From the NCBI GenBank assembly GCA_947449835.1, contig CANFSZ010000005.1, positions 5,812-69,811 of the forward strand: DNA of 64,000 nucleotides, given 5' to 3'. Source of the DNA: Opitutia bacterium. Its GTDB lineage: Bacteria; Verrucomicrobiota; Verrucomicrobiia; Opitutales; Opitutaceae. Positions 1 through 64,000 of the stretch are shown piece after piece. How positions within the stretch are numbered: position 1 is the stretch's first letter; each line of letters begins with the position of its first letter. Under the pieces are notes generated by a model. That model saw nothing but the letters and a program-made list of their open reading frames with translations. It ran no database searches and had not been told where the DNA came from. Both the position numbers and the translations under genes were made by a program.

Positions 1-35
1 GCAAGTCCTTTAACTGATCTCCGCGGCGCTCAGCC

Positions 36-773
36 TCAGCCGTCGTTGTCCGATGCCGCGCCGGCGCGAGCCTCGTGCAAGGCCACTATGCCGAACGTGA
101 GGCCACGGGCGCTGACTTCATCAAAACCCGCTGCTTGGATCTCGGCGGCCAGCGCTGGGCGATCCGGAAATTGCTCAATCGTTTCGTTGAGATAAACGTA
201 CGCTGCTTTGTCTCCCGTCACCGCTCCCGCCATTTTAGGCAAAACGTGGCGCAGGTAGAAAAAATAAAACGGCCTGAACCACGTTTGTGGCTGAGAAAAT
301 TCCAGCACCCACAGGCGACCGCCAGGCCGGAGCACGCGCCGCATCTCGTTCAGCGCCCGATGCCGATCGGCCATGTTGCGCAGCCCAAACGAAATCGTGA
401 CCGCATCAAAACTAGCGTCCGGTACGGGCAAATTCAATCCGTCGCCCGGCTTAAACGTCACGTTTGTATAACGCGGATCTTGCGCGCGTTGCTGTTTCAA
501 GACCGCCTCGTCGAGCATCGGTTGGCAAAAATCCATGCCGATGATCTGGGTCTGCGGCGCGAGCCCCCGAGCCAACGCAAACGCCACGTCGCCGCTGCCC
601 GTGGCCAAGTCCAACACCTCGCGCGGGGCATGCCGCCGCACAGCTCCCACCAACGTGCGGCGCCACCAGCGATCAATGCCGCCGCTCAACAGCCGGTTCG
701 CGAGGTCGTAGCGCACGGCGATGCGCGAAAACATCGAATTTACCGCAGGGGGATCAGGATTTTTGGTGGCCAT
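36..773 (-). CDS. ubiE: Demethylmenaquinone/ubiquinone C-methyltransferase (UbiE/MenG family)
   Basis: 245-aa ORF. SAM-binding motif VLDLATGSGD. UbiE-type blocks FSRIAVRYDLANRLLSGGIDRWWR and ISFGLRN. ATG start, TGA stop. Confidence 0.9.
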   Translation of the reverse strand: MATKNPDPPAVNSMFSRIAVRYDLANRLLSGGIDRWWRRTLVGAVRRHAPREVLDLATGSGDVAFALARGLAPQTQIIGMDFCQPMLDEAVLKQQRAQDPRYTNVTFKPGDGLNLPVPDASFDAVTISFGLRNMADRHRALNEMRRVLRPGGRLWVLEFSQPQTWFRPFYFFYLRHVLPKMAGAVTGDKAAYVYLNETIEQFPDRPALAAEIQAAGFDEVSARGLTFGIVALHEARAGAASDNDG

Positions 774-888
774 GGAATAGGTAATAACCCTTAAGATCGT
801 ATTTACCCAAAGGGTTGACGCAACTCAGCTTCTGAGGAATTGTCTTTTTGTTCACGTTACAAACAAAACCCTAAACGCACATCCAACT

Positions 889-1200
889 ATGTCCTCAAAT
901 CTAACTAAACGGGAAATCGTACTTAACATCTTCCGCAAGACGGGATTTCCTCAGAAACAGATTGTTGATACGGTTCAGCAGACGCTGGACATTATCCAGA
1001 AAGCCTTGGCGGACGGACGTAACGTCGAGCTCCGCAACTTCGGCGTGTTGGAAGTCCAAGTGCGTAAACAACGCGTCGGCCGCAACCCCAACAAGCCCGA
1101 GGCTGAAGTCATTATCCCGCAGCGCGCTGTGGTGAAATTCAAGTCCGGCAAGATCCTCAAGCAACAGCTCAAGAAGATCGATTTGGCCAAGATCGGCTAA
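889..1200 (+). CDS. HU/IHF family DNA-binding protein
   Basis: 103 aa. Typical HU/IHF layout (LTKREIV..., RNFGVLEVQVRKQRVGRNPNKPEAEVIIPQRAVVKFKSGK beta-arm). Followed by a strong terminator. Confidence 0.85.
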   Translation: MSSNLTKREIVLNIFRKTGFPQKQIVDTVQQTLDIIQKALADGRNVELRNFGVLEVQVRKQRVGRNPNKPEAEVIIPQRAVVKFKSGKILKQQLKKIDLAKIG

Positions 1201-1221
1201 TTCGCGGCTCCGTTTTATTTC

Positions 1222-1258
1222 GACCCGGCCCAGTTTCGACTGGTCCGGGTCTTTTTTT
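1222..1258 (+). terminator. Rho-independent terminator after the HU/IHF gene
   Basis: gacccggcccag / ctggtccgggtc form a 12-bp stem with 1 mismatch. Loop is tttcga. A T7 run follows. Confidence 0.8.
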
Positions 1259-1300
1259 GGTTGGCGGGTGACGGGTTCGGGGCGCTACCTTGCCGGTCCC

Positions 1301-2611
1301 ATGGCCACGTTCCAGACCCTGCCCGGTTTCCGCGAGTTCTATCCCGAAGATCTTTCCCGCCGGAATCACATCTTCCGTCTCTGGCGTCAGACCGCCGGCG
1401 CTTATGGGTTTGCCGAATACGACGCGCCCGTGCTTGAGCCGCTCGATCTTTATAAAACCAAGTCCGGCGACGAAATCGAAGGCCAACTTTTCAGTTTCAC
1501 CGACAAAGGCGGCCGCGAAGTCGCCCTCCGGCCCGAGATGACTCCGACCGTGTGCCGGCTCGTCGGCGCCAAAGCCAGCGCCCTCAAGCGCCCGATCAAG
1601 TGGTACAGCATCGCCGAATTTTACCGCTACGAGCGCATGCAAAAAGGCCGCGGGCGCTGCTTCTTTCAGTTCAACGCCGATATTTTCGGCGAACCCGGCC
1701 CCGAGGCGGAGATCGAGCTGATCGCGCTTTTGACCCAATGTCTGTGCAGTTTCGGCCTCACCGAGCAGGATTTTTACGTGCGCCTGAGCGACCGGAATCT
1801 GTGGTTTTATTATCTCGAAGCACTCGGGCTCGACGAAGCGCGCATCCGCGCCGTGTTGGGCGCCGTTGATAAATTCGAAAAAATGGGCGACGACGCCTTC
1901 AAGGCCTACGCGGAGCAATTCGGCGAATTGGAAGCCGGCCTCAAAGCCAAGGTGCTCGAGTTTCTCCAAATCAAATCGTTGCCGGCGCTGGAAGCGGTGC
2001 TCGCGCCCATCGGCGGCGAGAAACTCGCGGCGCGTTTGGGCGATTGGCGGAAACTCCTTGGCGGCCTCGCCGCGATGGGGCTGGAGCGCTTCGTCGAAGT
2101 CGATCTCGGGGTCGTGCGTGGTCTGGCGTATTACACGGGCTTCGTTTTCGAGGCGTTTGACCGTAAAGGCGAACTCCGCGCGCTGGCCGGCGGCGGGCGC
2201 TACGACGATCTCGTGCAAAAACTCGGCGGCCCGGCGTTACCGGCGGTGGGCTTTGCGATTGGCGATATGACGTTTGCGCTGCTGCTCGAACAGCGCGGTT
2301 TGATGCCGACGTTTGTGCAGGCGCCCGATATATATTGCGTGATCGGCGGCGAGGCGGAGCGGCGCGCGGCGTTTGCCGATATTCAAGCGCTGCGGGCGAT
2401 GGGCTATCGCGTCGATTATCCGCTCAAGGAAGTCGCGTTCGGGAAACAGTTCAAAACCGCTTCAGATTCCGGCGCTAAGTTGGCGCTCATTTACGGCGCC
2501 GAAGAATTAGCGAAGGGCATCGTGAAAATCCGCGACCTCGGTGATCGCACCGAGAGCGAAGTCGCCAGCGCCAACGTTGCGGCGACCGTGCGGGAATTTT
2601 TTACGACTTAA
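1301..2611 (+). CDS. hisS: Histidine--tRNA ligase
   Basis: Class II aaRS HisS blocks (GFREFYPED, LRPEMTPTVCR, YYTGFVFEAF, GGGRYDDL). Start moved to ATG 1301 (MATFQTLPGF) from the GTG at 1268. Confidence 0.95.
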   Translation: MATFQTLPGFREFYPEDLSRRNHIFRLWRQTAGAYGFAEYDAPVLEPLDLYKTKSGDEIEGQLFSFTDKGGREVALRPEMTPTVCRLVGAKASALKRPIKWYSIAEFYRYERMQKGRGRCFFQFNADIFGEPGPEAEIELIALLTQCLCSFGLTEQDFYVRLSDRNLWFYYLEALGLDEARIRAVLGAVDKFEKMGDDAFKAYAEQFGELEAGLKAKVLEFLQIKSLPALEAVLAPIGGEKLAARLGDWRKLLGGLAAMGLERFVEVDLGVVRGLAYYTGFVFEAFDRKGELRALAGGGRYDDLVQKLGGPALPAVGFAIGDMTFALLLEQRGLMPTFVQAPDIYCVIGGEAERRAAFADIQALRAMGYRVDYPLKEVAFGKQFKTASDSGAKLALIYGAEELAKGIVKIRDLGDRTESEVASANVAATVREFFTT

Positions 2612-2767
2612 AAAATAGCAGAAAGACGTGTCACAGGTGACTCCTACACGGCTTTAAAAAGTCTGTTTAAAGTGCGTTTGAGTTGCAGCTTATCTTGCTT
2701 AGGTGCGCCACTGTTTCTCGTGCATTCTCGGCCTCGTAATCCCAAGACAAAAGTCTGGCTAAAAATT

Positions 2768-3085
2768 TTACGGGTGAGGAGTGATTGCCACAATGGTCAA
2801 AACGGGCACGCGCTTTTTGCCTTCACCAGCATTTGGCCCATAATGGAAGAAGACGCGATACGCTCCGGGTGTTTTGTTTTGCGCGTAGGCCTCCCAGATT
2901 CGCTCGCCTTTGGCTCCTGCTAGGGAGCTGTATTCATGAGTCTTTAGGCTCGGGTGTTTGATGTTGGTCTCTAGCAATCCCAAAGTCTTACGCACCTGCT
3001 TAAGGAGGCCGATTTTAGCCGGATTAGTCTCAAGGGCTAACAGTTGTTCATCCGCCTCATCGGTGAAAATTAACTCCCTTTGCAT
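2768..3085 (-). CDS. Type II toxin, RelE/ParE superfamily-like
   Basis: 105 aa, located 4 nt downstream of a small antitoxin-like ORF. C-terminal pattern GAYRVFFHYGP...VLTIVAITPHP resembles the RelE/ParE fold. Lies in the AT-rich islet. Confidence 0.6.
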   Translation of the reverse strand: MQRELIFTDEADEQLLALETNPAKIGLLKQVRKTLGLLETNIKHPSLKTHEYSSLAGAKGERIWEAYAQNKTPGAYRVFFHYGPNAGEGKKRVPVLTIVAITPHP

Positions 3086-3088
3086 GAA

Positions 3089-3385
3089 TCAATCCTCCTT
3101 GGCGTAAGTTGCGAAGGAGCCACGTTTCTTGGTGCGACCAGTAGCTGATTGGGCGAGACCTCGTTTAACTGAAGCAAGGGCTGGTTTGTTTTCGTAAAGC
3201 CAAGTTTCATACACGGGCACGGCTTTCACGGGATCGAGCATGATTTGTCCGATTTGGTTGCGGTAGATGTTGTAAGCAACTCCAGCTTGAGCTGCGGCTG
3301 ACCCTAGGCTGAGACGCTTTTTGGCGTCGGGTTTGATGATTTCATTGATCAACTCGAAATGGGTGCCTTTGAAGAAAATACTCAT
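3089..3385 (-). CDS. Type II antitoxin, AbrB/SpoVT(MazE)-like
   Basis: 98 aa, upstream of and nearly abutting the toxin. N-terminal swapped-hairpin-like segment (IIKPDAKKRLSLG) and a basic C-terminus. Confidence 0.55.
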   Translation of the reverse strand: MSIFFKGTHFELINEIIKPDAKKRLSLGSAAAQAGVAYNIYRNQIGQIMLDPVKAVPVYETWLYENKPALASVKRGLAQSATGRTKKRGSFATYAKED

Positions 3386-3420
3386 AGTGAAGTTAACTTG
3401 ATCTGTTCCCCTAAAGACAC

Positions 3421-3444
3421 AAGTGGGATAATCCCACTTTTTTC
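3421..3444. promoter_or_regulatory. Perfect 8-3-8 palindrome plus T-run; candidate TA operator or terminator
   Basis: aagtggga-taa-tcccactt followed by tttttt. Sits 36 nt upstream of the antitoxin ATG and downstream of the ABC ATPase stop. Confidence 0.4.
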
Positions 3445-3621
3445 AGAAAACCTCCACAAGGAGTTCAGGGACTTCTCAGGCTAAAGATGAGTGAATTTTT
3501 AACATCGCTATCACCGTCTGAGCGGTGCGCTTTCTTCGCTCCCCTTCTCTTTGATACTATGATGCAAAAATCAAAGCTCCTACGGTCGATGTACTTCTTT
3601 CGAATCAAACACTCACGTCGA

Positions 3622-4620
3622 TCAGGCTGGTTGGCTCTTGGCGTCGTTGGAGGTGAAAAGCTCGGCAATGATGTCTTCGAGCGGAACGTCTTCGATCGTG
3701 ATGTCAGCGACGGGGCCGGTGCTCAGGATTTCCTGCGAGACGGCTACGATGGTTTCGCTGGGCGTGCGCACGGTAAATTTTCCGGTTTCGGCGTCGCGCT
3801 TGGTCTCGCCGTGACCGGAAGTCCACGTCTCGGGAAACGACGTGTCGCCGGGGAGAAACGTCAGGATTTTTTTGCGGCTGCCTGAACCGGCCTCAAGGCG
3901 ATCGAGGGCGCCGTCGTAGATTTTGTTGCCCTTGTGGATGACGATGACGCGTTCGCAGAGCTCTTTGATGTCGGCCATGTAGTGGCTCGTGAGCAAAATG
4001 GTGACGCGGTATTTGCGGTTGTAGTCGCGCAGGAATGAGCGGACGGCTTTTTGTGAAATCACGTCAAGGCCGATGGTCGGCTCATCGAGAAACAAGACGC
4101 GCGGGCGGTGCAGGAGCGCGGCGATGAGCTCCATTTTCATGCGCTCGCCGAGCGAGAGCTCGCGAACCATGACGTTCAATTTTTTCCCGACATCGAGGAG
4201 CAGCACAAGCTCGTCGAGGGTGGTTTTGAACTCAGCGGGCGGGATGCCGTAAATCGCGCGCAACAGGTGAAACGACTCGATGGCGGGCAGATCCCACCAA
4301 AGTTGGTTTTTTTGGCCGAGGACGAGCGCGAAGAGACGGCGGTAGGCGTTCTCGCGTTTTGTCGGATCGTAGCCGGCGACGCGAGCTTGGCCGCTCGTCG
4401 GGTAGATCAGCCCCGAGAGCATTTTCAGCGTCGTGGTCTTGCCCGCGCCGTTGGGCCCTAGGAAGCCGACGAATTCACCCTCGGCGATTGTGAACGAAAT
4501 ATCTTTGGCCGCGGCGGTTTCCTCGAATTCGCGTTTAAACAAACCCTTCACGCCGCCCCAGAAGCCAGGGATTTTTTTATAGGTGCGGAAGACGCGGGTG
4601 AGGTTTTGGACTTCGATCAT
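3622..4620 (-). CDS. ABC transporter ATP-binding protein (ABC-2/COG4586-like), no adjacent permease
   Basis: Walker A GPNGAGKTT, signature LSLGERMK, Walker B LFLDEPTIGLD. Start set at the internal ATG (MIEVQNLTRVF), because the upstream ORF extension is Arg-rich junk. Confidence 0.85.
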   Translation of the reverse strand: MIEVQNLTRVFRTYKKIPGFWGGVKGLFKREFEETAAAKDISFTIAEGEFVGFLGPNGAGKTTTLKMLSGLIYPTSGQARVAGYDPTKRENAYRRLFALVLGQKNQLWWDLPAIESFHLLRAIYGIPPAEFKTTLDELVLLLDVGKKLNVMVRELSLGERMKMELIAALLHRPRVLFLDEPTIGLDVISQKAVRSFLRDYNRKYRVTILLTSHYMADIKELCERVIVIHKGNKIYDGALDRLEAGSGSRKKILTFLPGDTSFPETWTSGHGETKRDAETGKFTVRTPSETIVAVSQEILSTGPVADITIEDVPLEDIIAELFTSNDAKSQPA

Positions 4621-4739
4621 CGGAATGCGCAGTGAAAGACCTTGTGGCCAAGATGCAAAGGCAACTTTGGCGGCACAAAAAAGCCCGGACCCTGTGTGGG
4701 CCCGGGCGGGTGTTTTTGAGTGTTTTTTATAAAACCTGC

Positions 4740-5864
4740 TCAGCCTTGGGTAAACGCGGGGAGTTTCACGATTTTGCCGCCAGCGAGCGCGGACTCGTGG
4801 GCGCAGAGACCGACGCAAGTCCAGTTGGCGGATTTGACGGCGTTGGGGTAGCACTCACGGCCCTCGACGAGGGCGGTGAGGAACTCGTGGACCAGATGCG
4901 GGTGCGAGCCACCGTGGCCAGCGCCTTGGGTGAAGCTCAAGTGCGTTTTTTTGCCCAGATCGTAGACGCCCTTAGTCGTGAATTTCTGGATGCCTTTTGG
5001 CAGGCGCTTCGCGTAGTCGGGGGCTTTGACTTTTTGCGGGATTTTATGCTCGGGTTTTTTCGCGGTGTGGAGAACGTGCGGCTCGTGTTCGATGAGCGAC
5101 CACTCAAAGGATTTTTTCGAGCCGTAGACGTCGATGCTCTCGCGGTATTGGCGGGCGGTATCAAAGAGCGAGCGGATGATGCGCGCGGTGAGGTCGGAGT
5201 TTTTGAATTTGATGTGGGCGGTCTCGACAGCGAAGGGCGAACCGTAGTTTTTAACGAGCTCTTTGCGGATCGTGCCGGAGCCGAAGCAGGAAACGTATTC
5301 AGCGGTGGCGTCGGTGAGGGCGAGAATAGGCCCGACGCAGTGCGTGGCGTACCACATGGGCGGGAGGCCGGGCCAGTAGTTTGGCCAACCGTCCATGTCT
5401 TGCTGGTGGCTGGCTTGGAGAAACTGGATTTTGCCTAGGTCGCCGCGATCGTAGAGTTCTTTGACGTAGAGATATTCGCGGGCGTAAACGACGGTCTCCA
5501 TCATCATGTAGTTGAGGCCGGTTTTCTTGGTGAGTTCGACGATGCGTTTGCAGTCGGCGACGGAGGTGGCCATCGGGACGGTGCAGGCGACGTGTTTGCC
5601 GGCTTTGAGCGCTTTGATGGATTGCTCGGCGTGGTCGGGGATCGGCGTGTTGATGTGAACGGCGTCGATGTCGGGATCTTGGAGTAGCTCGTCGTAATCG
5701 GTGTAGCCGCGCGGAATGCCGAAGGCGTCCTGAATAGTTTTAAGTTTCTTCGGGTCGCGTTGGCAGACGGCGAGCAAGTGGGCGTTGGGGTGCGCTTGGT
5801 AAATCGGAATAAACTCGGCGCCGAAACCAAGGCCGATGATGGCGATGTTGAATTTTTTGCTCAT
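4740..5864 (-). CDS. Gfo/Idh/MocA family oxidoreductase
   Basis: N-terminal Rossmann motif IAIIGLGFGAEF. 374 aa, of the type commonly found next to PVC heme-binding proteins. Confidence 0.85.
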   Translation of the reverse strand: MSKKFNIAIIGLGFGAEFIPIYQAHPNAHLLAVCQRDPKKLKTIQDAFGIPRGYTDYDELLQDPDIDAVHINTPIPDHAEQSIKALKAGKHVACTVPMATSVADCKRIVELTKKTGLNYMMMETVVYAREYLYVKELYDRGDLGKIQFLQASHQQDMDGWPNYWPGLPPMWYATHCVGPILALTDATAEYVSCFGSGTIRKELVKNYGSPFAVETAHIKFKNSDLTARIIRSLFDTARQYRESIDVYGSKKSFEWSLIEHEPHVLHTAKKPEHKIPQKVKAPDYAKRLPKGIQKFTTKGVYDLGKKTHLSFTQGAGHGGSHPHLVHEFLTALVEGRECYPNAVKSANWTCVGLCAHESALAGGKIVKLPAFTQG

Positions 5865-5887
5865 GGGAAAAGAAGAAAAGCTGCGGA

Positions 5888-8800
5888 TTATTTCAGAGTT
5901 TGGATGAAGGCTTCGATGTCGGAGAGTTCTTGCGGGCTGAAGATGTCGCCCATCGGCGGCATAGGGGAAGCGGTGTATTGTTCGTAGCCCTTCGCGATGA
6001 CTTTGCTAGGTTCCATCAGACTCTCGTGGATGTAGGCTGGGGTGGTGCGTGAGGCGATGCCGTCGAGCGCGGGGCCGACGTTGCTGCCTTGGCCGTTGAG
6101 CGCGTGACAGAGAATGCAAGCGGCGGGGTGTTTGAGGAACAGTTGCTGGCCGCGTTGGGCGTCGGCGACGGTAACTTTGTTGGGATCTTCAAGCGGGATG
6201 AGTTCGCTCAGGCGCACGTCGTCGACTTGGATTTCACCTTTGCCGGCGAAAATGAAACTGAGGCTGGCTTGGGTGCGGTTGCCGCTGTTGAAGTCGGTCT
6301 CGATCTCGAGCCAATCGGAGTCGCGGCGGCGGATGAGGTCGGTCTCGGTTTTACTCAGAGTTTCGCTAAAGTTAATGCGGCCCGACATGCCTTTGGTTTT
6401 GATCCAACCTGCGAGACGATACTGGGTGTTGGGTTTTACGGGGACGTCGATGTAGAGGCTCGTGTCGACATCGTAGGCGGCGACGGCGCGCAGGGCTTGC
6501 TTGCCGCCGTGAGCTTCTTTTTCGCCGCTGGCGGCGCTCCAAACGAGGGTCTTGTTGCCGTCGCGGTTGCTGAGGTCGCGACGTTGCCAACCGACGGGCA
6601 AGCCATCGGCGCTCATGGCCTCGAAGCCGCCGGCGGTGAGAATGTTTTCGCCGTTGCGGTAGAGCGCGGCGCCGTGGATGCGGCCCAAGATGCGGGTCGC
6701 TTCTTTGAGCCAATCGTCGGCTTGGTTGGCGGGGTTGCGGACGAGGCTGGCGACGACGGTTTGGATTTGTTTGGTCTCGGAGAACTCAGCGAGTTTTACA
6801 AAGGAGGCGAGTTTGGTGAGCGCATCGGGATCGCTGACGACGGAGCTGCCAAAGTAGAGCGCGACGGCGCGGGCGTCGTTACCGAGGGCGCGGATGGCGT
6901 TGCGGCGGACGGCGGCGTCGGCGTGATGGAGCGCGCCGCGGTGCGTGGCTTCGTCGAGGAGCCCGAGGCCGTGGAGCGTCCAGAGCGCGTGGATGGCTGG
7001 AATCGCGGCGGGAGCGCGGACGAGGGCTTTGAGGGCTTCGGCGGCGTCGTGGTGTTGACCCTCGACGAGGAGACGCTGGGCGGTCAGACGCCAGAAAAGC
7101 GTGGATGAATTTAAAGCGGCGACAAGTTGGGCGGTCTTGGCGCCTTGGAGGGAAGTGATCGCAGCGGGTTTGGCTTGATCCCAGACGACGCGATAAATGC
7201 GACCGCGGGCGTGATCGCGGAGTGGGTTTTCGTGGGCGCCGCCGACGCCGGTTTTGGCCTCGTAGCCGCCGCGGCCGACGTTGGGCGTGGGGTTGTGTTG
7301 GATGATGTAATTTTGCCAGTCGGAGAACCAGACCGCGCCGTCGGGGCCGACTTCGGCGAAGACGGGAGACATCCATTCATCGCTGCTGGCGACGAGCGGG
7401 AAACCGTCGTGGGCGGCGTAGCCCGCGCCGTCGCGGACGACGTCGAAGAGGGCGATGTTTTTCATCGTGGGCTCGCAGACCATGGCTTTGCCCTGGAGGC
7501 GCGCGGGGAGATTATCGGAGTAGATGAACGCGCTGCCGGCGGCGGCGGTGTAGCCGCCCATGACGTCGACTTGGCGGAAGTTGGGCGTGATCGTGTGGTC
7601 TTTGTCTTCGGTGTTGATGCGCTTGGCGGTCATGGCGCGGACGCCTTTGGGGACGATGGTCGCGGGGATGCCGCCGAAGAAAATCGGGGCATTGTTGGCG
7701 GTGCCGCCGAATGCGTCGCCGAATTGATTTACGCTTTGAGCCCACGTGTTGTTGGTAAACTGGTGGAGGAATTCGAGGGCGGAGCCATCGGCTTTGAAGC
7801 GGTAGATGCCCTGCGCAAATTGTTTTTCAACGCCGCCGATGGTACCTTTGAAACCCGAGTAGCCGACGGCGCCGGTGAGCCAGTTGTCGAAGCCGTAGTG
7901 GAGATTGTTGGCTTGGGCGTGCGTGTCGTTGATGCCCCAGCCGGTCATGATCTCGGTGCGGACGTCGGCCTTGTCGTCGCCGTTCGTGTCTTTGAGAAAG
8001 AGGAAGCGCGGGGATTGGGCGACGACGATGCCGCCGTTGGCGAAGGTGAAACCGGTGGGAATGTTGAGGTGATCGGCGAAGATGGTGAACTTATCGGCGC
8101 GGCCGTCGCCGTCGGTGTCTTCGCAAATTTTGATGCTGTCGTTGCCACGGCCGTCGGGTTTGACGTCGTGCGGGTAATCGCGGGTTTCGGCGATCCAGAG
8201 GCGGCCGCGTTCGTCCCAAGCCATGAAGATGGGTTTGGCGATGTCGGGCTCGCCGGCGAAAAGGACGAGGCGCAGATCGGGGGCGACTTGGGTGCGCTCG
8301 ACGCTGCCTTTGACGTTGAAGGGAAATTGAAACGTGAGGGGCTCGGGTCGTTTTTCGTAGTTGGCGATGGTGGGGCGGGCTTCGCGTTGCTCGGGCTCGC
8401 GTTGGGCTAGGAATTTTTTCCAGGCGGCGACGCGCACAGGGCCGGCGGCGGCGAGGAGCTTGGGCTGCACGGCGAGGGCGTAGCCTTCGGCGGCGGAATC
8501 ACCGAAGGAGGCCGCGGCGACGACATTCGCGGCGGGCGTGGCGGCGAGGGCTTTGGAAAAAAGATCGGCCGGGGCGTCGAGGACGAGGACGTCGAACTTG
8601 GCGACGAAGGCGGGCGTGGCGGCGGCGGGCTCGGAGATGTAATCAAACCAGATGGCGTCGCGGCCAAGGTCACGCATCAGGACGTGGGCGTTCATGCGCG
8701 GCGTGCGGTCGGGTGTGCCTAGATAAAGGACGCGAATCGGGTTGGCCGCGCAGCTGAGCGCCAGTGATAACAGAAGCAGGAAAATCGCCGGAGTTTTCAT
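5888..8800 (-). CDS. PVC-type heme-binding CxxCH protein (putative membrane-bound dehydrogenase domain, HEAT repeats, CBM-like jelly roll, C-terminal cytochrome c)
   Basis: Signal peptide MKTPAIFLLLLSLALSCA. Dehydrogenase-domain block WIAETRDYPHD...DTDGDGRADK. C-terminal CILCH heme motif. Confidence 0.85.
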   Translation of the reverse strand: MKTPAIFLLLLSLALSCAANPIRVLYLGTPDRTPRMNAHVLMRDLGRDAIWFDYISEPAAATPAFVAKFDVLVLDAPADLFSKALAATPAANVVAAASFGDSAAEGYALAVQPKLLAAAGPVRVAAWKKFLAQREPEQREARPTIANYEKRPEPLTFQFPFNVKGSVERTQVAPDLRLVLFAGEPDIAKPIFMAWDERGRLWIAETRDYPHDVKPDGRGNDSIKICEDTDGDGRADKFTIFADHLNIPTGFTFANGGIVVAQSPRFLFLKDTNGDDKADVRTEIMTGWGINDTHAQANNLHYGFDNWLTGAVGYSGFKGTIGGVEKQFAQGIYRFKADGSALEFLHQFTNNTWAQSVNQFGDAFGGTANNAPIFFGGIPATIVPKGVRAMTAKRINTEDKDHTITPNFRQVDVMGGYTAAAGSAFIYSDNLPARLQGKAMVCEPTMKNIALFDVVRDGAGYAAHDGFPLVASSDEWMSPVFAEVGPDGAVWFSDWQNYIIQHNPTPNVGRGGYEAKTGVGGAHENPLRDHARGRIYRVVWDQAKPAAITSLQGAKTAQLVAALNSSTLFWRLTAQRLLVEGQHHDAAEALKALVRAPAAIPAIHALWTLHGLGLLDEATHRGALHHADAAVRRNAIRALGNDARAVALYFGSSVVSDPDALTKLASFVKLAEFSETKQIQTVVASLVRNPANQADDWLKEATRILGRIHGAALYRNGENILTAGGFEAMSADGLPVGWQRRDLSNRDGNKTLVWSAASGEKEAHGGKQALRAVAAYDVDTSLYIDVPVKPNTQYRLAGWIKTKGMSGRINFSETLSKTETDLIRRRDSDWLEIETDFNSGNRTQASLSFIFAGKGEIQVDDVRLSELIPLEDPNKVTVADAQRGQQLFLKHPAACILCHALNGQGSNVGPALDGIASRTTPAYIHESLMEPSKVIAKGYEQYTASPMPPMGDIFSPQELSDIEAFIQTLK

Positions 8801-9034
8801 AGGGAGACGAACAGAGGTTTCAGACGTGGGGTAAAAATCGGGCGGCGGTAAACGATGAGCGCGCCGCAGCGATGAGGGTAAAGAAAACGAAATCAGTTTT
8901 TTGGGCGCAAGATCGCAGGAGAGAAATACGGATTTCTACTTTGGTAATTTTTTTCAGGAATGCAGAAGATTCGGCATCGGACCGTCAAACCGCGCATAGC
9001 CGTTCTTCGCCGGTGTCAGATCGGGAGCGCGCGC

Positions 9035-9814
9035 TCAGTGGCCGAGACGCGTGTAGTCGAGGGTGGTGTGGCTAATGTGGCCTGCGGCGAGGGCCGCGCG
9101 GTCAGTGAGGGGTTCGTTGGCGGAGAGGTCTTCGCCGGCGCGGAAGATGAGGCGATGGTTACCGTCGGAGCAGGCGGGCGAATAAAGGCGCGGGATCACG
9201 ACGCGCGCGGGAATCGTGCGGTGCACGAGGGAAGTGGGGCCGCAGGGAAGCGGAAAGTTGATGTTGTGGACGACGAAGCTGTGCGGGGCGGTTGCTCCGA
9301 TGAGCGGCGCGGTGAGGCGCGCGGCGTGGGCGGCGGAGTGACGCAACGTGACGAGCAAGTCGGCGTCGGGGGTGTCGGCTGACGCTTTGAGTTGGTTGTA
9401 GGCTTCTTCGGTGAGGGCTTGGGAAAAGGCGAGGGCGGGCAAGCCGTGGAGGGCGCCTTCCCAAGCGCCGGCGATGGTGCCGCTCGCGATGATGAAACCC
9501 AGCGACGCGTTGAAGCCGATGTTGATGCCGCTGAGGACGGCGTCGATAGCGGTGGTGCGCGGGATGAGGTGGTCGAGGGCGATGTTTACGCAATCGCTCG
9601 GAGTGCCGTCGATGATCCACGTGGGGCAACCGAGACCGCGATCGGCCGCGGTGGCGTGGATCGCACGGTCGCGGGATTTGGCAGCGCCGACCCAGCTTTG
9701 TTCGGTCTTGGGCGCGGCGACGTAGGGCGCGTGGCCGGCGAGGCGGAGGGCGGCGACGAGTTCGTGGAGAAAGGGGCTGGCGATGCCGTCGTCGTTGGTG
9801 ACGAGTAAATTCAT
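9035..9814 (-). CDS. surE: 5'/3'-nucleotidase SurE
   Basis: N-terminal LLVTNDDGIASP motif. Size of 259 aa fits SurE. Confidence 0.9.
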   Translation of the reverse strand: MNLLVTNDDGIASPFLHELVAALRLAGHAPYVAAPKTEQSWVGAAKSRDRAIHATAADRGLGCPTWIIDGTPSDCVNIALDHLIPRTTAIDAVLSGINIGFNASLGFIIASGTIAGAWEGALHGLPALAFSQALTEEAYNQLKASADTPDADLLVTLRHSAAHAARLTAPLIGATAPHSFVVHNINFPLPCGPTSLVHRTIPARVVIPRLYSPACSDGNHRLIFRAGEDLSANEPLTDRAALAAGHISHTTLDYTRLGH

Positions 9815-9908
9815 GTTTGGAGTGAAACACGAAAGAGGGGAAACACACGAAAAAGGAAAGCGTGCGTTGGATAGAATCGGGCGTGCGGCAACGGAATGTT
9901 TGCGGGCA

Positions 9909-9943
9909 CAAAAAAGCCGCGACGCTTGGGGGGCGACGCGGCT
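9909..9943 (-). terminator. Rho-independent terminator after pnp
   Basis: agccgcgacgc / gcgacgcggct stem with 1 mismatch. On the minus strand it is followed by a T6 run (plus-strand aaaaaa at 9910-9915). Confidence 0.6.
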
Positions 9944-9990
9944 GGAGGGATCGAAGGGAAGCGCGGGTTTAAGCGCGTTTCCCTTGCGCG

Positions 9991-12186
9991 TTATTCAGCG
10001 GCGGGGGCGGGAGCGCCGGCGGGCTGGCCTTCGAGGTCGCGCATGGCGGCCTTGCGGCTCAGGCGGACTTTGCCGGAGCGTTCGTCGATGCCGATGCACT
10101 TCACGGTGATGGAATCGCCCATCTTGACGACGTCTTCGGTGCGGCGCACGCGCTGCTCGGAGAGTTCGCTGATGTGGCAGAGGCCTTCTTTGCCGGGGGT
10201 GCACTCGACGAAGCAACCGAAGTCCTTCACGCCGGTGACGCGGCCGGTGTAGATCTTGCCCATCTCGATGGGTTCACCGCCGCCACCGCCGGGACCGGAA
10301 CCGCCGCCGCAGAGGCTGTCGATTTCCTTGATGGCACGGGCCATCGCGTCGCCGTTGTTGGAGTAGATGAAGATCTTGCCGGAATCGTCGTCGGAGATGT
10401 CGATCTGCGCGCCGGTCGTTTCGGTGATGCGACGGATCGTCTTGCCGCCGGGCCCGATGAGCAGGCCGATCTTTTCGGGATCGATCTGGATCGTCTGGAT
10501 GCGCGGGGCGTATTGGCTGAGGCCGGCGCGGGGCGCGGGCAGGGAGGCGAGCATCGTCTTGAGAATTTCGATGCGGGCTTCGCGCGCTTGGTAGATCGCG
10601 GTCTTGGCGATTTCGAAGGGCAGGCCGTTGATCTTCAGATCGAGCTGGAAGCCGGTGATGCCCTTGGTGGTGCCGGCGACTTTGAAGTCCATGTCGCCGA
10701 AGTGGTCTTCTTCACCGAGGATGTCGGTGATCGTGGTCCACTTGGTGATGGCGCCCGCGGAATCCATCTCGGTCATGAGACCGCAGGAGATACCGGCGAC
10801 GGGAGCGATGATCGGCACGCCGGCGTCCATGAGGGCCAAGCAGCCGCCGCAGATCGAAGCCATCGAGGTCGAGCCGTTGGAGGCCATGATCTCGGAGACG
10901 ACGCGGATGCTGTAGGGGAACGCATCTTCGGGCGGGAGAATCGGAACGAGGGAGCGTTCGGCGAGGGCGCCGTGACCGATTTCGCGGCGGCCGGGGCCGA
11001 TGAAGCGACCCGCTTCACCGACGGAGAACGGCGGGAAGTTGTAGTGGAGAATGAACGACTTGGAGGTTGGGCCGCCGGTGAGGCCGTCCATTTCCTGCGC
11101 TTCCTTCGTTGGCCCGAGGGTGACGATGGCGATGTTTTGGGTGTCGCCGCGTTGGAACATGGCGGAACCGTGGACGCGGGGGAGGACGCCGACTTGGGCT
11201 TGGAGCGGGCGAAGGGACTTCGCGTCGCGGTGGTCGGAGCGGACGCCTTTGGCGAGGACGGTAGCGCGGTAGGCTTTGTATTGGAGGTCTTCGAACACGA
11301 CGTTGAGGTCGACGTCGGTGAACTTGCCTTCGCCGAGCTCAGCGAGGAGAGCGGCTTTGGCTTCTTCCTTGAGGGCTTTGACGTTGGCGGAGCGGACGTT
11401 TTTCTCGAAGCCGAAGATGGCGGCGGAAACGCGGTCAGCCGGGACGACGCGCTCGATGATGGCGCGGGCCTCAGGCGTGGCGCCGACGAGCTTGAAGACG
11501 GACTTGGTCTTACCGGCGAGAGCGGTGAGCTCTTTGATGGCCGCGATGATGGGCTGGATGGCTTCGTGGCCGAAGGCGAGGGCTTCGACGAATTTCTCTT
11601 CGGAGATCTGGTCGGCGGAACCTTCGATCATCAACATGTCCTTGGCGTTGCCGACGTAGATCAAGTCGAGCGAGCTGGAGAACATTTGCTCGATGGTCGG
11701 GTTGGCGACGAACTTGTCGTCGATCATGGCGACGCGCACGCAGCCGATGGGCCCATTCCAGGGGATGTCGGAGATGGCGAGGGCGGCGGAGGCGCCGTTG
11801 ACCATCGCGATGTCGGAGTCGTGGATCAAATCGGCGGACATGAGCTGGCCGATGATTTGGACTTCATTGAGGAAACCCTCGGGGAAGAGGGGGCGGCAAG
11901 GACGGTCGCAGAGGCGGGAGATCAGGATCTCGCGCTCAGAAGGGCGACCTTCGCGTTTGAAATAACCACCGGGGAAGCGGCCCGCAGCGGCGTACTTGTC
12001 GCGATAGTCGACGGTGAGGGGGAAAAAATCTTGGCCGGGGCGCATGGTCTGGGCGACGCAGGCGGTGACGAAGACGTTGGTCTCGCCGACATTGACGTTG
12101 ACGGCGCCGCCCGCGAGTTGGGCGATGGAGCCGGTGGAGAAGGTCATCCCGAGGCCGGGAACGGTGACATTGTGTTTCTGATTCAT
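9991..12186 (-). CDS. pnp: Polyribonucleotide nucleotidyltransferase (PNPase)
   Basis: 731 aa. Two RNase PH domains plus KH and S1 domains ([22 protein letters not shown]; [19 protein letters not shown]). Confidence 0.97.
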
Positions 12187-12447
12187 AACGGATTTTCGGA
12201 CGGATGCGGCGTAGGGGCCGCGGATTTCGGATTAACTGACGGTTTTGTTTTTCGGTTAGCGGACAAGAGATGCCGGCGGCGCGCACGGGGCGCGGCGGCG
12301 GTGTCTCGGGTTTTGGGCTGCGGTCGGCGCGAAGGCCGGCCGGGCTTTGCAATCATCTCGGTCAGACTCGAGAGATTTCAGGTTGGCGCCCCGTTTGGAG
12401 CAACAATCAGAAATGTCCCTGTCTTGATTCGAGTGTCGGTAAAGACA

Positions 12448-12476
12448 ACGGGCGACCCGCGGATCGGGTCGCCCGT
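12448..12476 (-). terminator. rpsO terminator / pnp-leader hairpin
   Basis: Perfect 11-bp stem acgggcgaccc / gggtcgcccgt with loop gcggatc, 14 nt downstream of the rpsO stop. The T tract is weak (tgtcttt). Confidence 0.55.
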
Positions 12477-12489
12477 GCGATTTAAAGCG

Positions 12490-12759
12490 TTACTTGCGAA
12501 GGCTCAGCTTCGCGAGAATATCGGTGTATTTGTTCAATTCGTGCTTCTTGAGATAATCGAGAAGCTTACGACGGCGGCTCGCCATCTGGAGCAGACCACG
12601 GCGCGAGTGGAAATCCTTGCGGTGGGTGCGGAGATGCTCGGTCAAGTGATTGATCCGGGCGGTGAGCAGCGCGATCTGAACTTCGGACGAACCGGTATCG
12701 GTGTCGTGGGTTTTGAATTTAGCGATGATTTCTGGCTTAACGACGGTAGTAGTGGACAT
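12490..12759 (-). CDS. rpsO: 30S ribosomal protein S15
   Basis: 89 aa. [35 protein letters not shown] is canonical S15. Confidence 0.97.
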
Positions 12760-13009
12760 GGTTTAGTGTTTGAGTTGCACGACTGTAGGGGGCCTTTGCA
12801 GGTCCCGTGCCGCCCGCCCGCACCGAGGGAAACTCGGGTTGGCCGGCGCCACCGTTTTAATCCGGCGGAATGCCGGACCGGTCATGGTGAGCGTCCACAA
12901 CCGATGGACTCTCACTAACGCAAGGTCTCAAACTCTGAAACCTCAGCTGCCCGCGCAAGCGCAAATTTGGCCTCAGTTCGATCTGCGCCAAAACGTCACT
13001 TAAGCGGCC

Positions 13010-13396
13010 TTAGCCGGCGCGGAGGTTGAGTTCCTTGATGGCGGCGCAACCGGGTAGCTTTTGGATACGCTCCACGATTTCGGCGCGGTGCATGAACAGC
13101 TCGTTGCGCACGACCGAATGGGCGACGTGCACGACTAGGCGCTTTTCGCGTTCGATGCGGACGGCGTGCGAGTAACTGGCGTTGGCGGGGCCGACGAGTT
13201 CGGGCCAATGCGCGCGGATCGTGTGTTCGGCCGAGTCGCGGCCGATTTGGTGTTGGTTGAGGATCGACTCGACGAGGCCGGCGAGCGCGAGCGTGGGGCG
13301 CTTGCGGGTTTTGCGCGGTTCATCAAACGCGACGCCGCGGAAATCGCCGACGAGTTCTTCGGCCAGTTTGCTGAACGTATGCGGCTCGTTAGCCAT
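13010..13396 (-). CDS. DUF721 domain protein
   Basis: Block IRAHWPELVGPANASYSHAVRIEREKRLVVHVAHSVVRNELFMHRAEIVERI. Start set at ATG 13396 (MANEPHTF). Overlaps the upstream GT2 stop by 8 nt. Confidence 0.65.
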   Translation of the reverse strand: MANEPHTFSKLAEELVGDFRGVAFDEPRKTRKRPTLALAGLVESILNQHQIGRDSAEHTIRAHWPELVGPANASYSHAVRIEREKRLVVHVAHSVVRNELFMHRAEIVERIQKLPGCAAIKELNLRAG

Positions 13397-14240
13397 GGTT
13401 CGTGGGCGGACTCTGCTTCTCCGCCTCGTAAAGCCGGCTGTAGCGCACGAACGCGCCAAAGGCCGTCGCCCACGCGATGTAAAAACCGGGGAAACCGTCA
13501 AGAAACCCGAGTTTGAAAACGTACGCGCGCACGAAACGCCAAAACGGCCGGACCACCGCAGCGAGCACCGAGAAACGCGAGCCGCGCGCCTGATGTTGTT
13601 GCACGAAAAGATCGGCGAAGGGGTTTATTTTCGCGACGTGGCTCGACAGCGTGGGGAACGAGTAATGATGGAGATCGCCGCGCAAGGTCGCGACGGGGCC
13701 GGTGCATTCCATTTTCTCGTGGACGAAGGCGTCGCCGCCCCAGCGCGCGCGGGCGCGGCAAATGAGGCGCAGGCTGAGATCGGGATACCAATCGCCGTGC
13801 GTGATCCAGCGGTCGATGAACCACACCTTGCGCGGGAAGCGCGCGCCGGCGAAGGCGTCGAAATCGGCGCGGGCAAAAAACGCGGTGATCGCGGCGCGGA
13901 GGGCCGGGGAAACTTCTTCGTCGGCGTCGAGGCAAAGCGCCCACGGCTGCGTCGCGAGCGCGAGCGCGGCGTTCTTGGTGTCGCGGAACCCTGACCACGG
14001 CAGGTGATGCACGCGGGCGCCGGCGGCGAGCGAGAGGGCCTCAGAGGCGTCGGTGGTGGCGTTGAGCACGACTACGATCTCGGCCGTCCAGCCGAGCACA
14101 CTGGCGAGGCAGCGCGGGAGATTCGCGGCCTCGTTTTTGGCCACGATGACGACGGAAAGTTGAAGCGGATCAGCCACGACGCGAGTGAGACTTAAATTTT
14201 CCCGACGAGCGAGCGCGGGATTTGATAAAGGTAGCCGCAC
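13389..14240 (-). CDS. Glycosyltransferase family 2 (WaaE/KdtX-like LPS core GT)
   Basis: LSVVIVAKNEAANLPRCLASV and the CLDADEEVSP DxD region. The GTG start at 14240 overlaps the upstream gene by 49 nt. An alternative GTG at 14177 avoids the overlap. Confidence 0.8.
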   Translation of the reverse strand: MRLPLSNPALARRENLSLTRVVADPLQLSVVIVAKNEAANLPRCLASVLGWTAEIVVVLNATTDASEALSLAAGARVHHLPWSGFRDTKNAALALATQPWALCLDADEEVSPALRAAITAFFARADFDAFAGARFPRKVWFIDRWITHGDWYPDLSLRLICRARARWGGDAFVHEKMECTGPVATLRGDLHHYSFPTLSSHVAKINPFADLFVQQHQARGSRFSVLAAVVRPFWRFVRAYVFKLGFLDGFPGFYIAWATAFGAFVRYSRLYEAEKQSPPTNHG

Positions 14241-15112
14241 GAGCGCCAGGCGCGGACGAGCGCTTTTTTGGCGTCGCCCGTACGCAAGATGAGCGCGGCC
14301 AAGAGCGCCATGATGGCGTAACCGAGGAGTTTTAGGATATTGGCGAGCCAGCGCGAAGCGAGGTAGGTCTTGCCGCCGGGCTGGCCGGCGCGGTCGATGG
14401 TGCGCGAACGCGCGGAATCAAAAGCGTGGCGCGCGGCGTAGCGAAACGTGGTGCGGCTCGCGGGCATCTGGTGGCGCACGGCGGCGCGGGGAGCGAACCA
14501 GATTTCAAGGCCGGCCGCGCGGATGCGGCGGACCATTTCGCTGTCCCCGCCGGAGAAATAATTTCCCGCCGCGCGATCAAGGGCCGTGTGAAACAGGCCG
14601 ACGCGCGCAAACACCGCCCGCGGGATGGCGAGGTTAGCGCCCATCGGGCTGTGACGAGCGGGTAGCGGGCCGGCGTCGGTGCGGAAGGCGAGGGGCGCGT
14701 GCCACTCGGCGACCCAAGGCGGTAGACCATCGGGGAAAACGGGAATGACTTCTCCGCCGACCGCGCCGATGTGCTCCGCGTTGGCCGTCGCAAAAGGCGC
14801 GAGCATCTGCGTGAGCCAATCCGGAGCGATGAGGATGTCGTCGTCGCCAAAAATAATGAGGTCACCGCGGGCTTCGCTGATGGCGCGGTTGCGCGCGTAG
14901 TCGAGGCCTTGCTGTGTTTCGAGCACGTGGCGCGGCGCGGGGACGGTGTTGGCAAACTCGGCGACGACGGCGGCAGTGTGGTCACGGGAGTTATTGTCGA
15001 TGACGAGCACTTCGAATTGGTCGCGCGGGAAATTTTGCCGCGCCAAGCCAGCGAGCGTTTGCCGGAGGAAATCGGCGCGGTTGTAAGTGCAGAGGGCGAC
15101 GGTGAGGCGCAT
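14192..15112 (-). CDS. Glycosyltransferase family 2
   Basis: MRLTVALCTYNRADFLRQTL... and FGDDDIL. Start set at the internal ATG 15112. The upstream ORF extension is Arg/Pro-rich. Confidence 0.85.
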   Translation of the reverse strand: MRLTVALCTYNRADFLRQTLAGLARQNFPRDQFEVLVIDNNSRDHTAAVVAEFANTVPAPRHVLETQQGLDYARNRAISEARGDLIIFGDDDILIAPDWLTQMLAPFATANAEHIGAVGGEVIPVFPDGLPPWVAEWHAPLAFRTDAGPLPARHSPMGANLAIPRAVFARVGLFHTALDRAAGNYFSGGDSEMVRRIRAAGLEIWFAPRAAVRHQMPASRTTFRYAARHAFDSARSRTIDRAGQPGGKTYLASRWLANILKLLGYAIMALLAALILRTGDAKKALVRAWRSCGYLYQIPRSLVGKI

Positions 15113-15117
15113 GGCGA

Positions 15118-16008
15118 TCAGGCGAAGCGTTTGAGCGCGCCCCAAACCCAGCCGCTCGGCAAGCGCGCAAACGGGATGGCGCCGAGCCGCAGCGCGCGCG
15201 CGAGCGAAGCGGGCTTTTGGGGGAAACGTGCGGCGTAGCTCAGGGCGTTGCGGTAAGTGAAAAAACGCGCGAGCCAGCGACCGAGGCGCGGGGTGGCGGG
15301 AAATTGTTCGCGAGCGATACGGAGGCGCAGGAGATGCGTTTGGCGAATCATGGTGGGCCAAGCGCGTTCCGTCCACTGGCCGTCGGCGACGCGATAAAAC
15401 GCGGCGACCGTGCGCACGACTTCGATGCGACCGGCGCAGGCGAGACGATACCAAAATTCATAGTCGGCGAGCGGCCCGGCATTTGCCGAAAAACCGCCGA
15501 GGTGCTGCGCGAGTTCACGGCGGATGAGGACGCCGGGGAAAGGCGTCATCGCACTTTTTAGAAAAAAGCGAGGTGGATAGGCGACGGCGCGAGCTTGAGC
15601 CGGCGTGGCGGGGGCGACGAGCGCGGGCGGGGTGGCGCCGGATACAGTCCGCGTGCAGATCGCGGCGAGATCGGCGCGAAGATGCGGGATGACCGAGGCG
15701 AGGTACCACGGATAGAGCGTGTCGTCCTCGTGGAGCACCATGACCCATGTGCCGCGCGCGCGGCGAATGACTTCGTTCCAATTGCGGACCGGCCCGAGCG
15801 ACGGTGAGTTGCGGTGATAAAAAAAGTTAGCCGCAGGAAAACGTGCAACGGTGGCCGCGGTTTCAGGCAAGGTGCCGTCGTCGCACACGATCACTTCGTA
15901 GGGAATGTTCGAGGTTTGGGCGGCGATGCTCGCGAGGGTTTCGGCGAGCAGCGCGGGGCGGTTGTACGCCGGAATGCCGAAGGTGATGAGCGGAGTGGCG
16001 GCGCTCAT
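15118..16008 (-). CDS. Glycosyltransferase family 2
   Basis: ITFGIPAYNRPALLAETLASI and VIVCDDG motifs. ATGA start/stop overlap with the upstream GT9 gene. Confidence 0.8.
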   Translation of the reverse strand: MSAATPLITFGIPAYNRPALLAETLASIAAQTSNIPYEVIVCDDGTLPETAATVARFPAANFFYHRNSPSLGPVRNWNEVIRRARGTWVMVLHEDDTLYPWYLASVIPHLRADLAAICTRTVSGATPPALVAPATPAQARAVAYPPRFFLKSAMTPFPGVLIRRELAQHLGGFSANAGPLADYEFWYRLACAGRIEVVRTVAAFYRVADGQWTERAWPTMIRQTHLLRLRIAREQFPATPRLGRWLARFFTYRNALSYAARFPQKPASLARALRLGAIPFARLPSGWVWGALKRFA

Positions 16009-17048
16009 CGGGCGGTGGCGAGCGCCGTGCGCACCGCAGCGAAGGTATCGGCGATAGTAATACGCCGCACGCACAGATTTTTATAGGAATCGCCGGGCGA
16101 ACAATCCGCGGGCGCGACGCAAGCGGCGGCGCAGGGTTGGCTGGCTTGGAGGATTTGGTGGTGCGGGCCGACGGGGCCCCAGATGGTGATGTTTTGTGCG
16201 CCGACGAGGGCGACGACGCGCGTGCCCACGGCGGTGGCGACGTGCATCGGGCCACTGTCGTGACAGATCATCAGGTCAAATTGGGCGGCGAGTGCGGCAA
16301 ATTGCCCAATCGGTAAAGCGCGGTCGATGACGACAAGATGCGACTTTGCTGCGGTGCGGATGGCGTCGAGGAGCGGACGTTCGGCCGGACCACCCACGAG
16401 AAAAATCTGCGCGTTGAGTTTGTCTTGGATGCGGTCACAGAGCGCGGCGAAATTTTCTGCCGGCCAGACTCGATAAGGGCTGCGGCTGCCGGGGTGCAGG
16501 AGGATTTTGCGCGTATGCGTCTGTGGTGGCCCGACGAGCGCGGTGATGGCGGCAATATCACTGGGACGCGGGACAAGACGGGCTTCGCGCGTGACGACGG
16601 GCACGCCAGCGGTTACGAGCATCGCGAGGTAGGTCTCGGTGATGTGGCTCGTGCTGTATTTTTCCGAACTGATAAACGTCGTGTGGGTGTAAAAACTTGA
16701 AAAGTGCCGGCGGAGTTTCTCGAGATGTATTGCATGGCGCTCTGGAGCGCCCGTTACCCGCGTGATGAGCGCGGTTTTATCCGTGTTATCCAGATCAAAG
16801 ACGTGCGTGAAACGCGCGCGACGCAGGGTCCGGATGAACTTTGGCCAAGCTCCGAGTTTCGTGGGTAGGGCAATGGCGCCGGTGATGTCGGGATTGAGCG
16901 CGAGGAGTGCGCTGTAGGCGGGCTCGGTGAGGACGCCGATGCGGGCTTGAGGCCAATGCAGGCGAAGATTGCGCAGGAAGGAGCCTAACAGGGCGATATC
17001 GCCGAGGTAGCGCCGGCGTATGACGAGGATGTGCGGGCTTGCCGGCAT
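16005..17048 (-). CDS. Glycosyltransferase family 9 (heptosyltransferase-like)
   Basis: ILVIRRRYLGDIALLGSFLRNLR N-terminus and C-terminal DSGPMHVA motif. Start set at the internal ATG 17048. Confidence 0.85.
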   Translation of the reverse strand: MPASPHILVIRRRYLGDIALLGSFLRNLRLHWPQARIGVLTEPAYSALLALNPDITGAIALPTKLGAWPKFIRTLRRARFTHVFDLDNTDKTALITRVTGAPERHAIHLEKLRRHFSSFYTHTTFISSEKYSTSHITETYLAMLVTAGVPVVTREARLVPRPSDIAAITALVGPPQTHTRKILLHPGSRSPYRVWPAENFAALCDRIQDKLNAQIFLVGGPAERPLLDAIRTAAKSHLVVIDRALPIGQFAALAAQFDLMICHDSGPMHVATAVGTRVVALVGAQNITIWGPVGPHHQILQASQPCAAACVAPADCSPGDSYKNLCVRRITIADTFAAVRTALATAR

Positions 17049-17103
17049 GCGTGGTGTACGAATATGACATGAATACTTTAGCGACGGATACCCCTTACTC
17101 GCA

Positions 17104-17772
17104 ATGCAATTTAACCTTCCGACTTGGTTGCCAGCGTCAGAAAACGGCAAACGTACCGATTATTACGCGCACCTGCGCGGCGAGGTCATCGAGGCGATTC
17201 CTGAGGGCTGCGCGACGATTTTGGATGTGGGCTGCGGCAAAGGCACGCTCGGGCGTTGGCTCAAAGAGCAACCGGGCGTGAAGACCGTGCACGGAGCGGA
17301 GTTATTTCCGGCGGCTGGCGAAGAGGCCCGGCGCTGGTTGGATGAAGTGGTCGTTGGAAACATCGAGCACGTCGCGCTGCCATTTCCGGTGGGCTCGGTG
17401 GATTGCGTGATCTGCGCGGATGTATTGGAGCACACGGCGGACCCCTGGGCGGTGGTCGCGAAACTTAAAACGTTGCTCAAGCCCGACGGTTGCATCGTGG
17501 CCAGTATTCCGAATGTGGGTTTTCACCGGAACATCCGCAAAATGATCCGCGGGCAATGGCGCTACGCGCAGGAAGGGTTACTGGATCGCACCCATCTGCG
17601 GTTTTTCACATTGGAAACGATCGAGGAATTATTCTCGAGCAACGGCCTGCGGATCGAGCGCGTGTTTAAGAAAGTCGACGCGGGCTGGAATGTGCGGATT
17701 TTAAACGCGCTAACTTTCGGTTATCTGAAAAACACGCTTTATTTGCACTACATCGTGCGCGTGCGTCGCTGA
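17104..17772 (+). CDS. Class I SAM-dependent methyltransferase
   Basis: ILDVGCGKGTLG motif I and CADVLEHTADP post-II motif. Divergent from the GT cluster. Confidence 0.8.
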   Translation: MQFNLPTWLPASENGKRTDYYAHLRGEVIEAIPEGCATILDVGCGKGTLGRWLKEQPGVKTVHGAELFPAAGEEARRWLDEVVVGNIEHVALPFPVGSVDCVICADVLEHTADPWAVVAKLKTLLKPDGCIVASIPNVGFHRNIRKMIRGQWRYAQEGLLDRTHLRFFTLETIEELFSSNGLRIERVFKKVDAGWNVRILNALTFGYLKNTLYLHYIVRVRR

Positions 17773-17785
17773 ACGCGCGGCAGGT

Positions 17786-18376
17786 TTAGCGTGAGGTGAG
17801 CGCGCGAGAAACAAAGGCGTGCAAGGTCGCGAGTGAGGCGGCGGGCGTGGCGTTTTCGGTGCTCAACACGAGCGACGCTTCGCCGGCGATCGGAGGCTCA
17901 AAGGCCGAATCACGACCGGTGAATGAAGCGATTTGGCCAGCGGCGGCCCGAGCGTAGAGGCCTTTCGGATCGCGCTGCGCGCACGTGGCGTACGAGGCCT
18001 CGACGTAAACTTCGATCAGGTCTGGCGCGGATATGATTTCACGGGCCATGGCCCGATGCGCGCGCAACGGCGTGATAAAGGAACAGATCGTGACGACGCC
18101 GGCGTGCGCAAAAAGTTTGGCGAGTTCGGCGGCGCGTCGGATATTTTCGGTGCGATCTTTTTCCGAGAAGCCGAGGTCGCGGTTGAGTCCCCGACGGAGG
18201 ACGTCGCCGTCCAAGATTTGCGTCACGTAGTTTTCCGCGCGCAGCTGGCGTTCGAGGGCCTCGCCCAGCGTACTCTTGCCGGCGCCGGAAAGACCGTAGA
18301 GCCAGATTACCTTGCCGGACACGCGCTGCGGCGTGTTCGTCAGCTTGGAGTTATTTTTTTGTTCAGAAAGTGACAC
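17786..18376 (-). CDS. cysC: Adenylyl-sulfate (APS) kinase
   Basis: P-loop GLSGAGKST, LDGDVLRRGLNRDLGFSEKDR and ENIRR blocks. Stand-alone gene of 196 aa. Confidence 0.9.
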   Translation of the reverse strand: MSLSEQKNNSKLTNTPQRVSGKVIWLYGLSGAGKSTLGEALERQLRAENYVTQILDGDVLRRGLNRDLGFSEKDRTENIRRAAELAKLFAHAGVVTICSFITPLRAHRAMAREIISAPDLIEVYVEASYATCAQRDPKGLYARAAAGQIASFTGRDSAFEPPIAGEASLVLSTENATPAASLATLHAFVSRALTSR

Positions 18377-18464
18377 GGAGGAGGCAGAGACAGTGAAGGG
18401 ATTGTGCGGGTGGAAAACTAAACCGGCGAGAGGGCTGAGCTTGAGCTGGTTCGACGGGGTAAGT

Positions 18465-20207
18465 TTAGGTGCCTTGTTGGCGGTCGTAGAGTGAACGGTA
18501 AAGCGGCTGGTTCGCGTGAAGTTCGGCGTGGGTGCCGGCGGCTACGATCTCTCCTTGGTCGAACACGAGGATTTTGGTCGCGTCGCGTATGGTGGAAAAG
18601 CGGTGGGCGATGATGAGCACGGTTTTGCCGACGACCAATTTCTTGAGGGCGAGTTGGATGGCGGCTTCGCTCTCGCTGTCGAGGGCGCTGGTGGCCTCGT
18701 CGAGGATGAGGATCGGGGCGTTGCGCAGAAAGGCGCGCGCGAGGGCGAGGCGTTGTTTTTGTCCACCGGAGAGACGTGCGCCGCGTTCGCCGACGATGGT
18801 GGCGTAGCCATCGGGGAAACTGCGGATAAAATCATGCGCAAACGCGGCGCGAGCGGCCGTTTCAACGTCGGCGAGGGTGGCCTCAGGGCGAGCAATTAAG
18901 AGGTTGTTGAAAATCGTGTCGTTGAACAGCACGAGATCTTGGGAGACGACCGCGATGTTGCGGCGGAGATCGGCGAGGCGAATGGCGCGAAGATCATGGC
19001 CGTCGAGTAGGACGCGGCCTGCGACGGGGTCGAAGAAGCGTGGAACGAGATTGGCGAAAGTGGATTTGCCGGCGCCGCTCGGTCCGACGAGTGCGCACAC
19101 CGTGCCCGCTGGAAGGTGGAGGGAAACGTTTTTCAGGACGCTCTCGCCATCGGTGTAGGCGAAGCTGACGCGGTCGAAAGTGAGTTCACCTCTCGCAACG
19201 GGGAGCGGTTGAGCTGCGGGGCCATCGATGATGGCTACGGGAGCTTGAAGCACGGCTTCGAGTCGGTCGAGGGAGCCGAGGCCGCGTTTCATTTCGTTGT
19301 TCAGGCTACCGAGTTTCTTGATCGGTTCATAGCTCGCATAGAGCGCGGTGATGAGCGTGATGAACGTGTCCTGGGCGAGGTGAACTTTGTAGGCGTAGAG
19401 AAGCGTGAACGCGATGCCCACCGCCGAGATGATTTCGATGAGGGGCGTGAGGGCCTTCTCATATTTCATGAACTTCATCTGCGCGCGGATGAGCGTCTGT
19501 GAGGCGCGAGAGAATCGGGCGGTCTCACGGGCTTCGAGGTTGAAGGCGCGCACTTCTTTAGTGGCGCTGAGATTTTCGCTAAAAATATCGGTCACGCCCC
19601 CGAGCTCGGCTTGGATTTGACCGGCGCGTTTGATCAATTTTTTGCCGACATAGCGGATGGGCAAAACGGAAAGTGGGACAACGGCGAGCGTGACGAGGAC
19701 GAGGGCGACGCCTTGTTCGGTGTAGGCGGTGTAGGCGACGAAACCGATGCTGCCCAGGAGGCTCGCGGGGCTCTTGACGATCTCGTTGGCGACGGTGGTG
19801 AGTGTAACTTGGAGCTGGTTGGCGTCGGCGAGACCCCGCGAAAGCAAATCGCCGGTAGAATTTTTTTGAAAAAACGAGAGCGGCAGAATCTGGAGCTTCC
19901 GGAAGAAATCGAGACGGATGGCTTCGAGGACGCGCGTGCCTACGAGTTGAATGAAATACGTATTGAGATAGGTCGCGACGCCACGGACGACGAACACGGC
20001 GGGAATCCATAGCGTGATGAGAGCGAGTTCCCAAGCGCTCAGCGGCAGGGCTTGGGGCGCGAAAATCACGGGGAAAACTTTTTTCACCATGTACGGCAAA
20101 CCCGCGCCTGAGGCCAAACCCGCGAGGATGCCGCAAAGAATCGCCGCGATTAATAAGCCGCGTTGCGGCCGGAGGTAGCTGAAGTAGGGGCGAAAACGGC
20201 GAATCAT
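18465..20207 (-). CDS. ABC exporter, fused permease/ATPase (MsbA-like lipid A flippase family)
   Basis: Six-TM N-terminal domain. Walker A GPSGAGKST, signature LSGGQKQR, Walker B ILILDEATSALD. Confidence 0.85.
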   Translation of the reverse strand: MIRRFRPYFSYLRPQRGLLIAAILCGILAGLASGAGLPYMVKKVFPVIFAPQALPLSAWELALITLWIPAVFVVRGVATYLNTYFIQLVGTRVLEAIRLDFFRKLQILPLSFFQKNSTGDLLSRGLADANQLQVTLTTVANEIVKSPASLLGSIGFVAYTAYTEQGVALVLVTLAVVPLSVLPIRYVGKKLIKRAGQIQAELGGVTDIFSENLSATKEVRAFNLEARETARFSRASQTLIRAQMKFMKYEKALTPLIEIISAVGIAFTLLYAYKVHLAQDTFITLITALYASYEPIKKLGSLNNEMKRGLGSLDRLEAVLQAPVAIIDGPAAQPLPVARGELTFDRVSFAYTDGESVLKNVSLHLPAGTVCALVGPSGAGKSTFANLVPRFFDPVAGRVLLDGHDLRAIRLADLRRNIAVVSQDLVLFNDTIFNNLLIARPEATLADVETAARAAFAHDFIRSFPDGYATIVGERGARLSGGQKQRLALARAFLRNAPILILDEATSALDSESEAAIQLALKKLVVGKTVLIIAHRFSTIRDATKILVFDQGEIVAAGTHAELHANQPLYRSLYDRQQGT

Positions 20208-20245
20208 GCGCGAGAGAGTACGTTAAAAAACTGAAACGTTCCCGA

Positions 20246-21142
20246 TCAGTCCTTGGAAGAACGCACGTCGAGCGCGTCGCGGAGGCCGTCGCCGAGGAAA
20301 TTCAGGGAGAAGAGGGTCAGCGAAAATACGCCACCCGGAAACACCAGCAGCCACCAAAATTCCTCCATCTTCTCGGCGCCGTCTTTGATGAGCACGCCCC
20401 ACGAACTCATAGGCGGTTGCACGCCGAGACCGAGGAAACTAAGAAACGCTTCCAGCAGCATCACCGCCGGAATGGTGAGCGTCGTGTACACGATGATCGG
20501 GCCCAAGATATTGGGGATCATGTGACGGAAAATGATCCGGCGATTGCCGAGGCCGAGCGCGCGCGCGGCTTCGATGTATTCCATCTTTTTAATCGAGATG
20601 ATCTGGCCGCGGACGATTCGCGCCATCGTCAGCCACTCGACCGCGCCGATGGCAAAGAAGAGCAGGAAAATATTTCGGCCAAAAAACACCATCAACAGAA
20701 TCACGAAAATCGTGAAGGGCAGGGCGTACATGATGTCGACGATCCGCATCATCACGGCGTCGATTTTTCCGCCAAAAAAACCAGCGACGGCGCCGTAGGT
20801 CACGCCGATGGCCAAAGCCACAAACGTCGCGACCAGACCGACCATGATGGAAATGCGTCCGCCGAATAAAATACGCGAAAACAGATCGCGGCCCAGCGTA
20901 TCCGTACCGAGCCAATGCGCGGCGCTCGGACCCGCGGCGCCGAGGTCGAGATTTTGATCTTGGTAAGACTGGGCGAAAAACGGGCCGAAGGCGCAGAGCA
21001 ACGCCAACACGAGCAACGTGGCGCCGCCACCTACGGCGAGGCGGTTTTTGCGCAGACGCGACCAAGCGTCGTACCAGAGCGAGTTGCCGGTTTCGATTTG
21101 CTCGGGCGTGACGACGGCGGAAGGGAGCGTGGTGGGGCTCAT
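20246..21142 (-). CDS. Peptide ABC transporter permease (OppC/DppC-like)
   Basis: EAA-loop region YIEAARALGLGNRRIIFRHMIPN. 4-nt overlap with the upstream permease gene. Confidence 0.88.
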   Translation of the reverse strand: MSPTTLPSAVVTPEQIETGNSLWYDAWSRLRKNRLAVGGGATLLVLALLCAFGPFFAQSYQDQNLDLGAAGPSAAHWLGTDTLGRDLFSRILFGGRISIMVGLVATFVALAIGVTYGAVAGFFGGKIDAVMMRIVDIMYALPFTIFVILLMVFFGRNIFLLFFAIGAVEWLTMARIVRGQIISIKKMEYIEAARALGLGNRRIIFRHMIPNILGPIIVYTTLTIPAVMLLEAFLSFLGLGVQPPMSSWGVLIKDGAEKMEEFWWLLVFPGGVFSLTLFSLNFLGDGLRDALDVRSSKD

Positions 21143-22056
21143 TCGAATTTGAGTTTCGGGTTGAGCCAGATCTGGACCACGTCGACCACGAGATTGAGGA
21201 TGACGATCAGCGAGGCGTAGAGGATGACCGTGCCGAGAACCAAGGTGTAATCGCGGTTGAAGGCGCTGTTGACGAATTCGCGGCCGAGGCCGGGGATTTG
21301 AAAAATCGTTTCAATGACAAACGAGCCCGTGAGAATACCGGCGATGCCAGGCCCGAGAAAAGAAACGACCGGCAACAATCCGCCGCGCAACGCGTGTTTG
21401 AAAACGACGCGTGCTTCGCTGGCGCCTTTGGCTCGAGCGGTGCGGATGTAGTCTTGGTTGAGCACCTCAAGCATGCCGCCGCGGGTGAGGCGGGCGATGT
21501 AGGCGGCGTACACGCAGCCGAGGGTGAGGCAGGGTAAAATACGATCCGAAGGGCCGTACCAGCCGGAGGCGTTCAGCCATTGAAAGCGAATCGCGAACGT
21601 GAGCACGAGGAGCGGTCCGAGTACAAAAGTCGGAACACAGATTCCGATCATTGCCGTGGATGAACAGACGTAATCCAGCCAGCTGTTGCGCTTCACGGCG
21701 GCAAGGGTCCCGAGCGTGATGCCGATCGTGAGGGCGACGGCGAGAGAGATGAAACCGAGTTCGAGGGACGTCGGGAGTTTGTCGCCGATGATTTCGTTGA
21801 CGGTGCGGTTGGGGTATTTGAAGGACGGGCCGAGATCGCCGCGCATGAGACTGCCCATGTAATCAAAATATTGTTGGTGGAGCGGTTTATTGAGGCCGTA
21901 GTGCGCTTCGAGGTTGCGTAGGATTTCGGGGGTGACGGCCTTTTCCGCGGTGAATGGTCCGCCCGGTACGAATCGGATCATGAAAAACGTCGCCGTGATG
22001 ATGATCCAGAGCACCGGAATGATCTGGAGCAGGCGGCGGAAGGTGAAGCGGAGCAT
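21139..22056 (-). CDS. Peptide ABC transporter permease (OppB/DppB-like)
   Basis: MLRFTFRRLLQIIPVLWIIITATFF N-terminus and YIRTARAKGASEARVVFKHALRG EAA loop. Confidence 0.88.
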   Translation of the reverse strand: MLRFTFRRLLQIIPVLWIIITATFFMIRFVPGGPFTAEKAVTPEILRNLEAHYGLNKPLHQQYFDYMGSLMRGDLGPSFKYPNRTVNEIIGDKLPTSLELGFISLAVALTIGITLGTLAAVKRNSWLDYVCSSTAMIGICVPTFVLGPLLVLTFAIRFQWLNASGWYGPSDRILPCLTLGCVYAAYIARLTRGGMLEVLNQDYIRTARAKGASEARVVFKHALRGGLLPVVSFLGPGIAGILTGSFVIETIFQIPGLGREFVNSAFNRDYTLVLGTVILYASLIVILNLVVDVVQIWLNPKLKFE

Positions 22057-22208
22057 GGTGCGACGTGGGCGGGAGTCGAAAGAGTGAAAGACAGAGCACG
22101 AGGCGAATCGATGGCAAGCGTGCGACTCGATCGGCGCTACTCCGGCGAGACGAGAATCTCGCGCACCGCCGAGGCTGCTGGCGGTGGCGGTGAGGGGTTA
22201 AGATCCGC

Positions 22209-23921
22209 TCAATTTTCGAGGTAGATGTGTTTGTAGGGATGGTTGTCCAAGAGCGTGGGGTAATAGCCTTTCACGCGGGGGCTGACGGCGTGAACTTTGG
22301 TGTAAAAATAAATCGGGATGACAGGCATTTCATCGACGAGGATGGCGTCCATTTTTTGGTAAATCTCGTAGCGCTCCGTGTCGTTTTTCGCGGTGAGGGC
22401 GGCTTGGAACAAGCGGTCGTAGTCGGCGTTGGACCAAAGAGTGTCGTTGTTGCCGTTGCCGGTGGTCCAGATTTCGAGAAACACGTGGGGGTCGACGTAG
22501 TCGGCGATCCAGCCGGCGCGTTGCAGCGTGTAGTCTTTGGTGACGTGTTGCGTGTTGAGGTAAACTTTCCACTCCTCGTTGCGGAGGGTGATTTCGACCC
22601 CGAGATTTTTCCGCCACATTTGCTGGATGGCCTCGGCGATGGCGCGGTGGTTGGCTTGGGTGTTGTAGAGCAGCTCGATGGGTGGGCAGCCTTTGCCATC
22701 GGGGTAGCCGGCTTCGGCGAGGAGTTGCTTGGCGAGGGCGAGGTCGCCGGTGATTTTGGCGCGTGGGAAGTAGCCGGCGGTGCCCGGATAGCTGACGCTG
22801 TAAGCGGGCGTCTCGCCGCCGCGGGTGATGTTTTTAATGAGGCTCTCGCGGTCGATGGCGAGGGCGAGGGCGCGGCGCACGCGCTTGTCGGTGAGCGGCG
22901 CGCGCGTGACGTTGCAGCGGTAGAAATACACGCCGAGCCATGGATCAACCTTGAGGGCTTCGGGGCGTTCCTTGCGGTAGGTGTCGATTTTGTTGGCCGG
23001 CATTTCGTAGGTCATGTCGAGCTGGCCCGTGCGAAACATCCGCTCTTCGGTGCCGAGGTCTTCGGTGGGGAAAAATTCAATGGCATCGAGTTTCACGACG
23101 GCGGCGTCCCAATAGTGAGGGTTGCGCACGACGGTGATTTTTTGCTGCGGTGCCCAGTCTTTGAGCTGAAACGGGCCGCTGCCGACGTGATTGCCGGTGC
23201 GCGTCCACGCGGTGCGTTTCTCGTCGAGCTTGCCGAATTTTTTCACGACGTGCGTGGGGACGATGGTCCAAGCATAGTGGCTGGCGATGATCTTGAGCAG
23301 ATAAGGCGTGGGTGATTTGAGCGTGATCTGGAGCGTGCGTTCGTCGAGGGCCTTGAAACCGGTTTTGGAGAAATCGGTGAGTTTGCCTTTGGTGTAATCC
23401 TCCGCGCCAACGGCGAACCACAACAGATACGCGTATTCCGCGCCGAGCCCGGGTGAGAGCATGCGCTGGTAGGATTCGACGGCTTGCGGCGCGGTGATCG
23501 GCGTGCCGTCGGACCATTTTGCATTGGCGCGAAGGTGAAACGTGTAAACCAATCCGTCGGCCGAAATTTCCCAGCGATCAGCCAAGCCGGGAATCGGGTG
23601 CAGGTCTTTGGGGTCCTCGGTGACGAGGCCTTCGAAGAGCGCCATCATGAGTTTGTGCTCAGGGACGCCGGTGACCGTTTGCGGATCGAGGTCTTGCGGT
23701 TCGGCGCCGTTGCCGACGCGCCAGATTTGCGGAGTGGCTGAAGGAGCCGTGGTCGTGTTGGTTTTGGCGGCGGGCGATGGGCTCGAATCTTTTTTCCCGC
23801 AGCCGGTCAGCAACGCGCCCAGCGTCAAAAGGCACGTGAATCCAACGACCGAGCGAATCGATGAGAGCTTACGGAAAGAGTTGAGCGAGGTGCAGCCGAG
23901 GGGGGTGTCAAAATTACGCAT
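22209..23921 (-). CDS. Peptide ABC transporter substrate-binding lipoprotein (family 5, OppA-like)
   Basis: Lipobox LLTGC after the internal ATG 23921. Family-5 SBP blocks (KWSDGTPITA, VDPWLGVYFYRCN). Confidence 0.85.
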   Translation of the reverse strand: MRNFDTPLGCTSLNSFRKLSSIRSVVGFTCLLTLGALLTGCGKKDSSPSPAAKTNTTTAPSATPQIWRVGNGAEPQDLDPQTVTGVPEHKLMMALFEGLVTEDPKDLHPIPGLADRWEISADGLVYTFHLRANAKWSDGTPITAPQAVESYQRMLSPGLGAEYAYLLWFAVGAEDYTKGKLTDFSKTGFKALDERTLQITLKSPTPYLLKIIASHYAWTIVPTHVVKKFGKLDEKRTAWTRTGNHVGSGPFQLKDWAPQQKITVVRNPHYWDAAVVKLDAIEFFPTEDLGTEERMFRTGQLDMTYEMPANKIDTYRKERPEALKVDPWLGVYFYRCNVTRAPLTDKRVRRALALAIDRESLIKNITRGGETPAYSVSYPGTAGYFPRAKITGDLALAKQLLAEAGYPDGKGCPPIELLYNTQANHRAIAEAIQQMWRKNLGVEITLRNEEWKVYLNTQHVTKDYTLQRAGWIADYVDPHVFLEIWTTGNGNNDTLWSNADYDRLFQAALTAKNDTERYEIYQKMDAILVDEMPVIPIYFYTKVHAVSPRVKGYYPTLLDNHPYKHIYLEN

Positions 23922-24027
23922 GAAGCGATGAGAGCATGTGTCGCGCTGAGCGCAAGCGGAGGCGGGCTTGAAATTCTCGGGGCGTTCGGTGTTGGTGGGG
24001 GCCGAGTTTGCCCCTTTTTTCCGCCCT

Positions 24028-27000
24028 ATGTACCTCGTTCGCCTCTTCAACGCCCTCGTTCTTGCTGCTCTTTTTAACCTGTTGGCTCACGCCGCGGAGC
24101 CCAAGACCTCCGACGACGCGTTGAAAGCCCAGGGCAACGTCGCGCCGAAAATCGTGCGTTTCACGCCCGAGCAAGAAGCAGCGATTTTGAAAGACGTGAA
24201 AGTGCCCGAAGGTTTCGACGTCACGCTTTTCGCCAACTCAGCGGCCGCGAATTATCCGGTCTTCGTGGCGGCGGCGCCCAACGGCGATCTCTACGTCTCG
24301 AGTGATGGCAACGGCTCGCTCGGGCGCGATCCACACCGCGGGCGCATCTTGCGGCTCCGCGACACCGACGGCGACGGCCGCGCCGATCAAGTGACGGAGT
24401 TCGTCAAAGACCTCGATTCGCCCCGTGGCCTCGTCTGGGATCACGACCGGCTTTACGTCGTGCACCCGCCGCACGTGAGCGTGTTCATCGACCGCGACGG
24501 CGATGGAGTGGCCGAGGAATCGAAAATTCTCATCAAGGACATCGCCTTCGGTTTTGCCGACCGCCCCGCCGACCACACGACCAACGGCCTGAGTCTCGGC
24601 ATCGACGGCTGGCTCTACGTGGCGGGTGGCGACTTCGGTTACATGAAAGCCGTCGGCACCGATGGCCGCACCGTCCAACATCGTGGCGGCGGTGTGACGC
24701 GCTTTCGCCCCGACGGCACGGGCTTGGAAATCTTCAGTCGCGGCACTCGCAATATCGTCGAAGTGGCCGTGGGGCCGTTGATGAACATCTTCGCCCGCGA
24801 CAACACCAACGACGGCGGCGGCTGGGACATCCGGCTCGAAAACTTCACCGGTCTCGAGCATCACGGTTATCCTTATCTGTATAAAAATTTCGGGCCGGAG
24901 CACGTGAAACCCTTGGCGGATTACGGCGGCGGCTCGGGCTGCGGCGCGTTGTTTCTCGATGAGCCCGGTTTCGGCAAATGGAATGGGCCGCTCACCTGCG
25001 ACTGGGGCACGGGCGCGCTTTGGCATCAAGCGGTCGCACCACGCGGGGCGAGTTACATCGAGACGGCGCCGCCCGAAAAATTCGTGGCGATGACCCGCCC
25101 GACCGACGCCGACGTCGATGCGTTGAGCCACGTTTATCAAGCGAGTTGGAAAGGCGCGACGTTCAACTGGGCGGGCGCGGATGTGGGTTACATCGTGCGC
25201 GTCACACCGAAAAATTTCACGGCGCCGGCTTTGCCCGATTTTGACCGCGTGAGCGACGCGGAGTTGGTTGCGCTCCTTGAATCACCCAGTCATCGGACCC
25301 GCCTCGAAGCGCAGCGGACGCTCTTGCGCCGCGAACTCAACGCGGAGACGACGGCGCGCTTGCTGGCCCTCGCGCGCGAATCCGCTAAACCACTCGTGAC
25401 CCGCGTGGCCGCCGTTTACGCGATCACGCAACGCGCTTTTGGCGGCAACGTCGACGCGGCCGTCGCTGGCCTGACCCGCGACGTGGCTTTGCAGCCGTAC
25501 GTGCTGCGCGCGCTCGCCGACGGCGGGAAAGATGCGCCGACCGATGCCTTTGCCGCCGGACTAGCGAGCGCGGAGGCGCAGGTGAAACTCGAAGCGATCA
25601 TCGGCGCCGTGCATCGGAATCTCACCTCGCTCGCGCCGCAGATTGCTGCGCTCCTCGGGGATGCGGACGAACGCGTCGCGCACACGGCTTATCGCGCGAT
25701 CGCGCAACTCGGAGCTTACGAAGCCGGTTTCGCGGTCCTCGATCAGCCGCAAGCCCCCCAAGCGCAACGCACCGGCGCGGTGTTTGCGTTGGCGCGCATC
25801 CACTCGAAGCCCGTCGTCGACGGCGTGTTGGCGCGTTTGGAAAAAGCAGAAACACCCGCGCATCGGCAGGATTTGATTCGCATCTTGAGCCGGTTGCATT
25901 TCACGGACGGCGAATGGAAGGGCGATTCCTGGGGCACGCGGCCCGACACGCGCGGACCGTATTATCAACCTGAAGCTTGGAGCGAGACGCCTCGCATCGC
26001 GGCGGCCATCAAAGCGCTGCTCGCGCGTGCGACGCCCGCCGAGGCCGGCTACTTGGTCGCCGAAATGAATCTCAACCGTATTCAATCCAACGAAGCCCTC
26101 GCGCGCATCATAGCCCTAGCCGCGCAAAATCCCGAACTCGCAGCCGACGCCGTTATGCAGATGGCGGCGCTCGAGGAAATTCCCGCCGAAGGCGTGTCGT
26201 TGTTGGTGCGCGCGGCGCGCAATCCTACGGCGAATGCGGGCGTGCTGGCGCAGGCGGTCGCGGCTTTGGCCAAGACCGATAGCGCTGAAGGCGCGCGCGC
26301 GATGTTGGCCGCGCTCGTCGCGTTGAACGACATGAAAGGCGTGGGCAAAGAAAGCGACGCCGCGCGGCAGGCTTTTTTAAACGCGCCGAAACTCGATGTG
26401 CTGCACGCGGAGTTTGAAGCTGAGGCCGCGAGCGTCGGCACACCGGCGGCCGTCTGGGCCGAGGGCGCGCTGTTGAAAATTTCGAGCCGTGCGTCGGCTA
26501 GTCCCGAGGCACGCGAGCAAGCGACAAAAACGTTGGCGGTCGGCTGGGAGACGCCCGCGCGTCGCATTCAGATCATCAAGGCCGCAGATAAATTTAAACT
26601 TCACGCGATGGACCAAAAAATTCTCGCCGCCGCGAACGACCCAGATGCCAACGTCGCGAAGGCGGCGAAAAGCGCGGTGACTTCGTTGCGGCTGGGCGCG
26701 AAGGGCGCGGGCGGAGGTCCGCTCGTGGGGACGTTGAGTATCGACGACGCAGTGGCGCAGGTCGTCAAAATGAAAGGTGATGCTGGGCTCGGGGAGCAGA
26801 TTTTCGTGCGCCAGACGTGCGTGGCTTGTCACTCGGTGAGTCAGACGGAAATGCAGAAGGGGCCTTATTTGGGCAACATCGCCCAGACGTATCCGCGGCC
26901 GGAGTTGGCGCGGAATATCCTCAATCCCAATCTCACCATCGCACAGGGTTTCACGACGGAAATCGTGAAATTAAAAGACGGTTCGCAACAGGTGGGTTTC

Positions 27001-27192
27001 ATCACGCTCGAAGCGGCGGACCGCGTAAAATTGCGCAACGTCGCGGCGCAGGAATTTACGTTCCTTGTGAAGGACATCGCCGAGCGCCAGCGTTTGCCGA
27101 TTTCCGTGATGCCTGCGGGTTTGGTCGATGGGTTGACGATGCGGGAATTCGCCTCGCTCTTGGATTATCTCGAAGCGCTGGCGAAAAAGTGA
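24028..27192 (+). CDS. PVC-type heme-binding CxxCH protein (membrane-bound dehydrogenase domain, HEAT repeats, cytochrome c), paralogue of 5888-8800
   Basis: Signal peptide from ATG 24028 (MYLVRLFNALVLAALFNLLAHA). LRDTDGDGRADQ block. C-terminal CVACH heme motif. Confidence 0.85.
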   Translation: MYLVRLFNALVLAALFNLLAHAAEPKTSDDALKAQGNVAPKIVRFTPEQEAAILKDVKVPEGFDVTLFANSAAANYPVFVAAAPNGDLYVSSDGNGSLGRDPHRGRILRLRDTDGDGRADQVTEFVKDLDSPRGLVWDHDRLYVVHPPHVSVFIDRDGDGVAEESKILIKDIAFGFADRPADHTTNGLSLGIDGWLYVAGGDFGYMKAVGTDGRTVQHRGGGVTRFRPDGTGLEIFSRGTRNIVEVAVGPLMNIFARDNTNDGGGWDIRLENFTGLEHHGYPYLYKNFGPEHVKPLADYGGGSGCGALFLDEPGFGKWNGPLTCDWGTGALWHQAVAPRGASYIETAPPEKFVAMTRPTDADVDALSHVYQASWKGATFNWAGADVGYIVRVTPKNFTAPALPDFDRVSDAELVALLESPSHRTRLEAQRTLLRRELNAETTARLLALARESAKPLVTRVAAVYAITQRAFGGNVDAAVAGLTRDVALQPYVLRALADGGKDAPTDAFAAGLASAEAQVKLEAIIGAVHRNLTSLAPQIAALLGDADERVAHTAYRAIAQLGAYEAGFAVLDQPQAPQAQRTGAVFALARIHSKPVVDGVLARLEKAETPAHRQDLIRILSRLHFTDGEWKGDSWGTRPDTRGPYYQPEAWSETPRIAAAIKALLARATPAEAGYLVAEMNLNRIQSNEALARIIALAAQNPELAADAVMQMAALEEIPAEGVSLLVRAARNPTANAGVLAQAVAALAKTDSAEGARAMLAALVALNDMKGVGKESDAARQAFLNAPKLDVLHAEFEAEAASVGTPAAVWAEGALLKISSRASASPEAREQATKTLAVGWETPARRIQIIKAADKFKLHAMDQKILAAANDPDANVAKAAKSAVTSLRLGAKGAGGGPLVGTLSIDDAVAQVVKMKGDAGLGEQIFVRQTCVACHSVSQTEMQKGPYLGNIAQTYPRPELARNILNPNLTIAQGFTTEIVKLKDGSQQVGFITLEAADRVKLRNVAAQEFTFLVKDIAERQRLPISVMPAGLVDGLTMREFASLLDYLEALAKK

Positions 27193-27200
27193 CGGCGCGG

Positions 27201-28841
27201 TCAGGGCGCGAGGGAGACAAATTTCAGCGGATGCAAATCCAGTAAATTCTCGTGCCAGCCGCGGACGGAGGCCGCGTGGAAGCGGCGCATCGGCACGTGG
27301 TAGAGCGGAATGACGGGCGCCTCGGCGAGCAGGATCGCTTCCGCGCGGCGGAGGAGCGCGTAGCGGGCAGCTTGATCGACGGTGCGTGTCGACTCGGCGA
27401 TAAGGCGATCGTACGCGGGACTGGACCAACCGGTCTGGTTGTTGCCGCCGTCGGTCAGGAAGACGTCGAGGAAGGTCGCGGGGTCGAGGTAGTCACCGTT
27501 CCAGAAACCGGCGAGGATTTCGTAACTGCGCGAGCGCCGGGCGGAGATGGCGGTTTTCATTTCCTGCTGCACGAGTGCGACGTCGATGCCGAGTTGGGTG
27601 CGCCACATTTGTTGGAGCGCTTCGGCGACGGGTTGTTCGGTGCCGTGATAGGAATAAAAAATCACTTCCGTCTTCGGGAAACCGCGCCCATCGGGAAAAC
27701 CAGCGGCGGCGAGGAGACGGCGGGCTTCGGCGATGTCGGTGCCGACGCCGGGATCGGCCGTGTAACCAGCGCAGGCGGGAGGCGTGAAGGAATTGGCGGG
27801 CGTGTTGCTGTGAATGATGCGTTGAGCGAGTTGCGTGCGATCAATCGCGAGGGCGAGGGCGCGGCGGACGCGCGCATCGGTGAACGGCGGGCGTTGGCAA
27901 TTGAAGCGAAGAATCGCGGTAGAAAGTGCGACGCCATCGTGGAGCAACGGCGCGAGCGCGGGGTCTTTTTGCGCGGCGACGATCTTGGCGACGGGCGGGA
28001 TGGCGATGTGAAGTTGGCCGGCGCGGAACGCGGCCTCGCCGACGGATGGGTTTTCGATGGGATAGAAAACCGCGGCGTTGAGCGTCACGTGCGCGCGGTC
28101 CCAGTAGGTGGCGGATTGGGTGACGCGCAGATTTTGGTTGGGCGTCCACGCGGCGAGCGTGAAGGCGCCGTTGCCGACGTGGTTGCCGGGGCGCGTCCAA
28201 GCGGTGCCGCGTTGATCGATGCGGCCGTATTTTTCAATCGTGGCTCGATGGAGCGGGTACCAGCAAATTTGCGTCACCAGCGTGGGCAGATACGGCACGG
28301 GTTGATGCAGCGTGAGTATGAGTGTGTGGTCATCGGAGGCGCGGACGCCGACGGCGTTGAAATCGGTGAGTTTGCCGGTGGCGTAGGCTTCGGCGTTTTT
28401 AAGGATGTGAAATTGATCGCGGAATTCAGCGCCGAGGGCGGGAGCGAGCATGCGACGGTACGCGAAGACAAAATCGTGCGCGGTGACGCGGTCTTTATTG
28501 GACCAACGGGCATCCGGGCGGAGGTGAAACGTCCACGTTAGTCCATCGCTTGAAACGGACCACGTGGTGGCGACGCCGGGGATCGGTTGGCACGTGATGG
28601 GGTCAACTTCGCAGAGGCCTTCCATGACGGCGCGGATGACGTTGATATCGGCGGGAATCGTCGTGGTGTGCGGGTCGAGATCGCGGGGCTCGGCGGAGTT
28701 GTTGACGTGGAGCGTCTGCGTGCGGTTGCCCGACTCGACGGCGGTTTCACGCGAAGAGCAGCCGGAGATTACAACGCTCAAAAGTAACCACGCGCCTAGG
28801 AACACGGCGTGCTCCGAACCACTTAAGTTAGGGCGAAACAT
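27201..28841 (-). CDS. Family-5 (peptide/nickel) ABC substrate-binding lipoprotein
   Basis: Lipobox VISGC. Blocks RWSNKDRVTAHDF and a PVIPLYH-type C-terminus. Confidence 0.85.
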   Translation of the reverse strand: MFRPNLSGSEHAVFLGAWLLLSVVISGCSSRETAVESGNRTQTLHVNNSAEPRDLDPHTTTIPADINVIRAVMEGLCEVDPITCQPIPGVATTWSVSSDGLTWTFHLRPDARWSNKDRVTAHDFVFAYRRMLAPALGAEFRDQFHILKNAEAYATGKLTDFNAVGVRASDDHTLILTLHQPVPYLPTLVTQICWYPLHRATIEKYGRIDQRGTAWTRPGNHVGNGAFTLAAWTPNQNLRVTQSATYWDRAHVTLNAAVFYPIENPSVGEAAFRAGQLHIAIPPVAKIVAAQKDPALAPLLHDGVALSTAILRFNCQRPPFTDARVRRALALAIDRTQLAQRIIHSNTPANSFTPPACAGYTADPGVGTDIAEARRLLAAAGFPDGRGFPKTEVIFYSYHGTEQPVAEALQQMWRTQLGIDVALVQQEMKTAISARRSRSYEILAGFWNGDYLDPATFLDVFLTDGGNNQTGWSSPAYDRLIAESTRTVDQAARYALLRRAEAILLAEAPVIPLYHVPMRRFHAASVRGWHENLLDLHPLKFVSLAP

Positions 28842-28865
28842 GCGCGGGTCTGGTCCGGAAACGAG

Positions 28866-30518
28866 TTACTTGCTCAGCATCTGATCGCGGCGCGCCTTGA
28901 ACTCGTTGCCGGGTTTCCACTCAGGCCACTGCGGGTCGTGGGCGATGCGGCGGCCGACTTCGAGCAGAAACGCGCCGTCTTGGGCGGCGCCCTCAAACGT
29001 CCAATCGGGGCGCACCTCGTCGCTGACTTTGTGGTAGTCGTTGGCCGTGTAGGCATCGGCGATTTTTTGGCCGTAATCAGCGGGTTGTCCGAGGTAGGCG
29101 CGACCGGATTTGGGGTAATAGGCGGGGACGCCCACTTTCGCGAATTCGAAGTGGTCGCTGCGGTAGTAGCCGCCTTTTTCGGAAGCGGGATCGGGCAGGA
29201 CGGTGCGGCCCTGAGTTTGGGCGACGATCACGCCGAGGTCGTCGATGGACGAGGCGCCGTTGCCGACGACGACGATATCGGAGGTGGGGCCGTGGGCGTT
29301 GGCGCCGTCGATGTTGAGATTGGCGAGGGTTTTGCTGAGCGGGTAGAGCGGGACGCGGCCGTAATATTGAGAACCGAGCAGGCCTTTTTCTTCTCCGGTC
29401 ACAGACAGGAAGAGAATGCTGCGGGCGGGTTTTTCGGCGGCGGGAAGGGCGTTGAAGGCTTGTGCGATTTCGAGGAGCAGTGCGGTGCCGGAGGCGTTGT
29501 CGTGGGCGCCGTTGTAGATTTGGTCGCCGGTGAGTTTCGGATCACGGCCGAGATGGTCCCAGTGCGCGGAGTAGACGATGTATTCGTGGCGGCGCTTCGG
29601 ATCGGAGCCAGGAAGGAGGGCGGCGACGTTTTTGGAGCCGACGTCGCGCGTGGTGTTTGCTACGGCGAATGAAGCCCGGGCTTTGAAGGTGACGGGCTTG
29701 AAGTCGCGCGTGGCGGCGGCGGCTTTGAGTGCGGTAAAATCTTGGCCGGCGGCGCTGAAAAGTTGCTTCGTGAAATCGAGCGTGAGCCACGCTTCTACGG
29801 CGACGCGGGAGGCGTTGGCGTCGGGCGTGCGCAGGTCGAAGTTTTCCCGGCCCCAGCTGCCGGCGACGACGGCGAAGGGATAACCAGCGGGGCCCGTCTC
29901 ATGAACGATGAGGCACGCGGCCGCGCCCTTGGCGGAGGCGATCTCGTATTTATAAGTCCAGCGGCCGTAGTAGGTCATGCCTTTGCCCGCGAAAACCTTT
30001 GGGTCGAGTTGGCCTGTCGCGGGGTCGGTCACGGGCGGATCGTTAATGAGCATGACGACGGTTTTGCCGCGCACATCGAGGCCCTTGTAGTCGTCCCAGC
30101 CATACTCCGGCGCGACGATGCCGTAGCCTACGAAAACGATTTCACTGGCATTGACGTCGACGCGCGGCGTGACGCGTTTGGAGAGCGCGACGTAGTCGAT
30201 GAGGTGTGTGGGTTTGAACGTCTGCCCGCCCGCGGTGAAGGTGGCGGTGGGCTGCGAGGTGATGCCGATCATCGGCACGTTTTGCACGTAGGTGCCGTTG
30301 GGATTGCCGGGGGCGAGACCGATTTTTTTGAATTCGTCGACGAGGTAAGCGACGGTTTTTTCCTCGCCGGGTGAGGCGGGCGCGCGGCCCTCGAATTCAT
30401 CGGAGGCGAGGACTTTCACGCGTTGGAGAATACTCGCGCCCGAGAGCGTCGGAGGCGTGGCCGCGGCGAGCGAAGCGGTGCCGGCGGCGACCGCGAAAAG
30501 CAGGGTAAAGAAACGCAT
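28866..30518 (-). CDS. M28 family aminopeptidase with PA domain
   Basis: Signal peptide present. Zn-ligand blocks SAHWDHLG and [14 protein letters not shown], plus [14 protein letters not shown]. Confidence 0.88.
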
Positions 30519-30576
30519 CCGTTCAGGCTTTAGAACGTCGGGCTAAATGGCAATCCTGCGGGCTCGCTCGCGGGAA

Positions 30577-32181
30577 TTACGGCCCGACCGAAATCGCGGT
30601 GAAATCGGGCGCCCATAATCCGTCTTCGCGCCAACCTTTGACTCGGGGCGAAAGCAGAAAAGTTTTTATGTTGAAATAAAGTGGGGTCACGGCGGCGGCG
30701 GTCAAAAGTTGATTCTCGGCGGACACAAAATCCGCTCGTGCGAGAGCTGCGTCGAACGCGGGTGAACTCCAGCCGGGATAATTTTCGGGGGCACCGGTGG
30801 CGAAATCTGAAAGCAGGTTGGAGGCATCGGCTACGTCGGGGATCGCGTTGATCAACGCGATAGCGTAGTCGCCGGTGGCGAGGGCGGCGAGATGGACGCG
30901 GGCTTCGCGCTGGGTGAGCGCGATTTCCAGGCCGAGGTTTTCGCGCCACATGGCTTGAATCGCCTCGAGGACCGCCGGACTGGTCCAGAAGGAGAGTTCG
31001 AGGCGCGGAAAATTAGTAGCGTTGAGGCCGGCAGCGGAGAGGAGCGCGTGGGCCGCGGCGGGATCGTGACGGTGCGCCGTCGTTAACTCGCTGGACACAT
31101 CGGCGGGGCGAAGCGCCGGTGGAATCATGCGACCGGTGGCGGGTTGGCCACCTTGGAGAATTTTTTTCGTGAGTTTTTCGCGGTCGATCGCGAGGGCGAG
31201 AGCTAGGCGGACGCGCGGGTCGTCGAGCGGGGCGCGGCGTGTATTGAAGGATAGATAGCGCGTTTCGATCAGCGGGTGCCGTTGCAGCTCGCCGGGACGT
31301 TCGGCTTGGTAGGCGGCGATTTTCGACGAGGGGACAGACATCGTGGCATCGATTTGGCCGGCGCGGTAAGCGCGTTCTTCGGCGTCACCGCTGTCGAAGC
31401 GGATGAACTGGATTTCGTCGAGGCGCACGCGGGCGGCGTCATGCCAATTTGGGTTTTTACGGACGACGATGCGTTGGTCGGCGCGCCATTCGCTGAGGAG
31501 AAATGGGCCGTTGCCGATGAAGTTTTCGGGGCGCGTCCAGCTGCGACCGTGTTTAGCGATCACATCGCTGCGCACGGGCAACCATGGGCCGCTGGCGACG
31601 ATGTAGGGAAAACGGGGATGCGCTTGCTCGAGGGTGATGACGAGCGTGCGGGCGTCGGGGGCACGGAAGCCGACGGCGTTGAAATCGGTGAGCGCGCCGG
31701 CGGCAAAAGCACGGGCGTTTTTTACGAGGAAAAACGTATTGGCCTTGGGCGCGGCGGTGGGGGGCGTAAGGAGTCGTTGATAAGCGGCGATGAAGTGCGC
31801 GGCGGTTACGGGCGCGCCGTCGGACCAGCGGGCGTCGGCACGCAGATGAAACGTGTAAGTGAGCCCGTCGGCCGAGACTTCAAAACGCTCGGCGGCACCC
31901 GGGCGCGGCTCGGTGGTGTTTTCGCCGGGAACGAGCAGGCCTTCGAGCAACGTGCGTAGCGTGCCGAACTCGTCGGGCAACGTCGTGGTCGCAGGATCGA
32001 GCGAGGCGGGTTCATTGCGTTGGCTGACGCGTAAAATCTGGATCGGCGCCGCCGGAGTGGGCGGCGCCTTGGATTCGGTTTTACGCGTGCACTCGGTCCA
32101 GCAGAAGCCCGCGAGCAAAAAGAGGACGACGCGGCCTAACCTGCGTTGAACGGAAGCGGCTCGGTTGGAGGGCGGGGCCAT
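30577..32181 (-). CDS. Family-5 (peptide/nickel) ABC substrate-binding protein
   Basis: RWSDGAPVTAAHF and NPNWHDA blocks. Third SBP paralogue in this locus. Confidence 0.85.
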   Translation of the reverse strand: MAPPSNRAASVQRRLGRVVLFLLAGFCWTECTRKTESKAPPTPAAPIQILRVSQRNEPASLDPATTTLPDEFGTLRTLLEGLLVPGENTTEPRPGAAERFEVSADGLTYTFHLRADARWSDGAPVTAAHFIAAYQRLLTPPTAAPKANTFFLVKNARAFAAGALTDFNAVGFRAPDARTLVITLEQAHPRFPYIVASGPWLPVRSDVIAKHGRSWTRPENFIGNGPFLLSEWRADQRIVVRKNPNWHDAARVRLDEIQFIRFDSGDAEERAYRAGQIDATMSVPSSKIAAYQAERPGELQRHPLIETRYLSFNTRRAPLDDPRVRLALALAIDREKLTKKILQGGQPATGRMIPPALRPADVSSELTTAHRHDPAAAHALLSAAGLNATNFPRLELSFWTSPAVLEAIQAMWRENLGLEIALTQREARVHLAALATGDYAIALINAIPDVADASNLLSDFATGAPENYPGWSSPAFDAALARADFVSAENQLLTAAAVTPLYFNIKTFLLSPRVKGWREDGLWAPDFTAISVGP

Positions 32182-32233
32182 GGGAGCGGGGCGGAGCTGG
32201 GACCGACGCGTTCGGGCTGGCAGGACGCGCCGT

Positions 32234-32671
32234 TTATTCCTTGGGGATTTGGTTGTCGGTTTTTAGCACGAGCACCGGCACTTTGGATTTCACCCACACC
32301 TCGGCTTCTTTAAAAAATTTGGCCGGCACGTTTTCGAGGGCTTCGCCGACCGTTTTCGCGGGGTAGAGGCGACCTTTTTTGGAGGCGTTGTAATCGTAGG
32401 CGCCGCGGAAGATGCGGTCTTGGGTGGTGGCCACGCTTTCGTCCTCGGGAATCTGCAGAACCCAGGCGACGAAATCGTGCTTGGGGAGGCGGTTGTCGGG
32501 ATCGCTGGCGAGGACGACGAATTGTTTTTTAACCGCGGGTGGTTTGTCGCCGTCGGGGCCCTCGGGCTGGGCGGCGAGGTTCATCTCCTCGATGACTTGG
32601 CGGAGGAGCTTGGGGTCGAGTTGGTTCTTCTTGAGAATCTCGGCTACGAGGTTGACGTCGATTTTCGGCAT
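32234..32671 (-). CDS. Hypothetical protein (145 aa)
   Basis: Only the last 145 codons of the 456-codon ORF look protein-like (MPKIDVNLVAEILKKNQLDPKLLRQVIEEM...). The N-terminal extension is Arg/Pro-rich and overlaps the opposite-strand Nudix gene. Confidence 0.55.
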   Translation of the reverse strand: MPKIDVNLVAEILKKNQLDPKLLRQVIEEMNLAAQPEGPDGDKPPAVKKQFVVLASDPDNRLPKHDFVAWVLQIPEDESVATTQDRIFRGAYDYNASKKGRLYPAKTVGEALENVPAKFFKEAEVWVKSKVPVLVLKTDNQIPKE

Positions 32672-32776
32672 AGTGAAAGGCTTGAGAGGAAGAACAGCAT
32701 ACGATCGCGCCGCAATGTAAAGGTCGGCGGCGTTGCGAGGTTGCCTTGCGGGCAAAAGACCGCCGTGAATCGGGTC

Positions 32777-33304
32777 ATGCCGAGTGAGGAATTTTTCGAT
32801 GTGGTGGACAGTAACGACGTCGTGATCGGGCGGGCGCTGCGGCGCGACGTGCACGCGCGGGGGCTGTGGCACCGCGCAGTGCATGTGTTGGTGTTCAACG
32901 CGACAGGGCAGACGTTTTTGCAGAAACGCTCGATGAGCAAAGACATGTCGCCGGGGTGCTGGGATGCGGCGTGCTCGGGGCATCTCGACAGCGGTGAAAC
33001 CTACGACGCGGCGGCGGCACGCGAGTTGGGTGAAGAAATCGGCGTCGTGGTACGAGCGGATGAATTTACGCGCTGGCAACGCGTCGAAGCCTGCGCGCGC
33101 ACGGGCTGGGAATTTTTGTGGGTTTACCGTTTGCGGCACGAAGGGCCGTTTGTGCTGCACCCGGAGGAAATTGAGCGCGGCCAGTGGATCGAACCGGCGG
33201 CGTTGACGGCGTGGATGAAGAAAAAACCGGCGGAATTCACGCCGGCGTTTCGCCTGATTTGGGAGCGCGTCGCCTCTGAGGTGACGGTGACCGCGGCGCG
33301 GTGA
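32777..33304 (+). CDS. NUDIX hydrolase
   Basis: Nudix box GHLDSGETYDAAAARELGEEIGV. Start set at the internal ATG 32777. Confidence 0.85.
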   Translation: MPSEEFFDVVDSNDVVIGRALRRDVHARGLWHRAVHVLVFNATGQTFLQKRSMSKDMSPGCWDAACSGHLDSGETYDAAAARELGEEIGVVVRADEFTRWQRVEACARTGWEFLWVYRLRHEGPFVLHPEEIERGQWIEPAALTAWMKKKPAEFTPAFRLIWERVASEVTVTAAR

Positions 33305-33317
33305 GGCGCGCGCGGCG

Positions 33318-33617
33318 TTAGTTGTACGACGGCCCGAGGCCGGTGACGCGTTTGCCGGAGATTTTGCCAGAGCCGTCGCTTTGGCTGAGAGTTTTAATTT
33401 CCTCGAATTGCTTTTGCGTGATGAGGCGGCGGGGCACGCGGCGCTCGGCTTCGGCGACGAGGCGTTCGCGATCTTCCTCGGAAGGCTCGTGCGGAATCCA
33501 GGACGTGTTGTGACCTTGGTGGCGCGTCCACTCGATGTTGCCGCCGTGGACGTCCACGTGGATCTGATATTTGCCCTCGACGGGATCGCGGTGCCACCAA
33601 CCAAACGTGATACTCAT
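33318..33617 (-). CDS. Hypothetical small protein (99 aa)
   Basis: His/Trp-rich N-terminal half (WWHRDPVEGKYQIHVDVHGGNIEWTRHQGHNTSWIPH). ATGA overlap with the upstream metallophosphoesterase gene. No family recognised. Confidence 0.5.
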   Translation of the reverse strand: MSITFGWWHRDPVEGKYQIHVDVHGGNIEWTRHQGHNTSWIPHEPSEEDRERLVAEAERRVPRRLITQKQFEEIKTLSQSDGSGKISGKRVTGLGPSYN

Positions 33618-34462
33618 GCGGGTATTTTTGCGGAAGCGGGCGTTTCCGCGAGAGCAAATTCTGCGATCACGGGTCCAGGCTGAAAATGTCCGGCGCGCGC
33701 CACGATGCGGCGGACGGTAAGTTGAGTGGCGTTAAGATCCACGGCGAGGGCGCCAAACGGGCGACTCAAGGAACCGGTATTGATGACCGTGAGGCCGGAG
33801 GGCGTTGTCCACACGCCGGGGCGGTGGGTGTGGCCGATTAGCATGAAGCGAGCGGCGGGTCGGTGCGTGGCGGCGATCGCAGCGGCGAGGGCGGGCGTCT
33901 CGCGCCAAGCGCGGAGGATGCGCAGGGAACGTTGCGGCGGCCAAAGGTTATCGGCGGCGACTTGGAGCGCGTATTTTAACGGGTTGGGCTCGGCTTGGTG
34001 GCCTTGAGGTAAACCGAGGCAAGCCGCGCGAGTGATCGCCAGACGCGAGTCGAGCTGGTGACGGCTTTTTTTGTCGAGCGCGGCGAGATCGCGCTGGATG
34101 CGAGCGGTAAAATAATCGGTGTCGCGGCCCCAAGGGACAACCTCCTCAAAGATGATATCGCCATGGGTGACGAAGACGTGACCGTCGGCGAGATCGAGCG
34201 AGTGTTGGGCCGAGATATCGGGATCGTGGTTGCCGGTGAGGTGGATGACCGCGGAGACGCAGTTGGCAAAGTAGGCCGTAGTTTCTGCGCGGATGCGGGC
34301 CGTCTGCTGCGGGTGCGAACTGGGGCGGGTGTCGAACGTGTCGCCGTTGAGGATGAGTTGGTCGACGCCCTCGAGAAGGGGATCCAACTGCGCGAGTGAG
34401 CGGAGCCGGCTGGCGCGGTCGCCGTAGTGAAGGTCGGAAAAAATGCGGATAAGGCCGGACAC
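33614..34462 (-). CDS. Metallophosphoesterase family protein
   Basis: Calcineurin-like motifs: SDLHYG, LNGDTFD, GNHD, VTHGD, GHTH. Confidence 0.85.
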   Translation of the reverse strand: MSGLIRIFSDLHYGDRASRLRSLAQLDPLLEGVDQLILNGDTFDTRPSSHPQQTARIRAETTAYFANCVSAVIHLTGNHDPDISAQHSLDLADGHVFVTHGDIIFEEVVPWGRDTDYFTARIQRDLAALDKKSRHQLDSRLAITRAACLGLPQGHQAEPNPLKYALQVAADNLWPPQRSLRILRAWRETPALAAAIAATHRPAARFMLIGHTHRPGVWTTPSGLTVINTGSLSRPFGALAVDLNATQLTVRRIVARAGHFQPGPVIAEFALAETPASAKIPA

Positions 34463-34780
34463 GTAGTTGTGCCGATAGGAAAGCGGGTAGCTCTGGGTTT
34501 CGGCAATGTTTTACCCTTAGGCGCAACCCGCTTTGCGGGGAATAGGTGCTGTTACTAGCTCGTACAGCCGGGAAACGCGGGCGGCGAGAGTAACGCTGAG
34601 CGCTTCATGCTGCTGGCATAGAATTTTTTCAGCCTCCGTGGCCTCTAGCCGCTGGGTTTCTTGTCCGTTTTCCGTGCTGGTGTTGATCTTCTCAGGTTCT
34701 TGTTTGCTGGTATGGGTATTGGCTGCGTAAACAAAGTTTCGCGGCTTGCCAGGTTTTGGCGTGGAATCGAGGATGGGCGC

Positions 34781-35287
34781 ATGGCTCTATTCGGTTCTCT
34801 CGCCACGGTGCGCGCCCAGCTCGCCACTTCGGAAAATTTCAAGACGGCCTTCGCCTACGTCGAAGCGTGTCTGCGCCCCGGTTCGCCGGAACGCGCTTTG
34901 CTCGACGGCCTCGCCCCGGAGCAGATGCAGCGCGTGGAGTTGGTGGGCGGCGTGTTTGCGTTGCCGCAAGCGTGCATGTCTCAGCCCGCGGGCGTGCCTT
35001 CCGTCCCGAAATGGGAATCGCACAAGGCCTACATCGACGTCCAAGCCGTGATCGTCGGCGATGAAGTAATGGAGGTTTCCGATGTCACGAAACTTACCGT
35101 GAGCGAAGATCTGCGTCCGGCGAAGGACGTTTTGTTTTATCAACCTACGTCGACGTTTTCCTCGCTGCGTATCGCGGCGGGAGAAGTCGCGGTGTTTTAT
35201 CCGATCGATGGCCATCGTCCGCTCGTGGCGGCTGGCGCGCCGATGTTGGTGCGTAAGGTCGTCGTGAAAGTGCCGGTCGCGGCGTGA
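34781..35287 (+). CDS. YhcH/YjgK/YiaL (DUF386) family protein
   Basis: ESHKAYIDVQAVIVGDEVMEV and FYPIDGHRP blocks. Start set at the internal ATG 34781. Confidence 0.75.
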   Translation: MALFGSLATVRAQLATSENFKTAFAYVEACLRPGSPERALLDGLAPEQMQRVELVGGVFALPQACMSQPAGVPSVPKWESHKAYIDVQAVIVGDEVMEVSDVTKLTVSEDLRPAKDVLFYQPTSTFSSLRIAAGEVAVFYPIDGHRPLVAAGAPMLVRKVVVKVPVAA

Positions 35288-36153
35288 ACTACCGTCACCA
35301 TTATCACGCGGGGAATTTCGCCGACGTGATGAAGCATGCGCTGCTCGTGCAGCTCGTGCGCGCGCTTCAAAAAAAGGACAAAGGTTTCCTGTGTCTCGAT
35401 ACGCATGCCGGCCGCGGGAGCTATGATCTCGCGTCGGCGGCGACCGGCGACACCCACGCGCGCACGCCCGAATGGCCTGAAGGCGCGGGCCGGTTGTGGA
35501 CGCGCCCAGCGGCCGAGTTGCCGCCGGGGGTCGCGGAGTACGTGGAGCTCGCACGTGCCTACGACCGCCGCGAAGGTAACGCGACGCCTGAACCACGGTT
35601 TTATCCCGGATCGCCGCTGCTGGTGAGTTTCATCGCACGGCCGCAGGAGCGGTTGGTGTTGTGCGAACGCCAACCCGAGGAAGCCGCGGCGCTCAAGGAG
35701 CGGTTGCAATTTACGCAAGGTGCTCAGGTGCGCGAGACGGACGGCTACGGTGCGGTGCGCGCGCTCTTGCCGCCGCTCGAGAAACGCGCACTCGTGTTGA
35801 TTGATCCGCCGTTTGAGGCGCAAGACGAATGGGCGCAAATCGTGGCTGCGGTGAAGGAAGGTTTGCGCCGTTTGCCGGGCGGCACGTTCGCGATTTGGTA
35901 TCCACTGACGGAGCGCGCGAAAGTGGATTTGTTTTTCGCGGAGCTGCGGCGGTTGGAATTGCCGCCAACACTTGCGGCCGAGCTCGTGGTCAATCCACCG
36001 AGAGCAAAAATGGTCGGCTGCGGCCTCGTCGTGGTGAATCCGCCGTGGAAATTTGACGCGGAAGCCGCGACGACGGTGGAGTTTCTCGCGCCGTTACTCG
36101 CGCAAGGGCCGGGCGCGCGTGGCGATGTGCTTTGGCTCGTGCCGGAGCGTTGA
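35284..36153 (+). CDS. rlmJ: 23S rRNA (adenine2030-N6)-methyltransferase RlmJ
   Basis: N-terminal YRHHYHAGNFADVMKHALL, DTHAG and LIDPPFE motifs. GTGA overlap with the upstream gene. Confidence 0.88.
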   Translation: MNYRHHYHAGNFADVMKHALLVQLVRALQKKDKGFLCLDTHAGRGSYDLASAATGDTHARTPEWPEGAGRLWTRPAAELPPGVAEYVELARAYDRREGNATPEPRFYPGSPLLVSFIARPQERLVLCERQPEEAAALKERLQFTQGAQVRETDGYGAVRALLPPLEKRALVLIDPPFEAQDEWAQIVAAVKEGLRRLPGGTFAIWYPLTERAKVDLFFAELRRLELPPTLAAELVVNPPRAKMVGCGLVVVNPPWKFDAEAATTVEFLAPLLAQGPGARGDVLWLVPER

Positions 36154-36168
36154 GCGGGCGCTCGGGTT

Positions 36169-37830
36169 TTACGTCGTCGCGGCGATTTTCGCGGCGGCGC
36201 GGAAGGCGAGGGCCATGATCGTCAGTGCGGGATTGAAGCCGCCATTGGTCACGTGGAGCGAGCCATCGGTGATCCAGAGATTGTCGTGGCCGTGGACGCG
36301 ACCGAAGGGATCGGTGACGCCGTCGCGCGGATCGGCGGCGAGGCGCGCGGTGCCGGCTTGGTGTTGCGAGGCGGACAGGCGCAAATCCATCGGTGAACTC
36401 CAGACGCGTTCGGCGCCGGCGGCGCGCAGCCAATCTTCGGCGCGGGCGCGGATGAATTCCGCGGTGCGTAGCGTCTCGGGATGCGTGGTGCCGCTTAAGC
36501 GCGTGACTGGCAGGCCGAAGTGATCGCGTACGTGTGGGTCGAGCGTGACGCGAGAATCGGGCGAAGGGATTTCTTGCACGGGTCCACGCAGATCAATGCC
36601 GCGTAGATACAGTTCGCGCATGGCTTTTTTGTTGGCCGAGCCCCAGCGGGGAAGTTCAGGCGGCAGATGCGAGCGCCAGAAGATGATCGGAAGTTTGACG
36701 AAATCGTTGGCGAGCATGGCGCCGCCGATGATGCCTGGGTTGCCGTGGTTAAACTGTGTGGTGGCGATGCTGACGCCAGGGCCGAGGTTGGGATTTTGGA
36801 AACCGACGGGCAGCAGGCCGGAGACGACCGGATAGTAATGGCCTTGGAGGTGACGACCGACGTGGTCGCTGTGGTTGCCGAGCCCGCGCGGGTGCTGTGG
36901 TGATGCGGAGAGGAGGAGCAAACGCGCGGTCTCGATGGCTCCTCCGGCGAGGATTATCGTAGTGGCGTGGGCGATACGGCGTTCGGTCTGGGCCGAGTCG
37001 GGCGTGGTCGGCGCGAAATATTCGACCCCGTGGGCGCGGCCCGAAGCATCGGTGAGGACACGGGCGACGTGAGCGCGAGTGATGAGCGTGCAACGTCCGC
37101 TGGCGAGTGCGCGGGGCAGGAGCGTATTATGGGAACCGTTGCGCGCATCGGTCGGGCAGGCGAAGCCGATGCATTGGCGGCATTGGACGCAGGCGGCGCG
37201 GCCGAGGTAAGGCGTGGTGTTAACGGCGAGCGGAGGTGTGAAGGCGTTCCAGCCCAGCTTGGCAGCGCCGCGAGCGAGCCAAGCGCCGGTCGGCGTGGCC
37301 GGCACGGGCGGCAACGGAAACGCACGGTCGCGCGGTGCGTAGTCGGTGGTGGTGTGATCGCCGGCGACGCCGACCTCGTGTTCGGCGCGTTCGTAGAAAG
37401 GCGCGAGATCGGAGTAGGCGATGGGCCAGTCGGCGAGCGAACTACCGGCGGGTGTGCCGTAGCGCGAGCTCATGCGAAAATCGTCGGGATGAAAACGCCA
37501 CGCTTGCATGCCCCAGATGCGGGCACCGCCGCCGACGGTGAGGGCGTTGTTGTGGTAATCGGCTTCGTGCGGGAAGACGGTGCGACTGTGGCCTTGGGGA
37601 TCGACGAACACGCGCGGGTGGCCGGCGGGTTCGTGGGTGGTGTTGTCGCCGTAGAGCGAAAGACGATGGTGGCGGAGGTGATCGCCGGGGATGTCGCGGT
37701 AGCGCAGATCGCGGCCGCGCTCCAGCAGGAGCACGCGTTGGCCAGCTTCGGCGAGGACGCCGGCGGCGATGCCACCGCCTAGGCCGGCGCCGACGATGAT
37801 GACGTCGTAAGTGGAATCGGCCGCGCTCAT
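36169..37830 (-). CDS. GMC family FAD-dependent oxidoreductase (gluconate 2-dehydrogenase large-subunit-like)
   Basis: FAD motif DVIIVGAGLGGGIAAGVLAEAG and a C-terminal GMC block (HQAGTARL...NLWITDGS). Confidence 0.88.
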   Translation of the reverse strand: MSAADSTYDVIIVGAGLGGGIAAGVLAEAGQRVLLLERGRDLRYRDIPGDHLRHHRLSLYGDNTTHEPAGHPRVFVDPQGHSRTVFPHEADYHNNALTVGGGARIWGMQAWRFHPDDFRMSSRYGTPAGSSLADWPIAYSDLAPFYERAEHEVGVAGDHTTTDYAPRDRAFPLPPVPATPTGAWLARGAAKLGWNAFTPPLAVNTTPYLGRAACVQCRQCIGFACPTDARNGSHNTLLPRALASGRCTLITRAHVARVLTDASGRAHGVEYFAPTTPDSAQTERRIAHATTIILAGGAIETARLLLLSASPQHPRGLGNHSDHVGRHLQGHYYPVVSGLLPVGFQNPNLGPGVSIATTQFNHGNPGIIGGAMLANDFVKLPIIFWRSHLPPELPRWGSANKKAMRELYLRGIDLRGPVQEIPSPDSRVTLDPHVRDHFGLPVTRLSGTTHPETLRTAEFIRARAEDWLRAAGAERVWSSPMDLRLSASQHQAGTARLAADPRDGVTDPFGRVHGHDNLWITDGSLHVTNGGFNPALTIMALAFRAAAKIAATT

Positions 37831-38267
37831 GGGGCGGAGGGACGCGCGGGCAAGAGCGGGTCGTAGCCGATCATGCGCCAGGAGGCGCCGTCGCAGTTGC
37901 CGCCGTTGGCGGGATCGGCGTAAAAGCCCTCGGCGGCGAGATCGATAAGACGATTAATAAAAGCGGCGGCGGGAAACGTCGCGGGCCAAGGCGTGGCAGT
38001 GCGGTTTTGCTCGAGGTCGGAGATGAGTGCGTCTTGAGCGGCGGTGGGGAGCGCAGCGAAGGGTTGGTCGTGGCGCTCGCTCGCTTCGGCGTCGAGGTGC
38101 GTGAGGCTTTGCGCGATCGCCGGAGCCTCTGCGGCGCAGGCGTGGATGAGGAGTTGAAGGATGAATTGATCGGTCCCAGCGGCAAGGGCGCCGGGAAATT
38201 CATCGGCGGGAATAAGTCGATCGAGGAGCGCGCGCAGGGCTTCGAGCTGGGGCGGGGTCAGCGGCAT
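37827..38267 (-). CDS. Gluconate 2-dehydrogenase subunit 3 family protein (small subunit)
   Basis: LLDRLIPADEFPGALAAGTDQFI block. 4-nt overlap with the GMC gene. ATG 38267 preferred over the TTG at 38306. Confidence 0.7.
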   Translation of the reverse strand: MPLTPPQLEALRALLDRLIPADEFPGALAAGTDQFILQLLIHACAAEAPAIAQSLTHLDAEASERHDQPFAALPTAAQDALISDLEQNRTATPWPATFPAAAFINRLIDLAAEGFYADPANGGNCDGASWRMIGYDPLLPARPSAP

Positions 38268-38323
38268 GGGGTCACGTTTTGAAAACCGACGAGGCCCACG
38301 CGCCAAGCGTGTAATGTGGGCGT

Positions 38324-38350
38324 AAAAAAAGCGGAGACAGAGATCTCCGC
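38324..38350 (-). terminator. Terminator-like hairpin plus T7 on the minus strand, upstream of the dehydrogenase operon
   Basis: gcggaga-cagaga-tctccgc. On the minus strand it is followed by ttttttt (plus-strand A7 at 38324-38330). No annotated minus-strand gene lies upstream. Confidence 0.45.
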
Positions 38351-38650
38351 TTCATTAAAATATGTTGTCTGCCGCTCAAGCGCTGCTCGTCGTGGTGGAG
38401 GGTCGGGGTGCGGGCTGGAATGTTTTTGAGTCGACCCGAGGTGGTGCCACTTGAAGTGGTGGCGCGCGGAAAATGGGCCGATTCCACAAAACGTCTTCGC
38501 GCGTCACGAACTGTACGATGGGCGGTTTTGCTGCAACTTGAGACGGATTTTGGTAGTGGATGGGGAATGCCATGGCGGGGTACTGACTCTCATCGGAAGT
38601 TTAAGTGCCGCGGGAAAGAGAAATCTCAGCGATTAAGTAAAAGCCCCCAT

Positions 38651-38659
38651 TGGTATAAT
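38651..38659 (+). promoter_or_regulatory. Extended -10 promoter element (TGnTATAAT) for the MFS gene
   Basis: tggtataat, about 97 nt upstream of ATG 38756. No good -35 element seen. Confidence 0.35.
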
Positions 38660-38755
38660 CATAAAATGTGACCTTGCCGGCCGCAAAACTGTTTCCCACT
38701 AATTCAAGGTCGAGTCTGTCTTCAACCCCCACACCCCTAATCCCTAGTTATCATT

Positions 38756-40315
38756 ATGAGTAACGAGCAAAATAGTTCTGCGCCTGTCGCACCCAATGCG
38801 AAGCGCCTCCTCTGGGCCGGTTTCATGGCCATCCTCGCCGCTGGCGTTGGTTTCGCCCTTCGCGGCGGTATCTTCGGCGCCTGGGCTTCTGAATACGGTT
38901 TCACCGCCACCCAATTGGGTGCGATCGGTGGCGCTGGCTTCTCGGGCTTCTGCTTCGGCATCATCATCGGCGGCGTCTTGGTCGACAAGTTCGGCTACGG
39001 CAAGCTGATCGGCCTCGCGCTTTTGGGGCACATTCTCTCGGCGTTTGTTACCTTCGGTGCTTCGACGCCGCAGAACGCCTATGACTTCCTTTACTGGGGC
39101 ATGTTTATCTTCGCCTACGCAAACGGCACCCTCGAAGCCGTGGCCAATCCGCTCGTCGCCACGACATTCCCGCAAAACCGCACGCACTATCTTAACATCC
39201 TTCACGCCTCTTGGCCGCTCGGCATGGTGGTCGGTGCCATCGCCTCCTACGCGCTCGGCGCGCACGGTCTCGGCCTCGGCTGGAAGGGTCAACTCGCCTT
39301 CTATCTCGTCCCGACTCTCGCTTACGCGGTGATGTTCATGGGTCAGACCTTCCCGAAGTCCGAAGCCGCGCTCAAAGGCGCCAACTTCGGCGAGATGTTC
39401 AAGGACGTCGGCCTTCTCGGTGCGGCGGTCGCTTGTTATCTGGTCGCGCTCTTCTTCGGCGGTGCCACCACGGGCTTCATCATCGGCGGCGTCTTATTGG
39501 TCACCGTGGGTGTCATCACGCGTTTCTCGCTGGGATCACTGCTTCTCTTTGTGCTCTTCGTGACTCACGCTCTCGTCGGCGCGGTCGAGCTTGGCACCGA
39601 TTCGTGGATCGAAGCCATCACCGGCAATCTCTTCACGGCTGACCAAGGCAAGACGCTCTTCATCTGGACCTCGGCCATCATGTTCGGCCTGCGCTTCTGC
39701 GCTGAGTTCATTGAAAAGAAAATCGGTTCACCGATCGCCCTTCTCGTCACTTCGGCGCTTCTCGCCGTGGTCGGTCTTCGTCTCGCCTCCGGCATGGATT
39801 CCTTCTACGTAGCGCTGGCGGCCCTCGGCATTTACGCCCTCGGTAAGACCTTCTTCTGGCCGACGATGCTCGCGGTCGTTGGCGATCGTTTCCCACGCTC
39901 CGGCGCCGTTGCGATGTCGATCATGGGCGGCATTGGCATGCTCTCCGCCGGTCTGCTCGGTGGCCCCGGTCTCGGCTACGCCAAGGACCGGTTTACCGCT
40001 GAAAATCTCCAGCAGTCCGCTCCCGCGGTCTACGCATCTGCCAAGGCCTCCGGCGAGTCGAAGTTCCTCTTCCTCTCCCCGGTGACCGCGGTTGATGGCA
40101 CCAAACTCGAAGCCGCCAAGAAAGCTGGCGACAAGGGCACTGCCGATCAAAAGGCTATCGTCGCCGCCAACCAAGCCGGTGACCGAGCCACATTGAAGGC
40201 CGACTCTTACATTCCTCTCACTATGGCCGCGATCTATCTGCTGCTGCTCTTCTATTTCAAGAGCATCGGTGGTTACCGTGCGCTTAAGATCGAAGAGCAA
40301 GAAAAAGCCGCCTGA
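38756..40315 (+). CDS. MFS transporter
   Basis: 519 aa with multiple hydrophobic helices and Gly-rich MFS-like loops. Substrate not inferable from sequence. Confidence 0.75.
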
Positions 40316-40352
40316 GCTCGTAACATCGCGGGATTAACATCTCGCTTCATTT

Positions 40353-40391
40353 AAAAAAAGAGCGGGCCCCTAGTGGGTCCGCTCTTTTTTT
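40353..40391. terminator. Bidirectional rho-independent terminator (MFS / Hsp20, convergent)
   Basis: A7, then agagcgggccc / gggtccgctct (11-bp stem including one G-U pair), then a T run. Confidence 0.85.
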
Positions 40392-40413
40392 GGTCCTCAG
40401 GTTTGCGTCACGC

Positions 40414-40812
40414 TTACGCCACGCACGCCAGCGGCGGGTGACTGCCGACAACGTCCCGCTTAGGCAGGGTCACAGTCAATATGCCTTCGTGGATCTCCGC
40501 GCGCATGGCGGGATAATCAAAAGCTAGCCCGAGGCGCAGGCGCAAACGATAGTCGCGCTGTGCGCTTTCGAGATGCAAGGTCGACCAATTCACCCGCACG
40601 TAGTGGGCCTTGCGCGCCGTGATCAACAGATCGGGCCCGCGCGCCTCGATGTCCACGTCGGCGGCAGTAACGCCGGGCACAAAAACATCCAACTTGATGG
40701 CGTCACCTTGATCTTGGCACTCATAGTTCGGCTGACGGAAAGACTCGACGGGCGTTACCGCCGCAGAGCGCGAGCTGCCGTTGGACTGGAGTGGGTTGAT
40801 GATCGTGTGCAT
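40414..40812 (-). CDS. Hsp20/alpha-crystallin family small heat-shock protein
   Basis: Alpha-crystallin domain (DAIKLDVFVPGVTAADVDIEARGPDLLITARK...AEIHEGILTVTLPK). Confidence 0.8.
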   Translation of the reverse strand: MHTIINPLQSNGSSRSAAVTPVESFRQPNYECQDQGDAIKLDVFVPGVTAADVDIEARGPDLLITARKAHYVRVNWSTLHLESAQRDYRLRLRLGLAFDYPAMRAEIHEGILTVTLPKRDVVGSHPPLACVA

Positions 40813-41131
40813 GGGTGGGAAAGGCGGTGGTATCCTAGAGCTTAGGGCTCCGGGCTTCTCGGGTGGGCTAAACGCGTCCGTGAGTGCGGCGGTTTAGCGG
40901 GAGAAGCCCGCGCGGGTTTTTTGGCTCCATTGGGCTGCGACCGAACGCATCTGTGCACAGCGCTGCTGCTCGGCCTTCGTTATCGAAGTACCGTCGGAGC
41001 GGAGGAGATGGTTTTGAGTGCGGTGCATGAGAGCGAGTAGACGCACATTCACGCAGTCGCTGTGCCAAGCTGGAAAAAAATTATGACGGTGAAGATTGCG
41101 TGACGGCGCCTCGTCCGGCAGAATTGCACTC

Positions 41132-41506
41132 ATGGCTGCCGCAACCGATTCCACGACGAACTTGGCTGAACTGAAGGGCCGCGTGCTCGCCTTCGCCCGC
41201 GAGCGAGATTGGGAGCAATTTCATGCGCCGAAAAACCTCAGCATGGCGCTCGCCGCCGAGGCCGGCGAATTGATGGAGCATTTTTTGTGGAGCACGCCCG
41301 AGGCCTCGTGCGCGCACGTGGCCGATCCGGTCAAGCGCGCCAAAATCGCCGAAGAATTAGCGGATGTCGTGATCTACGCACTGGAGTTCGCTAACGTGGC
41401 GCAGATCGATGTCGCAGCCGCGATCGAGGCGAAGATGGCGGCCAACGCCCTGAAATATCCCGTCGAGAAAGCCAAAGGCCGCTCGGATAAATACACCGAG
41501 CTGTGA
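41132..41506 (+). CDS. MazG-like nucleotide pyrophosphohydrolase
   Basis: RDWEQFHAPKNLSMALAAEAGELMEHFLW and EELADVVIY motifs. Start set at the internal ATG 41132. Confidence 0.85.
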   Translation: MAAATDSTTNLAELKGRVLAFARERDWEQFHAPKNLSMALAAEAGELMEHFLWSTPEASCAHVADPVKRAKIAEELADVVIYALEFANVAQIDVAAAIEAKMAANALKYPVEKAKGRSDKYTEL

Positions 41507-41549
41507 TCGACGGCGGACCTTGGCTTTTTAGTTTCGGGTTTTAAGGCGC

Positions 41550-41581
41550 AAAAAAAAGGCCGCGCTGTGAAGCGCGACCTT
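41550..41581 (-). terminator. Rho-independent terminator after the DUF5069 gene
   Basis: aaggccgcgct / agcgcgacctt stem with 1 mismatch. On the minus strand it is followed by a T8 run. Confidence 0.6.
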
Positions 41582-41607
41582 GGGCTAACGTTTTGGGCGG
41601 CGCCCAA

Positions 41608-42054
41608 TTAGGCTTTGCCGCCGTAGCTGATGAAGTCGTCGAGATCGAGCATCTCGGCGAACGAGCGGATATCTTCGCGGGCGGATTTGTTGCCCTTGAT
41701 GACGCTCGCGATCCATTCGTGGCCTTCAGCGTCGCCGGGCCCGAGCTGCTCGAGCCAAGCGGACCATGCGAGGACTTCGTAAGGTTGGCGTTTGGTGTTG
41801 GCGTTTAACCACGTGAGGATTTCGACGTCGGTTTTGCCGGCTTTAATTTCTGCGAGCATGGCGTCGGCGGTGACGCCGACGAACGCAAAGAGCTGTTGGT
41901 CAAGCGGGCAGTTGTAATGGTAATCAGCGCCCTTGTTGGCGATGACGGCGCGGGCCTTGTCGAGCAGGCGAGCGAGATGGGCGTATCCGCCGATGCGCAC
42001 ACGGACGCTGCGCGGAGGATGTTGAGTGAGGTCTGGATTGCTATAGTTGATCAT
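41608..42054 (-). CDS. DUF5069 domain protein
   Basis: HPPRSVRVRIGGYAHLARLLDKARA...YHYNCPLDQQLF pattern recalled for DUF5069. Confidence 0.65.
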   Translation of the reverse strand: MINYSNPDLTQHPPRSVRVRIGGYAHLARLLDKARAVIANKGADYHYNCPLDQQLFAFVGVTADAMLAEIKAGKTDVEILTWLNANTKRQPYEVLAWSAWLEQLGPGDAEGHEWIASVIKGNKSAREDIRSFAEMLDLDDFISYGGKA

Positions 42055-42132
42055 GGACGCAGGGATTGAAATTTAGATTTCACTTTCACGCAAGCGGCGG
42101 GATGTTGAAGCGATCAATTTGGCTCGTTGCCC

Positions 42133-42492
42133 ATGAAAAACGCCCACGTCGTCCGCAATTACTATGTGCTCCCGTGCTGTTTGCTGCTGCTGAATCTCTG
42201 CGTGGAAATCGTGAGTTATAAGGCGCGGGTTTTCGGTGATCCTTTTCTGCGGACGGGCGCGATCATGGGTATGGTGCTGTTCGGCGGATCGTTGGTGGGA
42301 TTTGTCGTCTCGCCGATGATTGGTCGGCTCGTGGGCTCCTTACAGCGGAGTAGTCGGCGTACGGGCGGAGAATTAGGGGAAATTTTTTTCCTACTCCTGC
42401 TAGGCGCGTTAGTGTTTTGGCTCTATTACCGCGTGTACATCATCGGGCCGGAGTCCGTGCTGCCGGCTGAGTGGCTGAATCCGAAAATTTGA
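42133..42492 (+). CDS. Small membrane protein (hypothetical)
   Basis: Three hydrophobic segments. ATG 42133 preferred over the TTG at 42127. Confidence 0.45.
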   Translation: MKNAHVVRNYYVLPCCLLLLNLCVEIVSYKARVFGDPFLRTGAIMGMVLFGGSLVGFVVSPMIGRLVGSLQRSSRRTGGELGEIFFLLLLGALVFWLYYRVYIIGPESVLPAEWLNPKI

Positions 42493-42500
42493 AGCGCTGC

Positions 42501-43031
42501 TTAGGCTTTCGGGCGGAAACTTTTCATAACCTCGTCGCGAGTTTCGAGCCGGGCCGCGCCGATGAGATCAAGGCAATAAGGAATCGCGGGAAAAACGGCG
42601 GCGAGATTTTCGCCGATGGCTTTCGGGCGACCGGGGAGATTGACGATGAGCGTGCGCCCGCGGATGCCCGCCGTCTGGCGCGATAAGATCGCGGTGGGGA
42701 CGTACTGGAGCGACGTCGTTCGCATGAGTTCGCCGAAACCGGGCAGTTCTTTCTCGAGCACGGCGCGCGTGGCTTCCGGCGTGACGTCACGGGGCGTGGG
42801 GCCGGTACCGCCGGTCGTCACGATGAACGCGCAACCTGCTTCGTCGGCCATGCGGCGGAGTTCAGCTTCGATGACCGGGCGCTCGTCGGGGATGATTTTA
42901 TAATCGAGCTCGAATTCCGTCGTGAGCCACGTGCGCAATAGGGCGACACAAGCCTGGCCGGGTTCGTCGGCGTAGATGCCGGCGCTGGCGCGATCTGAGA
43001 TGTTGAGGATACCGATTTTGGGGAGGCTCAT
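42501..43031 (-). CDS. mog: Molybdopterin adenylyltransferase (Mog/MoaB family)
   Basis: TTGGTGPTPRDVTPEA motif. Size of 176 aa fits the family. Confidence 0.88.
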   Translation of the reverse strand: MSLPKIGILNISDRASAGIYADEPGQACVALLRTWLTTEFELDYKIIPDERPVIEAELRRMADEAGCAFIVTTGGTGPTPRDVTPEATRAVLEKELPGFGELMRTTSLQYVPTAILSRQTAGIRGRTLIVNLPGRPKAIGENLAAVFPAIPYCLDLIGAARLETRDEVMKSFRPKA

Positions 43032-43870
43032 GCGGGGGCGTGGCGAAAGGTTTCGATGATCTGCGCGGGAGTCACGCCCTGTTCGCGCAGGGCGCGCAGG
43101 CTGAGGGCGTCGTGGCGTTTGGCGAGGCGGACGCCGGCATCGTCGAGCATCAGCGGGGCGTGATAAAACTCGGGTGCGGGGGCGCCGAGCGCGCGGAAGA
43201 GAAGGAGCTGGCGAAAGGTGCTTTTCACGAGATCGGCGCCGCGGACCACTTCGGTGATGCGGAGGTCGGCGTCGTCGACGGTGCAGGCAAGTTGGTAGCT
43301 CGGGACGCCGTCTTTGCGCCAGACCAGGAAGTCGCCGAAGTCGCGGCCGGCGGTGGCGGTTTGCGGTCCGAGGGCTTGGTCTTGAAACGTGAGCGTTTCG
43401 CCATCGGGCACGCGGAAACGCCAGTTGACGGCGAGCGTGTCTGTGAGTGGGGGGAGCGGGGCGTCGAGCGCGGGACGAAATTGCGGCGGGTAAATCGGTT
43501 CGTCGTTATCGCCGCCCTCGTGTGGGGCGCCGATGGCGTCGAGCACATCGCGACGCGTGCGCGTGCAGGGAAAAATCGCGCCCGCGGCGTGGAGGCGGGC
43601 GAGCGCGGCGCGATACAGCGGGAGACGTTGGCTCTGGGCGATGATCGGTTCTTCCCAAGTGAAACCCAGCCAGCGCAGCTCTTCGAGCATCGCGGCTACA
43701 AAATCGAGGCGGAAGCGGATCGCATCGAGGTCGTCGTTGCGCAGTAAAAGCGTGCCGCCGACGGCGCGGGCGCGCTCGGCGGCGAGCCAGAACGTGCGGG
43801 CGTGACCGAGGTGGAGATGCCCGGTGGGCGAGGGCGCGAGCCGGCCGCGATAGGTTTTAGAAAGTGCCAA
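43028..43870 (-). CDS. gluQ: Glutamyl-Q tRNA(Asp) synthetase
   Basis: GRLAPSPTGHLHLGHA HIGH region. Truncated GluRS catalytic domain (280 aa, no anticodon-binding domain). TTG start. Confidence 0.85.
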   Translation of the reverse strand: MALSKTYRGRLAPSPTGHLHLGHARTFWLAAERARAVGGTLLLRNDDLDAIRFRLDFVAAMLEELRWLGFTWEEPIIAQSQRLPLYRAALARLHAAGAIFPCTRTRRDVLDAIGAPHEGGDNDEPIYPPQFRPALDAPLPPLTDTLAVNWRFRVPDGETLTFQDQALGPQTATAGRDFGDFLVWRKDGVPSYQLACTVDDADLRITEVVRGADLVKSTFRQLLLFRALGAPAPEFYHAPLMLDDAGVRLAKRHDALSLRALREQGVTPAQIIETFRHAPA

Positions 43871-43966
43871 GGGGAAGGTTTAAGTAAATGGAAGCGAAAT
43901 GAATTTCGTTGAACAGAGCTTGGCGTTTCTCAGGTCGAGGCTCAATCCTCGGTCTTAAACAAACTT

Positions 43967-44548
43967 ATGAGCAAATTACTGTGCGTTTACTGTGCCTCAA
44001 GCGACCGAGTTGATCCTAAATATGCGACGGCCGCGACGCAGCTGGGGAAACTCATGGTGGAGCAGGGTTGGGGGCTCGTCTACGGCGGCGGAAAAACCGG
44101 CCTTATGGGCGCGATCGCGCGATCGGTGAAGGCGAACGGAGGTCGGGTGGTCGGGGTGATTCCTGATTTCATGAAGGCGCGCGAGCTGGCTTTCGACGAG
44201 GCCGACGAACTCATCACGGTGATCACGATGCGCGAGCGAAAGCTCCTCATGGAGACGCGCGCGGACGCCTTTGTTACGTTGCCGGGCGGTTTTGGTACGC
44301 TCGAGGAGATTATGGAAATCCTCACGTTGCGCCAATTACACGTGGTCAAAAAACCCTGCGTGTTTCTAAACCAAGATGGCTTTTACGACGATCTGTTGCG
44401 GTTGTTCGAAAAGATGCTCGCCGAGAAATTTTTCAAACCCTCGAACATGGATTTGTTTCGCGTGGCTAATACTGTCGACGACGTGTTTGCGCAGATCGCA
44501 CTGGCGGCCGAGGCGAAGCTGGAGCCGAAGTGGTTCGACACGCGCTAA
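43967..44548 (+). CDS. LOG family (TIGR00730) nucleotide phosphoribohydrolase
   Basis: GGGKTGLMG and PGGFGTLEE motifs. Confidence 0.88.
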   Translation: MSKLLCVYCASSDRVDPKYATAATQLGKLMVEQGWGLVYGGGKTGLMGAIARSVKANGGRVVGVIPDFMKARELAFDEADELITVITMRERKLLMETRADAFVTLPGGFGTLEEIMEILTLRQLHVVKKPCVFLNQDGFYDDLLRLFEKMLAEKFFKPSNMDLFRVANTVDDVFAQIALAAEAKLEPKWFDTR

Positions 44549-44559
44549 GCCGAACTGCG

Positions 44560-45111
44560 ATGCACGAAAAAATCCGGGAATTATTAACGGGCTACGCGCG
44601 AACTTCGCTGGAGGCGCACGAAGCCGCGATGGTCACGGAAACCCTGCGCTTCATCGAGACCGAGCCGCAGTGTTTATGGCGCACGTGCGGGCCGGGACAT
44701 CTCACGGGCTCGGCGTGGATCGTCGATGCCACGAGGGGCCGGACCTTGCTCACGCATCATTTGAAGTTGGAAAAGTGGCTGCAACTCGGTGGCCACGCCG
44801 ATGGCGACGGCGATTTGCTCGCGGTGGCGTTGCGCGAAGGCCGTGAGGAAAGCGGACTCACGACGTTGCGGCTGGTGAAGGGAACTATTTTCGACGTCGA
44901 TCGCCACTGGATTCCGGCGCGCAAGACCGAGCCGGCGCATTGGCACTACGACGTGCGTTTCATGTTCGAAGCGGACGCGGGCGAGCCGCTGGTGCGGGCG
45001 GCGAACGAGTCGAAAGAATTGGCGTGGGTCGACCTCGCCCGTGTGACCGAACTAAATCCCGAGGAGTCGATGGCGCGGATGGTGCGGAAGACGCTCGCCG
45101 CGCGAGGCTGA
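44560..45111 (+). CDS. NUDIX hydrolase
   Basis: Nudix box GGHADGDGDLLAVALREGREESGL. Start set at the internal ATG 44560. Confidence 0.8.
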   Translation: MHEKIRELLTGYARTSLEAHEAAMVTETLRFIETEPQCLWRTCGPGHLTGSAWIVDATRGRTLLTHHLKLEKWLQLGGHADGDGDLLAVALREGREESGLTTLRLVKGTIFDVDRHWIPARKTEPAHWHYDVRFMFEADAGEPLVRAANESKELAWVDLARVTELNPEESMARMVRKTLAARG

Positions 45112-45112
45112 G

Positions 45113-46771
45113 TCAGGGTTTCAGCGCCGGAATCATCCCGGGCCAGACATAAGCTTGGAGCATCACGAGTAGACCCACGAGCACGGCAAGGCCGATGCTG
45201 TGCCAAAAGACGGCGCGCAAAATCGTGCCCGCGGCGGGGCTCTCCGGATGGCCACCGGTGGCGACACTCGCGACGACGATGCTCTGGGCGTCGATCATTT
45301 TACCCATGACGCCACCCGAGCTGTTGGCCGCGCACGTGAGGATCGGGGAAAAGCCGAGTTGTTCGGCGGTGACTTTTTGGAGGTTGCCGAAAAGCACGTT
45401 GGACGACGTGTCGCTGCCCGTGAGTGCGACCCCGAGCCAGCCGATGAGCGGCGAGAAAAACGGAAACAACCAACCCGTGCTGGCCAGAGCCAATCCCAAC
45501 GTCGTGTCGGTGCCGCTGTAGCGCGTCGTGTACCCGAGCGCCAGCATGGCGGAAATCGTGAGCAACGACACGCGCACGCGCAGCAGCGTTTGCCAATAAA
45601 TTTGCGCGGTGCGACGCAGACTCAAGCCCAGCGCGATCGCCGCGCTGAGGCCCGCGAGTAGAAGCGCGGTGCCTGTGGCGGAAAGTAGGTTCAGAACGAA
45701 GACCGCTTTTTCCGGCGTAGGCGCGGGTGCGACGGGAGGCATTTTTTCCACCCCGAGATGAAGCGCGGGCACGTTGAACTCGGGGGCGAATACCTGATTC
45801 AGCTGCGTTTTCACCTGCGGCAGGCCCCAGATGAATACGAAAACCGTGAGAAAACCCCAAGGAACCCAAGCCATCCACGCCGCCTTATGAGCCGTCGCAC
45901 CGGTCGCGGCGGTTGCCGCGGTTGCGGCTTCAGGTGCATGCGGGTTAACTGATTCTTCGGCGGGGCGCCAGAAGCGCATCAACACCACGACCGCGAACAT
46001 CGCGACGGCAGCGCTCATGATGTCGACCAGCCACGGTCCGTGAAAATTACTCACCAAAAATTGCATCGTACCAAAGGTCGCGCCCGAGACGAGGCACGCG
46101 GGCCAGACCGCGATCATGCCGCGCCAGCCGCATTGGGCGGCGACGAGCCAGAACGGGACGAGCAGCGAAAAGAAAGGGAGTTGTCGGCCCACCATCGCGC
46201 TGAGCGAAAGCACGTCGAGACCCGTGAGCGGCGCGAGTGTCGTGATGGGAATGCCAAGCGAACCGAAAGCGACCGGCGCGGTGTTGCCTATGAGAGCGAG
46301 TTTGGCGGCTTCGAGGGGTTTGAAGCCGAGGCCGATCATCAACGCGCCGGAAATCGCGACTGGCGCGCCAAATCCTGCCGCGCCTTCGATGAAGGCGCCG
46401 AAGCAAAATGCGAGTAACAGCGCTTGAATGCGGCGGTCACCGGAGACGCCCGCAATCTGACGTTGGAGCACGGCGAACTGGCCGGTTTCGACGGAGAGTT
46501 GGTAAATGAAGATCGCGTTGAGGATGAGCCACCCGATCGGCATGAGTCCGAAAGCGGCGCCGTAGCCAGCGGCGGCGAGCGTGAGTTTCCATGGCATGCC
46601 GTAGACGCCTACGGCCACACCGGCAGCGAGTGTTAGGGCGATGAGCGCCGCGAGGTGAGCCCGCACATGCCAAAACGCGAGCAGGCCGAGGAGGATGATG
46701 ACGGGAATCGCGGCGACGAGTGCGGAAACGCCGATGCCGCCCAGGGGAGCGTAAGTCTGTGACCAATGCAT
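45113..46771 (-). CDS. lctP: L-lactate permease (LctP family)
   Basis: 552 aa, polytopic. N-terminal [10 protein letters not shown]... and LctP-type conserved blocks. Confidence 0.88.
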
Positions 46772-46980
46772 TGGGTGGAGTGGGGTAAACTGAGCCGACG
46801 AAAAGCGAGCAGGCTCGGCGTGCGGTGGCGAGGGTTTTACTTAAGAACGGCGGTATGTGCTCAGATGGATGGTGTCCGCGACGCCGGAGGATTAAGTGTT
46901 GGGCCGAGATTCACGAGGTTACTTCGCCAACCGCGTTCACCGTAGTGGAGCAAGCGGAGGTTGCTGCTTCGAGCGGACGC

Positions 46981-47009
46981 AAAAAAAACGCTGGCCTAAA
47001 AGGCGAGCG
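46981..47009 (-). terminator. Probable terminator after the NIPSNAP gene
   Basis: Minus strand: cgctcgcc-tttta-ggccagcg (8-bp stem, 1 mismatch) followed by a T8 run. Confidence 0.45.
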
Positions 47010-47067
47010 GTTTGGCTAGCGGTTGCAGCTGCGCGGGTCAGGCGCGTCGGGCAGCACCCAAGCGGAC

Positions 47068-47922
47068 TTAGATTTGGGAATACGCGGTGGGAACGATGAA
47101 GCGCGCGGTGTTTTTAGACGTGTTATCTTTGTAGGTGGGTTGATCCTTCATTTTGATCCAACGCGGGTCGGTACCAAATTTTTTCCAGTTACCGAGATGT
47201 GTGGCGAGATCGGGACCGCAGGTGATGTAGCGCAGGTGGGGTAGGTTGGGGCCGGCGAGGGCTTGGCCAAAAAATACCGGCGACATTCCGAGGTCTTGCA
47301 TGAGCGGAATTTCGCCGTCGTTGAACATGGCCATTTTGCTCAGGGCGCGTTCTTCGCTGTGGCTTTCGTAATCACGTAGCTCGAAAATACGGGTAGAGGT
47401 TTTATTTTTGGAAAATGCCGGAATGGCGAGTTTGGGCATGCCGGAGAAGGCCCGCAGCAGCCACGTGTCGACGCGCTCGTAGGCCGGATTTGATTTTGGC
47501 GTTTGGAAATATTCGGGGGCCGCGGCTTGTACCTTGGCGTCGGCATTGAGCTCGGCGCTGATTTGCGTGAATGATTCCAGTGACGCGTGGTTGATGAGCA
47601 CCCAGATCGCGACGGGTGCCGTGAGCGTGCCGATCTTCGGTTTGGCGGTGATGGCTTTCTTGTCCACCTCGACCTCGGTGAAGACTCCGACGTTGGCGAG
47701 ACCACGGGCGTTCAGGGCGGGGATGAGCGCTTTCTCGAGATAGTTTTCGAGGATGGCGCTAGAGGTGTCGGGTTTTAAGCGATACGCGCGCAATTCGTAA
47801 TAATCACGGGCCGCGGCGGATGGACTGGGTTGGACGGCACGGGCGCTGATGCCCGTGGCTAGCGCTGCGGTGGCGGAGGCGGCGAGGGAGGATTTCAGGA
47901 AATTACGTCGGGTGGATTTCAT
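47068..47922 (-). CDS. NIPSNAP family protein with twin-arginine signal
   Basis: MKSTRRNFLKSSLAASATAALATGISARA TAT signal. Two NIPSNAP repeats (YYELRAYRLK, IFELRDYESH). ATG 47922 preferred over the TTG at 47952. Confidence 0.8.
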   Translation of the reverse strand: MKSTRRNFLKSSLAASATAALATGISARAVQPSPSAAARDYYELRAYRLKPDTSSAILENYLEKALIPALNARGLANVGVFTEVEVDKKAITAKPKIGTLTAPVAIWVLINHASLESFTQISAELNADAKVQAAAPEYFQTPKSNPAYERVDTWLLRAFSGMPKLAIPAFSKNKTSTRIFELRDYESHSEERALSKMAMFNDGEIPLMQDLGMSPVFFGQALAGPNLPHLRYITCGPDLATHLGNWKKFGTDPRWIKMKDQPTYKDNTSKNTARFIVPTAYSQI

Positions 47923-48163
47923 GGGAGGCAGGGTAAAACGAGGATTGTTCAAGATGGGCCGGAGCCCTCGCCGCGTACGAGCTTTGATTTTTAGTTAGTG
48001 GGTGAGGCTTTGTGTTAACGCAATTACGTATCATATAAAAAGACATTGAATCATGAGCGAATCTGCGTCGTGCAAAATGCAGTGCGGTGCGGTTCCTCGG
48101 TGAACGAGAGATTTTGTGGAATTTCCCGCGAACTTACTTTTGCGCGTTTAGGTCGATGGTAGG

Positions 48164-48643
48164 GTGAACACGATTATCCCCAGCATAAAAAAAACCCGCG
48201 GCGTCGTTTGGTTTTGGACTTCGCTCGCGTTGATTGGTTTGAGTTCCACACCGGTATCGGCGTTGCCCCGCGCTATCACGCTCGAAGCGATTCATCAGAT
48301 TGAAAATCCCCGCGATTTGAAACGGCCTGGGCCGTGTGGTGAACTGGGTGCGTATCAATTTCGCGCGGAAACGTGGTCGCAACATACGCAGCGTCCATTT
48401 GCTGATGCCTTGGATCGGCGCTGTTCGGATCATGTGGCCGCGCAGCACTATAATTGGATATGCGAACGTTTGGTGAAAAATGGGCTAGAGCCTTCAGTCT
48501 ATAACGTCGCGCTGGCGTGGAACGCCGGTCTTTACGCAACCCTACGCGGACGCGCGCCGCGCCGCAGTCACGACTACGCGATGCGCGTGGGCAACATCGC
48601 TTCCGATCTGCATATCCGCACGCAAGCCCTCGCGTCGCGTTGA
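48164..48643 (+). CDS. Secreted lytic-transglycosylase (SLT)-like small protein
   Basis: Signal-like N-terminus. IHQIENP...GELGAYQFRAETW resembles the SLT catalytic Glu block. GTG start. Confidence 0.5.
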   Translation: MNTIIPSIKKTRGVVWFWTSLALIGLSSTPVSALPRAITLEAIHQIENPRDLKRPGPCGELGAYQFRAETWSQHTQRPFADALDRRCSDHVAAQHYNWICERLVKNGLEPSVYNVALAWNAGLYATLRGRAPRRSHDYAMRVGNIASDLHIRTQALASR

Positions 48644-49092
48644 GCGCACTAGGTCGAGATCTAGTGGCGAACCGTTTAAGGTCTGCGGGCGGCTGAAGTT
48701 GTCAGTCGCCCGCTGCATGTTTCTGTCTGAATTCGGGAAGCGCTAATTGCTTTGGAATGTCACGCTTCATGGGTTCTTCGTCGTGGGGTGGCCTCGATAA
48801 ATTTTTCCACGCTCGTGCTTCTGATGATGGTGCTTTAATCTGCATCACCCGTTTGGCCTACGCTTATGAGGCCTGCGTGATCAAGGCGACAGGGGTGGCC
48901 TAAATGACGCTCGCCGGTGGTAGCGCGGTGATTCGGTTCGCGGTAAATTCTTTGATTCCCAAGGGCGCCAGTGTGACAACGGGGGTTGGCTCTGAGCTGA
49001 CGATAGAGACATTGCCGGGCGCCATCGTTACGGTTAACCCTACATCGACTTTAGTGGGGGAAAAACTATAGCTGGTCAAAAACGGCGATGTC

Positions 49093-49488
49093 ATGACCGA
49101 GCAGACGGTCACGTTGAATTTAAAACTGGGTAAAGTGCTTTCCACGCTGGATACTGCGCGAAAGCCGATCAATCGCTACGGCGTGCGTACGCCCAAAGGC
49201 GTCGCGGCGGCGCGTGGGACGGTTTATGCCGTCCGCGTCGATGTCATGGGCTATTCGATCGCGACGTTGAGTGGGCAGGTCACGCTCGATCTTGGTGACG
49301 GCAGGAGTTTGTCGATTCCCGTCGGGACATCTTCGGTGAATGGTGCGGCTACGACTACGTTGGCCGCGGCGATCGCATCGAATCCCGCGCTCGCTCAGGA
49401 CATCGCGACGGCAGTCTCGGTCGTCGCCGCGCAGGTCTCGATGCGCTCGAGCCTAGTAGAAACGTCCGCTTCGGCCTTGGCCGTGTAG
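49093..49488 (+). CDS. FecR-domain fragment (longest intact ORF of the interrupted gene)
   Basis: YGVRTPKGVAAARGTVYAVRVD matches the FecR-family V.TP...v.vrGT.F.V block. Confidence 0.5.
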   Translation: MTEQTVTLNLKLGKVLSTLDTARKPINRYGVRTPKGVAAARGTVYAVRVDVMGYSIATLSGQVTLDLGDGRSLSIPVGTSSVNGAATTTLAAAIASNPALAQDIATAVSVVAAQVSMRSSLVETSASALAV

Positions 49489-49542
49489 GCTTCGGTTTTG
49501 AATGCGGCCTCGGCGGCCTTGCTGTAGCAGGCGGCGAATTTC

Positions 49543-49920
49543 ATGCAGCAGGCGATTCAAGAGGTTGCTACGCCGACCTCAGCCGTCTTTGGCGCGGCGA
49601 CGGGCGACGCGGTGGCGACGCTCACTGAGGTCGCCGTGCAAGGCGCGGTGCAAACATTGAGTGCTGTGAATCCGGCCGCCGCGCAGCAAGTCACCGGTGC
49701 GATTACGAATGTGGCGGTTGCGACGGCCGCGAGTTCGGGCATCGAAGTGAATGTGGAAGCGATCCAAAACGCCGCGGCTAAGGGCGCGGCCTCCGGTGCA
49801 GCTAATGCAACTGCTCCGGCTTCAAACCCCGACCAGCAGAACGCGAATTCTGTCGCACCGAAATCTACGCCTAGGCAGATCAACCCGATCGATCCTTCGG
49901 TGGTCAGTCCTTTAACTTGA
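49543..49920 (+). CDS. Ala/Gln-rich C-terminal fragment of the interrupted gene
   Basis: In the same frame as 49093-49488. Low-complexity Ala-rich sequence ending ...INPIDPSVVSPLT. Confidence 0.4.
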   Translation: MQQAIQEVATPTSAVFGAATGDAVATLTEVAVQGAVQTLSAVNPAAAQQVTGAITNVAVATAASSGIEVNVEAIQNAAAKGAASGAANATAPASNPDQQNANSVAPKSTPRQINPIDPSVVSPLT

Positions 49921-50058
49921 CGGTGCTTTTTTACTGCTGAGTTTAGCGAGGCGATGACCCGTTACTGGAACTCGAAAACAATTTTCGGGGCCCGGTGATC
50001 TATACCGGCTCAGCTTGGCTGACCAACCAAGGCAGAAGGGGGCGCGGGATTTTAAGAT

Positions 50059-51087
50059 TTATTCCAAAAACGAAGCTTGTTTTGGCGCGAGGGCGGCGGC
50101 GCGGCGCGCTGCTTCCTCCTCGGGCGAAGCGTTGAGGTGGCGGGGCGGACGCGAGGCTTTGGCGGCGACGGCGGCTTCACGGTCCGTGACGATGCGGTCG
50201 CAGATTTGGTGAATGTGCATGCGCAGCCACTGTGTGGTGCTGCTCTGGGCCGTGTAATCGGCGGGGCCGTAATGATCGATGCGGCCGACTTGGCGGAGGC
50301 GGTCGTTTTGCGCGAATTCCTCGGGCTTCGCTGGATTGTACACGCCGAAGGATTTGCCGCCATTACCTTTGACCACGGAGAAACTCGGCACATCGCTCGG
50401 ACCGTCGGCGATGTAGATCATGTTTTGAAACGGAATGCGGCGATCTTCCTCGGCCATCTTGGAATTTACGTCGATGGCTGGATTTTTATTCGTACCTTTG
50501 TTGATCTCAAAAATAGCGCGGGTCTTGGTGGTGTTGTCGATGACCATACCGATTTGTGCGATCTCGGCGGCGGCGTCGAGGGAGAGTTCTTTTTGCCGCA
50601 GGAAACCCGGTTGCAGCGGATTTTCGATGAATTCGCAGGCCCAAATGCCGTCGACGAGCGGGGCAATCGCGCTTCCCCGTACCATCTCGGCCAATCCGGT
50701 GCTCACAATGTAATGTTCGAGCGAAATTTCGTGTTTTTGATATTCGGGGCGCTCGCTGACGAATGATTTGGCGCGGTCAAAAAAATCGGGCAGGCCGGGA
50801 TAGAAACCGATTTCGCGACCGCTCGCGCGGAGTTTCTCGTTGTTGAGCCCTGCCATGGGTCCAGCGAGGACGTAAGTGAGAAGATGGTTTAGGTAACTGA
50901 TCTCGGGGGAGAGATGGTAGCCGCGTTTTTTATAGTGGCCGACGAGGGCGTTGGTCTCGCCCCAAAACGTGGCTTCGTCGATGCCGTAGCGCCTAAATAG
51001 AGGCGACTGCATGTATTCGGGGATTAAGGTCTTGTCGAAATCCCAGATGCAGGCGATGATGTTTTGAGTGAAGAGCGTCGTGGCCAT
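50059..51087 (-). CDS. HAD superfamily hydrolase
   Basis: Motif I CIWDFDKTL (DxDxT) and motif IV-like IYIADGPSDVPSF. 342 aa with an Ala/Arg-rich tail. Confidence 0.7.
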   Translation of the reverse strand: MATTLFTQNIIACIWDFDKTLIPEYMQSPLFRRYGIDEATFWGETNALVGHYKKRGYHLSPEISYLNHLLTYVLAGPMAGLNNEKLRASGREIGFYPGLPDFFDRAKSFVSERPEYQKHEISLEHYIVSTGLAEMVRGSAIAPLVDGIWACEFIENPLQPGFLRQKELSLDAAAEIAQIGMVIDNTTKTRAIFEINKGTNKNPAIDVNSKMAEEDRRIPFQNMIYIADGPSDVPSFSVVKGNGGKSFGVYNPAKPEEFAQNDRLRQVGRIDHYGPADYTAQSSTTQWLRMHIHQICDRIVTDREAAVAAKASRPPRHLNASPEEEAARRAAALAPKQASFLE

Positions 51088-51200
51088 TGCAGATCAACAC
51101 CGCTAGGCAAGCATTGCCTCGCGCGGAGCTGACTCGCAGACAAGCCGCACCCGGCCGCTCGCGCAATTCGCAAATCTTCACCGTCTAAACGTCCGGTTCC

Positions 51201-52322
51201 ATGGATTCCCTGCCTGATATCGCTCCCTTTCAACGCCGCCTCGATGAACTCGATGCGCAAATGGCGGAGCCAAGTTTTTACGCTCACTCGCGGCGTGCCG
51301 CTGAAATAATGCGCGAGCATCAGAAATTACAAAAACTCGTGGCCGATTTCCGACTCCACGAGCGCATCGAACGCGAAATGATCGAAGCCACAGATTTGAG
51401 CCGCGATGCCCAGGCCGACCCAGAAATGCGTAATCTCGCCGCCGCCGAGTTGCCCGAGTTACAACGCCGCGCCGCGGAATTACGGGAAGTCGTTTTACTG
51501 GCGATGATCCCGCCCGAGCCGACGGATTCGCGTAATACTATTATGGAAATTCGCGCCGGAACGGGCGGCGAGGAAGCGGCGCTTTTCGCCGCAGAGTTGA
51601 CCCGCGTTTATCACCGCTACGCGGATGCGCAGGGTTGGAAAATCCAGCCGATGAGCACGAGCTACTCCGAACGTGGCGGTTTCCGAGAAACCATTTTTCT
51701 CATCACCGGAACAGATGTTTACAAACAACTGAAATTTGAAAGTGGCGTTCAACGCGTGAAACGCGTGCCCGTCACCGAGTCTAGCGGTCGCATCCACACA
51801 TCGACTGTTACGGTTGCCGTGTTGCCCGAGGCCGAAGAAGTCGACGTGGTCGTCGATCCGCAAGATCTCGAAATCACAGTCGCCCGGGCGAGTGGACCCG
51901 GCGGACAAGGCGTGAATACGACGGATTCAGCGGTTCAGATTCTTCATAAACCTACAGGCCTTATCGTCACCTGCGCCGACGAACGCTCGCAGATTAAAAA
52001 TAAAGCCAAGGCGATGACGGTCTTGCGCTCACGGCTCCTCCAGCGCCGCCAAGACGAAGAGCACGCCAAATACGCGGCCGTGCGACGCAACCAAATCGGT
52101 TCTGGCGACCGTAGCGAACGCATCCGCACGTACCATTTTCTCCAGAATCGTGTCACCGAGCATCGTATCGGGCTCACGCTTTACAGCCTGCCGCAAGTGA
52201 TGGAAGGCAAGATCGACGAGATAATCGCCGCGCTCCAAAAAGCGGATTATCAAGCCAAGCTCGCGACGCTGACCGGACATACCTTCGAGCCTCACCGCGC
52301 CCACAACGACGACGAAGATTAA
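51201..52322 (+). CDS. prfA: Peptide chain release factor 1
   Basis: RF1 codon-recognition tripeptide PVT (RVPVTESSGRIHTS) and the GGQ motif (SGPGGQGVNTTDSAV). Confidence 0.95.
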   Translation: MDSLPDIAPFQRRLDELDAQMAEPSFYAHSRRAAEIMREHQKLQKLVADFRLHERIEREMIEATDLSRDAQADPEMRNLAAAELPELQRRAAELREVVLLAMIPPEPTDSRNTIMEIRAGTGGEEAALFAAELTRVYHRYADAQGWKIQPMSTSYSERGGFRETIFLITGTDVYKQLKFESGVQRVKRVPVTESSGRIHTSTVTVAVLPEAEEVDVVVDPQDLEITVARASGPGGQGVNTTDSAVQILHKPTGLIVTCADERSQIKNKAKAMTVLRSRLLQRRQDEEHAKYAAVRRNQIGSGDRSERIRTYHFLQNRVTEHRIGLTLYSLPQVMEGKIDEIIAALQKADYQAKLATLTGHTFEPHRAHNDDED

Positions 52323-52323
52323 T

Positions 52324-53187
52324 ATGCCCTCTGTTTTAGAAATTATTCAGAAATCGTCGGAGTTTTTATCGGCCCGTGGCGTCGAATCGCCGCGTTTAAA
52401 TGCCGAACTGCTCATCGGCCACGCCCTCGAATTGAAGCGGATGCAGCTTTATTTGCAGTTTGAGCGTGTGCTGACGGAGCCGGAATTGGAAAAAATCCGC
52501 CCGCTCGTGAAGCGCCGTTCACAGCGGGAACCGCTGCAATACATCATCGGCACGGTTGAATTCGGTGGACTAAAATTAAAGGTTGATCGGCGGGCGTTGA
52601 TTCCTCGTCCGGAGACCGAACTGTTGATCGAAAAAATTGTTGGGCTTTGCTTGCAACTGCCCCAGAGCGTGTTGGACCTCGGAACCGGAACGGGCGCCAT
52701 CGCTTTGGCGCTCGCTAAGGCGTTTTCAGAAGCGCGGGTCACGGCGGTTGATGTGAGTGAAGAGGCTTTGGCCTTGGCTGAGGAAAATGTACTCGCGTCT
52801 GGCTTCGGCCCGCGGGTGCGTTTGGTAAACTCCGCGTGGTTTAAGGAGCTCCAGCCCGAAGATCGCTTTGAGTTAATTGTCTCGAATCCACCTTATCTCA
52901 CCGACGCAGAGACCGACGCGGCTGCGCCTGAGGTGCGTGGTCATGAGCCCCGCTCGGCGCTGGTCGGCGGTCTCGATGGGCTGGTGGATTTACGCGAGAT
53001 CATCAGCGCGGCCTCGCCGTTTTTGGCGCCGGGCGGTCTGCTGGCATTGGAGACGGGCATCGCCCAACATGCCGAATTGATGACGCTCGCCGCCGCGCAC
53101 GGCTTTGTGCGGATTGAATCAGGCCGCGATTTGACCGGCCGCGATCGTTTTATTTTTGCATGGAAACCTGGCGCTCCTGGCGCTTGA
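52324..53187 (+). CDS. prmC: Release-factor glutamine N5-methyltransferase PrmC (HemK)
   Basis: VLDLGTGTGAIAL SAM motif and NPPY catalytic motif. Lies immediately downstream of prfA. Confidence 0.92.
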   Translation: MPSVLEIIQKSSEFLSARGVESPRLNAELLIGHALELKRMQLYLQFERVLTEPELEKIRPLVKRRSQREPLQYIIGTVEFGGLKLKVDRRALIPRPETELLIEKIVGLCLQLPQSVLDLGTGTGAIALALAKAFSEARVTAVDVSEEALALAEENVLASGFGPRVRLVNSAWFKELQPEDRFELIVSNPPYLTDAETDAAAPEVRGHEPRSALVGGLDGLVDLREIISAASPFLAPGGLLALETGIAQHAELMTLAAAHGFVRIESGRDLTGRDRFIFAWKPGAPGA

Positions 53188-53193
53188 GCCTCT

Positions 53194-55395
53194 TCAGCCT
53201 TTGCTATCGGCGGTGAGGGGCGGGCGATTGGTCGCCCAAGATTCACGGTTTTTACCAAGCTCAATGGCGTCAACGATCACGCGAAGTGATTCACGCAGGT
53301 GGATGTCCACTTTACCGTAACTTTCGTTTTCCTCGGAAAGTGTCTCAGCGTCTTCATCGTCGTCTTTTTTGGGAGCTTTGATGCGTGGGGCTGGCGGCGG
53401 GCCGAGGCGGTATTCCTTAAAAGTGAAATCATTCTTCGCGAGAAGCTCGCGTTCTTTTTTCATGTCTTTACGGAAAGCGGTGTCGGAGAGTTTTTGCTGT
53501 TGGCGCTCCTCGAGGTTGAGCGAGACGAGTTTCTGTTCTTGGCGGCTTTTGAACCACTCGATGTTGCGTTTGAGGAAGGTGAATTCCTCGAGCTGAGATT
53601 GGCGTGCGACACTGGCTTTGCGGAGTGGGCTGAGAATTTTGGTATCTAAGGGGCTGCCGTCGTAGAAGCTGGTAGGGATTTGATCCCAGACGAGCGCGTG
53701 GGGCAGGGCGGCTTCACCGATCGGGAGGTAATCGTCGATTGAGGGCAGGACTATGTCGGGAACGACGCCTTTGAGTTGGGTGGAGGCGCCGCCGGGAAGG
53801 TAGAATTTCTGGATAGTGATTTTGGCCGCGCCCGTTTTGGCGGGCGAACTGGCGAGGAGGCGGGAGATGTTTTTCATCTCCATGACGGTCTGGACGGTGC
53901 CTTTACCGTGGGTCGAGGTGTCGCCGATCACGACGGCGCGGCCGTAATTTTGGAGTGCGCCGGCCACGATTTCCGAAGCGGAGGCGCTGAAGCGATCCAC
54001 GAGCACGGCGAGCGGTCCCTCGTAGGCTATGTTGGCGGACTTGTCGCTATCGACTTGGATTGCTCCCGAGTAGTCTTTTACCTGCACGATCGGGCCGCGG
54101 CGGATGAATAAACCGGCGAGGTCGATGGCTTCGGTCAGATAGCCGCCGCCGTTGCGCCGCAGGTCGAGGACGAGGCCGGTGATGCCGGCGTTTTTGAGCT
54201 GCTCGATGAGCCGGGCGACATCTTTAGTGGCGCCGGTTTTTTCGCCATCGCTGTCCGTATCGCCGTCTTCCGCTGGGCCATAGAAGGCTGGCAAGGAAAT
54301 GACGCCGAGGGATTGGTTGCCGCCAGAAGGGGTGGGGACTTGGAAGATAGCGGAATGCGCCCGGGCGGAATTCAGTTTAACGACATCGCGGTTGATGATG
54401 ATTTCTTTACGGACGGAGGGATCGGTCGCATCGGCCGGCTGGACGATGATGCGCACTTGGGTGTTTTTCTGACCACGGATCATGTCCACGACCTTGCGCA
54501 ATTTCATGCCGATGACTTCGACGGGCTCGGCGCCAGTTTGTGCGACTGAGACGATGCGGTCGTTGGGTTTGAGTTCGCGACCGAGATCGGCGGGACCGCC
54601 GGGAACGATTTCTTTGACGTAGCAGTTATCGTCTTCGACGCCCAAGAGCGCGCCGATGCCGACGAGTTGAAGTTTCATTTGAATCCCAAAATCTTCGAAG
54701 GTTTCGGCGGAGAAATAGGTGGAATGCGGGTCGTAAAGGCGAGCCATGCATCCGAGGTAAATTTCGGCTAGGTCACGGCCTTCTATCTCGGCGAGATTTT
54801 TGAGCATGCGCTCGTAGCGTTTGTGGACCGTGGTCTTGGCTTCCTCGATCGTTTTTTTATTCAGGAGCTCGTCGATGAGTTCGAGTTTGAGGCGGTCGCG
54901 CCAGAGTTCATCTGAGTTGGCGAAATTTGCCGGCCAGTCGGATTTGGTGCGGTCTTTGCGGTAGGTGGCGTTGGTTTTGAGATCGAAATCTTTTTTTAAC
55001 TCTTCGAAAATCCATGCGATGCGAGTTTCGGCGCGAGTCTCGTAGGTAGAAAAAATCTGATACGCAGCGTCGATGTTGCCGAGATAGGAGGCGTTTTCGT
55101 AGACGCTGTTGCCGTATTTGGAGACGAAACCAGCTTTGTCGCTGTTAAGGAAGAAGAGGCGCTGACCATCGAGCTCGCCCATGTAATCGGCGATCACTTG
55201 ATTGTAGTCGGAGCTTTTGACGGCGTCGCGGTTGTAGTGGGCTTGCTCGAGAAGTTGGATGAGGGTTTTGGTTTCCGTCGAGAGCGTGGTTGAGGTGCTG
55301 AATTTACGGTCGGATGCCAACAAAAAGCTGGTGGCGCTGAGGACGTAAATTAAGAGACTATAAAACCAGGCTTTTTTAAATTTATTCAGATTCAT
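53194..55395 (-). CDS. S41 family carboxy-terminal processing (tail-specific) protease
   Basis: PDZ region, then the S41 catalytic block DRFSASASEIVAGALQ. Signal anchor present. 733 aa. Confidence 0.88.
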   Translation of the reverse strand: MNLNKFKKAWFYSLLIYVLSATSFLLASDRKFSTSTTLSTETKTLIQLLEQAHYNRDAVKSSDYNQVIADYMGELDGQRLFFLNSDKAGFVSKYGNSVYENASYLGNIDAAYQIFSTYETRAETRIAWIFEELKKDFDLKTNATYRKDRTKSDWPANFANSDELWRDRLKLELIDELLNKKTIEEAKTTVHKRYERMLKNLAEIEGRDLAEIYLGCMARLYDPHSTYFSAETFEDFGIQMKLQLVGIGALLGVEDDNCYVKEIVPGGPADLGRELKPNDRIVSVAQTGAEPVEVIGMKLRKVVDMIRGQKNTQVRIIVQPADATDPSVRKEIIINRDVVKLNSARAHSAIFQVPTPSGGNQSLGVISLPAFYGPAEDGDTDSDGEKTGATKDVARLIEQLKNAGITGLVLDLRRNGGGYLTEAIDLAGLFIRRGPIVQVKDYSGAIQVDSDKSANIAYEGPLAVLVDRFSASASEIVAGALQNYGRAVVIGDTSTHGKGTVQTVMEMKNISRLLASSPAKTGAAKITIQKFYLPGGASTQLKGVVPDIVLPSIDDYLPIGEAALPHALVWDQIPTSFYDGSPLDTKILSPLRKASVARQSQLEEFTFLKRNIEWFKSRQEQKLVSLNLEERQQQKLSDTAFRKDMKKERELLAKNDFTFKEYRLGPPPAPRIKAPKKDDDEDAETLSEENESYGKVDIHLRESLRVIVDAIELGKNRESWATNRPPLTADSKG

Positions 55396-55485
55396 TTTAC
55401 TGAAGATGATACGGGGTAAAGTTTAGTTATTTTTAGAGGCCGAAGCAGAGGTGCGGCTACTCTAACTGGTCGAAGATGGATGTTT

Positions 55486-56376
55486 TTAGGGCCTTAAATT
55501 TTTGGCCTGATTTAACTTTTCTTTTTCGTCACGTGTGAGGGAGTTCAGGCCGGTGCTGTTGATCTTGTCGAGTATGCGATCCACTTCGGCGCGCAGGTGT
55601 TCCCGTTGTTTTGACGACGTGGGGGTAGTTAGCAGGGTGGGCTCAGCTGTTTTTACCCCTTGGTTATGGTTAAAGAATGAGGCGGGATTAGATCCTCGCG
55701 ATCGAAAAAAATATCCTAGACCTCCTTGGCTGACACTAAAATAGAGCCAGCCGGCGAATAATCCCCCGAAATGTGAGGAAGGCGCGTAGGCGAAGGGGGC
55801 AACAGCTCCATAGATCTCATAAAAAATTGAGGCCCCCAGAGAGACACCGGCTAGCGCCATCACGAAAATTTTTGGCCTTATCGCCACCGGGATGAAAAAA
55901 AACAGAAGAAACCGGAGTTCTATTTCGGGTTTTAGCCAGGCGAAGTAGGCAAGAAGTCCACAGATTCCGGCAGTGGCGCCGGCTAGTACACCGCCCGTTT
56001 GCCAGTGGATCACAGACCAGAACAAACCGCCTGTTACGATTGATGTACCGTATAAAATCAAAAATACCCGCGGGCTTATCGATTTTAGTAACTCACCTCC
56101 CAAAAAGATCAGGCCGGCCACGACCATGATGATTTGCAGGATATTGTGGGTGTCGTGCACCCAGCCATGGGTTAACAAAGTCCAGAGACGAAATTCCCTA
56201 AGACTAAATCCACTGAGTGCTACCCGCTGAAATAAATCCGGCCCTGGCCTTGCCTGTAGAAATTGGAAAAAAAGCTGCAGCACGTAGCCCGCGATCACTG
56301 ATGAGATTAACCAAACGTGAGCTGAAGTCCCTCGCTCAGTCGAGGGGGCGCGCATATATGAACGGTCAGACAACAT
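55486..56376 (-). CDS. Rhomboid-family membrane protein with non-canonical active site and a C-terminal helical tail
   Basis: Rhomboid TM2 block LWTLLTHGWVH and TM6 block SSHFGGLFAGWLY are present. The TM4 GxSG motif reads GATAG, with no Ser. Confidence 0.75.
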   Translation of the reverse strand: MLSDRSYMRAPSTERGTSAHVWLISSVIAGYVLQLFFQFLQARPGPDLFQRVALSGFSLREFRLWTLLTHGWVHDTHNILQIIMVVAGLIFLGGELLKSISPRVFLILYGTSIVTGGLFWSVIHWQTGGVLAGATAGICGLLAYFAWLKPEIELRFLLFFFIPVAIRPKIFVMALAGVSLGASIFYEIYGAVAPFAYAPSSHFGGLFAGWLYFSVSQGGLGYFFRSRGSNPASFFNHNQGVKTAEPTLLTTPTSSKQREHLRAEVDRILDKINSTGLNSLTRDEKEKLNQAKNLRP

Positions 56377-56528
56377 GGATTGGCAAATACCGGTAACTTC
56401 ATCGCCTTAAAACACAAGTCAGCGCATGTCGAAAGGCGGACTTTTGCCTTTTGCGCCCGAAACGTGATTTTGGTGATACAGGGACGTCCGCTTGACAGGA
56501 TTCCTGCGCAGAGTTTCCTCCACCAAAT

Positions 56529-56762
56529 ATGGCTAATAAAGCAGACAAGTGGGCGCAAAACACAGCAGGTAAGTTCTTCGTCGATCAGCAATGCATCGAT
56601 TGTGATCTTTGCCGGGAAACGGCTCCCGGATTCTTCACGCGCCATGACGAAGGTGGCTACTCCTACGTGCACAAGCAGCCCGTGGCCGAAGATGAAATCG
56701 CGGTTTGCATGGAGGCGCTCGAAGGTTGCCCGGTTGAAGCCATCGGTAACGACGGCGAGTAA
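56529..56762 (+). CDS. Ferredoxin (single [3Fe/4Fe-4S] cluster type)
   Basis: 77 aa. CIDCDLC...CP Cys pattern. Confidence 0.85.
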   Translation: MANKADKWAQNTAGKFFVDQQCIDCDLCRETAPGFFTRHDEGGYSYVHKQPVAEDEIAVCMEALEGCPVEAIGNDGE

Positions 56763-56791
56763 GCGCGCGCTCGATTTTAGCCTTTCTTTCT

Positions 56792-56819
56792 AACACCTCC
56801 GCTTGGGAGGTGTTTTTTT
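56792..56819 (+). terminator. Rho-independent terminator after the ferredoxin gene
   Basis: aacacctcc-gcttg-ggaggtgtt perfect 9-bp stem followed by a T run. Confidence 0.85.
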
Positions 56820-56873
56820 GGCTTAATTTCGTTGGTAAACTCAAAAAATATTTTGTATTTACCACTGCTTTCT

Positions 56874-58718
56874 ATGCGAGCTCTACGACTTTCTATTTTA
56901 TCCGCCTTTGTTGTTTTGGGTTCGGTGCTGGGCTTTGCGCAGGACGGGCCCGCGGTGCTGGCGGAGGTGCGGGTATTCTCGGATCGAATCGCTAATCAGG
57001 CCTCGGCGGGGTCCTTCGCCATGCCGGTCTCGGCGTTGCGTTTTGAACCGCAGGTCGATGTGCAGACGCGTAATCTCGGTGAGGCGCAAGCCGACCTCAC
57101 CATCCGTGGCGGCACGTTTGAATCGGTTGGCGTTAAATTAGGCGGCATCTCTTTGAGCGATCCACAAACGGGTCACTACCTGGCCGAAATCCCCGTCGCT
57201 CTCGACATGTTGGCCACTTCGAAAATTGTTACGGGCGCGGCCCTTGCCTTGGCCGCGACCAATGCGACCTCGGGTGCGGTCGCTTACACGTGGCGACCCA
57301 TTACGGCAGGAGGAGTGGCGCAGGTGACGATTGGTGACGGGCAACTTTTCAGCACTACATGGTATCAAGCGATGGTCGCGCCCGCGCGATTTGGGCAAAC
57401 CCGACTTGGCGCCGATGTTGCACTCGCGCACTCAACCAGCGAGGGACTATTGCCGGATGCGGACCATGCATTTGCCCGGGTCAATGTACGGTTGCAGGCC
57501 GTCAGCTCTGCGAGCCAAACAGATGTTTTTGCTGGGTACCAAAGTAAGCAGTTTGGTTGGCGGAATTTGTACACGCCATTCCAGTCTCCGGAATCTGAAA
57601 ACCTGCAAACATTGCTCTTTGCGCTAAATCATCGCGCAGGTTTGCCAGGCGGTGATTATTTAGAGTCAGCGGTTTTTTATCGGCGCAACAAAGATGACTA
57701 CGCCTACAATCGTTACGCTGCGCTGAGCGCGATTCATCCCTTTCAACATACGACGTGGCTGAGCGGGGCGGCGCTTTCAGGGCGACGCACCATGGATGAC
57801 TTTGTGGCTGATTTTCGCGCTGAACTGTGGGCGGACGAAATTGAATCCACTTCGCTGCTCTTTGGCCGTTATCAGACACGCACGTTGGCCAAGGCCTCAC
57901 TCGCCGCGGAGAAATTTTGGATGACGGGTCGCGCGGGACGCGTATCGGCCAAAGTGGGCGCCACTTTGGATGATTCAAATCGTTTTTTATCAGCGGTTTC
58001 TCCTGTAATCGAGTTGGCGCGTGAATGGAGCGCTGCTGCGGTGTCGCGCTTGTGGTTGAGTTTTTCAAGGGCCACGCAGGTGCCGAGTTATACGGCGCTC
58101 AATTCGAATCCTAGCGCCGGTCTATTTCGTGGTAACGCTGCGCTTGGGCGTGAGCGTACGGCTAACTTCGAGTTGGGTATCTCTGGTGGTCGCGCGGGTT
58201 GGACGGGCGACGCCGTTCTTTTTTACCGGGCCGATTCCGATTTAGTCGATTGGACTTATCGCCGGGGCGTTACGGCTCGCTCGGCCAATGCCGTAAACTT
58301 GGCCACTTCCGGTTTGGAGTTGGTGGCGCGGCGAAGTTGGGCGCAGGCGGATGTGATCATCGGATTCAACGCCCTAGCGAAAACCGCTGATTATCGCGGT
58401 GCGGCGATTGACGCCAGTTTCTATGCGTTGAATTACGCGCGGTATCGCCTAACGGCAGCCCTCGTTTACCGCTTCAATCGTGAATGGGAATTACGCCTCG
58501 ATAATGCCGCGCGCCTGCAAGCGGACAACGCGCTTCGGCTCATTGGCGGGGATGAAACGTTGATCAGCTCATGCGGCATATCGTACCGCCCGCGTGCGTT
58601 TGCGCACACGCGCGTGACGTTGAGAGCGGATAATGTCTGGAATAGTAATTATCAAGAAGTGCCAGCGGTCACGGCGGCCCCACGGCTTATTTCAATCGCG
58701 CTGACGTACGGTTGGTGA
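56874..58718 (+). CDS. TonB-dependent outer-membrane receptor
   Basis: Signal peptide from ATG 56874. Plug-domain blocks (DLTIRGGTFESVGVKLGG). Beta-barrel ending in an aromatic residue (LTYGW). Confidence 0.82.
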   Translation: MRALRLSILSAFVVLGSVLGFAQDGPAVLAEVRVFSDRIANQASAGSFAMPVSALRFEPQVDVQTRNLGEAQADLTIRGGTFESVGVKLGGISLSDPQTGHYLAEIPVALDMLATSKIVTGAALALAATNATSGAVAYTWRPITAGGVAQVTIGDGQLFSTTWYQAMVAPARFGQTRLGADVALAHSTSEGLLPDADHAFARVNVRLQAVSSASQTDVFAGYQSKQFGWRNLYTPFQSPESENLQTLLFALNHRAGLPGGDYLESAVFYRRNKDDYAYNRYAALSAIHPFQHTTWLSGAALSGRRTMDDFVADFRAELWADEIESTSLLFGRYQTRTLAKASLAAEKFWMTGRAGRVSAKVGATLDDSNRFLSAVSPVIELAREWSAAAVSRLWLSFSRATQVPSYTALNSNPSAGLFRGNAALGRERTANFELGISGGRAGWTGDAVLFYRADSDLVDWTYRRGVTARSANAVNLATSGLELVARRSWAQADVIIGFNALAKTADYRGAAIDASFYALNYARYRLTAALVYRFNREWELRLDNAARLQADNALRLIGGDETLISSCGISYRPRAFAHTRVTLRADNVWNSNYQEVPAVTAAPRLISIALTYGW

Positions 58719-58763
58719 GCGAGTCGATTTGACATCCGGCGCGGTGCGGAGTGTCTGCGTGAC

Positions 58764-60833
58764 ATGCGCAATCATCCGTTCTTGGACGCCGCTTTCTTGC
58801 CTGCTTGGTCGACCCTACAAGCGGAACATATCGTGCCGGACATCACGTTGGCGGTTGAACGAGCCGAGGCGGCGATTGCGGCGATCGCTGGCAGTGATCT
58901 CACCCAGTTGACATATGCTTCAACGTTTCTGGCCCTCGAGCGCGCGACGGAGGAACTAAATGTGGCCTGGGCCAAGGTGGGACATTTGCAAACGGTGGCT
59001 GATGCCGCGCCCTTGCGTGAAGCCTACAACGTGATGTTGCCCAAAGTTTCGGCCTTTTACGCCGGTATCCCGCTCAATTCGGCGCTGTGGCAACGACTCC
59101 GCACGTTTGCCGAGACACCGGAGGCGCGTGCGCTTACGGGCGTTCACCGCCGCTTGGTCGACGAAACGTTGGCTGATTTTCGCCAAGCCGGAGCGGATCT
59201 GCCGGCGGCACCGCGCGCCCGCCTCGAGGCCATTCAAGCGGAGTTGGCTCAACTCACGCAGCGCTATGCGGAAAACGTGCTCGATGCGACCAACGCGTGG
59301 CAACTTGTGGTGGACGACGAACGGCGCCTAGTCGGCTTGCCGGCTCACGCGATCGCCGCAGCGCGGCGCAATGCGACGGAAAAAAATCTCGGGTCCGAGG
59401 CGTGCCCCCGGTGGCGTTTTACGCTGCATATGCCTTCGCAGGAGCCGTTCATGACGTATTTGGCAGATGCTGATTTAAGACGAGAAATGTGGACCGCGGC
59501 GGCGGCCGTCGGAACACAAGCGCCGCATGATAATACGGAGCTGGTGACACGTATTCTGGCCTTGCGCGCCGAAAAAGCGGCGGTGCTCGGGCAGACGCAT
59601 TTTGCGGATCTCGTATTGGCGCGTCGCATGGCCAAGACCGGAGCGCGTGCGTTGGCTTTTCTCGCAGATTTTCAACAGCGCGCCGGACTCGCGTTTGCCC
59701 GAGAAAATCGCGAGCTGGAAGAGTTCAAGGCGCGGCAAACGCATGCAACGAGCGTCGCGCCGCTGGCGCCCTGGGAGCTCGCATTTTGGTCGGAGCGGCT
59801 GCGGCGTGAACGTTACGCGTTGGATGAAGAAATTTTGCGGCCCTATTTTCCGGTCGAGCGGGTGATCGCGGGATTGTTTGAATTGGTGCAGCGCATTTTT
59901 GGTTTTAGCGTCCAAGAGCGCGCCGTGGGTGCGGTGGAAACTTGGCATCATGAAGTAAAATTTTATGAGATGCACGATCGGCGCGGGTGCCACGTGGGAT
60001 CTTTTTATGCTGATTGGCATCCCCGTGAGTCCAAGCGCGGCGGTGCGTGGATGGGTTATTTGATCACCGGCGGGCCCACGGCTCAAGGCGGTCGAGCTCC
60101 GCACCTCGGCTATATTTGTGGTAATCTCACGCCGCCGGCGGCAGATCGGCCTGCGCTTTTAACGCACCGCGAGGTGGAGACGGTCTTTCATGAATTTGGC
60201 CATTTGCTGCATCACTTGTTGGGCGAGGTGGAAATCAAGTCGCTCAACGGCGTGAACGTGGCTTGGGATTTCGTGGAACTGCCTTCGCAGATCATGGAAA
60301 ATTGGTGCTGGGAGCGCGCGAGCCTAGATCTCTTTGCGCGGCACTACGAAACCGGGGCGACGATTCCCGAGGAGATTTTTAAAAAAATGACTGCCGCCAA
60401 AAAATTTCGCGCCGCGTGTGCGACAATGCGGCAGGTGGCCTTTGCTAAAATGGATCTGCTCCTGCACATGCGGTCGGGTGGCTGGCCCCATGAAGCTGAC
60501 CTTGAATCTACGGCACGCGCTTTGGTCGCGGAGTGTCTCGTGCCGACGGTGCCGCCGGCGCCCACGATTTTAAAACGCTTCAATCATCTGTTTTCAGACC
60601 CCGTCGGTTACGCCGCCGGTTACTATTCCTACAAGTGGGCGGAGGTGCTCGATGCCGACGCGTTTTCGCGTTTCAAAAAAGAAGGCCTATTCAACGCGCA
60701 CGTAGGCCAAGAGTTCGTGGAGAAAATCCTGAGCCGCGGAAATTCAGCGGATCCACTGGAATTATTTAGATCGTTCATGGGACGCGATCCGGATGTCGCG
60801 GCGCTGTTGGAGCGGAGTGGTTTGGCGAGTTGA
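58764..60833 (+). CDS. M3 family metallopeptidase (oligopeptidase A / Dcp-like)
   Basis: HEFGH zinc motif. 689 aa, a typical M3A length. Confidence 0.88.
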   Translation: MRNHPFLDAAFLPAWSTLQAEHIVPDITLAVERAEAAIAAIAGSDLTQLTYASTFLALERATEELNVAWAKVGHLQTVADAAPLREAYNVMLPKVSAFYAGIPLNSALWQRLRTFAETPEARALTGVHRRLVDETLADFRQAGADLPAAPRARLEAIQAELAQLTQRYAENVLDATNAWQLVVDDERRLVGLPAHAIAAARRNATEKNLGSEACPRWRFTLHMPSQEPFMTYLADADLRREMWTAAAAVGTQAPHDNTELVTRILALRAEKAAVLGQTHFADLVLARRMAKTGARALAFLADFQQRAGLAFARENRELEEFKARQTHATSVAPLAPWELAFWSERLRRERYALDEEILRPYFPVERVIAGLFELVQRIFGFSVQERAVGAVETWHHEVKFYEMHDRRGCHVGSFYADWHPRESKRGGAWMGYLITGGPTAQGGRAPHLGYICGNLTPPAADRPALLTHREVETVFHEFGHLLHHLLGEVEIKSLNGVNVAWDFVELPSQIMENWCWERASLDLFARHYETGATIPEEIFKKMTAAKKFRAACATMRQVAFAKMDLLLHMRSGGWPHEADLESTARALVAECLVPTVPPAPTILKRFNHLFSDPVGYAAGYYSYKWAEVLDADAFSRFKKEGLFNAHVGQEFVEKILSRGNSADPLELFRSFMGRDPDVAALLERSGLAS

Positions 60834-60884
60834 CGGTAAAAAAGGTTCGCGCCCGACGCGGTGCTCGCGCAACACATCCGCACC

Positions 60885-61337
60885 ATGATTATCGCTGATC
60901 TCGCCAAGCTTCCTGGAGGTACTTTTCCCGCTCGTCGTTGGGGCCGCGGCCTCGTTGGCCAACTCGGCCAGCCGATCGCCGCCAAAGGTTTTTCCATGGG
61001 CTATTCTATTCTCGAGCCGCGGGGCGGCCAAGTGCCGTGGCACAACCAAGAGCAGGAAGAAGTTTACTTCATCGTCCAAGGCGAAGGTGAGATTTGCGTC
61101 GGCACGGAGCGCAGCCCGATCAAAGCCGGGCAGGCGGTTTTCATGCCGCCGACGGTTTTTCACCAACTGACGAACACCGGCGATGAACCGATGCACATGA
61201 TTTATGTGTATTGCCCCGGTGGCGATGTCGCGCACTGGCGCCAAGAGCTCAACGGCACGTTGCCCAAAGCGGGCGAGGGTGTGATCCCGCCGTTGCCCGA
61301 AGGCGCGCGGCCTCAGTGCACCAAGAAACCTGAGTGA
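60885..61337 (+). CDS. Cupin domain protein
   Basis: Cupin motifs WHNQEQEEVYFIVQGEG and FHQLTNTGDEPMHMIYV. ATG 60885 preferred over the GTG at 60861. Confidence 0.75.
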   Translation: MIIADLAKLPGGTFPARRWGRGLVGQLGQPIAAKGFSMGYSILEPRGGQVPWHNQEQEEVYFIVQGEGEICVGTERSPIKAGQAVFMPPTVFHQLTNTGDEPMHMIYVYCPGGDVAHWRQELNGTLPKAGEGVIPPLPEGARPQCTKKPE

Positions 61338-61368
61338 TTTGTATACTGTTCGTCCGGTTTCAGTGGCG

Positions 61369-62130
61369 TTATCCGCGCCATTGACTGGGCGTGCGGCCCG
61401 TTTGCTGCCGAAACCAGCGGCTAAAATAATTGGGATCTTCGAAGCCTGTCTTCGTTGCTGCTTCGGCTACGCTTGAGCTCGAACGCAGCGCGCTTTGGGC
61501 TTCTGCCAGTCGCACTCGATGGCGCAGCGCGCGCAGCCCGAGACCGGATTCGCGTTTTAGTTTTCGGCTCAAGTGATCCGGGTGATAACCAAGATCCCGT
61601 GAGATTTTGCCGAGACGAGCCGGCCGGCGTACGTGTTCGCTCAGTTTTTCGAAGAGCGTGGGGGTGGATTTTGGCTCAGCTGGAGAGTGGGCGAGTAGCC
61701 GAGCGACGACGGATAATATGGCGGGATAATCTCCGAGTGTAAGACGCCCCTTGCGAGGGACGCGGGCGAGTTGGGCGTGCAGTTCGTTGAGGGTCGCAGG
61801 GGATAACGTACGATGGGCGGCTCGCACTCGACCGGAATCTTCGAGTTCGAAATCCAAGACCAAACATAACGGGCGGCTGCGGCCTGCGACCGAAAAACCA
61901 TGAGCAGTGCCGGCGGGAATCACAAAGAGATCGCCGGCCCGCGCGCGGCGCCGTCGGCCTTTTACGGTTTGCACGCCCTCGCCCGAAAGATAAAGAATTA
62001 GCTGAGCGTATTCATGACTGTGGAGCGCGACTTCCGCGTCGCGGTGCCGGTTTAATTGGAGTTTCCGCAGAACGAAATCCAGCGCGTGAATTTCGATTTT
62101 TTGAACTAGAAGCGGTTGCCAGGCCAACAT
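61369..62130 (-). CDS. AraC family transcriptional regulator (cupin N-terminus plus HTH)
   Basis: C-terminal AraC HTH (AEAATKTGFEDPNYFSRWFRQQTGRTPSQWR). Divergent from the oxidoreductase gene. Confidence 0.88.
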   Translation of the reverse strand: MLAWQPLLVQKIEIHALDFVLRKLQLNRHRDAEVALHSHEYAQLILYLSGEGVQTVKGRRRRARAGDLFVIPAGTAHGFSVAGRSRPLCLVLDFELEDSGRVRAAHRTLSPATLNELHAQLARVPRKGRLTLGDYPAILSVVARLLAHSPAEPKSTPTLFEKLSEHVRRPARLGKISRDLGYHPDHLSRKLKRESGLGLRALRHRVRLAEAQSALRSSSSVAEAATKTGFEDPNYFSRWFRQQTGRTPSQWRG

Positions 62131-62237
62131 AAGATCAGTTTCGTGCTATCAAAAGTCGGTTCCGTACTAACGCAAGTGCGGGCTTTGGGCTAAAGTCATG
62201 TCCTCCCCGCAAATTAACACTTCTGAGCAAACACTCC

Positions 62238-63386
62238 ATGACCACGCATAAAGTCGGTATTATCATGAACGGCGTCACCGGACGCATGGGCACCAATCAG
62301 CATTTGCTGCGCTCCATCAAAGCCATTATCGATCAGGGCGGTATCAAGCTCGGTGATTCTGAAGTGATCATGCCCGATCCGATTTTGATCGGTCGCAGCG
62401 AAAGCAAGCTCGCGGCGCTCGCCGCGCGGGCGGGGGTGAAACGTTATTCAACCAATCTCGACGCGGCGTTGGCCGATGCGGGTAACCAGGTTTATTTTGA
62501 TGCGACCCTGACCGGTCAGCGTCCGGTCGGCGTGCGCAAGGCGATCGCGGCCAAGAAACACATCTACTGCGAGAAACCCTCGGCGACGACCTCCGCTGAA
62601 GCATTGGCGCTTTACAACGAAGTCACAGCTGCCGGGCTCAAGAATGGCGTCGTGCAAGACAAGCTCTGGCTGCCGGGCTTGTTGAAACTCAAGTATCTCA
62701 TTGATACGGGATTTTTTGGAAAAATTCTCTCGGTCCGCGGTGAATTCGGCTACTGGGTTTTCACAGGCGAGAACGATAAGTTGCAGCGTCCTTCCTGGAA
62801 TTACCGCAAGGAAGATGACGGCGGCATCATCGTAGATATGCTCTGCCACTGGCAGTATGTGATCCAAAATCTTTTCGGCGAAGTGAAGTCGGTCTCCTGC
62901 CTTGGCGCCACGCACATTCCGCAGCGTTGGGATGAAGCGGGTAAACCCTACAAGTGCACGGCGGACGATTCGGCTTACGCCACTTTCGAACTCACCAATG
63001 GAGTGATTTGTAATTTCAACTCGTCCTGGGCGGTTCGCGTGCGCCGTGATGATTTGCTGACACTCCAAGTCGACGGGACCAACGGCAGCGCGGTGGCCGG
63101 TTTGCGCAACTGCGTGATCCAGCATGGTTCGATGACGCCGCGTTGCGTGTGGAGCCCGGATACCGACAGCCCGATCAAATATATGGACGGTTGGGTAACG
63201 CAGCCGACCAACGACGTTTTCGACAACGCGTTCAAAGTGCAGTGGGAGCTGTTCCTCAAGCACGTGGTCAAAGGCGATCCGTTCCCGTGGAATCTCTTGC
63301 AGGGCGCGAAGGGCGTACAACTCGCCGAGATCGGCCTCAAGTCGTGGGCCGAGCGCCGCTGGCTCGACGTGCCGAAACTCGGCTAA
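62238..63386 (+). CDS. Gfo/Idh/MocA family oxidoreductase
   Basis: Rossmann N-terminus VGIIMNGVTGRMG and EKP motif (YCEKPSA). Confidence 0.85.
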   Translation: MTTHKVGIIMNGVTGRMGTNQHLLRSIKAIIDQGGIKLGDSEVIMPDPILIGRSESKLAALAARAGVKRYSTNLDAALADAGNQVYFDATLTGQRPVGVRKAIAAKKHIYCEKPSATTSAEALALYNEVTAAGLKNGVVQDKLWLPGLLKLKYLIDTGFFGKILSVRGEFGYWVFTGENDKLQRPSWNYRKEDDGGIIVDMLCHWQYVIQNLFGEVKSVSCLGATHIPQRWDEAGKPYKCTADDSAYATFELTNGVICNFNSSWAVRVRRDDLLTLQVDGTNGSAVAGLRNCVIQHGSMTPRCVWSPDTDSPIKYMDGWVTQPTNDVFDNAFKVQWELFLKHVVKGDPFPWNLLQGAKGVQLAEIGLKSWAERRWLDVPKLG

Positions 63387-63423
63387 AATCTCGCTGGGCA
63401 ATTTCCCCCCGGTTCATTTAACG

Positions 63424-63453
63424 AGTCGGATCCGATGTGGATCCGACTTTTTT
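63424..63453 (+). terminator. Rho-independent terminator after the oxidoreductase gene
   Basis: agtcggatcc-gatgt-ggatccgact perfect 10-bp stem followed by a T6 run. Confidence 0.85.
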
Positions 63454-63463
63454 ATGCCTAGCC

Positions 63464-64000
63464 TCAACGGGCGACTAAATCAGGAACGATTTTGGGATCA
63501 CTGAAATCGGGCAGTGTTTCCTCGAGAATGGAGCTGATGCGCTCTTTTTCGTCGGCCGGTAAATAGGCGTAGCGATCAGATGGGTCACGTGAGGTAAGAG
63601 CTGTTTTGAGACGTTCAAAAATTCTTGATTTTAGACCGGGCGGAAGATCGTGAAACGCTTCTGAGTAGATGAGAAAACTGCAGCGTTGCGCGAAGATACG
63701 GTCGGTGAGTTGGAGATCGCGCAACGCGTGGCCGGCGCGACTGCGGGGAGCGTTTGGTGCGAAGCCGGCGATAAAAACCGGATCGGCTATGATGCCCGCC
63801 GGCAACGGCGCAGCATTGCGGAAGAGGAGGTGATCGACAACGTCTTGGACCGCGCCGGCAAAGACACTGCGGACGCTATCGTATGCGGGGGCATCGGTCT
63901 GTGGTTCGTGGAAAGCGGTTTGTAGACCGTGCTGGTAATCGATGATACGGCGAACGGCGAACGCGGCGTGCGTCAGGCTGTTTTGGACCGACATTTGGTG
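63464..64000 (-). CDS. Hypothetical protein, probably 5'-truncated by the window edge
   Basis: The frame stays open to position 64000 upstream of the first Met (63994). No family recognised (…RCSFLIYSEAFHDLPPGLKSRIFERL…). Confidence 0.5.
   Translation of the reverse strand, partial: HQMSVQNSLTHAAFAVRRIIDYQHGLQTAFHEPQTDAPAYDSVRSVFAGAVQDVVDHLLFRNAAPLPAGIIADPVFIAGFAPNAPRSRAGHALRDLQLTDRIFAQRCSFLIYSEAFHDLPPGLKSRIFERLKTALTSRDPSDRYAYLPADEKERISSILEETLPDFSDPKIVPDLVAR

Follow-up and report, generated by a model that had tools for sequence, protein, structure and literature searches.

The forward-strand segment 48797..49920 of the window, by which is meant the whole 64-kb stretch of DNA analysed here, is very probably a unitary pseudogene, the remnant of a gene that would have encoded a secreted, periplasmic FecR-domain protein in a freshwater Opitutaceae bacterium. 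Measured against a closely related intact allele, this relic carries seven disabling lesions in total, namely loss of the start codon, a 1-bp deletion and five nonsense codons. The locus is set out below together with its intact relatives, its missing partner gene and the unusual stop codon usage of the genus in which it is found.

The interrupted reading frame and the authenticity of its stops

The first-pass annotation of this DNA described a 388-codon frame at 48757..49920, and translation shows every one of its reported stops to be present: TAA at 48901, TAG at 49069, 49486 and 49525, and the terminal TGA at 49918. Equally accurate are the observations that ATG 48904 is the codon next after TAA 48901 and that the bases 3' of the three TAGs are, in the order 49069, 49486 and 49525, C, G and C. 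The proposal that TAG 49069 interrupts a FecR domain is also borne out, as the PF04773 (FecR) match of the conceptual protein runs across that codon (34.3 bits against a cutoff of 24, E 3.3e-8, residues 73-175, obtained in Pfam with the read-through conceptual translation only). FecR is the sole Pfam domain detected in the conceptual protein. The features of the locus are as follows:

48164..48643, + strand: conserved intact 159-aa gene with no family match, which serves as the neighbour control for divergence
48644..48796, no strand: short spacer at the place of the CHASE2 cyclase gene found in most relatives (tblastn, gene calls)
48757..48796, + strand: 5' leader, comprising the ATG and first 13 codons of the frame first described, not ancestral coding sequence (the same frame of the intact allele reads MSRFLGS-stop)
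48797..49920, + strand: putative FecR-gene relic of a 374-codon ancestor, with seven disabling lesions (DNA alignment to L001; protein alignments to P0001-P0010 and P0061-P0073)
48797..48799, + strand: lesion 1, ancestral start ATG to ATA (codon table, alignment, frame translation INFSTLVLL)
48836..48838, + strand: lesion 2, TTC (Phe14) to TAA in the ancestral frame, not visible in the frame first described
48841..48842, + strand: lesion 3, 1-bp deletion, AGC to -GC, at codon 16 within the signal peptide (alignment)
48901..48903, + strand: lesion 4, GAA (Glu36) to TAA (codon table)
48973..49281, + strand: FecR domain (PF04773) of the conceptual translation, broken by TAG 49069 (Pfam)
49069..49071, + strand: lesion 5, CAG (Gln92) to TAG (codon table)
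49486..49488, + strand: lesion 6, TTG (Leu231) to TAG, Leu in every intact relative examined (codon table, alignments)
49525..49527, + strand: lesion 7, GAG (Glu244) to TAG (codon table, alignments)
51201..52322, + strand: intact prfA, encoding RF1, which reads UAG and UAA (Pfam PCRF and RF-1; PVT and GGQ motifs)
52324..53187, after prfA: prmC

Exact-protein look-ups identified a second assembly of this region, the 542-kb metagenome scaffold GROS21-1 scaffold_10 of ENA ERZ19026195. The two assemblies differ by 14 SNPs in one 20.4-kb comparison and by 5 SNPs in another of 21 kb, yet over 48700..49950 they are 100% identical, all lesions included. Because a separate assembly with SNPs elsewhere carries identical lesions, assembly error is excluded as the source of the stops, which are genuine. 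Gene calls on ERZ19026195 scaffold_10, made by the annotation pipeline, comprise the same four pieces, 48, 55, 131 and 125 aa in length. Within the window the relic is a single copy, and tblastn found no compensating paralogue there. On the minus strand no ORF across the locus exceeds 108 aa and none has a family match, so that no antisense or overlapping gene was found. Elsewhere in the window, exact protein look-up of a 447-aa ORF at 1268..2611 returned no match on record, probably as a consequence of a different start in the public gene call.

Intact relatives and synteny

Protein searches recovered an intact 374-aa relative, P0001, which shares 89% identity with the relic and belongs to a cluster of 99 members, together with nine further full-length relatives at 52-61% identity. 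The intact protein is composed of a Sec-type signal peptide, the FecR domain, a further beta-rich stretch, an Ala/Gln-rich tail and a Pro-rich C-terminus, and in NCBIfam it displays a weak, sub-threshold likeness to the Leptospira adhesin Lsa33. L001, the contig that encodes P0001, is 92% identical to the window at the DNA level over 1.9 kb (BLAST).

The intact alleles occupy the same position as the relic, between the 159-aa gene and the HAD-like and prfA genes; the relic's own neighbours are the 159-aa gene of unknown function, the HAD-like gene, prfA and prmC. L001 and the contigs L087-L089 each carry an intact 374-codon allele at this syntenic position. The L087-L089 contigs represent sister species and are ~93-94% identical to the window. 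The lake MAG L005 ("uncultured Opitutae bacterium Loc081215-1m_bin-0085"), the nearest deposited genome at ~90-92% DNA identity, carries a syntenic allele that is intact over its first 363 codons, at which point the contig ends. The relic diverges from L001 by 8.5%, compared with 3.1% for the adjacent 159-aa gene.

Disabling lesions relative to the intact allele

Lesions were defined by codon-by-codon DNA alignment of the window with the intact allele at L001 693..1817. This comparison alters the picture at the 5' end of the gene. The ATG at 48757, taken in the first-pass annotation as the gene start, cannot be such because the same frame closes after 7 codons in the intact allele; it lies in the leader, the frame upstream of 48841 is not ancestral, and the counterpart of 48797 is where the intact gene begins. 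Read from there in the ancestral frame, the window gives INFSTLVLLMMVL-stop, whereas the intact protein has MNFSTRVLLVVVL. The 1-bp deletion after 48841, which lies outside any homopolymer run and is found in both assemblies, moves the ancestral frame into the frame first described, and the assertion that 1.16 kb had passed with no indel or frameshift therefore fails. That the frame nonetheless looks "held open" is explained by decay having proceeded nearly entirely by substitution, with one indel only.

The consequence of the early lesions is loss of the export signal. The frameshift and the TAA destroy the hydrophobic core of the intact allele (VLLVVVLFFSI), and an N-terminal signal peptide is no longer recognised: the best 11-residue Kyte-Doolittle segment of the intact protein scores 3.4, compared with 1.6-1.7 when the window is translated from either start. 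ATG 48904, the alternative start, is the conserved internal Met37 of the ancestral protein. Since every possible start leaves the product without a signal peptide, a product with the ancestral function is probably no longer made.

At the four stops reported initially, E, Q, L and E, respectively, are encoded by all listed P0001-cluster alleles with coverage there, a set that comes from NCBI, JGI, ENA and Logan samples. The reading of orthologue codons that the first-pass annotation had called for yields sense codons at the TAG sites in 14 of 14 listed sister-population alleles. At codon 36 (TAA 48901), E is found in 12 of the 12 listed cluster alleles that cover the site, and E, Q or D in relatives. 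More distant relatives have Ala or Ser at the site of TAG 49069 and Ser, Asn, Thr or Ala at that of TAG 49525, the codon immediately before the latter having changed from an outgroup-invariant Pro (CCG) to CTG. The suggestion that the stops arose by CAG to TAG and CAA to TAA changes in a Gln-rich context holds for just one of the four, the only one with a Gln codon as its ancestor.

Selection, age and mutation spectrum

Several measures point to a partial relaxation of selection on the broken copy. Estimates of dN/dS (Nei-Gojobori) are 0.30-0.32 for the window and L001 and 0.21-0.24 for the window and L005, compared with 0.11-0.12 for the two intact alleles, L001 and L005. Substitutions at codon positions 1/2/3 number 14/13/29 on the window branch, and 4/2/8 and 3/1/18 on the intact branches, giving ratios of positions 1 and 2 to position 3 of 27:29 and 10:26, respectively. 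Among sites invariant in nine outgroups, nine have changed in the window (L61F, E69K, P133T, S166Y, L244stop, P256L, A269E, A292V and P361Q) and one in P0001, and approximately 15 amino-acid replacements of the window are found in no listed intact allele. Selection on the broken copy is therefore relaxed, in part, while in the sister species the gene is shown to be intact and under purifying selection.

These data also bear on age. Third positions hold about half of the substitutions on the window branch, which argues that the gene was constrained for much of that branch and died part-way along it. Of the earlier proposal of a very young pseudogene created by point nonsense changes only, the pseudogene stands; "only nonsense" gives way to the start loss, the frameshift and a fifth nonsense codon that the true frame reveals, and "very young" is contradicted by the ~15 private replacements, nine of the window's changes being at outgroup-invariant positions. 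The pseudogene is of moderate age. It is fixed in both assemblies, and the gene is intact in sister species.

The predominance of TAG among the stops is accounted for by the mutation spectrum and the codons of the gene itself. GC to AT changes on the window branch outnumber AT to GC changes by 46 to 17, with C to T (25) and G to A (10) among them. When random substitutions with this spectrum were placed by simulation on the intact sequence, 65% of the resulting nonsense codons were TAG, 27% TAA and 8% TGA, an expectation matched by the 3 TAG, 2 TAA and 0 TGA of the relic; TAG is the commonest owing to the abundance in this gene of CAG, GAG, TTG and TCG, each one step from TAG. Five nonsense codons are rather many, as the simulations gave a mean of 1.2 at 40 neutral substitutions and 2.3 at 75, and the probability of at least five ranges from 0.007 to 0.075 depending on the number of neutral substitutions. 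This excess carries little weight, as the locus was chosen for its many stops.

The missing CHASE2 cyclase gene

A gene encoding a CHASE2-domain cyclase of ~630 aa adjoins the FecR gene in 56 related Opitutaceae loci, usually lying directly upstream on the same strand; in the syntenic locus L002, for example, it ends 43 bp ahead of the FecR start. With the L002 cyclase as the tblastn query, no match was found in the 64-kb window, L001 or L005, and a CHASE2 gene is absent among the called genes of L087-L089. Only ~150 bp separate the 159-aa gene from the relic. The cyclase gene is thus shown to be missing from this locus in the window's genus.

A pairing of FecR-domain proteins and CHASE2 sensors is known from Burkholderia, in which the "BiofilmReg" operon places a gene for a LysM- and FecR-containing periplasmic protein beside a CHASE2 histidine kinase gene (PMC5192318). 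The FecR-domain protein SMc02177 of Sinorhizobium meliloti is described among the Clr targets, and the same paper makes use of the CHASE2 cyclase CyaD1 (PMC5498481).

A history consistent with these observations may be proposed. The ancestral FecR protein presumably worked with the CHASE2 cyclase sensor, and the common ancestor of the genus lost the cyclase gene from this position. The orphaned FecR gene could then have become dispensable in the window's lineage, probably as a result of the cyclase loss. Under GC to AT-biased mutation it accumulated the start loss, the frameshift, the five nonsense codons and many radical replacements. Loss of the partner alone is insufficient to explain the decay, because the sister species keep the gene without an adjacent cyclase; the cyclase gene may have relocated elsewhere in the genome, or a copy elsewhere may distinguish the sister species.

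TAG terminators and release factor 1

The only point of wider interest at this locus is a near-complete avoidance of TAG terminators in the core genes of the genus. Of the window's 54 ORFs with a length of 100 aa or more, none ends in TAG bar the relic's own fragment, the terminators being TGA in 31 and TAA in 24. A second gene-calling scheme, based on a codon model that is biased to minus-strand genes and used only to recheck terminator counts, likewise gave 0 TAG terminators in 48. With the same heuristic as for the ORFs of the window, 155 of 830 ORFs (18.7%) at 79 loci of related Opitutaceae end in TAG. In L002, 4 of 18 called genes do so, and two of these have window orthologues ending in TAA and TGA. 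Across the genus, 0 of ~70 non-redundant core genes sampled have TAG ends, compared with ~19% in the family.

On same-genus contigs the core genes end in TAA or TGA, and the few TAG ends all belong to accessory genes. These are a gene for an AbiEii toxin, a gene of 161 aa located on a 1.1-kb insert without a counterpart in the window, an ORF of 37 aa and, in a non-syntenic part of L085, three further genes. Because such accessory genes end in TAG, the codon still serves as a stop in the genus.

Several explanations for the avoidance were set aside. A global depletion of TAG does not account for it, as the window contains 596 TAG trinucleotides compared with 636 expected from its dinucleotide content; the depletion is in terminators only. 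Nor does GC content, since in a hand tally relatives with <62% GC still have ~18% of ORFs ending in TAG. The GFO/IDH/MocA gene of L084, which looked like another gene of the genus interrupted by TAG, proved to be split by a run of N marking a scaffold gap. The use of TAG has been reported to be universally suboptimal, independent of GC content (PMC3549826), and the avoidance seen in this genus fits unusually effective selection against TAG.

The gene for RF1 is found 1.3 kb downstream of the relic. Its product matches E. coli RF1 at 1e-94 and is 100% identical in the second assembly. One motif reads VKRVPVT in the window compared with VQRVPAT in E. coli, and the Gln that is replaced, residue 185 in E. 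coli and 181 in Thermus, forms a hydrogen bond with the third stop nucleotide (PMC3974865). The occurrence of Lys at a decoding residue of RF1 is, in its own right, an unexpected substitution. Together with a nearby Asn to Ser change, it marks a subclade of 13 related loci in which ~23% of ORFs end in TAG, and the Lys was accordingly rejected as the cause of TAG avoidance.

Alternative readings of the locus

The other reading offered in the first-pass annotation was amber suppression or read-through, in which translation would begin at ATG 48904 and the three TAGs would be decoded, by a suppressor tRNA, as pyrrolysine or through leaky termination, to give a functional protein. A genome with suppression would be expected to show the very absence of TAG terminators seen in the ~50 ORFs of the window and not in related loci, and the Lys that replaces the stop-contacting Gln of RF1 is a further point in its favour. 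This reading is nevertheless extremely improbable, and the orthologue codons largely refute it. The TAGs stand in place of Gln, an invariant Leu and Glu, and because these are three different amino acids no single inserted residue would fit; TAA accounts for another two stops. Initiation at 48904 would leave out the signal peptide together with some 13 residues at the start of the mature domain, and the copy is under the relaxed selection described above, with its nine changes at outgroup-invariant positions. An in-frame TAG is found in no other gene of the window, the lengths of which match those of their L002 and L087 orthologues, and RF1 is intact and conserved, its Lys variant being common to relatives that use TAG as a terminator, as do the accessory genes of the same genus. 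A search for tRNA genes in the window and six related loci, part of them from this genus, gave no hit, and an Rfam scan of the window returned no family. A weaker form of the idea, and one that is very unlikely, is that UAG termination is weak or a suppressor tRNA present, such that TAGs are partly read through and the lineage is intermediate on the way towards a freed amber codon, with the TAGs of the relic as a symptom.

That the stops are consensus errors of a metagenome assembly might be suggested by the source of the DNA, which is such an assembly, and by the apparent split gene of L084, the interruption of which was in fact a stretch of N. The chance of this is vanishingly small, however, as two assemblies differing by 5-14 SNPs per ~20 kb agree perfectly across the locus, six of the seven lesions are substitutions, the single deletion is outside a homopolymer and the neighbouring genes are intact. 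It is also exceedingly unlikely that a fragment now functions as a new small protein, either the 131-aa ORF at 49093..49488 or the 125-aa Ala-rich ORF at 49543..49920. Both are open, begin with ATG and are called by the annotation pipeline, but neither has a signal peptide, the 131-aa piece retains only positions 39-96 of the 97 in the FecR profile, and, of their starts, the one at 49093 arose by an Ile to Met change and the other was a Met inside the ancestral protein. Constraint on either of them is also at odds with the pattern of radical substitutions.

Implications and comparison with known systems

The locus offers a caution, in that a pseudogene decayed almost solely by substitution preserves a long frame that still reads as protein, and may be mistaken for a recoded gene. 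A close intact allele settles such a case at once, here by exposing two lesions that are invisible in a single sequence, the start loss and the frameshift within the leader peptide. It also presents a small case of module decay, with the partner gone from the locus throughout the genus and the FecR gene dead in one species but retained by its sister species.

Natural amber recoding is typified by pyrrolysine in methylamine methyltransferase genes and by the reading of TAG as Gln in some phages, and in these systems TAG falls at conserved sites or stands for one amino acid, and other genes are recoded as well. The relic resembles them in having several in-frame TAGs in one gene and a neighbourhood without TAG terminators. 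It differs from them in that orthologues have three different sense codons at the TAG sites, two of its stops are TAA and no other gene is affected.

Despite sharing PF04773 with FecR of E. coli, the component of FecI/FecR/FecA iron-citrate signalling, the protein described here lacks the cytoplasmic anti-sigma domain and the transmembrane anchor, and in its intact form has a cleavable signal peptide. No genes for an ECF sigma factor or a TonB-dependent receptor are found near the relic. An anti-sigma factor of the E. coli FecR type was consequently rejected, there being neither an anti-sigma N-domain nor fecI-like or fecA-like neighbours. A closer parallel is provided by the CHASE2-paired FecR proteins such as that of BiofilmReg, which, like the ancestral protein, have a signal peptide and a FecR domain, the CHASE2 neighbour being found in 56 loci among the relatives. 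BiofilmReg combines LysM with a histidine kinase partner, whereas the relatives examined here combine an Ala/Gln-rich tail with a cyclase partner; the window lacks the partner, and its FecR gene is dead.

The relic is most similar to the ordinary unitary pseudogenes of bacteria, with which it shares syntenic intact orthologues, several independent lesions, raised dN/dS, changes at invariant residues and a GC to AT-biased spectrum. It departs from them in having a single 1-bp indel in 1.1 kb, which leaves a long pseudo-frame readable and gives the locus its resemblance to a recoded gene.

Gene Order and Divergence around the FecR-Domain Relic

The order FecR-domain gene, HAD-like gene (on the opposite strand), prfA and prmC is conserved across the Opitutaceae, and in approximately 50 of the related loci the FecR-domain gene is followed, at a distance of 2-4 kb, by prfA, which encodes release factor 1 (RF1). 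In 56 related loci, the FecR-domain gene is additionally adjoined by a gene encoding a CHASE2-domain cyclase of about 630 aa, which is absent from this position in the window and in every sampled member of the genus.

48164..53187: conserved FecR/HAD-like/prfA/prmC neighborhood, also present in about 50 loci among L002-L082 (Opitutaceae relatives)
48644..48796: spacer of about 150 bp at the place of the absent CHASE2 cyclase gene

Relative to the intact FecR-domain allele of contig L001, a pseudogene tract of about 290 bp (49166..49452) carries a single base difference while its flanks differ by 8-10%, and the upstream gene is 3.1% diverged versus 8.5% for the relic. The low divergence of this tract and of the upstream gene could stem from an exchange between lineages, by recombination or gene conversion, or simply from uneven divergence.

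Variable Insertion Sites and Strand Composition

An insert of about 1.1 kb, holding a TAG-terminated gene of 161 aa without an assigned function, separates the lactate permease gene from the NIPSNAP gene in sister-species contigs but is missing from the window. A second variable site, the interval between hisS and an ABC-ATPase gene, was compared between the window (2612..3621) and genus loci L090 (11939..14495) and L092 (11880..12508). PIN/FitA and AbiEi/AbiEii toxin-antitoxin pairs occupy this interval in one relative, and in the window it contains two small ORFs, neither of which returned a family match.

46911..46954: window position matching the 1.1-kb insert (7012..8148 in sister-species contig L087; 1936..3071 in lake MAG L005)
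2768..3085 (-): small ORF, hisS/ABC-ATPase interval
3089..3385 (-): small ORF, same interval

Of the 32 2-kb bins (window 1..64000), 30 show positive GC skew on the + strand, commonly +0.1 to +0.29 per bin, and cumulative skew climbs almost monotonically, although the majority of genes in the first 35 kb lie on the - strand. Their coding strands are therefore C-rich.

TAG Terminators and RF1

Within the genus (window 1..64000 and L083-L092), TAG is nearly absent from the ends of core genes, and the only genes seen to terminate in TAG are accessory or mobile. None of approximately 50 gene ends in the window use TAG (TGA, ~55%; TAA, ~45%), and the TAG trinucleotide displays no overall depletion there. 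Among related Opitutaceae, TAG accounts for 18.7% of terminators (79 loci), and in the syntenic relative L002 for 4 of 18. Two orthologs have exchanged a TAG terminator for another stop: TAA in the HAD-like gene (stop at 50059) and TGA in a gene of 614 aa (stop at 58718).

51201..52322 (+): prfA, containing the RF1 motif VKRVPVT

An Ala-to-Ser change in the TE(A/S)SG stretch following this motif is found in the window only. The Gln-to-Lys change described below co-varies with Asn-to-Ser five residues beyond PVT, and the Lys and Ser pair marks an Opitutaceae subclade (13 loci besides the window) in which TAG terminators are still in use. This Lys occupies the position of E. coli Gln185 (Thermus Gln181), a residue that forms a hydrogen bond with the third stop-codon base (PMC3974865).
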